DNA from: Mobula hypostoma | Lineage: Eukaryota | DNA: 64,000 nt | Assembly (NCBI RefSeq): GCF_963921235.1 | Contig: NC_086097.1 | Span: forward strand, 169,634,001-169,698,000 | Reading direction: 5' to 3' | Part shown: positions 1-64,000 of the stretch, in pieces | Layout: the number at the start of each line of letters is the position of its first letter | How positions within the stretch are numbered: the first letter of the stretch is position 1 | The notes under the pieces: generated by a model | Database searches by the model: none | The model's input: only the letters and a program-made list of their open reading frames with translations | What the model was told of the DNA's origin: nothing | Made by a program: the position numbers and the translations under genes

Positions 1-1143
1 AAGAAAGGGGCTTCCCTTCCTCCACCATCAACTCTGCTCTCAAACGCATCTCCCCCGTTTCACGCACATCTGCTCTCACTCCATTCTCCCGCTACCCCAC
101 TAGGAATAGGGTTCCCCTGGTCCTCACCTACCACCCCACCAGCCTCCGGGTCCAACATAATATTCTCTGAAACTTCCGCCACCTCCAACGGGATCCCACC
201 ACCAAGCACATTTCCCCCCCCCCCGCTTTCCGCAGGGATCGCTCCCTACGCGACTCCCTTGTCCATTCGCCCCACCAATCTCCCTCCTGGCACTTACCCT
301 TGTAAGTGGAACAAGTGCTGCACATGCCCTTACACTTCCTCCCTTACCACCATTCAGGGCCCTAGACAGTCCTTCCAGGTGAGGCGACACTTCACCTGTG
401 AGTCAGCTGGGGTGATATACTGTGTCCGGTGCTCCCGATGTGGCCTTCTATATATTGGTGAGATCTGACGCAGACTGGGAGATCGTTGTGCTGAACACCT
501 ATGCTCTGTCCGCCAGAGAAAGCATCTCCCAGTGGCCACACGTTTTAATTCCACATCTCATTCCCATTCTGATATGTCTATCCACAGACTCCTCTACTGT
601 AAAGATGAAGCCACACTCAGGTTGGAAGAACAACACCTTATATTCTGTCTGGGTAGCCTCCAACCTGATGGCATGAAGATTGACTTCTTTAACTTCTGCT
701 AATGCCCCACCCCCCCCCCTCGTACCCCATCCATTACTTATGTATATACACACATTCTTTTTCTTTTTCTCTCTCTCCTTTTTCTCCCTCTGTCCCTCTG
801 ACTATACCCCTTGCCCATCCTCTGGTGGATTTCCCCCCTCCCCCTTTTGTTTCTCACTAGGCCTCCTGTCCCATGATCCTCTCATATCCCTTTTGCCAAT
901 CAACTGTCCAGCTGTTGGCTCCATCCCTCCCCCTCCTGTCTTCTCCTATCATTTTGGATCTCCCCCTCCCCTCCACTTTCAAATCTCTTACTAACTCTTC
1001 TTTCAGTTAGTCCTGACGAAAGGTCTCAGCCCGAAACGTTGACTGTACCTTTTCCTAGAGATGCTGCCTGGCCTGCTGCGTTCACCAGCAACTGATGTAT
1101 GTTGCTTGAATTTCCGGCATCTGCAGATTTCCTCGTGTTTGCG
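1..1143 (+). mobile_element. Penelope-like element (Neptune-like), 3' part: Cys-rich linker, GIY-YIG endonuclease (disrupted) and 3' tail
   Basis: GTYPCKWNKCCTCPYT...FTCESAGVIYCVRCSRCGLLYIGE followed by an in-frame TGA; same family as 27467-28669 and 51337-52950; continues upstream of the window. Confidence 0.9.
1008..1045 (+). ncRNA. Minimal type I hammerhead ribozyme motif in PLE 3' tail (mismatch in helix II)
   Basis: TAGTC-CTGACGA-A-AGGTCTCAGCCC-GAAA-CG-TT-GACTG: helix I TAGTC/GACTG, both core boxes present. Confidence 0.7.
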
Positions 1144-3354
1144 AGGCAAAATACAGTGTTACTTGTAAGATTATAATGCCAAACAAGCTTTTGCCTATGG
1201 CAGATCTTTATGCCCTGCTTGGGCAGGATATTTAATTTCTTGGTATTTATGTGTGGGGAGATTGGCTTCACTTTCAAGTTTCAAACATTGCAAACACACT
1301 GTTCCTGAAATTTGGTTATTTTTCATGATTGACTGAGATCTTTGTAACCTCATCAATTTGTCTCTTCACTTTGGTTAAAGTAATTAGTTCAAATTGGAGT
1401 ACTATTCTATTGCATTTAATAAAGGGCACTTTTCTGATTTTTGATTTGTCTCTCTGCTCCTTTTAGGTTATTATGTTTTTATTGGAATGCATAATTTGGT
1501 TTTAGTTTGGTAACACTGGCAAGATGGTAATCTATGCCCTTGAGGTGATGGTAATCCACCTTGAACTAATGTGTAGACAACAAAAAAAAGACGAGGTAGT
1601 ATTGTGATTGGTGGAGAAGAGAATGATAGATTACAGTGAGTACATTTAGGTAGACTGAATGGATGCTGTTTACTTTGGAGAAGTGAGTGATGATGCATCT
1701 TTAGAAAGATTGAGGAGAAGCAATATAGAATTAAGAATATTATTCTAATATCACTGGAGGATTAGTGGTATCTGGGGTATGGATTGCATACACAGATTAC
1801 ATGGAATACACAGCATGCTCTTTATGTCAAACCAGACCACCGAGACCATTTATACTCCACTCAAGCCTCCTTCCTTTCTTCATCAAAGTGTATCAGAACA
1901 TCCAAATGTGAATGTACTTAAAATCATTAGAAGTAGCAGGGTGGATTGTGAAAACTTAATAAGGCAGAGCTAGTAACTGAAGTTGTCAATAGAGCTGTTC
2001 ATGATAAATTCAGTTTTTTATAATAAAGAAGTGAGGCATTTGAGTGTCCAGAAGAATGGTTTCTGGAATGAAAATAATATATGTAATAGATTTAGGAGGT
2101 AGGGACTGTTTTGGTGAAAAAATGATAAGTGACTTGATCAAAGTATACAAAGTAATGAGGTGACTAAGAAGTAAGAGGCACTTTTTCCATTGGAGCAGCT
2201 GGTGACCAGAGATCATAGAAAGAAAACACTGGCCATTCCCAGGTTATGAAAGCCTGACTAATAGGCATCCTTTATATTTGAACAAGCTTCTATAATATTA
2301 AGTTCAAAAGTTTGATGTATTTGAGCAACAGAACTAATTTCCTTTCTAATTCTGATTCTCTCGCTGCTTTTAGTCATTGCTCTTTCTTATTAATCTGATT
2401 TTTCTGATGCCATTTATTATAATGCTGTGGAGATGTGGTTACCATATAGTGATTTTTTTTTGTGCATTTTCCAATTTGAGGATAAAATTAATGGACGTCT
2501 ATAAAAACAGAAGCCATTTGTTATTGAGGACGGCCTGCAAAAGAGAAGACAATTGAGTGATTAGAGGAAAGATTCCCTCTGATTTGTGCGTAGAAAGTGC
2601 TAGCTGCAAATATGGTAATAGCAGGATGCATTGCAGCTTTTGAGAGAGAATTGTATAGATGAATGATGGAAAAGAAATTGGAAGAAATATAGAATTGGTC
2701 AGGTCAAGAGCTAGCACAGATATAATGAGGCCCAGTAACCACCTCTTGTGCGATATCCATCCCATAATTCTGATTTATTTGTTTAGCCACTGTGCCATTG
2801 ATTGAATTGATGAATGATTTGTGTGGTGAGTTGTGTGCCATTCAGATGGAGTGCTTTATTTCTGGGTGGTGTTGAGGTGCTTGATGAACGCAGCTCCAGA
2901 AATACTCAAGGCAAATGGAGTGCATTCTTTCATGCTCCTGACTTTTTGATAGATATTAGAAAGGCTTTGGTCATCAAGGGGTGAATCATTCATTGCAATA
3001 TACCCAGTGCCTGACTTTCTTATCAAAGAATGTCAAGTTAGAGTTGGTTAGAGGCTGTCAGGTTAGTAATTGTTTCCTTTATTCCATTATGTGGCAATTG
3101 ATGTTTGATTGTACTTGAGGTCTTGATGTATAGCTGGTTCATTTGTTGATGAATTCAAAATGGAAGTAAATATCTGTGAAGATCCTTTACTCCTGATGTT
3201 GAAAGGAGGACCATTGAAGCAGTTAAATTGGTTGGGGTTACCACACTGCCCTGAGGTACTCATGAATAAATTTTCATTTCTGAAATTCAACTCGTGTTTC
3301 CAAGTTTAGATCAAGGTTGTGAAGATGTTTGGTGATAAGTGGTCCTGGCGAAAC

Positions 3355-3515
3355 ACAAGACCATAAGAGATGGGAGCAGAATTAGGCCATTTGGCCCATC
3401 GAATCTGCTCTGCCATTTCATCATGGCTGATCCATTTTTTCCTCTCAGCCCCAATCTCTTGCATCCTTCCCCCCCCACCCCGTATTCTTTTATAACATGA
3501 CCAATAAAGAATCTA
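3355..3515 (-). mobile_element. CR1 LINE 3' end fragment
   Basis: Same 3' UTR as other CR1 copies (ggagcagaattaggccatt..., catggctgatcc); boundaries approximate. Confidence 0.7.
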
Positions 3516-4384
3516 CCATATACTAAACATCAATGGATAATTTACTGGCAATTTAAGAGCTTCTTGAAAGCACTTTCAGTGATACCCTGCATCACCTTGT
3601 TGCTGGACTGAACAGTGATTATCTGGATTGGATTCTTTTTGACATGGTGTACCTTAACAATTGTCCACTTGGTTGCATGCTTGCCGGTTTTCAAGTTGTA
3701 CTGGATCAGTTTGGCTGGATGTGCAATTGCTTGTGGTATAGGCATGTTCAGTTTTATAACTTGGATATTGTCTATTCCCACCACTTCCAGTGTCCCAGCA
3801 ATTTAGTTATTACTGACACATGGATGGAGTTATATTGGCTCAAGGTAGTTTTATGTGATGATGGGGATCTATAAAGTAAGTTGAAATAGATCATTCATTC
3901 AGAATGAAGTTACCAATACTTAGCTCTCCATTTTAGCAATCAAAGTCATGCTCTTGTTGAAGAGTCATTTTTCCTCTTCCTATTACCTGTTCAGTTGTCT
4001 TTCGCCATTCTTGACTGGCTGTGGGAAAACTGCAGAGCTTTGTGTTCAGTTGGCTCAGGGAATACGTTTCCTTGCTGGATTGTTTTTTTCTTGTTTTTGT
4101 ATGCCTCTCTTGCAGCTTTATGGCTGGCTCATCAGTGTAAATGTTGCCTTGAATTTTGATGGGCCTGGGTTTGAATCTCTCCTCGGGTGCTGTATGTGTG
4201 AAGTTTGCATGTCCACCCTATGACTGCATAGGTTTCTGGTTGTTCCAGTTTTCTTGTAGGCCAATGAGCCACTTAATGTTGATAAATAATTTTGAAAAGC
4301 ACGTGAAAAAAAATTAGCCTACAGAGAAGGAGGGAGCATGGGAGGTTTCTTTTCTCAAGTTTGTTTAGCTGCCATAGATCTTCG

Positions 4385-5845
4385 ATGCTAAAGATTCCAG
4401 CATTACAGTACTGGTAGCACATGTCCTGGTGGACATAATTTACATCAAAATCATCCAACTGATCAACTGACTGGTGTGTTCACGGAGATGTTTAACCTCT
4501 CATTTCAGCAATGTGTGGTACCCACCTGCTTCAAGCAGGATTCAATTATACCAGTGCCCAAGAAGAGCTTGTTGACCTGCCTCACCCAGTAATACTTGCA
4601 TCTACAGTGATGAAGTGCTTTGAGAGATTGGTGATGAAACATATCAACTACTGCCTGAGAAATGACTTAGATATACTCCAATATGCCTACTACAGCAGCA
4701 GGTCTGTAGCAAATGCTATTTCATTGGCTATTCACTCAACCCTGGAACATGTGGACAGCAAAGGTGCAAACATCAGGATGCTCTTTATCGACTACAGCTC
4801 AGTATTCGATACCATCACCGCCTCGAAATTAATCAATAAGCTTCAAGACTTTGGCCTTAATACCTCCTTGTGCAATTGGATCCTGGATGTCCTCATTTGC
4901 AGACCCCAGTCAGTTAACATTGGCAACAGCATCTCCTCCACAATCTCCATTAGTACAGGTATACCACAAGGCTGTGAGCTTAGCCCTCTGCGCTACCCAC
5001 TTTACACTTATGACTGTGTGGCCAAACACAGCTCCAAGTTCACTGTCGTAGGCCGACTCAAAGGTGGTGACAAATCAACATATAGGAGGGAGATTGAAAA
5101 CTGGCTCAGTGGTGCCACAGCAACAACCTTTTACACAATGTTAGTAAGAGCTGATTATTGACTTCAGGAGGTAGAAACCAGAGGTCCATGAACCGGTCCT
5201 CATCGGAGGAACGGAGGTGGAGAGTGTCAGCAACTTTAAATTCCTCGGTGTTATTATTTTGGAGGAATTGTCCTGGGCCTAGCACGTAAGTGCAATTACG
5301 AAGAAAGCACAGGAGTGCCTCTACTTCCTGATGAGCTTTTGGAGATTCGGCATGACATCTAAAAATTTGACAAACTTCTATGGATGTGTTGTGGAGAATA
5401 TATCGACTGGCTGCATCACAGCCTGATATGAAAACACCATACTCTCTTCTAGCTGCTGCTACCAGAAAGAAGGTACAAGAGTCTCAGGGCTTGCACCACC
5501 AGGTTTAGGAACAGTTATTACCCCTCAACCATCAGGCTCTTGAACCAAAGGGGATAACTTCACTCAACCTCACTTGTCCCATCATTGAGATGTTCCAACA
5601 ACCAATGGACTCGCTTTCGAAGACTCTCCATCTCACATTCTCGATACTGCTGATTTATTTATTATTATTACTACTTTTTGTATTTGCACAATTGTCTACA
5701 GTACTCTAGTTGAATGCCCTAGTTGGGTGGTCTTTCATTGATTCTGTTATGGTTATTATTCTGTAGATTTACTGAGCATGCTCGCAAGAAAATGAATCTG
5801 ATTTGTATATGGTGACATATATGTACTTTAACAATAAAATTTACT
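4385..5845 (+). mobile_element. Rex1/Babar-type LINE, 5'-truncated, decayed RT
   Basis: ORF 4511-5161 with [32 protein letters not shown]; 3' UTR ending AATAAAATTTACT. Confidence 0.85.
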
Positions 5846-6549
5846 GACATACGTGGTGAAATTTGTTGTTTTGTGGCAGCTGGCACAATGGCACAAGATT
5901 TTGTGGTAATGTGATTTCATGACTACTCCCAAGACTGGTTTTGTTTTAATTTCCAGCTGATTTGATTAACTGAATTCAAGTCCCACAACTGTCATAGTAG
6001 GATTTAGACTTGCTTCTTGGAATATTTAATCTGGGCATTGGATATCTCGTCCAGTGATTTAACCACTGTGCCAAACTATACCTAACATACTACTAAATAA
6101 CGCAGTTCTCTGAAGATGTAAGCAGGAGATCAAATTAGTTGAAAGAAAGGAAACCCGCCTGGACCAAGACCTGTTCTGAAAGAGATTGCAAGTATTTTGC
6201 AGCATTGCCTGGTTCCATTGTTAAATGTGTATGTCAATGATTTGAGTTTAGGACTAGAGGCATTTGTGTCCAAATCATAAATGATCTAAAAACTAAATAT
6301 AGGTAAGATCCAAGGAAGTCGCAAGGAAATACTGTAAGGTGGTCATACAGGCATGGTGATGACAAATGGAATTACAGGTTAGCAATTCTGAAATTGTATG
6401 GCTTGTGCTTGTTTTTTAAAAAATAAAAGTAGTAATTTTACTTCATTATAAAACCAGTGCAGAATTTTACAAGACATTGAAAAAAATTTTTAAACATAGA
6501 ATTAGTGTCGGTGGTTGATTGATAGTTGTTATGGACCTAAAGGCCTGCT

Positions 6550-7921
6550 GCGGTGCTATGTGAGCTGCCTTAATGACTGTCGCCCAGTAGCACTCACATC
6601 TACAGTGATGAAATGCTTTGAGAGGTTGGTCATGACTAGACTGAACTCCTGCCTCAGCAAGGACCTGGACCCATTGCAATTTGCCTATTGCCACAATAGG
6701 TCAACAGCAGATGCAATCTCAATGGCTCTTCACAGGGCTTTAGACCACCTGGATAACACAAACACCTATTTCAGGATGCTTTTCATCGATTATAGCTCAG
6801 CATTTAATACCATCATTCCCAAAGTCCTGATTGAGAAGTTACACTGGGCTTCTGTACCACCTCCTGGAATTGAACCCTTGACTTCCCAACTGGAAGACCA
6901 CAATCCCTGCAGATTGGTGATAGCATCTCCTCAGTGGCGATCAACACTGGTGCTCAGCCCACTGCTCTACTCTCTCTATACCCATGACTATGTGGCTAGG
7001 CATGGCTCAAATACCATCTATAAATTTGCTGATGGTACAACCATTGTTGGTAGAATCTCAGATGGTGACGAGAGGGTGTACAGGAGTGAGATATGCCAAC
7101 TAGTGAAGTGGTGTTGCAGCAACAACCTGGCACACAATGTCAGTAACACAAAAGAGCTGATTGTGGACTTCAGGAAGGGTAAGACAAAGGAACACCTACC
7201 AATCCTCATAGAGGGATCAGAAGTGGAGAGAGTGAGCAGTTTCAAGTTCCTGGGTGTCAAGATCTCTGAGGATCTAACCTGGTCCCAACATATCGATGCA
7301 GTTATAAAGAAGGCAAGACAGCGACTATACTTCATTGGGAGTTTGAAGAGATTTGGTATGTCAGCAAATACACTCAAAAACTTCTATAGATATACCATGG
7401 AGATCATTCTGACAGGCTGCATCACTGTCTGGTATGGGGATGGGGGCTACTGCACAGGACCGAAAGAAACTGCAGAAGGTTGTAAATTTAGTCGGCTCCA
7501 TCTTGGGTACTAGCCTACAAAGTACCTAGGGCATCTTCAAGGAGTGGTGTCTCAGAAAGGCAGTGTCCACTATTAAGGATCTCCAGCACCCAGGGCATGT
7601 CTTTTTTTGCACTGTTACCATCAGGTAGGAGATACAGAAGCCTGAAGACACACACTCAGCGATTCAGGAACAGCTTCTTCCCCTCTGCCATCTGATTCCT
7701 AATTGGACATTGAACCCTTGAACACTACCTCACTTTTTTAAAATACATTGTTTTTTACATGATTTTTAATCTATTCAATATATGTATACTGTAATTGATT
7801 TATTGTTTATTATTATTATTTTACTTTGTTTTTTTCTTCTGTATTATGTATTGCGTTGAACTGCTGCTGCTAAGTTAGCAAGTTTCACGATACATGCGGG
7901 TGATAATAAACCTGGTTCTGA
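6550..7921 (+). mobile_element. Rex1/Babar-type LINE, 5'-truncated RT
   Basis: ORF 6515-7513 with [47 protein letters not shown]; tail AATAAACCTGGTTCTGA; same family as 59175-60170. Confidence 0.9.
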
Positions 7922-10900
7922 TGTGTCTCTGTCTTTAAAGGCACTTTAGCCCTTCTTACATTTCATTCCATTTAGCCAGTTCATCGTTCAATTCCATGAT
8001 ATTTTCCTGCACTAACTCCATACCCCTTCATTTCCTGGTGCTTCAAAAATCTATCAACTTTTTTTTTTAAAAAATGTTTATTTGGGGCAGAGCAAGAGAT
8101 CTGATTCAAAAGTTGAGGTGCTGTTTAATAAATTATTATTCAAGCACAGTAGTGCAGTATTGAGGTGATGTAGAAAACCTGGTGTGAAGAAATATAAATT
8201 CACTAATTCTCATCAAAGAAGTATTGAAGTCTATTTTTATGTCATGCCTTACATACAGACCTTAAGTGTGCGGAATTCTGTACAACAATAAAATGTTAAG
8301 TGTGTGGCCTGCGATGGCAATGGGAGAAGACTGTATGCTTGCCACACAATAAAACTTTCATGTGTTAATTGTCCCGTATTAAAGTGAAGATGTTCTCCTT
8401 ATCAGGTACATTACCAATTAACTAAACTTTGCAATTGTTTTTGAAGTTCTCTCTTGAGGATAGCCTTGAAACTAAATTATATTTACTTTCCATTTTTTAA
8501 ATATAATTTTCCCTATGGAAAATGAATAGAAGAATTGGAATAAGTGAAGCCTGAAGAAGAATTGCAGATGTTAGTTTTGATTCTTCATTCTCTGGATGTG
8601 GTTTACTGAAGCATGACAATATCTTTTCGAGCTGAAGGAATCTGAATTGTTTCTATAATGCTTTCTTCTTTAAAAAATACTGAAGTGAGGTCCTAAGGGT
8701 GTCAATCCATTGATTTACTGCAAGGCCGTGTGTATTAGTGTATCTGCACCTTGTGTGAAGGTCAGATTGACTTATACATACTGCCAAGCTGGTACCCTAA
8801 CCAGACTGTCTTGCTGAAAATGGCAACTAGTCTTATTACACTTTGCCATTTTTGTCTGTGTGTGTGTGTCAGAGAGAAATGCAGACTCCCTGATGAATAA
8901 CAGATGAGGGTATCAAGTTTTACAAAATGGAAGATGTGGCATTTTATTGTAGTTCTATTTGGAGTTAGTTAATTTCAACTATGAAGCCATTTGAAGCATT
9001 ACAGTGGACCTTTGTGTTAGCAGGACAATGAAGGGAAAATTCAATGGAGGTTTCCAACCTTATGTTATTTTGTGACACAATCCCATTTGTGTGTGTGTAG
9101 GTTTTACACAGATCAAGTTGACAGTGATAGTCTCTGCCTTTACATAACTGACCTTTTCATAGCCATTTGCAACAGTTTAAAGGTGAGCAGCTTTCATTGT
9201 AGCGCAGTTCAATAAGACGAGACAGAAGAAAAGAAAAAAGATGAAACGTAGTTGCCAGATAAATTCCCATAATTATGTTGGAGCTTGTTTAAATTTCAAG
9301 TTTGAAGTTATCCTGAGCACTTGTTTTGAAAGTATTAAAAATGTCCATTTTCATTTCATTCCTTCTCCTATCTCTAATATTTCTTGGTTTCTTGGTAAAT
9401 TTATTGAATTTTACACAGTAAGTCTGAAGTTTTGGTAGTTTGGGCAGTGCCTTCTTAGATTAATTCAGGTCTTAGTGGCTGTAATGAAACTGAAGAAACC
9501 TGCCATCCACGGGACTGATCTTGTCAGGACTGGGATTTGAACTCCATTTGACAGGTTAATACTGCATCAATAAATCAACTGTACTGCACTGAAATCCAGC
9601 ATATTGACCTTCACTGTCTTTGCTTTGTTGGTAACTTTAAGGACACAATTATGGTATAGAAGTATTACAACTTATATTTTGAGATGCTTGCGCTCTGGTG
9701 TTAACACTGACAGTCTTAATGTGGTATCATTTTTAGCACTGCTGATTAGCTCTAAATAGCAGAATAGCAATTTTTTAAAATTTGAAAATGTGTTAAACAA
9801 CAGGTTACCTTGTCTTAAGATTTCTTAAGTTTTCTCTGAATAGAAAGTCATACTTTATCAGACTTTTACAATCTTTAGAAGCTCTTTGTATTATCAATTT
9901 GTTCCACTACATTAAAAAAGTTGCCTGTAGCCTGTGGGGCCCACTGAATGGTGCAGTAGGGGTTGTTGATTTGGACTTGCATGTTATTTTGATTAGTATT
10001 GTATTATGTTACATGTAATGTATAATATATTAATACTTACGTATAGCTGAACAGATTGATTAAATATAATTTGCTGCCTAAAACCAGGCTACTCTTGAAT
10101 AAATAGTTACTGTACTGCTGCAAGTGCTATTAAATAAATGTTTCTGAAGCATCAATTTCGAGGGCATCACTGATCCAAGTTATTTGTAGTTTCAAAGTTT
10201 CTTTACAGGTATAAGTATTTTGTCAAAGAAACAAGGACCAGTTCATATTTCAGATTAAACTTGCATCATGTATGGGAATTAATTATGCAAATACAATTAA
10301 GTTTTTGCTGTTCTCAAGTTTTTAAGAAGGGAAGGGGGAATAGTTAGCTGAGGTATACAAAACTGAGATGCACAGAGGCCCTATTTCCCTTAGCAAAGAG
10401 GTCACTGGCTTTTTGGGCATCATTTTAAATTAATTGGTAAATTATATAGAGACTTAAGAACAGGAGGTTGTCACCTGACCTTTCAGCCTGCTCTGCATTT
10501 CATTAAGATCATGTCTGAGCTTCTAACGTATTGCTATTCTCCTGCTCTATCCTATATCCCACTATTCCCTTAAAATCCTGGATTGTATTTACCTGTTTTT
10601 AATGGAATCTATAACTAAGCCTCCACAATCCTCAGAATGAATACTAAAAATGCCACACTCATTGAGTGAAGAAATTTCTCATAATTGTAGCAGGTTTACC
10701 CTTTATTCTAAGCTTGTTACCTTTTGTTTCTCACCCCCACCCCCACCAAGGGTAAGTTACCTTCCAGCATTCACATTGCAAAGAGATCATCTCATTTCTT
10801 AGAAAAATGAAGGACTACTGTATCGAAATCCTCATTATATGGCAAACCTGCCTTCTTAAAAACTAGTCTAGTGAATATCTTCATTATCCTTTATTAAATT

Positions 10901-11309
10901 CACATGATGACGTCTATATCTGTTTGTAGATAAGAGAGCCAAAACTTCCTAATATACTCTCAGATGCATTTTCCCAAGCCCTAAATAATGGCAGTAAAAT
11001 GTTTTTATTCCTCTACTCAAACCTTTTTGCTATAGAAAACAATACTTTTGTGCTCCTAAGTTTTGTTATACGTATGCTGATTTCAGTGACTCATGTATAA
11101 GATCCTTTTGAATAGTTCTCAGTTCCTTAATGTGTTTAAAACTGCTGTGTTCTCTGGCAAAAGTTCATGATTTTCATTGTTCCATCTTATAGCTTACTCA
11201 ATTTGGCTTCAAGACAATGCACACAGGGAGAACTTCATCTATTACCTTGCATATTTGGATCCCAGCTTGGGGTGGGGGGAGGAGTGATTGAGAAATAACA
11301 GATACCAAA

Positions 11310-11535
11310 TTAAAGGAATGCACACGAAATGCTGGAAAAGCTCAACAGGTCAGGCAACGTCTATAGAAATGAATAAACAGTTGATGTTTTGGGCTGAGGC
11401 CCTTCTTCAAGACTGGAAAGGATGAAGGAAGACACCAGAATAAAAAACTGTGGGGGGGGGGAGAAAGGAATTCAGCTAGAATATGATAGGTGAAGACAGG
11501 TGGGTAGGAAAAAATAAAGGGCTTGAGGGGAAGGA
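11310..11535 (-). mobile_element. Old PLE 3'-tail fragment with a decayed hammerhead motif (11378-11416)
   Basis: Reverse complement reads CAGTC-TTGAAGA-A-GGGCCTCAGCCC-AAAA-CA-TC-AACTG followed by the tgcctgacctg..gag..ttccagca tail. Confidence 0.6.
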
Positions 11536-12298
11536 TTAAAGGGAATATTTGAAAAGAGATTTAAAACCAATTTAAAGAAGTGTTTTAAAATCTAATGATG
11601 TTTGACACCAGGTTTCTACTTGTTATTGTTTGACAAGTGGTCTCGCCTTGTTACTTTTTTTGTTGGAGTAACAGAAGAAGCAGGATTTGCCTGTGGAAAT
11701 ATTTTCAAATGTACTGAAAATTAAAAGAAATAGCAATGTCTGAAAGAGTTTATCATTTAAAACTAAACCTTCCAAAAAGTAACTGAAAGCATTTCTATTG
11801 AACTAATATAGTTTATTTTTCTACCATATACTCTGTTCTGTTACAGGAAGCTGAAGATGCTAGAATCTGGTGCAAATCACAAAATGCTGGAGAAACTCAC
11901 CAGGTCAGGCCATATCTATGGAGGAAAATGGACAATAATGCTTCGGGTCATGGTCCTTCATCTGTTGACTGTTCACCTGACCTGCTGAGTTCTTTCAGCA
12001 ATTTGTGTGTTATTGTTCTGTTGCAACCTTATTACTGCAGCAATTGCCAAATTTTGTAGCCAACCTGGATAGAAGCTGAAAACACCCTTTGTTTCTGTGC
12101 TGAAACTTTTAATTTTTGTTAATTGGTGCTTCAGTAAAATATTGAATTTTAAAGTATTTACTGTGATTGGAAAATGAAAACTCCAGGTTCATAGGTAAGG
12201 ATTACTATGATAATATATGATTACTATATAGGTAAGCATTGTACTTGTGTTACTTTTTAAAAATAATCTCAATTCCATTGTTTGTGTTCTTATAACAG

Positions 12299-12397
12299 GG
12301 TCCACTTCCCAATTCATGTGGACATTTCTGGCAAATGGCCTGGGAACAAAAAAGTAGAGCAATTGTGATGCTCAATCGTGTAATTGAAAAGGGATCA
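12299..12397 (+). CDS. PTPN2: PTPN2 coding exon (equivalent to human exon 4), 99 bp, [33 protein letters not shown]
   Basis: AG acceptor at 12297-12298 after a pyrimidine-rich tract; GTAAGT donor at 12398; phase 0/0; translation matches the PTP (Q)GPL..FW.M.W motif region. Earlier exons were not found in the window. Confidence 0.95.
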
Positions 12398-12504
12398 GTA
12401 AGTGAAAGAAATTAATATTTGTAATTTAATTTTATATAACTAGCAACTTGCTGTTTCCATTTGTATCACAGTGTGAATAGGAGCGTTTTAGTCTATCATC
12501 CTGC

Positions 12505-13645
12505 TTAGATGAACAGGTTAATTGGCGTATGAGGCTGTTTAACAAGATAAGAGCCCATGATATTACAGGAAAGACTAGCATGGAGAGCAGTTGGGTTGAC
12601 TGGCAGTAGGCAAAGAGTGGGAATAAAGGGGGCCAATTGTGGCTGGTTGCTGGTGACTAGTAGTGTTCCGCAAGGTCTGAGTTTGGGACTGCTTTTCACG
12701 TTATCTGTCAGTGATTTGAATGACAGAAGAGATGGCTCAGTAGCCAAGTTTGCAGACAATATAAAGATGGGTGGAGGGGAAGGTAATGTTGAGGAAGCAG
12801 GGAGTCTGCAGAAGGACTTGGACAGAATGGGAGAATCAGCAAAGAAGTGGCAAATTGCATGTAGTGTAGGGAAGTGTATGGCCATGCACTTTGATAGAAG
12901 GAATAAAGACATAGGCTAGTTTATAAATGGAGAGAAACTCTAAAAATCAGAGGTACAAAGGGACTTGCAAGTTGACTTGGTGGTAAGGAAGGCAAATGCA
13001 ATGTTAGCATTCATGTTGCGAGGACTAGAACATAAAAACAAGGATGTTATGCTGAGGCTTTATAAGGCATTGGTCAGACCACCCTTGGAGTATGGTGAGC
13101 AGTTTTGAGCCCCTTATCTAAGAAAAGATGTGCTGGCGTTGGAGAAGATCCAGGGAAAGTTCACGAGAATGATTCTGGGAATGAAAGGGTTAAGATATGT
13201 GGAGTGTTTGATGTTCTGCACTCGTACTCGCTGGAGTTTTGAAGAATGGGGGGAGGGTGGGGGAGATCTCATTGAAATCTATCAAATATTGAAAGGCCTG
13301 GATAGAGTGGCTGTGAGAGGATGTTTCCTATAGTAGGTGAGTCTATGACCAGAGGGTACAGCCTCCGAATCGAGGGACGTCCATTTAGAGCAGATATGAG
13401 GAGGAATTTCTTTAGCCAGAGAGTGTGAATTTGTGTAACTCTCTACCAGGGATGGCTGCAGAAGCCAGTTCATTGAGTATATTCAAAGTGCAGGTTAATA
13501 GGTTTTTCATTAGTCAGGGTGTCAAAGGTTATGGGAAGAAGACAGGAGAAGGGTTGAGAGGCATAATAAATTAGTTATGATAGAATGGTGGAGCAGACTT
13601 GATGAGCTGAGAGGCATAATTCTGCTCCTATGTCTTATGATGTTA
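12505..13645 (+). mobile_element. CR1 LINE, 5'-truncated, decayed RT C-terminus and 3' UTR
   Basis: VTSSVPQG, KFADNIK, LQKDLDR, LYKALVRP, RGYSLRI-like motifs; 3' UTR ending ctcctatgtcttatg. Confidence 0.88.
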
Positions 13646-16092
13646 TATGTGATATCACTTTCTCTTTCAAAGTTGTTTAGGAAGCTTTTATAATCTACTT
13701 ATTTGTTTGCTGCAACTTTCTGCTCGTTGTCTACTTTTTCCTCTTTTAATGTGTTTCCCTTGCGAAAGCTGAATTGCTCCCAATGCTCAAGTTTGTTGCT
13801 TTGTCTAGCAATTGAGTATAACTTTGGATATTATACCATTTTAAATTTTTGTTAACTATGGTTGTAATCTATCTGTACTGTCTTTTGGCCTTAACAGTCA
13901 CATACTTAGAGATACTGATTGCAAGTTTCAGCTGTAAACCCTACTGTATTCCTCAGGCACAAGTTAGTCAAATAATAAGTCCCCCTAGAGACACCTCCTT
14001 ACATAACCTCTCAAGTGAACAGAGCGTTGGTGGGGCTTGATCCTGATTGATCACCTTTTATTCTTTTGGTTTTATACCAAATCTATTACATTTCCTGCAC
14101 TCATTATTTACTGTCAGCCATTGGCTATCTAATGCCACAACTACGAATGAAGCTCTCCAGTTGCTTCAGATCCCATACAACAGAATTTTTAGTGACCATC
14201 TATTCATTGCACAATACTCGGTCTAGGATAGCCTGTTCCCTGCTCATCTGCTGAACATATTGATCCAAAAAGCTAAACAAAATTAAATCAGCGCTAATAG
14301 TGCTCAGAAATTCTTCAATGTTGTGTCAAACTCAACATTGAATTAAACAATTTCTTCTGCCTGTATGTGATCCATATTCTTCCATATTCATGGGTCCATG
14401 TAAAATCCTTTTAAACACTACAATTGTGTTTGGTTTCACTACTACCCCTGGCAGCCTACCCCTGTCTATTTGGTTATAATTTTATAGATTATTATTAATT
14501 AGATTGCTATCATTCGATATAACTGTTTTACCCTTTTTGCATGCAACTTTAATTTCTAGTGTTACCAAATGCTCTCCATTATGTCTTGGGAAGTCTGTAG
14601 GCAATTGTCAATATCTTCTGGTCCTTTTGCACCACTGAGCTCCATCCAGACTCATTACACTTCATTTTATGAACTAATGTTTCTGACTAATCCTTTAATT
14701 AGCCATCCATTTCCTCTTTTTCCATTTTGCATGTGCTTCCTAACTATTTAATGTCCTTGGATATTCAACTCCAGCTTTGATTATCCTCCAACCATGTCTC
14801 TATAATGAAAATCATATTTTGTTTGTTGCTCTCTGTTTGTTCACCTTATTTATGCTTTTTTGGGTTTTTAATGTTTTTAAACATTTAATCACTTCACAGG
14901 ATTTTTCCATTGAAATCTATCATCTTGTTGCAGATCTCAAGAAACCTACTGACAACTTTACACTCATGGGCTTTGTGGGGCATTTTTGCCCTATATCAAA
15001 TACAGGATTGCTCCTGATGAAGGGCTTTCAGCCCAAAACGTTTTTTTTTAATTCCTTTCCACGGTGCTGCTTGACCTGCTGAGTTCTTTCAGCAATACAT
15101 GTTCTCAAATAATGCAGACTATTTTAAATAAAAGTTTGTCTTGAACGTACATTGGGCAGAACCATAGGTTGGGAATCTAGGTCTGTTGAAACTTTAAATG
15201 ATAAGGTAGTAAAGCTTCTTAATCAAAATACTGGTAGAAATGTTCCTGCTTGTCCAGGTAACAGCTTTGCTTATTAAGGGATATGCTTGTAAGGCAATCT
15301 AGATTTCAGTAAGATAAATACCTGTGAAAATGTTGCCATATGATGGAGTAGGAGAAGATAAGAGAATTACTTTTTTCCTATTGTTTTGAAAATTTTAGCA
15401 ATACTGAAGCAAGTAATCAGCTGCTCAACCTGTTTTCATAAATTGTATATTGAAAATGTTTATGTGAAAGCACATAACTACAGTTGACTTCCTACAATCA
15501 CTCACTAAATGTATTTACTGCAATATGGTTCCACAGGAATCCACCTGCCTTCTATTTACCTTACTCCTTTGATCAGTTTTTATTTCTGACCCAAAATAAT
15601 ACATTTTTCAGCTATTTGTACCATACTCACAACAAAATTTCTTTCAGATGCATTAATAATTTTAAAATATATTGTATGTTGTTATTCTAGAGTTTGGCTT
15701 TGTAGAGTTTCTCCAAACTTAGAGAATTAGGGCCATCACTTAATTATTGGAAAGAGCGTGGCATAACCTTCCTGATAATTTGTCCCATGAGATAGCACTA
15801 AAACTTAAAAATGTAGGCATTGTAATTAAATTTATCTTCTGCTATCAGTGTTAGTATGCAACAAGCAGCACACAGTATTATACAGATCTCTCTCCATTTA
15901 TGATTGGATAACATTGTTAATGAATTTTCCATTTTTCTTCCCTGTGGAACTGACAAGCAAAATATTGAATACAAATTGACTTCATCTAAATTCAATATCG
16001 TTAATGTAGCTGTACCATAATAACTATTTATAGCTTTTGAAATGAGTGGTTTATTGGAAAATGGAACTGAAATGTAATCTTTTGCATTGCAG

Positions 16093-16230
16093 GTAAAATG
16101 TGAAAAGTATTGGCCGAGCACGAAAGATGAAACAATGTCATATGAAGACACTGGGTTCAATCTAAGATTGTTATGTGAAGATATAAAATCATACTACACT
16201 GTGCGGCAGTTGGAATTGCAGAGAACCTCT
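16093..16230 (+). CDS. PTPN2: PTPN2 coding exon (exon 5 equivalent), 138 bp, VKCEKYWP...VRQLELQRTS
   Basis: TTGCAG acceptor; GTAAGG donor at 16231; KCxxYWP motif and ED(I/V)KSYYTV typical of PTPN1/PTPN2. Confidence 0.95.
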
Positions 16231-16789
16231 GTAAGGAGATTTTTAACTGAAGTGATGGAAGTGATATTTTAAGGGTTTGATTTCGTAGAAGCATAAAATC
16301 TACAGCATGGAAACAGGCTATTTGACCCAACTCCTCACTGACCAGTGGGCACCTTTCAATATCAATTCTATTTTCTGGTACTGGCAATTCAAGTGCTTAT
16401 TTGCCGAAATGCTGTCAGTGACCCAACTTCAACCACTCTGGTAGGCAATTAATTTGAGATGCTGTCCACTCTCTAGATGAGCAAGTTTTTATAAATTTAA
16501 ACCATAACATCCCCACTTCATTGTCCTGACCAGTGAAAACTAGTACTCTAATATGCCTCCCTAACTTTATTATCTATCTCTTTTGCCACCTGCAAGGATC
16601 TGTGGATTTGTATGCAAAGGTCTCTTTGTCTCTCAGTACCCTTCGAAATCCTATCATTCATTAGTGTATTTCCTACCCTCAAGTACTCCCAAAGATGCAT
16701 CAATTCACATTTGCCTGGCTTAACTACCACCTGCCATTTTTCAGCCCATTTCACTAACACATTTGTATCGCTCAGCAGCCTAAAGCCTG

Positions 16790-17732
16790 CTGCTGCCACC
16801 TGTATGAAGTTTGTATCTTCTTCCCATGTCTGCGTGGGTTTCCTCCGGGTGCAATGGTTTCCCCTCACAGTCCAAAGACGTACCGGTTGGTAGGTTAATT
16901 GGTCATAGTAAATTGTCCTGTGATTAGGCTAGGATTAATAGTCATAGTCATACTTTATTGATCCCAGGGGGAAATTGGTTTTCACTACAGTTGCACCATA
17001 AATAATAAACAGTAATAGAACCATAAATAGTTAATTAGTAATATGTAAATTATGCCAGTAAATTATGAAATAAGTCCAGGACCAGCCTATCGGCACAGGG
17101 TGTCTGACCCTCCAAGGGAGGAGTTGTAAAGTTTGATGACCACAGGCAGGAATGACTTCCTATGACGCTCTGTGCTGCATCTTGGAGGAATGAGTCTCTG
17201 GCTGAATGTACTCCTGTGCCCACCCAGTACATTATTTAGTGGATGAGAGACATTGTCCAAGATAGCATGCAACTTGGACAGCATCCTCTTTTCAGACACC
17301 ACCGTCAGAGAGTCCAGTTCCATCCCCACAACATCACTGGCCTTACGAATGAGCTTGTTGATTCTGTTGGTGTCTGCTACCCTCAGCCTGCTGCCCCAGC
17401 ACACAACAGCAAACATGATAGCACTGGCCACCACAGACTCGTAGACCATCCTCAGCATCGTCCGGCAGATGTTAAAGGACCTCAGTCTCCTCAGGAAATA
17501 GAGACGGCTCTGTCCCTTGTAGACAGCCTCAGTGTTCTTTGACCAGTCCAGTTTATTGTCAATTCGTATCCCCAGGTATTTGTAATCCTCCACCATGTCC
17601 ACACTGACCCCCTGGATGGAAACAGGGGGTCACCAGTACCTTAGCTCTCCTCAGACTAAATTGTGGGATTGCTGGGCAGTGTGACTCAGAGCTCGATGGG
17701 CCTATTCTGCACTGTATCTTAATAAATAAAAA
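16790..17732 (+). mobile_element. V-SINE-like element split by a Rex1/Babar LINE insertion
   Basis: Core gcgtgggtttcctccgggtgc...cacagtccaaagacgt...ggtaggttaattgg at 16790-16938 resumes at ~17655 and ends in an A-rich tail; an uninterrupted relative lies at 45215-45457. Confidence 0.7.
16939..17654 (-). mobile_element. Rex1/Babar-type LINE 3' fragment (relatively young)
   Basis: ORF 17087-17602 YKYLG...QSRLYFLRRLRSF...HPL...SFLP; 3' tail AATAAAG(TATGAC)n on the minus strand. Confidence 0.85.
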
Positions 17733-17736
17733 CTAC

Positions 17737-18221
17737 TGTAGTGGTTACTCCAACAAACCAAAACCACTTGGAGACTAAGTAGGGTTGATCCTGTATGACA
17801 CACTATCTAATCCAGTAACAAAGTTCCAAAGTCGAAGAATACGATCAATCTTTTATTAAGAAACTAGCAAAACAAACCATCTTGAAGCGATTTAAAAACT
17901 AATGAAGCTGGCATTAGCACTATAACAAAATAAAGTCTTGGCCTATTACTTAAGCCAAGCATTCTTAAATGTATTCAAGAATATTCATATGTAGTTAAGC
18001 AATATTAAGTATAATTAAGCAGTCAACAAAAAAGATAACACCCCTAGTTCACTCCTTAGCTTTACCTAAACTAGACTGACCCCAAAGACAAAGCATGAAT
18101 ACATAACTAAGCTCTTCACTTCTACCATGCTGCAACCCACGTGACTAACTACCATAATGAACATAATAAACACACAACACAAAATATAATATAGATAGAA
18201 AATAGTTAAGTGGCTCCTACA
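17737..18221 (-). repeat. 3' LTR of the BEL/Pao element (485 bp)
   Basis: Minus strand begins TGTAGGAG directly after the PPT and ends ACTACA. Confidence 0.78.
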
Positions 18222-19385
18222 TCCCAGCCCCTTAATTATTATACTATAATTCCAACTACATACTGATAAATATCAGGAGACGTGAAATCTTAAGTCATGC
18301 ATACAAATATCCTCTTTCTTTTTCCAGACAAGTCATCTTGGCCAGAGGTTACGAGCACTTAGCCCAGTACAGAGTGACCTTTACCACCACTGTCTGAGAA
18401 GACAGATTAATGAAGCTTTCAAGGCTGTAGCTCCTCAAACCTCTGCCTTCTGTAAAAGACCGATTTTGGTTAAAGGCCAATCCAAGCAGCTAGTCTTGGT
18501 CATGATCTTTTGTCTGGAAAGACTAGAATGATTCTTCCCATGATCCATGAGTTTCAAGGCGCAGTATCGTTAGCCATAAGCACAATATTTCCTGGGAGGA
18601 AATTGTGTCTTGCACTTGACCATTTCTGACATTCCTGTAGCTGTGTTAAATACCCCTTGAGCCACCGTTTCCCAAACAAGTTTGACAGATGGGCATGCTT
18701 CCATCTATGATGAATATAAACGTCTTACTTTTGGAACACTCCTGGTGGTAAGTATGTGAGGTCTTTAGAAGCAACAGATGGTTGCTGTTAACATTTCCAA
18801 ATCATTGGGATTGGATGATGTTTTAGTAATCAGACAACCATTGATAATAACCTGTACTTCACAAAGAACTGTGTGAAGATCCACTTCATCAAGATTCTGC
18901 ACCTTCATGGTAGAATTGAGAGCCTTTCTTACCGACGTGATCAATCTCTCCAATGTTCCTCATAATGTGAGCCAGCCGGGAGGTGGGGGGTGTTAAAAAT
19001 CCACTTCATTTCTTTCTGAAGAAGTACATTATTGATCTGTGAATGATTCCACTTCTCAATGGCTTCTCTCAATTCTAACAAAGTTTGTCACATTATCAGA
19101 GCGTAGTTCATGAACCTGTCCTTGTCTTGCTATAAAGCATCGGAAGTGCATTAACAAAAGAATCTGTGTCCAAAGAAGATGCCAGTTCAATATGAATAGC
19201 TCATATAGCTAGACAGGTAAATATAACCTCGTATCTCTTCACTGTACTCCTGCTTTTCACTTCAAAAGGTCCAAAGTAGGCCACTCCTACACGTGTGAAC
19301 AACGGTTCATCTGGAGAGACCTTGTCCAGAGGTAGATCTGCCATGTGTTGACATCCTGGAATTGCATGTGACTGTCAACAAACAA

Positions 19386-19849
19386 TAGACAATAGGTGCA
19401 GGAGTAGGCCATTCAGCCCTTTGAGCCAGCACCACCATTCACTGTGATCATGGCTGATCATCCACAATCAGTACCCTTTTCCTGCCTTCTCCCCGTATCC
19501 CTTCACTCCACTATCTTTAAGAGCTCTATCTAACTCTTTTTTGAAAGAATCCAGAGAATTGGCCTCTACTGCCTTCTGAGGCAGAGCATTCCACAGAACC
19601 ACAACCCTCTGTGTGAAAAAGTTTTTCCTCAACTCCGTTCTAAATGGTCTACCCCTTATTCTTAAACTGTGGCCTCTGGTTCTAGACCCCCCCAACATCG
19701 GGAACATGTTTCCTGCCTCTAGCATGTCCAATCCCTTAATAATCTTATATGTTTCAATCAGATCCCCTCTCATCCTTCTAAATTCCAGTGTATACAACCC
19801 CAGTTGCTCCAATCTTTCAACATATGACAGTCCCGCCATCCCGGGAATT
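19386..19849 (-). mobile_element. Young CR1 3' fragment inserted in the BEL integrase region
   Basis: Open frame IPGMAGLSYVERL...TRGHSLRI...FFTQRVV; tail (CTATTGT)n; flanking direct repeat AACAAACAA at 19377-19385 and 19850-19858. Confidence 0.9.
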
Positions 19850-20824
19850 AACAAACAAACAACACACTTAGACAAGATTCTTCGTATAGCTGTACTAGCA
19901 CTGGAAATACAATATTTTTGGGAAAACCTCGATAACGTGTGCTGATGGTCACCATCAGGCCACCAAAGAAACCTTAGTAGATCCACATCTTCTGCTGGTT
20001 CTTCAACCTGATGAAACATTAATTTAATATCCGCCATAATCACCACTGGTTCTTTTCTGAATCTGGTTGTGACTTCAATCATTGAACTAGTAAGATCTGC
20101 ATGTAACAGTTGAGCATTAAGTGATATTCCCTGGAAAGTCATTCCACAAACAAACACAATACTAAGTTTCTCTTTTCTGGGGTGATAAATACCATGATGT
20201 GGAATATACCAGACTTTCCCATCGTTGTGTTTCAGATCCTCTGCTGGCACTATCTTTTTGGCGTAACCTTTGGAGATGATATCCTTCATGAAAGCTGAGT
20301 AGTCAGTGTGAAATGACAAATTCTTCTTAAATCTCTTCCTTGGATTCAGAGCATACTGTTCAGCAATCTTCTCATTATTAGGCACGTTTACATTATTCTT
20401 TAAGGTAAACTAATCTCGTGGTGAATATCCATCAGCTTTGCAGAATTTGCCACCAGCTCCATGAACTTGTGATCTTCTCTTGTCAAACCAGGTTGATCAC
20501 CCTGACTGCATTTAGGGAAATCTGCCTTGAGTTGCTGCTGATCTCATCCATGTTCAAAACTGAAATCCTGTTAACTGTCAGCTCTGGCTGAGCATAGTCT
20601 CTTCAGTCACCATGGTCTCCTTTCTGTGGTCCATCACCAGTCCAACCAAACATTGATCTAATTGTGTAGTGTCCATCATAACAATGCAAGTCACTCCAAT
20701 GCTTCAGGCTCAATTTCTAATCAATCTCAGGCAAACAATTATATTTCAGGTGAGACCATTCCTGTAGATCTCTCAGAAGAGGAACTTTCCCTTTGTGGAC
20801 AGGCATACTTCCCTGCATATAGAT

Positions 20825-21309
20825 ATTAGACAGTTCCCTGTGAATGAGGAGCAGCATGCTTCGACCAGATGGGTCGCACAGTGGAAACCCTCGTCAAGGA
20901 GCACGGGGTGTATAAACTTGAGTTACCGAGAGAAATCAGTGATAGCAGGACAAGCATTTGCAATGGCCATAGGATCGACTTTGGCACAAAACTACAGTGC
21001 CGTGCCAAAGGCTTTTGGGACCACCCAGTGATGGAAACCATTGAAATAAAACTAGAGGAAAAGAATTTTCACAAAGATGAAGGTCTCGCTCTAAGTAAGA
21101 ACTAGGATTTGATTGTAAACATGATGGGACAGTAGAAACCTGATTGGATGAGGACTAACCAATCAGGACAGGTGGATAGCTGGGGTTTAAATACCACTGG
21201 ACTAGACATGCTTAGGCATGATTCCTAATGAAGATAGCAGATTTTGTAATCAAAACATCGGTTAACATTGATACTTGTACCCAGTTGGAAGACTGAGAAG
21301 AGTTTATTT
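20825..21309 (+). mobile_element. Second PLE family (Penelope/Poseidon-like) 3' fragment inserted in the BEL element
   Basis: GRTVETLVKEH...GHRIDF...ETIEIK...NFHKDEGLALS resembles the Penelope GIY-YIG C-terminus; decayed hammerhead CTAATGA-A-gat..atc-AAAACATC at ~21224-21261; BEL coding remnants resume on both sides. Confidence 0.72.
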
Positions 21310-24210
21310 AGTTCACAATAGATTTCACTATCCACTTCTAATCCTGAAACAACTTGGCTATTCACAATCTTTCCTTGACCCATGGTGCACAAGAGAATAC
21401 GTGTCCTTTTTTTCCTGTGAGGTTGACCTTGTTCCCGAGGCTCACTGTGCAGAACACTACTGTACTTCCTTGATCTAGGACAGCATAAGTAGCTACTGTC
21501 TTGTTACCCTTATTTAACTTCATCAGTATTGGAATTATTGGAAGTTTACATTAATGATCGCCAGCTCCCTAAGACCATTAGATACCGGGGTGTTACTCAC
21601 TGCTGTGTCCGATTCTTTCAGAGCTTGTTTCAAATCTGCACCCTTTTTATCCGAGTGAATACAAAGTATGCTTGGATGTTTGCCACTGCATTCCTTGCAC
21701 GAAAGGCACTTCCTGCAATCCATGATTATGTCTCCCGTATACATACAAACAAAGCAGACAACATTTTCTTTTAGCAAGACAGTTGTCTCATTATGAGCAT
21801 TTTTCTCCAGCTGAGGGCATGGATCCAATAGGTTTACCCTCACAGATCAGACAAACCCTTTTGGCTGATGAGACCATTTCCCTTTCATTAGTTCCAGGCT
21901 GAGATTTTAGCTTTATTGCTCATAGTGGCCACAGTAGTGGTGAAACTGCTTCCATTAGCCTAGAAATTGTGGCTTAGTTTTGTTCACACCTTTTGCTTAC
22001 TGCCAGTGATGTAGTATCCTGCATATTTACATAGACCAGGTATGTAGAAATCCTCACTTGACTTTCAATAAACTCAACAAGGTGGGTGAAAGTAGCCTCA
22101 TGGTTGTGCTTATCTAGTAGTTTACAGGTCACCCTTCTCCATAGATCCCTAAGCATGTAAGGCAATTTCCTTACAACAATCAATAGATTGGCAGGCATGT
22201 CCAGCTCTTGCAGGTACTGAACTTCTTTCATTGCGTCACAACAATCTCTAAGAAAAAGACTGTAGTCTTGAAGAGCCCTCGTGCCTTGGAATTTGATAGA
22301 TGGTCAAGAAAGAACCTTTTGCTGGTGCAGTGTTCTGTTCAGATATCCTTCCTCCAGGTTAACAGGCTGGCAACTTCTGACAGCCTCTCTGAGGCAACCT
22401 CCGGTGTACTGTTCAAGGGAGTAGAGGCAGTCACCATAAGCGTCAGTCTTGCCTTCAACACTATTCTTGAAAGCCCTCATGAATGCATAATATTGTGATG
22501 GATTGCCATCAAAGATTTGAATCTCTTTTAGGTAGAGATGCAATGCATTGTTGTGGTACAAATAAGGTTGTTATATCATTTTGCCTCCTTATGACATCCA
22601 TCGTACAATTCAGACGACTGTCATCTGAAAAACGAGTGTTTTCCTATTTTAAGTTAATGTCCCCAAAAGCACCTTGAGCTGTTGTATCTGACATTAGTTC
22701 AGAGTGCCTCCTTAATGCCGGTTGAGAGTGAACATCCTGAACTACTTTTTGTGATCCTAACTCTTGGCTCATAAACATTTGAGGAGCAAATGTACCCATT
22801 GGTGTGTTGGGTTTTCTCTGTGCCATATCAACCTAGGAAGTCACACCATAAAACTATCCTACTGAAGCACTTTTAGCACCCACAGCACTTGAAGCCTTTA
22901 GCGCTGTAGCTTTGGCCATCTCTGCAGTAATTTCATCCTGCAACTTAAGATCCTTCTTCGTATCTGCTCCTTTTCTTTCCAAAGCTGTTCCTCCATCTGC
23001 TCTTGTTCTTCCAATGCAAGTATGTTTGTTGCTGTGCGAATAATGGAGTTAAATCTGCCTCCATTTTAATGCATGCTGTGGTGGTATCAGATGCATCGGA
23101 TTTTCTGCTAGCAACATAACTTACAGTACGCACATCTGAAGCACTGTCATCTGGGTGTACATCATCCTGTGGATCCTCAGCTTTATACATAATCAAAATG
23201 TGTTAGATTTTGAGAAGACTTTTTGCTTGTTTCAGCAACATGACCTTCAACATCGCATGTTTGTTTCAGTATTTTGCTAGGACTATTAACAAGAATCTCA
23301 ATATTTGCAGATCTTTCAACTTATCACTATGGAATAGAAATTAAAGATAACCGATAATGTTGCTTAGCAACAACTTCAAGGAGAATATGCAAGTCTTTAA
23401 TGTGAGACTCCACTTGTGAGACATTTTCTGATTCTCATATAAGACCTGTAATTTTATGATATTAAACCTTTAATTTTCCTCATAATTTTCTTAAATTCCT
23501 TTTGAGAACTATTGATTCTGTTCGCTAAAAATTTCCCAGTAAGTTTAACTCTTTTAGCCCCGACTTCAAGGTCACTGACTTCAGCTCCACTCATGTTGCT
23601 TTTTCAGCTGCGCATACCAGACCAAACAAAATGCTTTCATTTCAAATGCTGAACCAGAATACTTCAGCATTTCAATAGAACCATTCTTCTGCTCCATTCC
23701 TGTAGCTACATAGTCACCTAATCTGTGTCTATTCTTATGTTTACTAGTTTGTGGCACTGGAAACAATTACCTTTCAGGTCCTGCTCTTTAAACGGCTATT
23801 TAGTTCTTTATGCTCATGTTACAGCGCCTTATCCTTTCTACTAAGTGATTGATACCGCTGGCTATTCACCCTGTTTTTCAGATTGTCCTGCAGCAAGTCC
23901 ACAATATCCTTAACCCTAGCACCATGGAGACAAATACAAGTGTACTTTTTAGCAAGGGGAATAACTACAGAGTCTCCAGCACTGTCTCTGACTGGTATTC
24001 CTGATGGTCACTCATGTCCTCTCTTTCTGTACCTCCCGGGTCAGCCATAGCACAACTGATTAGTGTCCTACCAGACCTGAACCTGTTTTAGAGTGTCAAA
24101 GTAACATCATGGCCTAATAGCCTAATACTTACTATTTCACAGCATTGGAACCTTAGTTGGGTAGTAATGATGTTTTGTTCAGCAGCTAGAGACTTTGATA
24201 TTGGCACATA

Positions 24211-25828
24211 CAGTGGCATGCAAAAGTTTGGGCACCTCTGGTCAAAATTTCTAGTTACTGTGAATAGCTAAGTGAGTAAAAGATGACCTGATTTTCAAAA
24301 GGCATAAAGTTAAAGATGACACATTTCTTTAATATTTTGAGCAAGATTACTTTTTTATTTCTGTCTTTTACAGTTTCAAAATAACAAAAAAGGAAAAGGG
24401 CCTGAAGCAAAAGTTTGGGCACCCTCCATGGTCAGTACTTAGTAACACCCCCTTTGGCAAGTATCACAGCTTGTAAACGCTTTCTGTAGCCAGCTAAGAG
24501 TCTTTCAATTCTTGTTTGAGGAATTTTTGCCTATTCTTCCTTGCAAAAGGCTTCTAGTTCTGTGAGATTCTTGGGCCGTCTTGCATGCACTGCTCTTTTG
24601 AGGTTTATCCGCAGATTTTCGATGATGGTTAGGTCAGGGGACTGTGAGGGCCATGGAAAAACCTTCAGCTTGCGCCTCTTGACATAGTCCAGTGTGGATT
24701 TTGAGGTGTGTTTAGGATCATTATCCTGTTGTAGAAGCCATCCTCTTTTTATCTTCAGCTTTTTTACAGACTTGTTTGCTTCCAAAATTTGCTGGTATCT
24801 AATTTAATTCATTCTTCCCTCTACCAGTGAAATGTTCCCCGTGCCACTGGCTGCAACACAAGCCCAAAGCATGATCAATCCACCCCCATGCTTAAGAGTT
24901 GGAGAGGGGTTCTTTTCATGAAATTCTGCACCCTTCTTTCCTCCAAACATACCTTTGCTCATTGCAGCCAAAAAGTTCTGTTTTAACTTCATCATTCCAC
25001 AGGACTTGTTTCCAAAATGTATCAGGCTTGTTTAGATATTCCTTTGCAAACTTCTGACGCTGAATTTTGTGGTGAGGATGCAGGAAAGGTTTTCTTCTGA
25101 TGACTCTTCCATGAAGGTCATATTTGTGCAGGTGTTGCTGCACAGTAGAACAGTGCACCACCACTCCAGAGTCTGCTAAATCTTCCTGAAGGTCTTTTGC
25201 AGTCAAATGGGGTTTTGATTTGCCTTTTTCAGCAATCCTATGAGCAGTTCTCTTGGAAAGTTTTCTTGGTCTTCCAGACCTCAACTTGACTTCCACTGTT
25301 CCTGTTAACTGCCATTTCTTAATTATATTACAAACTGAGGAAAAAACTACCTGAAAACACTTTGCCATCTTCTTATAGCCTTCTCCTGTGGGCATCATTT
25401 ATTTTAATTTTCAGAGTGCTAGGCAGCTACTTAGAGGAGCCCATGGCTGCTGATGGTTGGGTCAAGATTTGAGGAGTCAGGGTATTCATAAGACTTTGAA
25501 ATTTGCATCACCTGGTCTTTCCTTACGATGATTGTGAACAAGCCATAGCCCTAACAAGCTAATTAAGGTCTGAGACCTTGGTAAAAGTTATCTGAGAGCT
25601 CAAATCTCTTGGGGTGCCCAAACTTTTGCATGGTGCTCCTTTCCTTTTTTTTCCTACTCTAAAATTATACAAAACAAAAATAATACACTAATCTTGCTTA
25701 AAATGTTGAGAAGAATGTTTCATCTTTTAAGTTTATGACTTTTGGAGATCAGTTCATCTTCCACTCACTTAACTATTCACAGTAATAGAAATTTTGACCA
25801 GGGATGCCCAAACTTTTGCATGCCACTG
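24211..25828 (-). mobile_element. Full-length Tc1-family DNA transposon of IR/DR type, 1618 bp
   Basis: TIR CAGTGGCATGCAAAAGTTTGGGCA at both ends; TA on both flanks; inner repeats of the binding site at ~24407-24424 and ~25611-25633. Confidence 0.95.
24432..25444 (-). pseudogene. Tc1 DD34E-type transposase, with frameshifts and stops
   Basis: GRPRK, WNDE, KHGGG..MLW, QQDNDPKHT, WPSQSPDL..IENL and the AKGGVTKY* terminus are split over several frames. Confidence 0.92.
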
Positions 25829-26419
25829 TAGCCAAAAAGCATCCATTTCCAATTCTGATTGTACTTTTCCAGAAAACGTTCAGTTTCTCTGGTTTTAATT
25901 TTGATCCTCCTGGAGCCTTGAATCTGAAAAGACACTGTTCCATTCAGATTTCTGCAAGTTGGTGATCTAGTTGAAACCACACCCATTTTTGTTTGTTGCA
26001 AGCAACTGGTCTGTTTTCAAGTAAAGTCCTGAAAATGAGTAAGTTATAGGAATTTCACTGATAATTGGCGAGAGAACTCCAATCATCTGATATCCTACTC
26101 TTTGGCAATCCCTGATAGATTGACATTTGACTCATTGGGTCTTGTTTCCCCATGCTTCCTTTAAACTCACTGGTTCCCTGGTCTCTGAGCGCATTTAATC
26201 TCAGAGATTCCTTGAAAGTTATTGTCCGGTATATTTTTACTTAAAGTATATTATAAGTGTGTTCGGGTATTCATAGGGGAATAACGTGCAGTAGTTCTAC
26301 ATGACCATAGTGCTGAGCAAAGAGTGTTTTACTGTGCCAAGAACTATATATTTTTTAAAGTAGCAAAAGGAGATTTAATGAGTGAGTTGTCAATTGTTGG
26401 TCAAGTTGTGTTTGGTTTT

Positions 26420-27265
26420 GGTTTATCACGGTCAATCTGCCAAGACTGAACAGCTTGCACTGTTTATACAGATCAACTCATTACACAGTGCACGGAACTA
26501 GAATAAGGTAAAATAATAACAATGCTGAATAAAGTGTCAAAGCTACTGATAAAGTGCAAGATCATACGAGGTAGATTGTGAAACCAAGAGTCCATCTTTA
26601 TTATACAGGGGATCATTTTATCATCTTATAACAGCTGGTTAACAGCTGTCCTTGGGTCTCGTCATATGTGCTCTCAGCTTTTGTATCTTCTACCCAAAAA
26701 AAAAGGGCATCTGGTCTGGGTGGTGTCTTTGATTATGATGGATGCTTTACTGGGAAAGCGAGAAGCATAGACAGATCTATAGAGAGGAGTCTGGTTCCTG
26801 TTATGGGCTGTGATGTGTCCACAACCTTGCAGTTACTTGTGGTCACATGCAGAGTAGTTGCCAAACGAAGCAGTGATGCATCCAGATAGGATACTTTCGA
26901 TGGTGCATCGTTAAAAATTGCTCAGGAACTTGAAGCTTCTCAATCCTCTACTTCAGCACCATTGATGTAGACAGAAGCATGTGAACCATCTCCCTTTCTG
27001 AACTCAATGACTAGCTCTTTTGTTCATGCTGAAAGAAAAGTTGCAGTCTTGACATCATACAGCTAAGTTCACTTTTTTTTACTGTACACTGACTCATTGT
27101 TATTTGAGATGTGACCCACAGCAGTGGTATCAGCAAACTTATAAATGGAATTAGAGCAGAATCTAGCCAAGCAGTCATGAGTGTGTGGGGGCTGAGGATG
27201 CTTAGAATAATCAAAGCAGGGGTGTTGCTGACTATCCTTACTGATTGCAGTCTGTTGGTCAGAAA
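26420..27265 (-). mobile_element. Old Rex1/Babar-type LINE fragment
   Basis: Minus-strand remnants of YKFADTT and FKFL motifs; heavily decayed, boundaries approximate. Confidence 0.55.
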
Positions 27266-27563
27266 GTCTGAATCTTTAAGCTAGAAACTTAGAGATTGGG
27301 TAATGGGTTTCAAATTAGAAATGCTGGCTGGTGGTGTAGTGGCATTCACATCGGACTATGAGGTGAGTGGTCCTGGATTTGAATCCAGCTGGCTCCTTGC
27401 ACATTTTCTATCTGTACTGGGCTGAGTGTCGAGCTAGCAACTTGGTGACAAATGCTAAAGAAATGGAAACAACAGGAATTCTGCAGATGCTGGAAATTCA
27501 AGCAACATACATCAAAGTTGCTGGTGAACGCAGCAGGCCAAGCAGCATCTATAGGAAGAGGCG

Positions 27564-27601
27564 CAGTCGACGTTTCAGGCCGAGACCCTTCGTCAGGACT
27601 A
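27564..27601 (-). ncRNA. Minimal hammerhead ribozyme motif, intact core
   Basis: Reverse complement: TAGTC-CTGACGA-A-GGGTCTCGGCCT-GAAA-CG-TC-GACTG. Confidence 0.8.
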
Positions 27602-28568
27602 ACTGAAGGAAGAGTGAGTAAGGGATTTGAAAGCTGGAGGGGGAGGGGGAGATGCAAAATGATAGGAGAAGACAGGAGGGGGAGGGATAGAGCCGAGAGC
27701 TGGACAGGTGATAGGCAAAAGGGGATACGAGAGGATCATGGGACAGGAGGCCTAGGGAGAAAGACGGGGGGGGGGAGTGACCCAGAGGATGGGCAAGAGG
27801 TATATTCAGAGGGACAGAGGGAGAAAAAGGAGAGTGAGAGAAAGAATGTGTGCATAAAAATGAGTAACAGCTGGGGTACGAGGGGGAGGTGGGGCCTAGC
27901 GGAAGTTAGAGAAGTCAATGTTCGTGCCATCAGGTTGGAGGCTACCCAGACGGAATATAAGGTGTTGTTCCTCCAACCTGAGTGTGGCTTCATCTTTACA
28001 GTAGAGGAGGCCGTGGATAGACATGTCAGAATGGGAATGGGATGTGGAATTAAAATGTGTGGCCACTGGGAGATCACTTAGAGAAAGCAGGATCTCCCAG
28101 TGGCCACACATTTTAATTCTACATCCCATTCCCATTCTGACATGTCTATCCACGGCCTCCTCTACTGTAAAGATGAAGCCACACTCAGGTTGGAGGAACA
28201 ACACCTTATATTCCGTCTGGGTAGCCTCCAACCTGATGGCACGAACATTGACTTCTCTAACTTCCGCTAGGCCCCACCTCCCCCTCGTACCCCAGCTGTT
28301 ACTCATTTTTATGCACACATTCTTTCTCTCACTCTCCTTTTTCTCCCTCTGTCCCTCTGAATATACCTCTTGCCCATCCTCTGGGTCACTCCCCCCCCCC
28401 CCCCGTCTTTCTCCCTAGGCCTCCTGTCCCATGATCCTCTCGTATCCCCTTTTGCCTATCACCTGTCCAGCTCTCGGCTCTATCCCTCCCCCTCCTGTCT
28501 TCTCCTATCATTTTGCATCTCCCCCTCCCCCTCCAGCTTTCAAATCCCTTACTCACTCTTCCTTCAGT

Positions 28569-28606
28569 TAGTCCTGACGAAGGGTCTCGGCCTGAAACGT
28601 CGACTG
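28569..28606 (+). ncRNA. Minimal hammerhead ribozyme motif, intact core, GUC cleavage triplet
   Basis: TAGTC-CTGACGA-A-GGGTCTCGGCCT-GAAA-CG-TC-GACTG; helix I TAGTC/GACTG; helix II GGGT/GCCT; helix III reduced to palindromic ACGT. Confidence 0.8.
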
Positions 28607-28747
28607 CGCCTCTTCCTATAGATGCTGCTTGGCCTGCTGCGTTCACCAGCAACTTTGATGTATGTTGCTAAAGAAATGGCAAGGTTGCCACCTGATGCAC
28701 CAGAAGGTGCATTTGTAGCATTTTGCTTCCAAGTCAATATTATAATA

Positions 28748-29523
28748 CAATGGATTCTGGTGAATTGAGCCATCGGTTAATCTGGGCAGCCACTTATTTG
28801 TGACAACTCCTATAAAAACAAAAACTAAATGCCCAGGATTCCCTTTGTTTAATTGGCCCTTAACTGGGGCAGGAGGCTATTGCCAAACGGTTTCTAACTA
28901 GCATCAGTTAGACACCACACCATGCTTAGAGCAAACCGTTTTTAAATAGCATCAGTTGTATGTATATGTGTTTGTGTTCAAAAAGCAGTGATTTTTGTCA
29001 CTGATGGTTGGTGAGAAACAAGCAATAAGACAATTCATTGTGGTTTCAAGCATTCAGGCTTGGAGATGCCAGAAATGACCAGGAGTGAAAATGAAACTAT
29101 TTCACTTCCTCAACAAGTTAGGACCTACAAAGAAATTGAAAGTATTGACACTCATTGAATGTTATAATGAAATGAATGTTTGGAGGATGCAAATGCCAAA
29201 AGTATTATATGAAGACAATTCATTATCTGCACTAGGTGTATGCACTGATTTTGTTCATTTATAGTCAGCTAAAAGAACACAGCCATGTACTCTGGATGAA
29301 TTTCTTTGTTGGTAAATATTAGGAATTAATACACAGTTTTATAGTACTGTCGTGATATTGGTAGTGTTCTAAATTGTTCTGTAATTCATTTGAATACATA
29401 ACTTGTTACTTAGTTAACTGTAGTTTGTCTTTTTTATATCTTTATAACTATTTCAATGAAACTTTGGCTAACTGGGGCAAAATGTATTGGTCCCATTGTG
29501 CCCCAGTTAACTGGAATCCTCTG
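28748..29523. mobile_element. Non-autonomous TA-target DNA transposon (Tc1/mariner-pogo/Tigger-like), old
   Basis: TA|CAATGGATTCTGGTGAATTGAGCCA ... TGCCCCAGTTAACTGGAATCCTCTG|TA: imperfect ~25-bp TIRs. Confidence 0.68.
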
Positions 29524-29820
29524 TATGGGATTGGAATAAATTTTTATAAATTGATTTTTGTTTCTACGCTGTTAGTTTCTGAAGCTCATTTAATGGGATG
29601 TAGGAAGTCTTAAAGTTTAAGTATTTGTTTTCCTGGAAGTTAGAACTTTCTAAATTTATATCTTAAAATAAATTGAAACTTTTATGTAATTGTCCTGAAG
29701 AAACTTTTATAGTTTGAGAGTTTTCTTTTATTCTTGACTTAAGTTTTCATTTTGGAAGTTTAAAGGTGGTAAACCACATATTTGATTTATCTGTGTTTCT
29801 TGTTCTTTTTGTACCACTAG

Positions 29821-30030
29821 ACTGGAGAAACCAGAGAAATCTACCACTTCCATTACACCACTTGGCCTGACTTTGGAGTACCTGAATCCCCTGCTTCATT
29901 CCTTAATTTTTTGTTCAAAGTGAGGGAGTCTGGCTGCTTGAACTCAGATTGTGGACCTACTGTTGTTCACTGCAGTGCAGGCATTGGAAGATCTGGTACT
30001 TTCTCTTTGGTTGATACATGCCTTGTTTTG
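29821..30030 (+). CDS. PTPN2: PTPN2 catalytic exon (exon 6 equivalent), 210 bp, with WPD loop and [11 protein letters not shown]-loop
   Basis: CTAG acceptor; GTGAGT donor at 30031; translates [80 protein letters not shown] is the PTPN2-type sequence (PTPN1 has FCLADTCLLL). Confidence 0.97.
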
Positions 30031-30550
30031 GTGAGTGGTCATAAAGTTAATTAATTACTGAAAGTAGCACCTGGTTGCCTCACTCTGAAATATGATTTTA
30101 TATCCTATTATTTTTGCATGTCATGTAAAATTAAGATTGATTAATATTCAGGCCAATTCAACAAATAGTTGAATCATAATAAAAGATTTGGGTGTGGGGG
30201 GCAAGTTTGTTCATTTTGACTTTATAGTCTGATAAGTAGTTGATTTCACTGGCAATTCATCTGCTATCATGACCTTTTTAATGCAAATCACTTATTGTAC
30301 CAACATCAGTGTTAATCACATGATCGTTCCTTGTAATGCTCCTTCGCTGTGTAGACGGGTTGCTTTTCCATTCACCGTCCCTTTCCATGCAGAACCCAAG
30401 TAATGCTGGAAATTTGAATGTGGTTTGCCAAGAAAAGCAACTCTATACGCTATACTTTGTAGGTGTCTGTAATGATTATGGTCACTGTGCAGATAAACAC
30501 ATGTAGATTTTTTTTAAACCTGTCAGCTGAGGAGGATATATTTCTTGCAG

Positions 30551-30712
30551 ATGGAAAAATGCAAAGATCCATCTTCTGTGGACATCAGAGAAGTACTATT
30601 AGAAATGAGAAAATACCGGATGGGACTCATACAAACTCCAGATCAGTTGAGATTTTCATACATGGCAGTTATAGAGGGAGCGAAATATATCATGGGAGAC
30701 TCATCAGTGCAG
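30551..30712 (+). CDS. PTPN2: PTPN2 coding exon (exon 7 equivalent), 162 bp, with Q-loop
   Basis: TTGCAG acceptor; GTAAAA donor at 30713; [54 protein letters not shown]. Confidence 0.96.
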
Positions 30713-31297
30713 GTAAAAGCTGTTTATTCTCCTCCATGATATTTCTGTCTAATTGATAGACCATTTATCATAAAGTTGGACAGTACAGAAACACACCCTA
30801 TCCTATGTCACCTGTCACCAAGCCGGTTTTGGATGCAATTACACAGCTTGCCATGGATCTCATGTTCCTTAATCTTCTGGATCAGCCAAACTGCAGGGTC
30901 TTGTTAAATGCCTTTACTAAATCATTATCAATGATATCTGCTCTGTCTTTTGCAATATTAGGTAGCTCTTCAAAAGAACTTGATCAAATTAGTGAAGGAG
31001 GATTTCCCCTGCACAAAGCTATGCTAACAATCCATTATCAACTTCCACTTTTCCAAGAGTACATTAATCTATCCCATAAGATTTTCTTCAATGCTTTTCC
31101 TACAACTGAGAGAAGTTTCACTAGCCTGTAGTTGTCTGGCTTATTCCTGCTGCCCTTTAATAAAGGAACAACTTTTGCTATCATCTGGTCTTCTGACAGC
31201 TCATCTGTAGCTAAGGAAAGTGCAAAAAATACCTGTCATAGCTCCAGCAATCCCCCTCTTCCCCCCCCCCGCCCTGCTTTCCATAGCAGCCCGAGTT

Positions 31298-32905
31298 AGA
31301 CCACAAGACGTAGGAGCTGAATTAGTGTATTCAGCCCATTAAGTCTGTTCTGCCATTTGATCATGGCTGATCCATTTTCCCCTCAACCCTAATCTTCTGC
31401 CTTCTCCCCGTATCCTTTAATGCCTGACCAATCAAGAGCATCAACTTCTGCAATAAATACACCCAATGACCTGTCCTCCACAGCCACCTCTGGCAATGAA
31501 TACCACAGAATCACTACCCCTGGCTAAAGAAATTCCTCCTAATCTCTGTTCTAAATGAATGTTCCCCTATTTTGTGATTGTACCTCTGATCCTAGGCTCC
31601 CCTCTATTGGAAATAATCCTCTACATATCCACTCTATATAGGCCTTTCAACATTCAATAGGTTTAAATGAGATTTCCGCCTCTCCCCGCCCCATCATTAT
31701 TCTTAATTCCATTGAGTACTGGTCCTGAGTCATCAAAATTTCCTCATATGATAAGCCTTTCATTCTTGGAATTATTTTCATGAACCTCCTTTGAACCCTC
31801 TCCAACGTCAGCATATCCTTTCTTAGTTAAGGGGCCCAGAACTGCTCACAGTACTCACTAGTGCTTTGTAAAGCCTCAGTGTTACATCCTTGCTTTTATA
31901 TTTTAGTTCTCTTGAAGTGAATGCTAACATTGCAGTTCTGTACCTCACCACTAACTTAACCTGCAGGTTAACCTTTAGGGAATCCTGCAAAAGGACTCCC
32001 AAGTCCCTTTGCTCCACAGATTTTGAATTTTCTCCCCGTTTAGAAAATAGTCTATGCTTTTATTCTTTCTACAAAAGTACATGACCTTGCATTTCCTGAC
32101 ATTGAGTTCCATCTGCCACTTCTTTGCCCATTCTCCTAATCAGTCGAAGATCTCCTGCAGCCTCCCTCCTTCCTCAACACTACCTGCCCCTCCACCTATC
32201 TTTCTATCATTCACAAACTTGGCCACAGAGCCATCAATGCCATCATCCAGATCATTGACATACAATACAAGAAGAAGTGGTCTCAACCGAGATGGCTGCA
32301 GAACACTACTGGTCACTGGCAGCCAATCAAAACGACTCCCTCTTTCCCACTCTGCCTCCTGCAAATCAGCCAGTGCTCTATCCATGCTGGTATCTTTCTT
32401 GTAATACCATGGGCTCTTATGCTAAGCAGCCTCATCTGCAGCACCTTGTCAAAGGCCTTCTGAAAATCTAAGTACACAAAATCCACCAATTCTCCTTTGT
32501 CCATCCTGCTTATTATTTCCTTAAACAATTCCAACAGATTTGTCAGACAAGATTTTCACTTAAGGAAGCCATGCCAACTTCAGCCTGTTTTACCATGTGC
32601 CTCCAAGTACCCTGAAACTCTGTCTTGCACAGTGAAGACTGACGCAAAATACTTATTATACCATTTCTTTATCGTCCTTTTCTACCTCTCCAGCATCATT
32701 TTCCAGTGGTCCAATTTCTACTCGTAGCTCTCTTTTACTCTTTGTTTACCGGAAAAAAACTTTTTGTATCCTCTTTTGATATTATTAGTTAGCGTACCTT
32801 CATATCTCATCTTTTCACTTCTGTTTTTTTAGTTGATGTCTAGGTTTTTAAAAGCTTCCCACCATTTTTTTTGCTCTATTATATGCCCTCCTTTTTGCTT
32901 TTATA
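31298..32905 (-). mobile_element. CR1 LINE, decayed, with internal deletions
   Basis: VYLDFQKAFDKV, VAKFVND, DLGVLLQDSLKV, LYKALV on the minus strand; 3' UTR at ~31300. Confidence 0.85.
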
Positions 32906-33457
32906 TTGGCTGCAGAATCAAAAAGGGTAACAGATACATTACTCAAAGTGTTATGTCTCAATTCACGTAGTATAAGAAATAAGTGGATAATTGTGTTGCA
33001 CTATTACAGATTGTCAGGTATGATGTTGTGGCCATCACTGAATCGTGGTTGAAGGATGGTTGTAGTTGGGAGCTGAATGTCCAAGTTTACACGTTGTATT
33101 GGAGGGACAGGAAAGTAGGCAGAGGGAGTGGCATGGCTCTGCTGTTAAAGAACAGCATCAAATCGGCGGAAAGGTGTGACATAGGATCAGAAGATGATGA
33201 ATCCTTGTTAGGAATTGAAAGGGTAAAAGGACCCTGATGTGGACCACAGATTACAACAGGAAATAGAAGAGGTGTGTCAAAAGGGGCAATGCTATGAAAG
33301 TCGTGGGAGATTTTAACATGGAAGTCAATTGAGAAAATCTGGTTGGAAATGGATCTCAAGAGAGTGAGTTTGTTGAATGCCTACGAGATGGTTTTTTTAG
33401 AACAGTTTATCGTTGAGCCTACCAGGGGATCAGCTATACTGGGTTGGGTGTTATGTA

Positions 33458-33999
33458 CAGACATCCCACCTCTCCCGGAAGGCCCGGGAGTCTCCCGCAA
33501 ATTAATAGTGGCTCCCTGATGCCCGCAAATTATATGCAATGTCCCAGAAATTGATTTTTTTTGAGAGCACATGAGAGAGCGAGTGCAAGAGCGAGAAAGC
33601 GAGCGTGAGTGAGAGCGAGCGAGAGCACGCGCGATAGAGCAAGAGCGAGAGAGTTCCAAAAAAAGTCAGAGTGGCAATGTTCCAAAAAAAGAAAATATAA
33701 AACGTACGTCACCCCAGACGTGTACCCCTGCCTAATAGGGGTCAAAATAATGACAGTGTTGCTGGCTGCACTGTTTGCAACAGTGACTTTTCTATTGCCC
33801 ATGGTGGGTTAAAATGTAAAAGACATGTTGAGGTGAGTTTAACAGGTGTCATTCATTCATTAGCATAGCTAACGTTATTTAAATAGCTGGCTGGCGGCTA
33901 AGGAGCTACTCTATTGCAAACATCCAGAACTCCCGGAAGTCTCCCGCAAATTGATGGTGCTACCTCCTTGAAATGAGTTTTTGCAGGGTGGGATGTCTG
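33458..33999 (+). mobile_element. Internally deleted hAT-like DNA transposon with a 7-bp TSD, inside the CR1 endonuclease region
   Basis: TIR CAGACATCCCACC/GGTGGGATGTCTG; TSD TTATGTA at 33451-33457 and 34000-34006; subterminal repeat AGTCTCCCGCAAATT; zinc-finger remnant CTVCNSDFSIAHGG..CKRH. Confidence 0.82.
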
Positions 34000-35004
34000 T
34001 TATGTAATGAACCGCAGATGATTAGGGAGCTAAAGGTAAAGGAACCCTTAGAGGGCAGTGATCAAACAAAATAATACTGAGTTCAACTTGAAATTTGATA
34101 AGGAGAAAGTAAAGTCTGTTGTAGCAGTATTTCAGTGGAGTAAAGGAAATTACAGTCGTATGAGAGGAGTTGGCCAAATTAAATTGGAAGGAGATGCCGG
34201 CAGGGAGGACAGCAAAGCAACAATGATGTGAATCTCTGTGAAAAATAAGGAAGGTGCAAGATAGATGTATCCCAAAAACAAAGAAATAGTCAAATGGAAC
34301 GACAGTACAACTGTGGCTGACAAGGGAAGTCAAAGCTAATGTAAAAGCAAAAGAGAAGGGCATAAAACAAAAACAAAATTAGCAGGAAGATAGAGGATTG
34401 TGAAGCTTTTAAAAACATACAGAGAGCAACTAAAAGAATCATTAGGAGGGAAAAGATGAAATATAAAAGCAAGCTCGCAAACAATGTTAAAGTGGATAGC
34501 AGAAGCTTTCAAGTATGTTTAAAAAAAAGAGATGAGAGTGGATTATAGGCCCTCTAGAAAATGAGGCCAGAGAAGTAGTAATGGGGGACCAGGAGATGGC
34601 TAATGAACTAATTGAGTATTTTACATCAGTCTTCACTGTGGAAGACACTAGCAGTGTGCCAGATGTTGAAGGGTGTGAGGGAAGAGAAGTGACTATTACA
34701 AGGGACGAAGTGCTCGAAAAGCTGAAAGACCTAAGGATATATAAGTCACCTAGACCAGATGAACTGCACCCTAGGGCTCTGAAAAAGGTAGTATTAGAGA
34801 TTGCATTAGTAATGATCTTTCAAAACTCATTGAACTCTGGCATGGTGCCAGAGGACTAGAAAATCGAAAATGTCAATCCACTCTAAGAAAGGAGGAAGGC
34901 AGCAGAAAGGAAATTATAGACCAGTTAGCCTGAACTCAGTGGTTGGGAAGATGTTGGAGTCAATTGTTAAGGATGAGGTTATGGAGTACTTGGTGACACA
35001 GGAT

Positions 35005-35254
35005 ACAACACTTGGCGGCACGGGAGGTCGTTCCTGCCTGTGGCCATCGAACGTGCAGCTCCTCCTGTGGAGGGTCGGACACCCTGAGCAGATGGACTGG
35101 TCCTGGACTTATTTTCCATCTGGCATAGTTTTGCATTTTGTTGTTTGACTGTTGGGGTTTTTTGTATTGCTATACTTACACTCTATTCTTGGTTGGTGCG
35201 GCTGTAACGAAACCAAATTTCCCTCGGGATTAATAAAGTATATCTATCTATCTA
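35005..35254 (+). mobile_element. Short Rex1/Babar 3' end inserted in CR1
   Basis: Similar to the 3' end of the 16939-17654 family (ttcctgcctgtgg..., ggagggtc.gacaccctg); AATAAAG followed by a (TATC)n tail. Confidence 0.72.
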
Positions 35255-36539
35255 GGACAAGGTCAGCATGGTTTCCTTAAGGGAAAATCTTGCCTGACAA
35301 GCCTGTTGGAATTCTTTGAGGAGATTACAAGTAGGAGGGATAAAGGGGATGCAGTGGATGTTGTTTATTTGGACTTTCAGAAGGCCTTTGATGAGGTGCT
35401 GCACATGAGGCTGCTTACCAAGTTAAGAACCCATGGTGTTACAGGAAAGTTACTGGCATGGTTAACACATTGGCTAATTGGTAGGAGGCAGCAAGTGGGA
35501 ATAGGAAGGATCCTTTTCTGGTTGGCTGTCAGTGACTGGTGGTGTTCCGCAGGGTTCGGTGTTGGGACTGCGTTTTATGCTGTATATCAGTGACTTTGAT
35601 AACGAAATACATGCCTTTGTTGCCAAGTTTCCCGATGATACGAAGATTGGTGAAGGGGCAGGTAGTGTTGTGGAAACAGGGAGGCGGCAGCAGGAGTTAG
35701 ACAGATGAGAATGGGCAAGAGTGCAAATGAAATACAATATTGGAAAATGTGTGGTCATGCACTTTGATTGTAGAAATAAATGTGCAGACTATTTTCTAAG
35801 TGGGGAGAAAATCTGTAAGTCAGAGGTGCAAAGGAACTTGGGGGTCCTTGTGCAGAACATCCTAAAAGTTAACTTGGTGGTAGAGTCAGTGGTGTGGAAG
35901 GCAAATGTAATGTTCGCATTCATTTCAAGTGGTTTAGAGTACAAGAGCAGAGATGTGTTGCTGAGGCTTTATAAGACACTGTTGAGGCCTCACCTTGAGC
36001 ATTGTGCACAGTTTTGGGCTCCTCATCTAAAAAAGATTTTCTGGCATTGGAGAAGGTTCAGAGGAGTTTCACAAGGATGATTCTGGGAAAGAAAGGGTTA
36101 TACGAGGAACATTTGATAGCTCTGGGTTTATACTTGCTGGAACTTAGGAGGATGAGGGGAGATCTCATTGAAACTTTTCAAATGTTGAAAGGCCTAGATA
36201 GAGTAGATGTGGAAAGGATGTTTCCCATGTTGGGGGAGACTAGAACAAGAGGACACTGCCTCAGGATAGAGCGGTGTCCATTTAAAACAGAAATATAGAG
36301 AAATTTCTTTAAGCAGAGGGTGGTGAATTTCTGGAATTTGTTGCCACAGGCAGCTGTGGAGGCCGGGGTATTGGATATATTTAAAGTAAAGATTGATAGG
36401 TTCTTGATTGGACATAACATCAAAGGTTACAGGGAGAAGACCAGGGGAATGGGGCTGATGAGGGTAAAAAGAATGAGCCACAACTGAATAAAGGAGCAGA
36501 CTTGATTGGCCAAATGCTCCCATGTCTTATGGTCTTTTT

Positions 36540-37160
36540 TGAAGTAGTGTTCTTGGGTTCATGTCCATTCAGAAATCTGATGGCAGAGGGGAGGAAGCTA
36601 TTCCTGAAACGTGTGTGTCTTCAGATTCCTGTCACCTTGTTCCTGGGTGATGGGGTTACTTAATGATGGATGCAGCCTTTTGAAGGTTACAACTTCCTGC
36701 ACCTTCTTCCAATCCTGTACAGTGGCCCCTCTGTACCAAATCGTGATTCAAGTTCTCCATGATACATCTGTAGAAATTTGCACGAGATTTTGACACCCAG
36801 GAACTTGAAGCTGCTCACCCTTTCCATTGCTGATCCCTCGATGAGTACTGGTGTGTGTTCCCTTGACTTCCCCCTTCCTGAGGTCCACAATCAATTCCTT
36901 GCTCCTACTGATGTTGAATGCAAGGTTGTTGTTTTGACAACAGTCAACCAGCTGATCTGTCTCACTCCTGTACACCTCTTCATAACCATCTGAAACTCTG
37001 ACAATAGTACTTCAGCTAATTCATAATGGCATTTGAACTGTGCTTAGCCACACAGAAATGGGGTTACAGGGAGTGGAACAGAGGGCTAAGCACACATCCT
37101 TGAGGTGTGCCAGTGTTGATTGTCAGTGAGGAGGAGATGTTATTTCTAATTTGCTCTGGC
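36540..37160 (-). mobile_element. Rex1/Babar-type LINE fragment
   Basis: KELIVDLRK and [14 protein letters not shown] on the minus strand. Confidence 0.78.
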
Positions 37161-37249
37161 AGGGTTTGCAGGCTTTTACTTCTTACAAGGTAAATTCTTA
37201 ACATCAAAAGGTGGTCTGTGGTGCTTCACTCTCAGATAGCTCAACGTCT

Positions 37250-38050
37250 TTTATCAGAATTCCAGATGGTGAGGAGGAGGTGTACAGAAGTGAGATCAAT
37301 CATCTGGTTGAGTGCTGTCACAACAGTAACCTTCCACTCATCGTAAGGTCAAGGAATTGATTGTAGATTCAGAAAGGGGAAGTCAAAGGAACACACACCA
37401 GTCCTCATTGAGGGATCAGCAGTAGGAAGAGTGAACAATTTTAAGTTCCTGGGTGTCAGGATCTTTGAAGATCTATCTTGGCCCAACATATTGGTGCAAT
37501 TACAAAGAAAGTATGACAGTGGCTATATTTCATTCAGAGTCTGAGGATATTTAGTATGTCACCAAAGACTTTCGCCAATTTCTACAGATATACTGTGGAG
37601 AACATTGTAGCTGGTTGCATCGCCGCCTGGTATGGAGGGGCCATTGTTCAGGATTGAGAAAGTTGCAAACTCAGCTGAGTTCCGTCATGGGCACTAGCCT
37701 CACTAGTACCAAGGATATCTTCAAAAGGAGATGCATTCAAAAGGTGGCATGCCTCATCAAGAATCCCTATCACCCAGGACGTGCCCTCTTCTCATTGCTA
37801 CCATCAGGGAGAAGGTATAGGAGCCTGAAGACACACACTCAACATTTAAGAAACAGCTCTTCCCCAACCCCCACCATCAAATTTCTGAATGGACAATGAA
37901 CCCGTGTATACTACCTACTTTCTGTGCTTTTTTGCACTAATTTAAATTATGTATAAAAATGTATGCATTTCTTAATGTAATTCAGTTTTGTTTTGCAATG
38001 TATTCCACTGTACTGTTGCCAGTAATATTAAACCTCATTCTAATTCTGAA
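37250..38050 (+). mobile_element. Rex1/Babar-type LINE 3' fragment
   Basis: HPGRALFSLLPSGRRYRSLK; tail ATTAAACCTCATTCTAATTCTGA. Confidence 0.8.
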
Positions 38051-38205
38051 ATACTTGCTGTTGTCTAACTGGGTGAGGGATTGTCAAAACCTTTGTAAGA
38101 TGAAAAGGTTTTTTTAAGATTTGCTTCTTTACTTTGAGGCTTAGCAAGTTGTTTTTGTGCTCATCTTATTGAACAAACAATGATTTTTTTTTTGCCTGTT
38201 AACAG

Positions 38206-38414
38206 AAAAGATGGAAAGAGCTTTCCAATGAAGACCAGGAGCCGATACCAGGCAATGCTTCTCCACCACCCCAGCCTCCAAAACGAGCCCTTCCACGGCA
38301 TAATGAGAATAAGGCGCCTCATTTGTCAGTAGGCGAAGCAACTGATGCAGCAAACAACATTTCCACGGAAGAAAATTCTGTACAAGAGAAAGAGATCAAA
38401 GCAAAGTATGTGAA
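38206..38414 (+). CDS. PTPN2: PTPN2 coding exon (exon 8 equivalent); ends at 38405 or 38414 (two in-frame donors)
   Basis: Poly-T tract and AACAG acceptor; KRWKELSNEDQEPIPGNASPPPQPPKR...; donors GTATGT (38406) and GTGAGT (38415) are both phase 2 and compatible with the next exon. Confidence 0.88.
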
Positions 38415-38562
38415 GTGAGTCTGTTTTTTTAAAAAAATTAAATGTCACCCTGTTCTTTCTCTACCTGTTTTGTATCTCAGGCTCTGAACTTCTGAACTCC
38501 TTTATGGCTTGAGAGGTTTTGTGTGTGGTTCTTGCACTGGCCCTTGTTTCAATTAACTGTTT

Positions 38563-39272
38563 TCATAGAACATAGAACAGTACAGCACAGTACAGGCCCT
38601 TCGGCCCACAATGTTGTGCCGACCCTTAAACCCTGCCTCCCACATAACACCCCCACCTTAAATTCCTCCATATACCTGTCTAGTAGTCTCTTAAATTTCA
38701 CTAGTGTATCTGCCTCCACCACTGACTCAGGCAGTGCATTCCACGCACCAACCACTCTCTGAGTAAAAAACCTTCCTCTAATATCCCCCTTGAACTTCCC
38801 ACCCCTTACCTTAAAGCCATGTCCTCTTGTATTGAGCAGTGGTGCCCTGGGGAAGAGGTGCTGGCTATCCACTCTATCTATTCCTCTTAATATCTTGTAC
38901 TCCTCTATCATGTCTCCTCTCATCCTCCTTCTCTCCAGAGAGTAAAGCCCTAGCTCCCTTAATCTCTGATCATAATACATACTCTCTAAACCAGGCAGCA
39001 TCCTGGTAAATCTTCTCTCTACCCTTTCCTATGCTTCCACATCCTTCCGACAGTGAGGCGACCAGAACTGGACACAATACTCCAAGTGTGGCCTAACCAG
39101 AGTTTTATAGAGCTGCATCATGACTCTTAAACTCTATCCCTCGACTTATGAAAGCTAACACTCCATAAACTTTCTTAACTACCCTATCTACCTGTGAGGC
39201 AACTTTCAGGGATCTATGGACATGTACCCCCAGATCCTTCTGCTTCTCCACACTTCCAAGTATCCTGCCATT
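38563..39272 (-). mobile_element. CR1 LINE 3' fragment (fairly young)
   Basis: ORF 38549-39001 LGLYSLERRRMRGD...TRGHGFKV...FFTQRVV; tail (TTCTATG)n. Confidence 0.9.
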
Positions 39273-40405
39273 CTATGTCTTGTAGCTTCCCATCTTATGC
39301 TGATATGATTGACAGTCTAACCTGGGAAATTATAATTTGAACCTGATCCTCTTTTTGTAACTTTACAGATTAATGCAAGTAATACCTAATTTCTTTTTTA
39401 GAATCCATCTTTCCGATCAAGTGCAGGTTTATTTTTTTGCTTGGGAAAGTGAGGTATTCTATAACATCAAAAGAGTATTTTTAATTTCCACTGTTTAATG
39501 CATGGAAAATGGAAACACTGTTTACTATGCTGGCTTGACCATTTTTATTTCATTGAAATGCAGCTTTTGAAGAAATAGTGCTATAGACCTTTTGTGTTTA
39601 CTGTGCTGTTACTTGTATATTCAATCAATGTCAACTTTCCTCATTTAGGAATTAATGAGGTTTAAAATTAAAACTTAGAGTAAGGGAGGCTACTGACTGA
39701 TGGAAATCAATTTTCACAAGTTTTTAGAAAAAGTATGTTTGCAAGTGAATTTTAAATTCTTCCCTCAAACCACTAGAATTATGTTTGTTATTGTTCTATC
39801 AATAAATGAAACTGTTCTGGAATGACTAATCATATCTACATGAAGAAGACCTGATAACTGTTTTAAAAGATTTTGTGGGGGAATATGCTTCTAAAGGATT
39901 AATCAATTTATCAATTATATGATTTGTCATTGAAATACAGCTTTGCTGCATTAGAACTTGCTTTGTACCTGTTTTTTATGTTTCTTTCCTATCAGATGTT
40001 GTATCATCTTTGGGTTTCCTGGAACTCCACAGATATTGCTCTGAGTTGGTAACTAGGAAATGTATGATTAGCCTTGGGTATTAAGACTTTGGTATGCACC
40101 ACATTGCAGTTGCAGAGTAGCAGGTTGCCTTTTCAGTGTTCCAACTTGACCATGATCAGGGAGTTGGTCATAAAATTGTTGCAACAAAGGAAGCTCATTG
40201 AGTCCTTTTGTGGAGCAATCAAATTGGTACCAGTCACATGCTTTTTATAGAACTGCAAATGAATGTCTCTTGTGCTTATCATGGGTGTCTGTGTCACTGT
40301 AAGTCTGCGGCTGTATATTGTACCCTTTGTGTATTAAAAAACTGCATTCAACTTTTTTCTTAAACTCTATATGTGATCACTATCACTTTCTTGTTTGCTT
40401 TCCAG

Positions 40406-40601
40406 TAATATTCGTAAGCGACATCGTGAGGATAGGATAGCGGGTACAGCGCAGAAAGTACAGCGAATGAAACAGAAGCTTAATGAAACTGAGGTGAAAC
40501 GAAAAAGGTGGTTATATTGGAAACCTATTCTCATTAACATTGCTGCAGTTACTACTCTTGCAATTGGAGCTATTGTTTGCTGCTCTATGTATTTTCAGTG
40601 A
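40406..40601 (+). CDS. PTPN2: PTPN2 last coding exon of the TC48-type (ER-anchored) isoform: basic clusters plus hydrophobic tail
   Basis: TTTCCAG acceptor; NIRKRHREDRIAGTAQKVQRMKQKLNETEVKRKRWLYWKPILINIAAVTTLAIGAIVCCSMYFQ*; KRKRWLYW.PIL matches the TC48 C-terminus; AATAAA at 40798-40803. Confidence 0.93.
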
Positions 40602-43600
40602 TCAATTTGTAACTTCATTTAATGGCACATGGTAGCATATTGCATCTGAGATTTCAGATGCTGAGGAATGATATCTCCCCTGCACAAGAACTTTGTTTTT
40701 CAAGATTGACAGAGAAAAATGCAGTAGGGTGGAGCTGTTTGGTTTTACTCAAAATTTGCAATATAGAATCTCAGGTTCTTGTACTGTCAGATGTTTGAAT
40801 AAACAAAACCACCAGACACAAAAATTCTGTTGTAAATAAATTATCAGATCTGTACTACAATAAACATTTGGTTAAAAGTTGTGCTTCCATTAAAAGCAGT
40901 TTTTCTCCTTTTCTTGAGATGTCCAAAAGGATGTTTATATTTTATTCTGTTTCGCCTAGTAGCCTGGGCATTATGAAAAGCACATTTATTTTGGTAGGAA
41001 GATTTAATTATCCATGTCCATAAATATTAAACCAGTAAGGAATGGAAGCCAACCTCTTTGCATGTCTTGGGTTCTACTTTACTGGTTTAGCCAACTGATG
41101 TCCTGCATTTTTAAGTTTTCCCCCCCTTTTTTTTCTTAGCAGAATTACAGCACATTTAAAACATATGTGCTTGGATTAAAAAGGTCACTTAAAAAGATAA
41201 TTATTTTAGGTTAAATATTTTTTCCATTTTGTTGTTTATTGGCCTGTATATAGAGTTCAGTTATTTTTTTGGCAGAGAGATTTGGAAGCCTTTTCAAAAT
41301 ACAGTTTTAAGCAGTCTGAGTGTTGTTATCATTGTGAATGTCTAAAATACTAGTTAATTCCTTAACCCATAGAGGTTTCCAAAAAAAAAACAGTGCCATT
41401 CTTATTTTCTATCACCAGAATTTTCATTTTCATAGTCCTATGATGTATATTTCTCAAATTTTACCTTAAAATTTTCGGTTCAATTTCTTGCATAGTTTAC
41501 CGGGATATCTTTAAGGATAAATCATGCCTTTAATACACCAAAGTACTCATTCCATGTGTACAGATTGATATATAAATGCTGGTAAGACATCCAAAGTTGC
41601 TTCTGTGGGTTAAAGAGTTGAGAAGTGTTTCTAGTTAGTGCTGGTTAATGATGTGATTATCCTGAAATGAAACGATTATTCTTGTGTTTTGGGCAGGAAG
41701 GAGTAACTTGTTGAAAATAGCATCAGATGACACTTAAAATTTGTTACAGCTTTACATTCCAGAAAGACCAGCTAAATAAAATCTGCTTTTAATTAGTATC
41801 TTATTGTATATCTTTGTTGGAGATGATGCATCATACTATAAGATAAAGATTCTTGTAAGCTATGTCAGAATCTAAAGATGTAAATTATGTCCAATCTGCA
41901 GTGTACTGTTATATTATTGAATCACTGCCACTTGATATGATTAGTGAGCTTTGTAAATAGATCATAGTGATGGAAATCAGGTATTGCATATTACAATTTA
42001 TTATTTATTAATGTGTCCTTGCATTTCAGAATACTTATGCATGCCTTCAAATGAGAAAATTCTGATCCTTGATCCAGTTTTCTCTCCAAACCTAAGGCGG
42101 GATGGGGGTGCACTAATGGTAGGGAAGAGGATCTATGCCTCAAATAATACACTGATGCTGAAAATAGCTTGGATCAAAGTTATAAGCAGGGTATATTGCA
42201 TTAAGAATATCCTGCACTGTTCTCTGCATTGAAGCCAAGTATTTTACACCTCCATTTCATGAATGTGACAGGAGATATATTATTGGGCAATACTTGATTT
42301 TCATGTATTCGGTAATCAATCATTTCTTTCTTGTTCATGACTCGGGATAAAATCTCTTTAACAGAGCTTGAGGTTAATGTACTTTATATCAGACATGTGT
42401 TTGCAAGTTTATTACTTAATCAGCCAGTGGCTAGAATTCTTAGAAACTTGCACTTGGCACTTACCCTGTTGGTTTGACCCTAGAGCTCTTATCTACAATA
42501 AAATCAAAGTTACTGGGAATAACATTAGTGATGTGTATTTGATGTGAAATGTCACAGTTCATTTCTTTAGTTAGGTATGTTCCCAGCTCTTAAAGTTTGG
42601 AAGACTTGCTTCCTTAACTTAAACTCATTCTGTTTAAAAAGAAATTAGAGCCTAGTAGTTACCGGGATGATCATGAGAAGGCCAGTATTAGCAAATTTAA
42701 ATTAAAATGTAAGCTTGGGATACAGTATTTTTAACTCTGAAGATGACTGTTGGGGAAGTTCCAGATATATATTGTAGGTTAAATAGAGCACAATTTGGGT
42801 ATGTGGCCTGAAAAGAAAATGAAATGACACAGTAGTTCAAGCTGGCCCGAAGTAAATTGGGCATATTGCCTGAATGTAATGAGGTATAGTGGAAAAACTT
42901 GCCATTAATGCTATCCATACAGATCAATTCCCTTACAACAGTGCTTTTGGGTAGTACAAGGTAAAGCAATGATGCAGAATAAAGTGTTACAGTTACAAAG
43001 TGCAGTTCAGGTAGACAAAAAGGTCCAAGGTCATAATGAGGTGAATTTTGGAGTCAATAATCCATCTTATTGTATTAGGGGACCATTCAGGAAATATCCA
43101 ACAGGAGCCTTTAAAATCTTTAAAGATATTAAGAAATGTAATTATCAGTTACCATGAAGGGGACAAATGGACATTGTTTATTAGTTGATATGTTGAATTA
43201 ATGTACTGAATTGTTAGATTGACCAACAAAAAAAGGCATAATTCACATGTTGAGGTAAGCTTTTTCCACTATAATTTACACACACATTTTCATCAAAACT
43301 GCCAGTTTATATTGTTCAACATTAATCAATTAAGATATGATCCACAATAATATGTCATACCAGTGGACAGGAGGTTTGTCAAACCTAATTTTAAAATGTA
43401 GACTTTGATTCCAGTTTGCAACAATACAAGATTGAATTCAAATCTGTATAGAACTATATTTCTTCTCATAAATCCATGTAATAAAACACCACTTGAAAAG
43501 CAAAATACTTCTCTTCAACTGCAAGTCCAACCTGAGGAAAGATGAAGAAAATTAAAACTTTTAAATCACATTTAAGTGAAGGGCGCAGCTTTTAATTTTA

Positions 43601-44645
43601 AGTATGATCATGTTCCTAATGTATTTTGGAATTATACTTACTAAATAATTTAAATTAAAAGCTTAGATTTCTTGCGCAACATTTGAATTAATTCATATCC
43701 CCTTTAGAAATCATTTTGCATACCTTGGACATGAGAACTTTAAACACCTTTGATATGGTTAATGCCAGGAATGTTCTCATGCAAAAAGTAATCCTCATCT
43801 AATGCCTAAAGCTCATCGGGGCATTGCAGGTGCGTTTAACAAACCTTTGGAAACTCTGATGGACAAGACTTTTTGGAAGGATAGGCTTCATGGGCTTTCT
43901 TATCCCTTCCTGTCTTTTGATTCAAGGGATCTTGTTCTGGCTTGTGTCAAGTCACTGTGTTGGCTTAATTAACTGACTTAGTCAATATCTGTGCTTAAAT
44001 ATATCCCCTTAATGGTGTATAAGAATGGGAACTGGCAGAAAATAGATTAATGCAAATATTCTGGATTGACTTCACTGTGAAACAAAATAACTGAATATCT
44101 TCAGGTGCACTAATTTACTGTTTCTCCCAAATATATTATTTAAGCATAATTAATAAAAGATGTACACTATTACAAAAGATGATTAAAATTATTTGAAAAT
44201 TGTAGTTTATCTCTTTTATTAAACCATTCCTTTACATCAGGCTCCTTATTTGTATTCATCTCATTGCATTGTGACCCTGTGATGAAAGGGAATGCTGATT
44301 ATGAGACTCCCGCAGTCTGACTAACTCAACTGATGGCAACATAATTGAATAAAGCACTTAGCATGAATTGGGAATAAATTCGAGCTGCTACAAATTGTGA
44401 ACCATATGCTAACAATTAATACAACTGTTCTTCCAAGCTATCTAGATGTCAAGTTACATAAGTCAGCTATTCTACTCAGAGATCATCTGAAAGAATTTGA
44501 AATCAATAACTTGTTATCCAGAGACCAGGATTTTTTTTCCCATTGGTTTCTTAACTGCAGTGCCTGTGAAGTACTTATTAATGTGTCGATAAAGTAGAAC
44601 TGTTGCATTGAGTAAATGTTTTATGTTCTGTATTGTATGTCATAG

Positions 44646-45001
44646 GCTAAAGACTGTCTGACTGCTAACTCCACACAACAGATGCCACATTCTGCACCTA
44701 TTTTTATCAACCGTGGAAAATAAGAAAAATACCGCTCAAGGATAGTGAGGTCTGCTGTGCAGGAGACCTCACATGTAACTGTTTACAGCGTAAACTACTA
44801 GATGCAGGAGACAAAACACAAACCTGACCCCACGAGACTTCTGCAGAGGGTGGACTTCATGTATTATCACATGTTTTATAATGCTTATAGTCTGCGCCTT
44901 GCAAAAAAAAAAGTTTTAAAGAAGCTTTGTACTTTAGTCATTTCACTGTGTTGTATTTTTATACCTTTTGATCTGCATTAAATGTTCTGAAAGAAAATAA
45001 A
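44646..45001 (+). other. PTPN2: Probable PTPN2 alternative terminal exon (TC45-type): short coding part 44646-44661 plus 3' UTR
   Basis: T-rich tract and CATAG acceptor; start GCTAAAGACTGTCTGACTGCTAA resembles the PRLTDT* exon of mammalian TC45; ATTAAA at 44977 and AATAAA at 44996 followed by a GT/T-rich element; matching internal donor AG|GTGGTT at 40508. Confidence 0.72.
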
Positions 45002-45214
45002 TGTGGCTGGTTTTTTTTGGAAACTTAAGGATTCATAATATGTTTTATCTCAAGCTACCTTTTAATCATTTTAATAGTAAGAGTACCTAAGTACATAAAT
45101 CAGTTTTATTTTCCTGCAGTTAGTTTCCCCTATGAAGCCAATTGTATATAGAAATTTTTAAATCATATTGGTAATTGCTTGAATTGTTATAATCTTTGTT
45201 GTCAGTGCTCCCCC

Positions 45215-45457
45215 AAAGACATTAGGTGGCATAGTAGTACTGGCGACCCGGGTTCAGTTCCTGCCGCAGCCTGTAAGGAAATTGTACATGCTCTCATGGG
45301 TTTCCTCCCACAGTCCAAAGTTGTACTGGTTGATAGGTAAATTGGTCATTCTAAATTGTTCTGTGATTAGGCTAGCACTAAATGGGGTAATTGCTGGCCA
45401 GTGTGGCTCGAAGGGCTGGAAGGGCCTATTCCATTCTGTATCTCAATAATGAATAAA
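45215..45457 (+). mobile_element. V-SINE-like tRNA-derived SINE
   Basis: B-box-like GGTTCAGTTCC, central gggtttcctcccacagtccaaag core, A-rich tail; homologous to 16790-17732. Confidence 0.7.
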
Positions 45458-45481
45458 TATTTTCTAGAGCAATAATGGGCC

Positions 45482-45543
45482 CACTATGAGAGTAAAGGGT
45501 GATTTGGATGTGTACACTATGAAAGTAAAGGGTGATTTGGATG
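45482..45543. repeat. 33-bp tandem duplication (about 2 copies)
   Basis: CACTATGA(G/A)AGTAAAGGGTGATTTGGATG repeated at 45482 and 45515. Confidence 0.85.
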
Positions 45544-46759
45544 CGATGAGAATGCTGAAAATCGACAGGCTTGGAGTTGTAGTTGGTAAGTTCCCAAATG
45601 AATCCATGAATTAGAGTCGTAAAGCAGAAAAATGGACCCTTTATTCAACTGTGATCGCCAATATTAAACCTGAAACAGAGGAGCGGGTAGCTGGTCCAAT
45701 AGCAGAAATTAAAGCAGACTACTCTATCCTAATGTGTTTTCAAGCAATTTTTCCATCACATTCTTAAATTGAGTGGAAACCATGGTGGGGAGGCTTTGTG
45801 ATTGTGAGCCATCTGTTGTAGAATACCTCATCTCTATATAGGTTCCTTGATAGAATTGGAGTTTGTAGGGTTTATAACCACTATAGTAGTCTGAATACCA
45901 TGGCAATAAACTTCATCTTTGCTGTTCCCTATTACCACCACCTCCACAGCCATGTAGTCTAGAATACAAAAAGTAATTGGGGAAACACACCAAAATTCGT
46001 GGCTACCTATTACATACAATCAAGATCCCTCCTGGTGATTATAAATGCATTATGGAAAAATACATCTCTGAACTGGTGAAGGTGCTGGAATGCTTGCAAT
46101 GATTAGTTTTGTTTGACTCATACATCAAATCATCCAGTGAAATGTCATTTTTGGAATAATGATTAACACATCCACAAGGATGGCTGGGACCATGCTTCCT
46201 GTGCCAACATAGCATGCCTACACTTTACTAACCCTAACCTGCACAGTTTGTCTTTGGAATGTAGGAGCAAACTAGAGCACCCATGTGGTCATGAGAATGG
46301 ACAAACTTCTTGGACAGCTAAATAGGAGTTGAACCTGGATTACTTGTACTCCTAATTATTAGAAGACTATTGATCAGCCTCTTGGCAATATCTTTTGATG
46401 CATTTTTGTATTTATTTCTTTTTTCCAGCATTTGCAATTCCTTGATTTTCATTTGTGGAAGGGATAAGTCCAGTACTGAATTTTCCATTTGACTCCCATT
46501 TCTAGAGTTCATTCTTTTTGTATTATTATGTGCAATCGTGAACAGTAGCCAGATCAGAAATGCTGATAGGCCAATCAGATGGTTCACTGCTGCTCAGTGA
46601 TAGTTCCAGACTTCATGCTGGAATCTGTTACCCTGAGTTCTCTTATATTACATTATATCTACCTGGATTAAGGTTTAATTGGATTTTGTACAATGCATAC
46701 TGAGTTTTGAAAGCAAGATTATTGGTGAGTCCTGTTCTTTGATGTTAAACAATCAATAT

Positions 46760-47480
46760 CACTGACTTGTCACAAAATTTGTAGTGCAAAAATTCTATAA
46801 CTTACAGTGAGATTTATATAATTAAATAGTGCAAAAAGAGTAAAAATAGTGAGGTTCATGGGTTTGTGTATTGTCTGTTCAGAAATCTGATGGCAGAGGG
46901 GAAGAAGCTGTGCTTCATTGAGTGTATCTTCAGGCTCCTGTGTCTCCTCTCTGATGGTAGTAATAAGAAGAGAACATGTCCTGCAGTCTGTAGAAATTTA
47001 TCAAGAGTCTTTGGTGACATGCCAAAACTTCCAATGAAAAATAACTTGATGTGCCTTGTTCATAATTGCATTAATATGTTAGACCCAGAATAGATCTTCA
47101 GAGATACTGATACCCAGGAACTTGAAACTGCTCATCTTTTCTGAAATCTACAATCAGTTCTTGGTTTTACTGATGGTGAGTGCAAGGTGGTTGTTGCGAC
47201 ACCACTCAACCAGCAGATCTATCTCGCAACTGTATGTTCCCTCGTCACCATCTGCTAACAACAGTTGTGTGTGCCATCAGTAAATTCATAGATAATGTTT
47301 GAGCTGTGCCTAGCCACAAAGGCATGGGTGTAGAGAAAGTAGAGCAGTGGGCTAAGCACACATCTATGAGGTGTGCTTGTGTTGATTATCAGCAAGGAGG
47401 AAGTATTTCCATTCTGCATTGAGTATGGTCTTTCAATGAGGAGGTCAAGCATTCAGTTGCAGGGGGAGGTTTTGAAGCTT
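46760..47480 (-). mobile_element. Old Rex1/Babar-type LINE fragment
   Basis: CVLSPLLYFLYTH..VARHSSNIIYEFTD motif; heavily deleted. Confidence 0.7.
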
Positions 47481-48059
47481 ATTTTGCAGAATTTGAGGTT
47501 CTGAAGCATATAAAGACCAAAAAATTAAAGGAATTTATGCAGCCTAAAAGAGCATCATGAGTGAATTTTAACCCTTTCTGAAGGTAATGAAAGAGTAAAA
47601 TGGACCTCAGTGGTCAGCTGCTAGCTGTGAAACCACAGTTCATTGAAAGAAAATATATGAACTAACCAAACTTTGTACTATTTCTTGGGTATTCATTCAA
47701 AAGCAGGAGTCCTTCCAAACAAATGAATTTAATTGACAGAATATTCAGCTGGCCTTCTCTTGCAACACTTGTAACGAAGTGCTGTTATTCTCTGTTTAAA
47801 CTGGAGAATCAACTTCAAATACTTGTGACCAGGTTGTTTACAGTTGTGTAAATGTTTTTAATACTGGTAATTCCCAAAAGTCAGTAGGCAATTTTACAGG
47901 AAGGGGGAAACAGTACAAACAAAATAAACATTTTTTTTTAAACAACCAAGTTTGTAGACTACCATTTTTTTTCTATACATCCCTGGTGCAACACGGTACA
48001 TCTTGGTATGTGACTGGTTTGGTTCACAGGCTCTGCATTAGGTCTGGGATTGGTTAGAC

Positions 48060-48760
48060 AAACAGGCAATGCGATGTTAGCTTTCATTTCAAGAGGAGTA
48101 GAGTATAAAAGCAAGGATGTAATGTTGAGACTTTATAAGGCCTCTCCGTGTATTGTGAGCAGTTTGGGCCCCTTTATCTTAAAAAGGATGTGCTGAAACT
48201 GGAGAGGGTTCAAAGGAGGTTCATGAAAATGATTCCAGGATTGAATGGCTTCTCATATAGTAATATAGAAAACCTGTGCACAATACAGGCCCTTTGGCCC
48301 ACAATGCTGTGCTGAATGTGTACAGTGTTTGATGGCTCTAGGCCTGTATTTACTAGAATACAGAAGGGGGAGGGGGGTGATCTAATTGAACCCTATTGAA
48401 TGGTGAAAGATCCTGATAGAGTGGACATGGAGAGGATGTTTCCTATGTGTGAGAGTCTAAGACCAGAGGTTATAGCCTCAGACTAGAGGGGCATTCAATT
48501 AGAATGGAGATGAGGAATTTCTTTAGCTAGAGAGTGGTGAATCTGTGGAATTGGTTGCCACAGGCAGCTGTGGAGGCCAAATCTTTATGTATATTTAAGG
48601 CACAGGTTGACAAATTCTTGATTGGTTAGGGCATGAAGGGATCTGGGGAGAAGGCAGGAGAATGGGGCTGAGGATAATTGGATCTACCATGAACAAATGG
48701 CAGACCACACTCAAAGGGCCAAATGGCCTAATTCTGCTCCTATATCGTATGGTCTTGTGG
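48060..48760 (+). mobile_element. CR1 LINE 3' fragment, decayed
   Basis: Collinear with the CR1 3' region at 12990-13640 and 35900-36535. Confidence 0.78.
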
Positions 48761-49094
48761 GAAGACAATGCAAAGATGCCAGAAATCATCTGACCCATTG
48801 CAGTAAATGATATTGGATAATTTACAGTATTACAAATTAGATAGGGCCTTAAGTAATAACTAGCACTTTGTTACTGTTGAGATTATAATGCCATCTTGTG
48901 GAAGTTTAGAAACTTCACATATTGAGGATTTTCTCGTGGGAGGTGGGATTGTACACAATGTGTATCATTGCATCTCAGCAAGCCAAACCTATTTTCATCA
49001 AGTAAGTTAGTTATTGGTAAGGATTCAACTAGCTTGACAAGAAGTGGGAATTTGACTGAGTACTAAAGAGCTGTGTGGATCAACTGCCTGGAAA

Positions 49095-49700
49095 GTTCAA
49101 AGAAAATTTATTGTCACCATAAACAACCCTGAAATTTGTTTTCTTGAGGGCATACTTAGTAAATCCAAGAAACAATAAAATCAATGAAAGACTGCATCCA
49201 ACAGAGCAGACAACCAATGTGCAAAAGACAAACTGCAAATATAAAAGAAAAAAGAAATGTTTCCTGTGGTGAGAGAGTCTAGGACAAGAGGTTCAGCCTC
49301 AGGATAGAGGGGCACCCTTTCAAAACAGAGATGCAGAGAAATTTCTTTAGCCAAAGGGTGGTGAATTTGTGGAATTTGTTGCCACATGCAGCTGTGGAGG
49401 TCAGGTCATTGGGCGTATTTAAGGCAGAGATTAATAGGTTCTTGATTGGACATTGCATCAGGGGTTACGGGGAGAAGGCAGGGAAGTGTGGTTGAGGAGG
49501 AGGAAAAAAAAAGGATCGGCCATGATTGAATGGTGGAGCAGACTCGATGGGCCAGATGGCCTAATTCTGCTCCTATGTCTTATAGTCTTAATAATAATAA
49601 TAAATAAAGCAATAAACATAGATAGCAACAGAAAGAAGAAAGCATGACCCAGGTGGTGAGAGTCTGAAGATAGATGTTGCTTTCCTGCGACAGCACTCTG
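49095..49700 (-). mobile_element. Rex1/Babar 3' UTR fragment interrupted by a + strand CR1 3' end (~49256-49590)
   Basis: Reverse-complement similarity to 51010-51250; the CR1 piece carries the TRG.SLRI/FFSQRVV region and 3' UTR. Confidence 0.65.
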
Positions 49701-49724
49701 TCTAGATGTGCTTAATGGTGGTTC

Positions 49725-51250
49725 ACGGATATCATAAACTTCACGCTTCAGCAGTCTTAAGTAACTATATGGTTCAAGTAGGCTTCAATTATACCAATGA
49801 CCAAGAAGAATGTGGTAACCTGCCACAATGATTATTGTCCAGTAGAAGTTACATCCCCTGTGATGATGTGCTTTGAGAGGCTGGTGACAAAACATGTCAT
49901 CTGCCTGAGAAGTGACTTGAATCTACTGCAGTCTGCCTACTGTCACAGCAGATGCCACTTCACTGGCTCTTCACTCAGCGCTGGAACATCTGGACAGTGA
50001 AGATGCAAACATCAGGATGCCCTTCATTGACTACAGTTCAGCATTCAATACTATTGTCCTCTAAAAACTAGTCTATAAGCTTCAAGACCTTGGCCTCAAT
50101 ACCCCCTTGTGCAACTGCATCCTTGATTTCCTCACTTGTAGACCCCAGTCAGTTCAGTTTGGCAACATCTCCTCCATAATCTCCATCAGCAGGTCTTGCG
50201 CCACAAAGCAGTGTGCTTGGCCCCCGCTTTACTCGCTTTATACTTATGACTGTGAGGCTAAGCACAGCTCCAATAACATGTTTAGGTTTGCTGATGACAC
50301 CACTGTTGTTAGCCAAATCAAAGGTGGTGATGAAGCAGCATATAGTGGGTAGAATGAAAATCTGGCTGAGCGGCGCCACAACAACCACCTCTCACTCAAT
50401 GTCAGCAAGGCCCAGGAACTAATTATTGGCTTCAGAAGGAGGAAACCGGAAGTCCAGAAGCCATCCTTATCACGGTCTCAGAAGTGGAGAGGGTCAGCAG
50501 TTCTAAATTTCTTGGTGTCATCGTTTCAGAGGATCTGCCTTGGGTTCAGCTTGTAAGTGCCATAATGAAGGAAGCACAGCAGAACCTCTACTTTCTAGAA
50601 GTTTGCGAAGTTTCAGCATGTTATCTAAAACTTTGACAAATTTCTATAGATGTGTGGTGGAGAGTATATTGACTGGTTACATCATGGCCTGGTATAGAAA
50701 TACCAGTGCCCTTGAGCAGAAGAGTCTACAAGAAGTAGTGGATACGGCCCAGTCCATCACAGGTAAAGCTCTCCCCACCATCGAGCACATCTACATGGAG
50801 CGCTGTCACAGGAAAGCAGCATCCATCATTAATAACTACCACCATGCTCTCTTCTCACTGCTGCCATCAGGCGGAAAGTACAGGAGCCTCAGGACCTACA
50901 TCACCAGGTTCAGGAACAGTTATTACCTCTCAACCAGTGGGGATAACTTCACTCAACTGTACTCACCCCATCACTGAACTTCTCCCACAACCTATGGATG
51001 CACTTTCAAGGACTCTTCATCTCATGTTCTCCATATTTATTGCTTGTTTATTTTTGTTTTCTTTTGCCCTTTGTATTTGCACAGTGTATTTTTTTTTACA
51101 AATTGGTTGTTTGTTCTTTTGGGTACAATCTTCCATTGATTCTATTGTGTTTCTTGCATTTACTATGATTGCCCACAAGAAAATGAATCTCAGTTGTACA
51201 TGGTGACATATATGTACTTTGGTAATAAATTTACTTTTAACTTTGAATTT
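49725..51250 (+). mobile_element. Rex1/Babar-type LINE, 5'-truncated, decayed
   Basis: [25 protein letters not shown]; same family as 4385-5845; tail AATAAATTTACTTTTAACTTTGAA. Confidence 0.85.
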
Positions 51251-51336
51251 CAAGATGGAGAGGCAATGCTGGAGATTTTGCAGATACATATAAAATATTG
51301 GAGGAACTCAGTAGGTCAGGGAAAATAAAAAGTCAG

Positions 51337-52950
51337 GCAACACACATCAAAGTTGCTGGTGAACGCGGCAGGCCAGGCAGCGTCTCTAGGAAGAGGTACA
51401 GTCGACGTTTTGGGCCGAGACTCTTCGTCAGGACTAACTGAAGGAAGAGTTAGTAAGAGATTTGAAAGTGGGAGGGGGAGCGGGAGATCCAAAAAGATAG
51501 GAGAAGACAGGACGGGGAGGGATGGAGCCAAGAGCTGGACAGGTGATTGGCAAAAGGGATATGAGAGGATCATGGGACAGGAGGTCCGGGGAGAAAGACC
51601 GGTGGTGGGGGGAACCAGAGGATGGGCAAGGGGTATAGTCAGAGGGACAGAGGGAGAAAAAGGAGAGAGAGAGAAAGAATGTGTGTATAAAAATAAATAA
51701 CGGATGGGGTACGAGGGGGAGGTGGGGCATTAGCAGCAGTTAGAGAAGTCAATGTTCACGCCATCAGGTTGGAGGCTACCCAGACGGAATATAAGGTGTT
51801 GTTCCTCCAACCTGAGTGTGGCTTCATCTTTACAGTAGAGGAGGCCATGGATAGACATGTCAGAATGGGAATGGGATGTGGAATTAAAATGTGTGGCCAC
51901 TGGGAGATCCTGCTTTCTCTGGCGGACAGAGCGTAGGTGTTCAGCAAAGCGGTCTCCCAGTCTGCGTTGGGTCTCGCCAATATATAGAAGGCCACATCGG
52001 GAGCACCGGACGCAGTATATCACCCCAGCCGACTCACAGGTGAAGTGTCGCCTCACCCGGAAGGACTGTCTGGGGCCCTGAATGGTGGTAAGGGAGGAAG
52101 TGTAAGGGCATGTGTAGCACTTGTTCTGCTTACAAGGATAAGTGCCAGAAGGGAGACCAGCGGGGAGGGATGGGAGGGACAAATGGACAAGGGAGTCGCG
52201 TGGGGAGCAATCCCTGTGGAAGGCAGGGGGGGGGAGGGAAAGATGTGCTTAGTGGTGGGATCCCATTGGAGGTGGCGGAAGTTACTGAGAATAATATGTT
52301 GGACCTGGAGGCTGGTGGGGTGGTAGGTGAGGACCAGGGGAACCCTATTCCTAGTGGGGTGGCGGGAGGATGGAGTCAGAGCAGATGTGCGTGAAATGGG
52401 GGAGATGCGTTTGCGAGCAGAGTTGATGGTAGAGGAAGGAAAACCCCTTTCTTTAAAAAAGGAGGACATCTCCCTCATCCTGGAATGAAAAGCCTCATCC
52501 TGAGAGCAGATGCGGCGGAGACGGAGGAATTACGAGAAGGGGATGGCATTTTTGCAAGAGACAGGGTGAGAAGAGGAATAGTCCAGATAGCTGTGAGAGT
52601 CAGTAGGCTTATAGTAGACATCAGTGGATAAGCTGTCTCCAGAGACAGAAACAGAAAGATCTAGAAAGGGGAGGGAGGTGTCGGAAATGGACCAGGTAAA
52701 CTTGAGGGCAGGGTGAAAGTCGGAGGCAAAGTTAATAAAGTCAACGAGCTCAGCATGTGTGCAGGAAGCAGCGCCAATGCAGTCGTCGATGTGACGAAGG
52801 AAAAGTGGGGGACAGATACCAGAATAGGCACGGAACATAGATTGTTCCACAAACCCAACAAAAAGACAGGCATAGCTAGGACCCATACGGGTGCCCATAG
52901 CTACACCTTTAGTTTGGAGGAAGTGGGAGGAGTCAAAGGAGAAATTATTA
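51337..52950 (-). mobile_element. Neptune-like PLE, 5'-truncated: RT C-half, linker, GIY-YIG endonuclease, 3' tail
   Basis: MGTRMGPSYACLF, FLRHIDD (YIDD mutated), TDVYYKPTD, CxxxxCxxC linker, VIY...YIGET, RFAEH, PVATHF, RLEEQ; frameshifted near the poly-C run at ~52230. Confidence 0.93.
51399..51436 (-). ncRNA. Minimal hammerhead motif, probably inactive (GAAA changed to AAAA)
   Basis: Reverse complement: TAGTC-CTGACGA-A-GAGTCTCGGCCC-AAAA-CG-TC-GACTG. Confidence 0.6.
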
Positions 52951-54109
52951 AGAGTTATATTTATGTGAACAATTAAATTCTTTAATCAAGGAAATGCAGC
53001 CAATGAGCCTAGGACATGGATTGTGAAAGCAACTGCCTCCCAACTCCGCCCATAACCCCTCCCCAATCTGACCACCTGTCCGACATTCTTCATCCTTCCT
53101 CAGTACACCAATCACCTGCCAGCCTCTGTCTCACCCTTATCCCTCTCTTCACACCGGCTACCTTTCACTCTCCGCTTTAGACCCTGACCCAGAACGTCAA
53201 CAATTTCATCACACACACACACCCCCACCCACCCACCACACACACACACTGTCCAATCCGTTGAGTTCCTCCAGCACATTATTTATTACTCCTTGGTTAC
53301 AGGGATTTCTAATTAGATAGGGATAAAAAGAAGCAACATGTGAAATATTGTTCAAAGAAATGATTGAAACTGTGAGGAGTGATGGAAAAGTCAACAACTG
53401 AGTTAACCTGAGGCACTTTCAGAGGCTGGTCTCAATACTGGTCCCAAGTTACCAGAGGGAGACAGAACTACAAATAATTCAGGTAATCCAGTAAAAAATG
53501 GTCATTAAAATAGGGGATTTCTATTTTAAAAATGGTAGTTGCAAGTGATATCTTGTTAAAAGTATAAATGATGCAGATTTTTTGGAATGTATACAAGAAA
53601 AAAAAGTTAACCAGTATTTATCAATTTCAACAAGATAGGCAACACTTCGCAACTTTCTCTGATTGAAATAGTGGAAGCAGTCATTGTCATGGCTATCCCT
53701 TGAGGTCGAGGATGATGGTCTTCATTCTGAAGAAGTGGCCTACAGAGCGAAGATGCCCGTGCATGTATTTGTTTAACGTGTACTTGATGTTGCGCTCCAA
53801 GAAGCACACGATACTTCACAAATCAACCAACTGATTCCAATGGCATGGAAACCACGATGATTGGAGCTGATGGATTTGTTGCAGCTTCATCCGACTTCAC
53901 AGCCGTTGAGTTCAAAGTAACTTCGTCCACCTGTTCCACCGTTGAGGTCTTGTTTGGATTGCTCTTTGTCAGGGACCTCACCCTCGACCTTACCGCCATG
54001 GGTGACTTCTCTTGGGATCACAGGACCACACAAGCTTCTCTACCACAACAAGGTGACAATCCACGGAGAAGCAGTAACAGCAAGAACACAATAGTAGTAA
54101 TGATTATAA

Positions 54110-54775
54110 ATTAGATTATGAGAACACTCAGTCCTCTTTTATTGTCATTTCGAAATGCATACATGCATTAAGAAATGATACAATGTTTCTCCAGAGTGAT
54201 ATCACAGAAAACAGGACAAAACAAAGACTAACACTGACAGAACCACATAATTATAACATATAGTTACAGCAGTGCAAAGCAATACCATAATTTGATGAAG
54301 AACAAACCACGGGCACGGTAAAAAAAATCTCAAAGTTCCCGAGTCGATCGACTCCCGAGTCCCCGATAGCAGGTGGCAAAAGGGAGAAACTCCCTGCCAT
54401 AAACTTCCAGGCACCATCAAGTTGCCGATGCCTTGGAAGCAGCCGACCACAGCCAACACTGAGTCCATCCGTCTGAAAACTTCGAGCCTCCGACCAGCCC
54501 CTCCGATACAGCCTCCCGAGCGCCGTCCTCTGCTGAGTACCTTCGACCTCGTCCCGAATGCTGAAACAAGCAAAGCCGAGGATTCGGGGCCTTCTGCTCC
54601 AGAGATTCCGGTTACCACACAGTAGCAGCGGCAGCGAAGTGGGCATTTCAGAAGTTTTCCAGATGTTCCTCCGTACTCTCATGTCCGTCTCCATCAAATC
54701 AGAATTGTGCACAGTCCCCTACTTGACAGATTACAGATATTCATCACCGGAGAGGCCACATGTGCTGCTGCTGCC
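54110..54775 (-). mobile_element. Unclassified CpG-rich non-autonomous retroelement
   Basis: Abrupt CpG-rich block; minus strand ends AATAAAAGAGG...CATAATCTAA like a LINE tail; AAATT present at both edges; no RT motifs. Confidence 0.45.
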
Positions 54776-55338
54776 AAATTGGGTAGGTTTACATAATTTT
54801 GCATAATTTATATTCAGCTTTTTTCTTGTGAATGTTTATCTGAGTTATGAGCTTGTGATGCTGTTGCAAGTAAGTTTTTCACTGAACTTACGCATACATA
54901 CATTATAGTTGTGCAGATGACAACAAACTGGACTATGACTTCAATGAAATGATGGACAGAAACAACATTAACAGAGGAATAAAAGGTCCTAATCAGGGAA
55001 AGGCAAATGTTATGATACAGAGATGCAGTTTAGCAATAGTGAAGTGGAAATACGTAAATCAGTGTTAAGTGGTAGAAGGCATTTTGATGGGGACATAGTT
55101 TATAAGCACATAACACCATAAGATATAGGAGCAGAATTAGGCCATTCAGCCCATCAAATAAACTGTTATTCAATCATGGCTGATTTCTTTCAACCCCATT
55201 CTCCCTGTAAACTGCCCCCCCATATAAATCAATAAACTATCAACCACTGCCCTAAGTACACCAAATGACTTGGACACAACACCCTCTTTTGCAACAAATT
55301 CCACAGATTTACCACCCTCTGGCTTAAGAAATTCCTCT

Positions 55339-56032
55339 ATAGAAAACACAGAAAATAGGTGCAGGAGTAGGCCATTCTGCCCTTTGAGCCTGCACCACCA
55401 TTTATTATGATCATGGCTGATCATCCAACTCAGAACCCTGCACCTGCCTTCCCTCCATACCCCCTGATCCCCATAGCCACAAGGGCCATATCTAACTCCC
55501 TCTTAAATATAGCCAATGAACTGGCCTCAACTGTTTCCTGTGGCAGAGAATTCCACAGATTCACCACTCTCTGTGTGAAGAAGTTTTTCCTAATCTCAGT
55601 CCTAAAAGGCTTCCCCCTTATCCTCAAACTATGACCCCTCGTTCTGGACTTCCCCAACATCGGGAACAATCTTCCTGCATCTAGCCTGTCCAATCCCTTT
55701 AGGATTTTATACGTTTCAATCAGATCCCCCCTCAATCTTCTAAATTCCAACGAGTACAAGCCCAGTTCATCCAGTCTTTCTTCATATGAAAGTCCTGCCA
55801 TCCCAGGAATCAATCTGGTGAACCTTCTTTGTACTCCCTCTATGGCAAGGATGTCTTTCCTCAGATTAGGGGACCAAAACTGCACACAATACTCCAGGTG
55901 TGGTCTCACCAAGGCCTTGTACAACTGCAGTAGTACCTCCCTGCTCCTGTACTCGAATCCTCTCGCTATAAATGCCAGCATACCATTCGCCTTTTTCACC
56001 ACCTGCTGTACCTGCATGCCCACTTTCAATGA
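55339..56032 (-). mobile_element. Young CR1 3' fragment nested in an older CR1 3' end (55110-55338 and 56033-56190)
   Basis: ORF 55430-56029 differs at only a few residues from ORF 60912-61511; the older CR1 sequence resumes on both sides. Confidence 0.9.
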
Positions 56033-57479
56033 CTATATCTCAGTTCTAAATGTGCGTCCCATTATTCTGAGAAAAATAGGAGACTAGTCTCCTACCAGTG
56101 AAAACGTCTTCTCCACGTCCATTCTATCCAGGTCTTTCAATATCCAATAGGGTTCAGTAAGATTTCCCCATTGTGTTGAACCCCTTCAAGTGGAAGCCCA
56201 GAGGCAACGAATGCTGCTCGTACCTGATACCTTACTTGGCACTCAAGGATGGATGAGAAAGGAAGGTTTCGTGGAAGGCAAAATGCAGGGAGGCAAACCC
56301 ATTTCACCTGTGCCCCAGATTGTGCAGTCAGAAATTTCGTTGGCATATGCCATTTTAAATCCTACCCATAATAAAAAAGTTACATAATGATTATCTTACT
56401 GTTAAATAAAGCAGTAATTTTCTTTACAACCTGAAAGTAGTGAGATGCTTTCACAGGAAACTTCTCACATCAGCCTGGCACCAGCTAGACGATTGCAAGA
56501 ACACAAAAGGTTGCATGATACATTTTGAAATCCTCACAGCCCTGGTATACATATCAATATGTAGATCATAAACATTTGTAATTACAATGCTACTTAGAAG
56601 TGATATTGTCTTTTTAAAAAGGTTAATATTAATATTTTAATGGGTTTTCTAAAATGCTTCATTTATTTCAGTCTGTCTCTGTTCTACGTTAATTAATCAT
56701 AGAACAAGGCATACAGGTAAATAAGCAACAGGTCTAACCAGTTTTCCTTTAAAAAGTCCATAATTAATTAATTAATCAATTACAATCTCCACCAATTACT
56801 AACTAAATAATCAGTGTAATCTCCACTAAAAATGATAGGTGTGAAAGAATTTTTTGTGATGTTATCACTAATATGGGGACACGCTCTCAGATTTGCCACC
56901 CCTACCATAGGGTATTACAATATTATTTATTAAGCAGTGACCATATAATGGGACTTAATGCATAGCACAGTGATGTGTTGTGAAGGTGCACCAGGTTGTG
57001 ATTCTTGTGAAGAGATCCGGGATTAACTGTCTTGCATGCATCCTTCTTGCAGAGCGTTGTTTTGTGTAACGGGGTCAAACCTGATTCTCTTCACGGAGCA
57101 TCTGTGCTCCCCCCTAAGTCATTCTCAGAAAATAGCTCATGGCCTCCCGATGCCTGTGATCAGGTTTCCTTCAGTTACAGTCTGTTGTTTTGCTGTCACT
57201 GGCCTCTATGTGAAGATTCTGATGTTACATTTCTCCCATTATCACAATTACCGTAATATTCTTTGTCAACATTCCCTGCATAAATGCTGCCCAACTTGCC
57301 TTCCTTCAGCGTTTTGCGTGATGCTCACAGCATTTCCTGCTGATCACTTTCCACTACATTCTGTAGCAGGAATCCCTTCATAAAAATTACCGGCACTGCA
57401 GCAGGCGAGCCACTGATAAACACAACAGATCATTTCTCTGCATTCCCTCACTTGAGCGATAGATCTTTGTGCAGCGGGG

Positions 57480-57877
57480 AGCGGATACTGGAAAACAAAC
57501 CGAAACCGCTGAGAGTAAGCACAGGGGTTGACACTCAGTGACGCGCTATCCACAATAACCAAGTTCTAAGTCAAAGAAAGTGCCTTCGGTCCTTTATTAA
57601 TAAACCAGCAAAGACGAACAATTTTGTAATGACAACAAACTAATGAAACTAAAACTAGCGATATAACAAAATAAGCGGTAGCGTCAGCGATCTTGAGTCT
57701 ACTTAAGCATTTTTAAGGGAGTCAACAAAAAATATAATTCCAGCTGCTTTTCTGGTTCTGCCTAGACTAAAGTGAACTGAGACAAAGCGTAAAAACGTAA
57801 CCATACTCATTCGCTTCTACCGTAACAAATCACCCACACAAAATATAACATAGATAGACAACAAATAGAGTCCTACA
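57480..57877 (-). repeat. Solo LTR related to the BEL/Pao LTR at 17737-18221
   Basis: Collinear shared blocks (tttattaa.aaac.agcaaa, aaactaatgaa, tataacaaaataa, gtcaacaaaaaa, agacaaagc, acacaaaatataa.atagataga, tcctaca terminus); left boundary and TSD unresolved. Confidence 0.7.
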
Positions 57878-57944
57878 CTGTGTTTGGGTCATCTTCACCT
57901 CACTCATAGCTTAGGTAAATCTTCGTAGAATTCGCTGTCTTTCA

Positions 57945-59174
57945 ATAGAGTTATAGAGCACTACAGCACAGAAACAAGTCCTTCGGCTCATCTAGTCTGT
58001 GCCAAACCTTTTACTCCTCGTCCCATTGACCTGTACCAGAACGATAGCTCTCCATGTACTCATCCAAATTTTTCTTAAATGCTGAAATCAAACCGCATCC
58101 ATGACTTCCGCTGGCAACTACAAACTAGTTCCTTACTTGAACCACCCTCTGAGTGAGTTCTCCCTCCGGCTCACCTCAAATATTTCACCTTTCACCTACC
58201 TATAACCTCCAGTTCCAGTCTCGTCCCGCCTCAGTGGAAAAAGTCTGCTCACCTTCTCCCAGCTCTGCCTTCAGCAATGTGATCTGCCGGAAGCTGATGT
58301 CTGATATCCCGAGTTCGACACGGAGAAGGGTGCAGAAGGTGCGAGGGTGATATTAACAAGAAAGTTAGAAATACAGAATGCATGAGGAAAATATTGGCAC
58401 CACATAAGCTAAACATGTAATTGCTAAGACAATAGCACACTTAAAGGCCATATCTAGGCCCATAACACAGGTTATTCCCAGCAGAATTCACGTGGTGTAG
58501 TGTAGCTCACAGACCATTAACACAGCTATATTCAGGCTGTGTGCTTAGCTCCCTTTTCTGTTCCCTATATACACATAACTGTGTGGCACAGCACGGCTGC
58601 AATGCCATTTTCAAATCCCCCAGCCCCTGTTGTTGTTGGATGAACCGCAGGTGGTGATGGCAGGATAGGTCACCTGGCTGAGTGATCCTACAACAACAAG
58701 CTCTCACTCCACATCAGCAAAACCAAAGAGCTGGTTGTTAACTTCTAGAAGGGGAAGGAGGGCAAACATACACCAGTCTACATTGAGGAATCAGCAATGA
58801 AAGAGTCAACAGCTTCAAATTCCTGGGTGGTAACATATTGGATGACCCAGCACTAAGACACAATCATAAAGCAAACACATTAGCGTCTTTCCTTGCTCAA
58901 GACATTAAAGAGGCTTTTAGCAACACTTTAACAAACTTCTACGGATGAACTATTGGAAGAGTCCTAACTGGATGCATTACAGTTGCATTTTCCCTATAAC
59001 TTAGGTTTTCAAGTTCTAGCAGCATCCTTGTAAAATTTCTTTGCACTCTTTCAAGCTATCTTTCCTGTAGGTACTACACACATTTCTCCAAATTCAGCCT
59101 CACCAACATCTTATACAACTTCAACACAACATCCCAATTCCTGTACTCAGTGCTCTGATTTATGAGGCCAATAT
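57945..59174. mobile_element. Decayed mosaic: CR1 3' pieces (minus, ~57945-58260 and ~58990-59174) around a Rex1/Babar piece (plus, ~58520-58985)
   Basis: TKELVVNF and FKFLG remnants on the plus strand; CR1-like 3' sequence on the minus strand. Confidence 0.55.
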
Positions 59175-60170
59175 CAGAATCAGGTTTATTATCACCAGCA
59201 TGTGATATGAAATTTGTTAACTTGGCAGCAGCAGTTCAATGCAATACATAATATAAAAGAAATAATAATAATAATTAAATCAATTACAGTATACATATAT
59301 TGAATAGATTAAAATTGTGTATAGAACAGAAATACTATACAATAAAAAGGTGAGGTAGTGTCCAAGGATTCAATGTCCATTTAGGAATCGGATGGCAGAG
59401 GGGAAGAAGCTGGTCCTAATTTGCTGAGTGTGTGCCTTCAGGCTTCTGTACCTCTTAGCTGATGGCAACAGCAAGAAAAGGGCATGCGCTGGGTGCTGGA
59501 GGTCCTTAATAATGGACGCTGCCTTTCTGAGACACCACTCCTTAAAGATGTCGTGGGTACTTTGTAGTCTAGTACCCATGATGGAGCCGACTAAATTTAC
59601 AAACCTCTGCAGCTTCTTTCAGTCCTGTGCAGTAACCCCTCCATACCAGACAGTGATGCAGCCTGTCAGAATGCTCTCCATGGTACATCTATAGAAGTTT
59701 TTGAGTGTACTTGTTGACATACCAATTCTCTTCAAACTCCTAATAAAGTATAGTCGCTGCCTTCCCTTCTTTATAATTACATTGATATTTTGGGACCAGG
59801 TTAGATCCTCAGAGATCTTGACACCCAGGAACTTGAAACTGCTCACTCTCTCCACTTCTGATCCCTCTGAGGATTGGTCTGTGTTCTTTCGTCTTACCCT
59901 TCCTGAAGTCCACAATCAGCTCTTTCGTCTTACTGATGTTGAGTGCCAGGGTTGTTGCTGTGACACCACTCCACTAGTTGGCATATCTCACTCCTGTACG
60001 CCCTTTTGTCACCATCTGAGATTCTACCAACAATGGTTGTATCATCAGCAAATTTATAAATGGTATTTGAGCTATACCTAGCCACACAGTCATGGTATAT
60101 TGATAACAGAGCAGTGGGCGAGGCACACACCTCTGAGGTGCATCAGTGTTGATCATCAGCAAGGAGGAGC
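59175..60170 (-). mobile_element. Rex1/Babar-type LINE 3' part
   Basis: [38 protein letters not shown]; tail AATAAACCTGATTCTGA; same family as 6550-7921. Confidence 0.9.
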
Positions 60171-60814
60171 TGTTAAAAGCTGTCTTTATCACCCTATTTA
60201 CCAGTGATGTATATCCTTCGGGGAAGGAAATCTGTTACCCTGACCTATATGAAACTACAAATGTATTCAATGCGCTTAACTATTAAATTCCCTCATGAAT
60301 ATGACACTTTGATGTATACAGACTGCTACATCCTTCACATGGACCGTTGCAATTCAGGAAGGTGGCCCAACATTGCCTTTTCAAGGGCATTCAGGATCTG
60401 GGCCTTGACAATATCACTCACAGCCCATGAGTGAAAGAGCAGCAGCCGAGAAGCTGTACCTATCTGAAATGATCTCTTTTGCACAGAGTGGGCTTGTCAT
60501 ATCGCTGCTTGCCCGTTTTACTTGCATTTGTAACAGGTGGTAATTGAAAGCCTGCTGGGCAAAGTGATGCCCAGATCATGGTGGGTTGTGTTCCCAAAGA
60601 AAGGTTTGTGTATTGATTTTGCACAATATAAAGCTATTTTATTTGTGTCAAGAGATGTGAGTGTATTTTTTTACATTATTTCCATGTGAACAACTTTAGT
60701 CTGTACTTCAAATTTTTGGATTGTGAATTGTGAACTTTGTAAGAGTGAATTTCTGTAACCCAATACTCATTACACAGGGTCATCTATAAATAACAATAGA
60801 GTCTGAAATGGTTT

Positions 60815-63800
60815 TAGAAACATAGAAACATAGAAAATAGGTGCAGGAGTAGGTCATTTGGCCCTTCGAGCCTGCACCGCCATTTATTATGATCATGGCT
60901 GATCATCCAACTCAGAACCCCACCCCAGCCTTCCCTCCATACCCCCTGACCCCCATAGCCACAAGGGCCATATCTAACTCCCTCTTAAATATAGCCAATG
61001 AACTGGCCTCAACTGTTTCCTGTGGCAGAGAATTCCACAGATTCACCACTCTCTGTGTGAAGAAGTTTTTCCTAATCTCGGTCCTAAAAGGCTTCCCCTC
61101 TATCCTCAAACTGTGGCCCCTCGTTCTGGACTTCCCCAACATCGGGAACAATCTTCCTGCATCCACCCTGTCCAATCCCTTTAGGATCTTATACGTTTCA
61201 ATCAGATCCCCCCTCAATCTTCTAAATTCCAACAAGTACAAGCCCAGTTCATCCAGTCTTTCTTCATATGAAAGTCCTGCCATCCCAGGAATCAATCTGG
61301 TGAACCTTCTTTGTACTCCCTCTATGGCAAGGATGTCTTTCCTCAGATTAGGGGACCAAAACTGCACACAATACTCCAGGTGTGGTCTCACCAAGGCCTT
61401 GTACAACTGCAGTAGTACCTCCCTGCTCCTGTACTTGAATCCTCTCGCTATAAATGCCAGCATACCATTCGCCTTTTTCACCACCTGCTGTACCTGCATG
61501 CCCACTTTCAATGACCGGTGTATAATGACACCCAGGTCTCATTGCACCTCCCCTTTTCCTAATCGGCCACCATTCAGATAATAATCTGTTTTCCTATTTT
61601 TGCCACCAAAGTGGATAACTTCACATTTATCCACATTAAATTGCATCTGCCATGAATTTGCCCACTCACCCAACCTATCCAAGTCACCCTGCATCCTCTT
61701 AGCATCCTCCTCACAGCTAACACTGCCACCCAGCTTCGTGTCATCCGCAAACTTGGAGATGCTGCATTTAATTCCCTCATCCAAGTCATTAATATATATT
61801 GTAAACAACTGGGGTCCCAGCACTGAGCCTTGTGGTACCCCACTAGTCACCGCCTGCCATTCTGAAAAGGTCCCGTTTATTCCCACTCTTTGCTTCCTGT
61901 CTGCTAACCAATTCTCCACCCACACCAATACCTTACCCCCAATACCGTGTGCTTTAAGTTTGCACACTAATCTCCTGTGTGGGACCTTGTCAAAAGCCTT
62001 TTGAAAATCCAAGTATACCACATCCACCAGTTCTCCCCTATCCACTCTACTAGTTACATCCTCAAAAAATTCTATGAGATTCGTCAGACATGATTTTCCT
62101 TTCACAAATCCATGCTGACTTTGTCCGATCATTTCACTGCTTTCCAAATGTGCTGTTATCACATCCTTGATAACTGACTCCAGCAGTTTCCCCACCACCG
62201 ACGTTAGGCTAACCGGTCTATAATTCCCCGGTTTCTCTCTCCCTCCTTTTTTAAAAAGTGGAGTTACATTAGCCACCCTCCAATCCTCAGGAACTAGTCC
62301 AGAATCTAATGAGTTTTGAAAAATTATCACTAATGCATCCACTATTTCTTGGGCTACTTCCTTAAGCACTCTGGGATGCAGACCATCTGGCCCTGGGGAT
62401 TTATCTGCCTTCAATCCCTTCAATTTACCTAACACCACTTCCCTACTAACATGTATTTCGCTCAGTTCCTCCATTTCACTGGACCCTCTGTCCCCCACTA
62501 TTTCTGGAAGATTATTTATGTCCTCCTTAGTGAAGACAGAACCAAAGTAATTATTCAATTGGTCTGCCATGTCCTTGCTCCCCATAATCAATTCACCTGT
62601 TTCTGTCTGCAGGGGACCTACATTTGTCTTTACCAGTCTTTTCCTTTTTACATATCTATAAAAGCTTTTACAGTCCGTTTTTATGTTCCCTGCCAGTTTT
62701 CTCTCATAATCTTTTTTCCCCTTCCTAATTAAGCCCTTTGTCCTCCTCTGCTGAACTCTGAATTTCTCCCAGTCCTCAGTTGAGCCACTTTCTCTGGCTA
62801 ATTTGTATGCTTCTTCTTTGGAATTGATACTATCCCTAATTTCTCTTGTCAGCCACGGGTGCACTACCTTCCTTGATTTATTCTTTTGCCAAACTGGGAT
62901 GAACAATTGTTGTAGTTCATCCATGCAACCTTTAAATGCTTGCCATTGCATATCCACCGTCAATCCTTTAAGTGTCATTTGCCAGTCTATCTTAGCTAAT
63001 TCACGTCTCATACCTTCAAAGTTACCCCTCTTTAAGTTCAGAACCTTTGTTTCTGAATTAACTATGTCACTCTCCATCTTAATGAAGAATTCCACCATAT
63101 TATGGTCACTCTTACCCAAGGGGCCTCTCACGACAAGATCACTAATTAACCCTTCCTCATTGCTCAAAACCCAGTCCAGAATAGCCTGCTCTCTAGTTGG
63201 TTCCTCTACATGTTGGTTCAAAAAACTATCCCGCATACATTCCAAGAAATCCTCTTCCTCAGCACCTTTACCAATTTGGTTCACCCAATCTACATGTAGA
63301 TTGAAGTCACCCATTATAACTGCTGTTCCTTTATTGCACTCATTTCTAATTTCCTGTTTAATACCATCTCCGACTTCACTACTACTGTTAGGTGGCCTGT
63401 ACACAACTCCCACCAGCGTCTTCTGCCCCTTAGTGTTACGCAGCTCTACCCATATCGATTCCACATCTTCCCGGCTTATGTCCTTCCTTTCTATTGCGTT
63501 AATCTCTTCTTTAACCAGCAACGCCACCCCACCTCCCCTTCCTTCATGTCTATCCCTCCTGAATATTGAATATCCCTGAACGTTGAGCTCCCATCGCTGG
63601 TCACCCTGGAGCCATGTCTCTGTGATCCCAACTATATCATAATCATTAATAACAATCTGCACTTTCAATTCATCCACCTTATTACGAATGCTCCTTGCAT
63701 TGACACACAAAGCCTTCAGGCTTGCTTTTACAACTCTCTTAGCCCTTATACAATTATGTTGAAAAGTGGCCCTTTTTAATGCTTGCCCTGGATTTGTCGG

Positions 63801-64000
63801 CCTGCCACTTTTACTTTTCTCCTTTGTACTTTTTGCTTCTACCCTCACTTTACACCCCTCTGTCTCTCTGCACTGGTTCCCATCCCCCTGTTGTGAACTA
63901 ACCTCCTCACGCCTAGCCTCTTTAATTTGATTCCCACCCCCCAACCATTCTAGTTTAAAGTCACCTCAGTAGCCCCCACTAATCTCCCTGCCAGGATATT
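60815..64000 (-). mobile_element. Young, nearly intact CR1 LINE: ORF1 C-terminus, ORF2 and 3' UTR; continues beyond the window
   Basis: ORF1 end NILAGRLVGATEVTLN* (64000-63950); ORF2 with APE endonuclease and RT; tail (TTTCTATG)n at 60815-60836. Confidence 0.97.
60912..63965 (-). pseudogene. CR1 ORF2 (endonuclease-reverse transcriptase), one continuous frame with a single premature TGA at 61539-61541
   Basis: ORFs 61539-63944 and 60912-61511 are in the same frame, joined by GEVQ*DLGVIIHRSLKV; motifs NARS, ITETW, GDFN, SDH, YRPVSL, DFQKAFD, GVPQGS, FADD are all intact. Confidence 0.93.

Follow-up and report, generated by a model that had tools for sequence, protein, structure and literature searches.

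A young, near-symmetrical head-to-head insertion of a Penelope-like element in Mobula hypostoma, and the routes by which it may have formed

How can a single retroelement insertion come to consist of two almost identical copies that face away from each other within one target site duplication (TSD)? The question is raised by a palindromic insert of ~1.2 kb in the 64-kb stretch of DNA analysed here (the window). The insert is a real, young, single-event insertion of a Penelope-like element (PLE), and it is of a type that has already been published; what is distinctive is its near symmetry in combination with reciprocal overhangs on its two arms, which constrain the route of its formation without settling it. 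Because the route to the tandem and inverted structures of PLEs is described as undefined (PMC8557442), young and clean insertions of this kind are useful data points.

Anatomy of the insert and its target site

The left arm (27501–28075, 575 nt, with the sense of the element on the minus strand) comprises the end of a GIY-YIG coding region and the 3′ UTR/pseudo-LTR, and the right arm (28091–28669, 579 nt, element sense on the plus strand) faces it across 15 nt. The arms differ in a homopolymer, which is G10 on the left (27766–27775) and C14 on the right (28391–28404), and in a single substitution, where 28046 is G (C in the sense of the element) and 28120 is T. The coordinates reproduce the arm lengths, the gap and both differences described in the original prediction. 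Among the 25 longest of the 96 inverted repeats spaced by at most 3.5 kb in the window, no other is as long and as exact. Being a palindrome of 575 bp closed by a loop of 15 nt, the insert should be unstable, or should yield a hairpin RNA if it is transcribed. Rfam matches to hairpin-type miRNAs below the gathering scores, and one cis-regulatory match, all derived from the palindrome centre and were rejected.

The unit is bracketed by a single 14-nt direct repeat (27453–27466 on the left and 28666–28679 on the right, both read on the plus strand), which has no further occurrence on either strand of the window and cannot be extended. The last 4 nt of the right arm are also the first 4 nt of the right TSD copy (TGCT), so that both the single TSD and its overlap with the arm end are confirmed. 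Only the left arm carries a 3′ tail (27467–27500, minus strand), which reaches the distal 3′ end of the element and measures 34 nt, or up to 38 nt if the 4-nt overlap is allowed for; as had been noted, this is additional sequence of the element, aligning with the tail of a further family copy at 1–1143. An intact SINE had been named as the target, and this was not confirmed: the flank has no second good copy in the window, no tRNA-like match and no Rfam match. Candidate motifs of the box A and box B kind lie upstream of the TSD at 27330–27395, and they suggest a tRNA-derived SINE as the insertion target.

The 15-nt loop was correctly predicted in length but is a spacer only in small part. Four of its nucleotides (28076–28079) are foreign to the element, the family consensus continuing differently at this point, and the other 11 (28080–28090, plus strand) are element sequence that matches 51920–51910 and the family consensus and prolongs the right arm toward the 5′ end of the element. 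The overhangs are consequently reciprocal, with 34 nt on the left arm that are absent from the right and 11 nt on the right arm that are absent from the left. The 5′ ends of the two arms are only 11 nt apart, which suggests a shared template or RNA, or a fold-back step; under independent truncation, such proximity has a probability of ~0.01–0.04 in simple exponential models with assumed means of 300–1500 nt.

Identity and age of the element

On the strength of its sequence motifs, the element is an endonuclease-bearing (EN+) PLE of the Neptune/Nematis type. The arms contain no reverse transcriptase (RT), and the identification is based on a longer, broken family copy (51329–52985, minus strand) that includes a putative RT fragment, a linker zinc finger and the GIY-YIG region. 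The copy at 1–1143 (plus strand) is cut by the window edge, and the arms match the last 0.6 kb of these two copies at 90–92%. Within the longer copy, 51733–52248 matches PF01541 with 23.7 bits (cut-off 22.6), and the translation of this endonuclease region has two cysteines, as CxxC, between the GIY-like and YIG motifs; each arm encodes the last 57–60 residues of the endonuclease, with 98% identity. Upstream of the GIY-YIG region, the translation of 51730–52248 contains C-x4-C-x2-C, which corresponds to the CX2-5CxxC zinc-finger-like linker between RT and EN that defines Neptune/Nematis in PMC8557442; the type is assigned on this definition, and the presence of the linker rules out the Penelope/Poseidon clade. 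A 151-aa fragment upstream of EN gave no Pfam match at E 0.1 and no useful PDB match, and its Atlas feature matches (0.95–0.97), to eukaryotic clusters with RVT_1 (11–27% of members) or HTH_animal, are a lead only. The Penelope-like identity proposed at the outset is thus supported by the GIY-YIG endonuclease, the linker, the hammerhead motif (see below) and the one-sided tail. A MITE or a DNA transposon with terminal inverted repeats was rejected, the ends of the insert being offset by 34 nt and its arms being the 3′ ends of a retroelement.

A motif scan places a putative minimal hammerhead motif in each arm, at 27564–27601 on the left (minus strand; predicted cut at ~27569, 102 nt from the arm's 3′ end) and at 28569–28606 on the right (plus strand; predicted cut after 28601, 64–68 nt from the 3′ end). 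The predicted core, with short stems, is found in both arms and in both other family copies; the cut positions are predicted from its numbering. No Rfam hammerhead match was obtained in the arms, and the monomer does not fold into a hammerhead; the motifs agree with the minimal hammerhead type of PMC4209133. Because the arms run on past the predicted cuts by the distances given, the ribozyme does not define them, and the hammerhead cut was rejected as their boundary; the centre of the palindrome, for its part, lies ~510 nt upstream. The four 3′ ends that the family has in the window are all confined to two positions: the left arm ends at the distal site, as does the copy at 1–1143 with its tail (3 nt further), and the right arm ends at the proximal site, as does the copy at 51329–52985 (within ~4 nt).

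The arms agree with each other, and differ from both other window copies, in 28 alignment columns, from which a single source template had been deduced. This deduction is not supported, since the shared letters are common in the family in this organism and the likeness of the arms therefore does not prove one template. The read evidence comes from 13 listed runs, in which the words of the left flank were recovered at 0.89–0.96 in four runs of organism A (one sample, possibly the source of the assembly) and at 0.40–0.49 in four runs of a related organism, B. Contigs were compared in two runs per organism, over the left flank, the left arm and the loop, the family being represented by ~90,000–175,000 contigs per run. 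Nineteen of the 28 columns have rows in the family-wide difference table (among 40 of its 41 rows, with some differences uncounted), and at every one of these 19 a share of at least 0.14 of the depth in organism A does not carry the other letter; this share is an upper bound on the arm letter, taken over contigs with a likeness of 90% or more, and summed depth does not equal copy number. No row among the 40 of 41 looks private to the locus, and the lowest share (0.085–0.10, at 27776) falls at the edge of the homopolymer. At six of 28 arm sites listed in this table, the share not carrying the other letter is 14–46% in organism A as against 0.2–6% in organism B, and at the remaining 22 both letters occur in both organisms. 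A lineage-specific burst, in which the arms belong to a young subfamily that expanded in the lineage of organism A, fits this pattern.

Contigs at the left border bear on the age of the insertion. Both organism A runs have a contig that covers 27360–27486 with no difference, at a depth of 12.3–12.4 (flanks, 11.6–14.7), of which only 20 nt lie inside the insert, less than the 31-letter standard for bridging. For organism B, run X5 has a 236-nt contig (contig 20) that fits 27240–27466 and then continues with nine letters that do not fit, and no contig was found at the place of the left TSD among those listed for run X7. A fit that ends at the last base of the TSD is what an empty site would look like, and it was seen in one of the two organism B runs among the contigs listed. 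Over ~1100 positions, 16 differences from the window are present in the flank contigs listed for run X5, and the insertion appears to be younger than this organism A/B split of ~1.5%. The single TSD and the empty-site-like contig both support the single insertion event that had been proposed. Judged jointly with the reading developed below, in which both cut ends were primed, it is probable that the locus records a recent single insertion from a young subfamily of a Neptune/Nematis-type PLE.

Routes to the head-to-head structure

An inverted, 5′-truncated copy together with a one-sided tail of 30–40 bp is the norm described for PLEs (PMC3846280, PMC8557442, PMC2377424), and a general scheme of insertions with inverted pseudo-LTRs is given in Figure 2 of PMC8557442. 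In the Pen2a_Av/Pen2 derivatives of Adineta vaga, TSDs measure 8–10 bp, one of the inverted repeats bears a tail of 31 bp and the junctions are palindromic, which is read as self-priming (PMC3846280), and Penelope of D. virilis is described with the same arrangement and a 34–37 bp repeat (PMC2377424). The present insert shares with EN+ PLE head-to-head units the inverted 5′-truncated copy next to the 5′ end, the one TSD around the unit, the tail of 30–40 bp on one arm, the palindrome at the junction and the hammerhead motif in the pseudo-LTR. It differs from them in that both copies are equally short (~0.6 kb), so that the whole insert is palindromic with no ORF between the repeats, and its TSD is 14 nt long as against 8–10 nt in the rotifer examples (PMC3846280). 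The original prediction saw in the locus a clean record of the PLE integration mechanism, which overstates the case: the layout is the published norm, and one locus cannot separate the routes. A literature search, with most subscription journals outside its range, brought up no publication on PLE insertions of palindromic form in cartilaginous fish.

The probable course of events, in our judgement, is that a single staggered cut was primed at each of its ends, with the two known start sites in use, and that the resulting halves became linked head to head. The GIY-YIG endonuclease would have cut the two strands 14 nt apart, as the TSD indicates. The plus-strand 3′ end would then have primed at the distal start site, giving the left arm with its tail, and the minus-strand 3′ end at the proximal start site, 34–38 nt further in, giving the right arm; the 4-nt overlap at the right arm may have aided this priming or may be due to chance. 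Finally, the head-to-head union of the two halves would have gained 4 nt, and fill-in would have completed the insert. All of these reaction steps we infer, and two forms of the last stage fit about equally: either two cDNAs, probably made from one broken RNA or from an RNA pair in a dimer, were joined end to end, or fold-back of the right-arm cDNA over the 15-nt loop yielded a copy that paired with a short, tail-bearing plus-strand cDNA. The constraint that the locus adds is that the assembled structure requires RNA to have been copied from either side of the cut, because each arm has sequence that the other lacks (34 nt on the left, 11 nt on the right).

Priming on both strands of one cut had been offered as one of two explanations, and it is supported by its agreement with a PLE of the anole in vitro (PMC11167929). 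As described for that element, both strands are cut and extended, two start sites bound the tail, a dimer is predicted, ribozyme cleavage is not needed, and the study reports finding no homology at the priming sites. The likeness of the present locus to this system (PAc, the Poseidon element of Anolis carolinensis, in TPRT in vitro) extends to the two 3′ end positions with a tail between them, the extension of both strands and ends that lie well past the hammerhead cut. Against the analogy, PAc belongs to the Poseidon clade whereas the present element has the Neptune/Nematis linker, and head-to-head products are not covered in the main text on PAc (PMC11167929). Twin priming in L1 is similar in that both ends of one cut are primed and an inversion arises within a single TSD, but the two L1 cDNAs copy adjacent, nearly non-overlapping stretches of RNA, with deletions or duplications of 1–10 bp (PMC11702581), whereas here 575 nt are present twice; an L1-type twin-priming inversion was rejected for this reason.

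A more specific version of double priming is put forward only tentatively, and we would sooner doubt it than adopt it. According to this version, a PLE of the Neptune type copies one and the same stretch of a single RNA from both cut ends, using the proximal start on one strand and the distal start on the other; either the second enzyme displaces the first cDNA or the first cDNA folds back, and a short patch templated by the flank closes the centre. If this were so, the young lineage-specific subfamily would constitute a large natural set for testing the two-start-site model in vivo. A candidate template, a weak one, for the four inserted nucleotides lies 158 nt upstream of the TSD, where 27287–27295 (plus strand) matches 28076–28084 over 9 nt. 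In a post hoc test, 9-nt matches arose by chance within ±200 nt in 32 of 1601 control regions and 52 of 3000 shuffles, and within ±300 nt in 48 of 1595 and 87 of 3000, respectively. The 9-mer recurs at two other places in the window, and the letter of organism B differs at 27292. A templated patch at 28076–28079 is thus possible, and untemplated addition is equally likely.

Fold-back synthesis, the second of the two explanations originally offered, does not fit the assembled structure in its plain form, because a single folding cDNA copies only sequence already in hand and each arm holds sequence that the other lacks. To save it, either the loop must have been flipped or the tail must stem from a second priming; with the loop flipped relative to the flanks, one priming suffices. 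A single plus-strand priming at the tail would then have run as far as the 11-nt extension and folded back, copying itself up to TGCT, with the far end joined through the 4-nt microhomology or resolved by the endonuclease, and the loop would have been flipped later by recombination between the arms or misoriented in the assembly. This sequence of events would account for the nearly equal 5′ ends, the identity of the arms and the 4-nt overlap; head-to-head junctions have moreover been interpreted in print as self-priming (PMC3846280), and resolution by the endonuclease has been invoked for the tail (PMC8557442). We nevertheless consider it unlikely. It requires the additional flip, the assembled left arm being without the 11 nt, and no microhomology is present at the point of resumption beyond the added bases. 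In addition, the right arm stops where another family copy stops, a copy for which no inverted partner was found, and two start sites explain this coincidence directly.

It is less likely still that an already palindromic locus served as the source and was copied in its entirety, so that the centre junction would have been inherited. Such a source would account for the identical arms, and tandem and inverted structures of PLEs are reported to be frequent and capable of activity (PMC2377424). The junction is, however, not the main form in the family: among the contigs listed, the consensus of the loose ends past 28075 is the normal continuation of the element in all four runs (84–153 contigs each), although a minority form may exist beyond those listed.

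Two further explanations we regard as very improbable. The first is that one site received two independent insertions from this young subfamily, or that gene conversion made older arms alike; the subfamily letters common to the arms could make two events look nearly identical, and PLEs can target their own sequence (PMC11167929), but there is a single TSD, the centre contains no second TSD or remnant of a target, and the 5′ ends lie within 11 nt of each other. The second, an assembly artefact from a fold-back read or a collapsed repeat, gains from the trouble that inverted PLE structures cause assemblies (PMC8557442) and from the fact that no contig spans the palindrome centre among those listed, in a comparison that covered the left flank, left arm and loop, but the flanks differ and yet share the TSD, whereas with a fold-back read the left flank would appear a second time, and the left border is matched by contigs of both organism A runs, with 20 nt in the insert and perhaps from the assembly's own sample.

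Other repeats in the window

Further remains of PLEs are present in the window. An older, miniature head-to-head pair from another PLE-like family occupies 11834–12025, with an antisense arm (~11855–11962) that has a tail-like extension, a sense arm (~11957–12009) that has none, and a bracketing 12-nt repeat with one mismatch (11834–11845 and 12014–12025). A pairing of 11321–11354 with 11976–12009 as one unit was rejected, the nearer arm at ~11855–11962 with its TSD-like repeat giving the better fit. Decayed 3′ ends of the older PLE family are found at 11320–11560 and at 15014–15096, the latter with a hammerhead-like core. Two older PLE-like 3′ ends (51250–51335 and 53000–53300) flank the long PLE copy and point outward. 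The place where this copy inserted may have been an older head-to-head pair; by eye, no TSD could be seen around it, and BLAST between its two sides gave no match.

Among the other repeats, an 808-aa open frame on the minus strand (61539–63965), which we take to be CR1-like, contains endonuclease and RT domains and goes on past a frame break in 60912–61538. Its 3′ part is 97% identical to 55339–56033 and thus indicates a recently active LINE. The open frame at 19468–20409 (minus strand) gave no Pfam match; presumably its first part resembles a Bel/Pao-type fragment and its last part is a LINE tail. Older, loose inverted arrangements of LINE fragments (70–85%) at 36641–37779, 58574–60094 and 31364–36480 could be independent insertions in opposite orientations. 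The remnant of a Tc1-type transposon at 24209–25830 retains inverted ends of ~220 nt (82%) and a transposase fragment.

What the first reader, a model, noticed from the sequence alone, without database searches (positions are those of the whole stretch)
28569..28606. Minimal, dimer-dependent hammerhead ribozyme in the PLE 3' tail, in sense within a PTPN2 intron
Seen: helix I (UAGUC/GACUG), CUGACGA, an extra A, a 4-bp helix II, GAAA, then only CG before the UC cleavage site. Helix III cannot close within one molecule, but ACGU is self-complementary. Established: PLEs carry minimal type I hammerheads thought to cleave as dimers. Inference: this Neptune-like family processes its RNA by self-cleavage after C28601. 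Two sense copies (1008-1045 and 28569-28606) would lie in the PTPN2 pre-mRNA if the upstream exons are outside the window.
Basis: partly seen in the sequence, partly recalled or inferred. Interest (0 to 1): 0.72.

Follow-up and report, generated by a model that had tools for sequence, protein, structure and literature searches.

The report
Masked Penelope hammerhead in PTPN2 intron
This is one of at least 45,000 genomic copies of the small hammerhead-ribozyme motif already known from Penelope-like jumping genes; this copy sits in a PTPN2 intron facing its own mirror image, so it is predicted to be zipped into double-stranded RNA and likely does not cut the host transcript.

Summary
The motif is real and of a known kind: a minimal type I hammerhead in the pseudo-LTR of a Neptune-like Penelope element (intact relatives: 1016-aa RT + Cys-linker + GIY-YIG ORF). 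The genome holds at least 45,476 exact copies (control 0). Distant relatives keep the core, swap both helices and keep a self-complementary helix III stub, which supports selection on a dimer-type ribozyme. Both sense copies do lie in PTPN2 introns. This copy has G.U instead of the usual G10.1-C11.1; the 1008 copy has an A.C mismatch there. Copy 5' ends pile up at the motif's start (41 of 94), not at the predicted cut (4 of 94), so no fossil of cleavage was found. Spliced PTPN2 exon 5-6-7 RNA exists in public runs. Cleavage itself is untested. The scan has reported this motif and fold-back layout many times in other shark/ray-like genomes. Ordinary; low interest.

The parts
28569..28606 (+). 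Minimal type I hammerhead motif: helix I, core CUGACGA, extra A, 4-bp helix II closed by G.U, GAAA, ACGU stub, predicted cut after C28601
27564..27601 (-). Identical motif on the mirror arm; antisense in the PTPN2 pre-mRNA and predicted partner of 28569-28606
28080..28669 (+). Right arm: 5'-truncated 3' end of the Penelope-like element (end of the endonuclease coding region, stop at 28268-28270, then pseudo-LTR), without tail
27467..28075 (-). Left arm: inverted copy, one substitution and a 4-nt poly-C difference from the right arm, carries the tail
27467..27500 (-). 34-nt PLE tail, on this arm only
27453..27466 (+). Left target-site duplication (14 bp, of which 4 are ambiguous with the element end)
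28666..28679 (+). Right target-site duplication
1008..1045 (+). Second sense copy, partly decayed (A.C at the first helix II pair, U at the cleavage base), in the intron before the exon starting at 12299
16093..16230 (+). PTPN2 coding exon upstream of the insertion (exon 5 by recalled human numbering)
29821..30030 (+). PTPN2 catalytic exon downstream of the insertion (exon 6 by recalled numbering; WPD and HCSAG motifs)
51329..52985 (-). Longer 5'-truncated copy of the same family with RT and GIY-YIG coding remnants and its own motif (51399-51436)

Best explanation
This is a passenger copy of the minimal hammerhead motif in the pseudo-LTR of a Neptune-like Penelope retrotransposon, inserted as one arm of a head-to-head palindrome in a PTPN2 intron, where it is predicted to be locked in a ~580-bp RNA duplex and likely never cleaves. 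Shown: the motif, the family, the single insertion event with target duplication, the intron position, and conservation with covariation across element lineages. Inferred from known PLE hammerheads: in the source element the motif cannot close helix III alone and would cut after C17 only when two pseudo-LTRs pair through ACGU, probably slowly and with help from the element's protein. Inferred from copy ends: most RNAs that were reverse transcribed were not cut there. Inferred from folding: the antisense arm is transcribed about 1 kb earlier, so the sense motif would be captured as it emerges.
For: Family and ORF: (1016 aa from the first ATG, RT, CX4CxxC linker, GIY-YIG; unit about 3.5 kb with the motif at both ends). 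Copy number. Palindrome, one-sided tail, TSD. Fold: all 38 bases pair with 27564-27601, minimum pair probability 0.997; alone, the motif prefers folds that bury the core by 4-7 kcal/mol over the open-core form. Covariation: older long-loop subfamily, U2.1 goes with A1.1 in 48 of 63 and C2.1 in 13 of 37 of the first 100 of 720 matches (hand count; first 30 checked by script); 10 of 80 distant relatives carry a same-strand motif with different helices and ACGU, AGCU or ACCGGU stubs, controls 0. 5' ends: 41 of 94 at 28565-28578, 4 of 94 at 28601-28603 (2.3 expected, p=0.19). Spliced exon 5-6 and 6-7 contigs. Literature: PMC4209133, PMC11167929, PMC8557442.
Against: No cleavage assay and no raw RNA reads were available. 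Folding is equilibrium prediction; helicases, ADAR or fast intron turnover could change it. The runs with spliced PTPN2 are other individuals or species and may lack this insertion. Within the young family neither test of excess conservation was significant (private changes 5 of 560 core against 28 of 2072 flank, p=0.52; lineage-level variant sites 0 of 19 against 7 of 37, p=0.08). The in-genome compensatory change is one lineage event. 14 of 25 distant loci that extend 250 nt or more past the ORF showed no core motif in the next 600 nt.
Confidence: 0.8

Rival explanations
1. The sense copy cleaves the PTPN2 pre-mRNA at a meaningful rate by pairing with another copy (the 1008 copy or one in trans), and so lowers or tunes PTPN2 output.
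For: Core intact and in sense; partners are abundant (33 of 56 spanning young copies keep an intact motif); intronic ribozyme effects are reported for CPEB3 (PMC10919898, search listing only).
Against: Predicted full pairing with the mirror arm; the 1008 copy is 27.5 kb and two exons away and has a broken first helix II pair; the active dimer scores -11.5 against -30.3 kcal/mol for the best dimer fold of the bare motif (tertiary contacts not modelled); dimers were only weakly active and monomers inactive in PMC4209133; spliced exon 5-6 contigs exist.
Confidence: 0.06
2. In this family the motif works mainly as something other than a cutter: an RNA 5'-end, promoter-proximal or protein-binding element, or a reverse-transcriptase stop, with cleavage rare or late.
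For: Copy 5' ends cluster at the start of the motif, not the cut; the dominant young lineage has G.U at 10.1-11.1 (39 of 56) and C7 (50 of 56), which favours an inactive rod; in the anole element hammerhead mutants did not affect insertion in vitro and no RNA-seq ends were seen at the cut (PMC11167929).
Against: The catalytic letters, the free N7, the UH site and the self-complementary stub are all kept across lineages about 50% identical in protein, which is what catalysis predicts; the anole motif does cleave when its protein is present. This rival concerns the family, not this copy, and is compatible with the best explanation for the copy.
Confidence: 0.25
3. The palindrome is an assembly fold-back artefact, so the sense copy is really solitary.
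For: Arms are 99% identical; no independent read of the locus was available.
Against: Target duplication around the whole unit, tail on one arm only, a substitution and an indel between arms, and the same layout in 14 of 14 position-picked pairs with arm identities from 83 to 99%.
Confidence: 0.03

Closest known systems
Minimal hammerheads (min-HHR) in PLTRs of metazoan Penelope-like elements, Cervera and De la Pena 2014, PMC4209133 (read parts 1-2 of 4; figures and supplements not seen)
   Same: Type I, short helix I, extra base before helix II, no closable helix III, palindromic stub, place in the pLTR, mostly single dispersed copies, some pairs on opposite strands; reported there for Xena, Poseidon and Neptune elements of fishes, coelacanth and Xenopus.
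   Different: Host is shark/ray-like (inferred from the top named homologue); at least 45,476 exact copies against about 4,000 and 9,000 quoted for coelacanth and Xenopus; helix II is 4 bp and closes with G.U in this copy.
PAc (Poseidon of Anolis carolinensis), Frangieh et al. 2024, PMC11167929 (read parts 1-2 of 4)
   Same: Hammerhead in the pLTR, tail defined by two RT start sites, uncleaved RNA used as template, no end signal at the cut.
   Different: PAc is Penelope/Poseidon clade and its ORF starts inside helix II; here the ORF starts about 170 nt after the motif's first base and carries the Cys linker.
EN+ PLE insertion layout with inverted 5'-truncated copy and one-sided tail (PMC8557442, PMC3846280; passages only)
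   Same: Head-to-head inverted ends, 30-40-bp tail at one end, TSD.
   Different: Here counted: exactly one tail in 48 of 50 distinct pairs; the other 2 are internal junctions of tandem elements.
Non-LTR retrozymes (bioRxiv 10.64898/2026.07.22.740005; part 1 of 5 and passages)
   Same: pLTR-derived type I hammerheads in vertebrates, one chondrichthyan sampled.
   Different: Retrozymes are sense tandem arrays; this is an inverted, truncated end of an autonomous element.

Membership tests
PLE minimal hammerhead (min-HHR) | Core CUGANGA and GAAA with UH cleavage site | tested here: met
   N7 is the one free core position across 139 aligned copies
PLE minimal hammerhead (min-HHR) | Helices I and II present and supported by covariation | tested here: met
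   not significant within the young family alone
PLE minimal hammerhead (min-HHR) | No closable helix III; self-complementary stub | tested here: met
   ACGU here; ACGU, AGCU, ACCGGU in relatives
PLE minimal hammerhead (min-HHR) | Extra base between A9 and 10.1 | tested here: met
   A28581; 136 of 138 copies
PLE minimal hammerhead (min-HHR) | G10.1-C11.1 (characteristic noted in PMC4209133 as outside its descriptor, so not defining) | tested here: not met
   G.U wobble in this copy and in 39 of 56 young copies; G-C in 17 of 56
PLE minimal hammerhead (min-HHR) | Located in the pLTR of a PLE | tested here: met
PLE minimal hammerhead (min-HHR) | Self-cleavage as a dimer | not testable with these tools
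   only assembled contigs were offered
EN+ Penelope-like element | Single ORF with RT and C-terminal GIY-YIG | tested here: met
   L183 ORF: RVT_1 E 7e-5 and GIY-YIG E 1e-3, both below Pfam cut-offs; window copy GIY-YIG above cut-off; DKG and YIDD motifs
EN+ Penelope-like element | pLTRs from partial tandems, inverted truncated copy, tail | tested here: met
Neptune clade | CX2-5CxxC linker between RT and EN (shared with Nematis, PMC8557442) | tested here: met
   CX4CxxC at residue 910 of the L183 frame
Neptune clade | RT tree placement with named Neptune elements rather than Nematis | not tested
   no clade-named reference among the 120 listed homologues

The most novel reading that the evidence does not exclude
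With tens of thousands of intact motifs, solitary sense copies in long introns of this genome find partners in cis or trans and cut nascent host RNAs often enough to be a genome-wide load, while the fold-back insertion mode (about half of young copies) self-silences the ribozyme and so spares the host; the strict one-tail-per-pair rule would be the fossil of twin priming from the two RT start sites.
Probability: 0.1. Interest if true: 0.6.

Novelty: new member of a known kind. Interest (0 to 1): 0.2.

Why it matters
As it stands it matters little: the motif class, its place in Penelope-like elements and the inverted layout are in print. The family is a convenient test system for the open question of what PLE hammerheads do, since it has intact full-length copies, natural variants at 10.1-11.1 and N7, and tens of thousands of insertions whose ends can be read as a record of which RNAs were copied. 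No paper on hammerheads of cartilaginous-fish PLEs turned up in two searches, but one chondrichthyan was sampled in the 2026 retrozyme preprint and subscription papers and Repbase were not searchable.

Tried and rejected
Rfam scan: no hammerhead family hit. First fuzzy-search script timed out. Run search: no RNA holder listed, 22 runs, all contigs, so RNA ends, strand and level could not be read; tables of molecule ends were empty and this is no evidence either way. A possible intron ending at the pyrimidine tract and CAG just before helix I (as in D. virilis Penelope): no GT..AG joint inside the element among the 15 shown of 179 joints or the 15 of 31; inconclusive. One search (base before the core not C) returned mostly point mutants and junctions of the young family, no second family. 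One search found 2 matches; one search sampled no old-subfamily copy in 100 rows. Position-picked alignment gave only weak helix I covariation (5 of 15 against 7 of 94, p=0.011, confounded by age). NCBIfam gave nothing for the ORF. Search for an empty allele of the site found only the locus itself at full identity. Lunse et al. (PMC5785218) is not held; seen only as cited in PMC6765202. Two look-ups on the effect of changing G10.1-C11.1 gave no rate data; that G.U weakens cleavage is recalled, not shown.

Full report
Observation. A plain mismatch scan of the window finds five copies with up to 14 mismatches allowed: sense at 1008 and 28569, antisense at 27564 (identical), 51399 and 11378. Rfam has no hammerhead hit. 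A 34-nt pattern has 45,476 exact genomic matches and the adjacent downstream 34-mer 56,547, with reversed controls at 0. An iterated profile found 197 hits at E<=0.001, young and old, in 964 kb picked by position.

The element. The window's copy at 51329-52985 has a GIY-YIG remnant and its RT piece led to long open frames elsewhere. Of 20 stretches fetched around the longest frames, six hold a pseudo-LTR upstream of the ORF start as well as downstream. L183 has 1016 codons from the first ATG, with DKG, YIDD, a CX4CxxC linker and GIY-YIG. The unit is about 3.5 kb and the motif begins about 170 nt before the ATG and about 300 nt after the stop. The Cys linker marks Neptune or Nematis (PMC8557442, passages); I did not build a tree against named references. 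The best named homologue is from Chiloscyllium punctatum at 72%, so the host is likely a cartilaginous fish.

The host gene. The exon at 29821-30030 scores best with PTPN2 (132 bits against 125 for PTPN1). Further exons lie at 12299, 16093-16230, 30551-30712, 38.2 kb and 40.4 kb, and two more about 0.75 and 29 kb before the window. All four runs laid join the 29821 and 30551 exons at a GT..AG intron, and in two of them the listed loose end before 29821 equals 16201-16230, the end of the exon upstream of the insertion. These runs are guessed to be RNA and need not carry the insertion.

28080-28669 and 27467-28075 are head-to-head arms that differ by one substitution and four C's; the left arm has the 34-nt tail, the right has none, and a 10-14-bp duplication frames the whole. 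This is the norm for the family: 28 of 57 young 3'-end copies in the position-picked sample are in such pairs, 14 of 14 with exactly one tail, and 34 of 36 distinct pairs in the other loci likewise, the 2 exceptions being tandem junctions. The layout is described in PMC8557442 and PMC3846280 (passages). Folding 27441-28720 pairs all 38 motif bases with 27564-27601 at probability 0.997 or more.

Is the motif under selection? Within the young family copies decay evenly: core 5 of 560 private changes against 28 of 2072 in flanks (p=0.52), and lineage-level variants at 0 of 19 core and non-CpG helix I sites against 7 of 37 flank sites (p=0.08); one CpG site of helix I was set aside as decay. 33 of 56 spanning copies are intact. 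Across subfamilies conservation starts at helix I and N7 is free (hits were chosen by a profile that includes the motif, which biases this). An older subfamily with a longer loop II has U-A in place of C-G next to the core (hand counts of the first 100 of 973 and 720 matches). Among 80 metagenomic relatives, 10 carry a same-strand motif passing a strict descriptor, with unrelated helix sequences and always a self-complementary stub; reversed and shuffled controls gave 0. With a looser pattern 11 of 25 loci long enough showed a core after the ORF, 9 of them at 91-148 nt, one of the 11 doubtful; 14 showed none.

Does the family cleave? Not shown. As a monomer the motif prefers a rod or an upstream hairpin that buries the core, and its fold is no more stable than shuffles (z -1.2 to +0.3). 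PMC4209133 found no monomer activity and low dimer activity for a schistosome motif (parts 1-2 of 4 read); PMC11167929 found cleavage only with the element's protein, no need for it in insertion, and no RNA-seq ends at the cut (parts 1-2 of 4). Here, of 164 scored copies chosen by a downstream anchor, 94 end within 28496-28620; 41 end at 28565-28578 and 4 at 28601-28603. I ran this test after earlier scan notes suggested ends cluster before the motif. Ends called in fold-back pairs are blurred by junction homology, and a few loci may be counted twice. The result says most copied RNAs were uncut at C28601; it does not exclude cleavage of a minority or at a late step.

Mechanism. A source element with tandem pseudo-LTRs is transcribed; its hammerheads would cut slowly as a dimer through ACGU, likely aided by its protein (inferred). 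The protein nicks both strands about 13-14 bp apart and copies the RNA end twice from two start sites, giving one tailed and one tail-less arm (inferred from PMC11167929). The result in PTPN2 is a dead, self-masking insertion (predicted). The 1008 copy is a poor partner: distant and mismatched at the first helix II pair.

Verdict. Real, known kind, new member. The scan has met the same motif and fold-back stumps in other shark/ray-like genomes (28 notes in at least 17 genomes). Supplements of the papers were not read and may list chondrichthyan motifs. Interest 0.2.

Noticed in passing
window 28547-28567 (and 986-1006): A branch-point-like heptamer, pyrimidine tract and CAG sit directly before helix I, like the intron end reported at helix I in D. 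virilis Penelope; a sense copy could bring a cryptic splice acceptor. No spliced joint seen among the joints shown.
   Followed up: partly
window 27467-28669 and 49 other pairs: Exactly one tail per head-to-head pair in 48 of 50 distinct pairs, shared flank strings mostly 12-15 bp; about half of young copies are in such pairs.
   Followed up: yes
young family, position equivalent to window 28565-28578: 41 of 94 nearby 5' ends fall in these 14 nt at the start of the motif: a transcription start or an RT stop.
   Followed up: partly
window 28593 and 28578: The dominant young lineage carries U at 11.1 (39 of 56) and C at N7 (50 of 56), both CpG-linked positions; both would favour a less active fold.
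   Followed up: partly
L183 (G000:C1:223388646-223398645), L193, L194, L195, L197, L184: Full-length copies about 98% alike, one with an uninterrupted 1016-codon ORF: the family is recently or still active.
   Followed up: partly
window 11378-11415 (-), about 15010-15090 (+), 51300-51320 (-): Older, decayed subfamily copies of the same pLTR end inside or near PTPN2.
   Followed up: partly
window 28909-29090: Another repeat with high summed contig depth in the laid runs, not identified.
   Followed up: no
window 61539-63965 (-), 4496-5161, 6506-7513, 24916-25398 (-): LINE RT/endonuclease remnants and a Tc1/Sleeping Beauty-type transposase fragment.
   Followed up: no
L316, L320, L321, L326, L333, L344, L354, L366, L367, L384: Metagenomic PLE relatives with their own minimal hammerheads, including AGCU and ACCGGU stubs.
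   Followed up: yes

Follow-up and report, generated by a model that had tools for sequence, protein, structure and literature searches.

Two-ORF LINEs are described as reaching their second reading frame by reinitiation or by stop-start coupling, and the part of PMC3708506 that we searched treats the question as open. L1 (reinitiation) and SART1 (coupling at UAAUG) also rely on a bicistronic LINE RNA with ORF2 made at a lower level, and both release a separate ORF2 protein. Frameshifting in LINEs has a stated precedent, because the Dictyostelium elements TRE5-A and TRE3-A, which are APE-type non-LTR retrotransposons, are stated to require a -1 frameshift for ORF2 (PMC5911963, in the portion covered); these elements differ from CR1 in lineage and in ORF1. 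Viral U_UUA_AAC sites, such as that of IBV, and the gag-pol logic of retroviruses provide a second point of reference, and the arterivirus nsp2TF frameshift is stimulated in trans by nsp1-beta together with a poly(C)-binding protein (both in the part of PMC5009743 searched). The CR1 group is the dominant retrotransposon in most vertebrate species, according to the part of PMC13343379 covered.

Our literature searches found no paper on frameshifting in CR1; the original CR1 descriptions and the Repbase notes lay outside their scope, so an earlier suggestion is possible. Term searches of the accessible parts of individual papers returned no instance of "frameshift" in PMC13343379, PMC4316615, PMC3708506 and PMC3905857, its use for mutations only in PMC2734521 and PMC4255032, and its use for LTR elements only in PMC7175516. 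The searched part of PMC5009743 does not contain "CR1", and that of PMC4120745 does not mention ribosomal frameshifting at the CR1 junction.

We analysed a CR1 copy at the edge of a 64,000-nt stretch of the Mobula hypostoma genome (hereafter the window; Table 1). The window by itself barely reveals the phase of ORF1, of which it holds the last codons. We therefore used the neighbouring genome stretch, where the frame that carries the esterase motifs ends in Leu-Asn-stop; this confirms the proposal of the first-pass annotation that the heptamer stands in X_XXY_YYZ phase directly against the ORF1 stop. Its further readings were also borne out: a TGA precedes the -1 frame, which is open from 63965 for 808 codons on the minus strand, the first true Met of the 801-aa, TTG-started ORF is codon 211 (codon 216 counted from the heptamer) and lies within the endonuclease, and the AUG just past the ORF1 stop is out of frame and soon terminates. 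The upstream TGA limits entry to the -1 frame to the slip site. The copy itself is broken, given the premature TGA at which the 801-aa ORF terminates, and it is 5'-truncated in ORF1, with 145 open codons remaining. Just 3' of it, the window contains pieces of a second, broken RT-encoding retroelement (59370-60234, minus strand).

Table 1. Features of the focal CR1 copy, in positions of the window
Feature	Position	Strand	Remarks
ORF1 3' end and TAG stop	63950..64000 (TAG 63952-63950)	-	SGNH esterase ORF1; start lies beyond the window
Slippery heptamer T_TTA_AAC	63953..63959	-	In ORF1 phase; abuts the stop
TGA shutting the -1 frame	63966..63968	-	3 codons upstream of the heptamer; in 29/30 copies
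G-motif	63933..63942	-	GGGGG at +11 to +15 and GGG at +18 to +20 past the heptamer; candidate stimulator
Out-of-frame AUG	63946..63948	-	8 codons; in the focal family only, among the five own-genome families examined
-1-frame linker, 258 nt, without ATG or stop	63702..63959	-	From the heptamer to the first conserved endonuclease Asn; 29/29 copies
G-motif, second copy	63879..63890	-	Join of focal ORF1 and junction to F4-family ORF2; the F4 alignment begins there
APE endonuclease match	63102..63662	-	PF03372; first in-frame ATG, 63314-63312, lies inside the domain
Reverse transcriptase match	61590..62243	-	PF00078
Premature TGA	61539..61541	-	Same frame runs on for 208 aa, to 60912
8-bp tandem repeat, element 3' end	60821..60836	-	

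Judging by its ORF1 homologues, its domain layout and its 3' end, the element is a CR1 LINE with an esterase ORF1. The full ORF1 of a sister copy (L023) is 311 aa long and matches Pfam PF13472 (E 8.6e-17), with Cys pairs visible at the N-terminus of its translation, and the closest named ORF1 proteins come from rays and skates. The -1 frame, ORF2, matches PF03372, PF14529 and PF00078, that is, APE and RT, and the Pfam domain search returned no protease match in it. We take the 8-bp tandem repeat at the 3' end to be of the CR1 type. In this layout the element resembles the vertebrate CR1 elements with a type IVB ORF1 (zinc finger, leucine zipper and esterase; CR1 subgroup 7) described in the part of PMC4120745 covered: both carry an esterase and an N-terminal Cys cluster in ORF1, encode APE and RT in ORF2 and end in a short tandem repeat.

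The first look at the focal family returned 1,246 candidates, of which 40 copies were scored (the top 40, at 97-100%) and the best 30 examined. The heptamer and stop are exact in 28 of these 30 best-matching copies, which were chosen by junction similarity and are thus informative for the AUG question and not for conservation. In many of the 30 the ORF1 frame is lost upstream, as expected of frequent 5' truncation. The 258-nt linker is free of stops and ATGs in the -1 frame in every copy with a placeable endonuclease (29/29), and the other two frames hold several stops common to the copies. The first-pass annotation had allowed that an in-frame AUG might have been lost by this copy; with an ATG in 0 of 29 copies, decay of the focal copy is excluded as the reason for the missing AUG.

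The focal endonuclease is 93% identical to that of another family in the same genome, F4, and ORF1 only 72%, with the join at the second G-motif (63890). By this comparison the focal family is a chimera, or recombinant, carrying the ORF2 of F4. It has dispensed with F4's two ATGs and kept the -1 phase, yet it amplified. Two loci (L194 and L203) look the part of the other parent, having the same ORF1 end and a 240-nt linker. Since the join falls in it, the G-motif may be a swap point between ORF1 and ORF2 modules.

Four more families from the same genome were fetched with divergent ORF1 queries (30, 30, 20 and 35 loci), together with 32 metagenome loci, of which 13 reach the ORF1 end and 10 match the junction at no more than 2 mismatches; the bird or amniote origin of the metagenome loci is inferred from protein similarity. 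The heptamer and stop are exact in 16/30, 28/30, 16/20 and 26/34 distinct loci of the four families and in 7/13 metagenome loci. For codon comparison we defined 11 lineages, comprising the modal codon of each of the five own-genome families and six single metagenome loci with a stop at the expected codon. The last three ORF1 codons read NNT, TTA, AAC in 11 of 11 lineages, and the codon before Leu-Asn ends in T throughout, although it encodes six different residues. Neighbouring conserved Leu, Gly and Ala columns use 3-5 codons, and ORF1 DNA identity is 54-77% among eight of the 11 lineages. The heptamer is thus fixed at silent sites across lineages, and the conservation of heptamer and phase on which the first-pass annotation had made its proposal depend was found in all 11. 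Dual coding does not explain this silent-site fixation, since the -1 frame is closed immediately 5' of the heptamer in four of the five own-genome families. The ORF1 stop is TAG or TAA in 11/11 lineages and never TGA; TGA was seen at one additional locus, L125. Copies of family F3 differ in the length of a G-run immediately 5' of the heptamer (L061, L075, L081, L082), and in some of them ORF1 runs into the ORF2 frame as a single ORF, as it does in the ray protein P0038; these fusions may be copy mutations or homopolymer errors.

A genome-wide count of exact matches to heptamer-stop-7 nt-GGGGG-2 nt-GG gave 19,348, compared with 4 when the pattern was reversed as a control, which is more than chance would yield. 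Of 79 homologous proteins whose catalytic motif lies near the C-terminus, 73 terminate in Leu-Asn; such ends occur in sharks, rays, coelacanth, frogs, turtles, squamates and a hummingbird, the frog, turtle, squamate and coelacanth elements being represented by protein sequence only. Residues that have no T-ending codon (E, Q, K, M, W) precede Leu-Asn in just 2 of 84 homologues and occupy the next two positions in 36/84 and 35/84; this control depends on position, as the same residues are also rare at -6 and -7 (3/84 each). The junction, about 30 nt long, is a real and deeply conserved feature.

The distance from heptamer to endonuclease varies in length and keeps its phase. Its modal values in the five own-genome families are 258, 201, 330, 204 and 216 nt; seven of eight metagenome loci have 117 (three loci), 123, 159, 189 or 270 nt, one locus being out of frame, and the first 30 genome pattern matches add 147, 150, 162 and 240 nt. 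Linker lengths, modal or single, therefore span 117-330 nt, each a multiple of 3, and the two non-ORF2 frames are full of stops where counted. In-frame copies number 29/29, 11/22, 21/30, 14/19 and 17/32 in the five families, the 11/22 belonging to F2, which is old and decayed. Among the first 30 genome pattern matches the endonuclease could be placed in 27, 22 of them in frame; in 14 of these 22, one of which is a broken copy, no ATG precedes the endonuclease. From these counts, an AUG is dispensable for ORF2 in many copies. Where an ATG is present, its codon varies (4 and 20, 16 or 60, 19, 39, or 5). Stop and start overlap as TAATG in 11 of the 12 modal F4 copies and in L124; of eight bird-type loci, five carry an in-frame ATG at codon 4 or 5, four of them at codon 5. 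Near the ORF1 stop, an AUG in the ORF2 frame is present in F4 and some bird-type loci and absent from F1, F2, F3 and F5, and no start-codon position near the stop is conserved among families. The motif UGGGA, which marks calicivirus-type reinitiation, occurs upstream of the stop at positions that differ between families, with no common distance.

We also searched for distant ORF1 homologues with a profile against 50%-identity representatives, and among the best 150 matches retained the 94 in which 20-45 aa separate the catalytic motif from the end. In 57 of these 94, the last three residues are compatible with X_XXY_YYZ. Among the 54 homologues that do not end in Leu-Asn, a compatible tripeptide stands at the very end in 18 and one residue earlier in 9, further offsets giving 0-4 each, against a background of 3.2% (502/15,606) elsewhere in the same proteins. 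The alternative ends are Gly-Asn (12), Lys-Asn (3) and Gly-Phe or Phe-Phe, with the Gly-Asn, Lys-Asn and Gly-Phe classes known from protein sequence alone. In a quick esterase tree built with these columns omitted, the classes are interleaved: Lys-Asn lies beside Gly-Asn, Gly-Phe and Phe-Phe are nested in Gly-Asn rows, and Leu-Asn appears in several clades. Several distant homologues have their stop one or more codons past the compatible tripeptide, and 16 of the 94 have no compatible tripeptide even by a lenient internal search. Distant relatives thus appear, from these protein ends, to swap in other slippery heptamers. Five proteins (P0206, P0213, P0232, P0188 and P0203) end in Ser-Asn or Glu-Asn; these ends might reflect slip sites close to the canonical form in which the first triplet is imperfect.

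The sole DNA for a class other than Leu-Asn comes from L178, which has T_TTT_TTA in ORF1 phase at the place of the heptamer; its 363-nt contig ends 2 nt later, before the ORF1 stop and ORF2. Three protein scans and one pattern scan of viral contigs yielded no DNA of the Gly-Asn or Lys-Asn class, a scan of prokaryote genomes gave 2 loci, one of them of use, and a Gly-Asn protein searched against the focal species' own genome found just family F5 among 20 loci fetched. L178 is filed under a bacterium (a Stenotrophomonas scaffold) and is probably animal contamination; a second CR1-like ORF1 under a bacterial name, the Pseudomonas aeruginosa protein P0021, is likewise probably derived from host contamination.

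Downstream of the heptamer, all 13 lineages have GGGGG at +11 to +15, including at positions that are silent in the -1 frame, and G is found at +18, +19 and +20 in 10, 12 and 11 of the 13. A spacer 2 nt longer has 866 genome matches (control 3), mostly longer G-runs among the 100 listed. The G-rich run of the first-pass annotation is a linear motif at a fixed distance and not part of a predicted stem or pseudoknot. Folding of the 100 nt after the heptamer, with no direct pseudoknot model, gave a z-score below -1 in only one of 13 lineages. When G-quadruplexes were allowed, the energy fell clearly in two of the 13 and slightly in another two, without a common fold, and a duplex scan identified no pairing partner of the G-run at a common downstream position. 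A C-run at a conserved ORF1 Pro-Leu/Ile motif (Pro mostly CCC), about 630-670 nt upstream of the heptamer, was seen in L023, L065, L092, L145, L111, L114, L119 and L124. It is the only recurring possible partner of the G-motif and possibly a simple reflection of the protein motif.

These observations are best explained by programmed -1 ribosomal frameshifting, to which we assign a probability of about 0.8 on sequence grounds. The gag-pol-like ORF1-ORF2 fusion put forward in the first-pass annotation thereby gains support from silent-site fixation, phase and an AUG-less ORF2. Most ribosomes would end at the ORF1 stop and free the 311-aa ORF1 protein, while a minority would slip back one base, re-pairing UUA-AAC as UUU-AAA, and would then traverse the variable, charged linker into the endonuclease and RT. 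The slip itself and its rate are inferred from sequence. An unbroken copy would yield an ORF1-linker-endonuclease-RT fusion of about 1,320 aa, and the outcome would be a surplus of structural protein over enzyme, as in gag-pol systems. Like the viral U_UUA_AAC sites (PMC5009743, part searched), the junction places the same heptamer, in the same phase, at the close of a structural ORF, ahead of a polymerase ORF in the -1 frame that lacks its own start. Unlike them, it belongs to a non-LTR retrotransposon, its stop is immediate, no conserved downstream stem or pseudoknot is predicted, and ORF2 has no protease match.

The least certain step is stimulation. Lying 10 nt past the heptamer, the G-motif would stimulate the slip without a local stem, perhaps together with the stop next to the slip site. 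In arteriviruses the stimulator is a linear C-rich motif about 10 nt downstream, and nsp2TF is a possible analogue in which a protein-bound stimulator takes the place of an RNA fold; the CR1 motif, by comparison, is G-rich and a candidate stimulator.

Several features count against frameshifting: no conserved stem-loop or pseudoknot, as found at most -1 sites, is predicted, F4 and bird-type loci carry in-frame AUGs, 16 of 94 homologues lack a compatible tripeptide, and F2 has just 11 of 22 copies in frame. L1 ORF2 translation is AUG-independent, and a similar termination-reinitiation, in which ribosomes resume a few nucleotides further on at a near-cognate codon such as the codon-6 TTG and produce a separate ORF2 protein, could make the junction a termination or restart signal. 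Such a restart also requires a frame open from the stop onward, as observed, and would fit the lack of a predicted pseudoknot and the heptamer that always adjoins a TAG or TAA stop in vertebrate-type lineages; moreover, the ORF2 mechanism of two-ORF LINEs is unclear according to the part of PMC3708506 covered. However, it predicts neither an in-phase X_XXY_YYZ nor swaps among different slippery heptamers, families have neither a start codon near the stop nor an upstream UGGGA at a common position, and in several distant homologues the stop is displaced from the compatible tripeptide. It is the main rival, and we consider it unlikely as the whole explanation, and reinitiation may operate alongside frameshifting, as some families carry an in-frame AUG beside the stop. 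Coupling at UAAUG or a nearby AUG could instead be the normal route, with the heptamer a by-product. In its favour are the TAATG of F4 and L124 and the codon-5 ATG of bird-type loci, and coupling at UAAUG is reported for SART1 (PMC3708506, part covered). Such an AUG is, however, missing from the focal family and several others, and the focal family spread after shedding those of F4, so stop-start coupling is excluded as the general route, is very unlikely as the normal one, and may act additionally in some families. In place of the separate ORF2 protein of SART1 and L1, CR1 conserves a slippery heptamer and often has no AUG.

Two further readings were weighed. If the esterase fold required a Leu-Asn end, the nucleotide match could stem from shared ancestry or from a non-decoding RNA signal for packaging or recombination. 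The lineages are related, so the 11 are not 11 independent trials, the join of the chimera sits in a G-motif copy, and the protein-level control is position-dependent (2/84 at -3 against 3/84 each at -6 and -7). Neighbouring silent sites have nevertheless diverged freely, distant homologues have other end residues, and AUG-less ORF2 would be left with no translation route, which makes this account slightly less probable even than coupling. The lowest credence goes to an ORF2 made from spliced or separately started RNA, or to AUG loss through copy decay. Some low-depth joints do occur in contigs of four runs; among the 15 joints listed of 27, no GT..AG joint crosses the junction, and no indel at the heptamer is among the rows listed, both being weak points because they concern contigs whose RNA status is guessed. 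Decay is contradicted by the 0/29 copies with an ATG.

In its broadest form, our proposal extends -1 frameshifting to esterase-type CR1 LINEs throughout the animals, whose endonuclease-RT would be fused to ORF1 by this route; in vertebrates a linear GGGGG exactly 10 nt past the slip site, bound by a host G-run protein or by ORF1p, would drive the shift in place of an RNA fold. We regard this version as a possibility, and a rather doubtful one. If it is true, a protein-gated switch would control the dominant transposon of most vertebrate genomes. Frameshifting at the junction, if true, would mean that the CR1 ORF2 protein has been mis-annotated from an internal Met, that the active CR1 enzyme bears a covalent ORF1 esterase module, and that vertebrate cells host thousands of frameshift cassettes with an unusual and unstructured stimulator.
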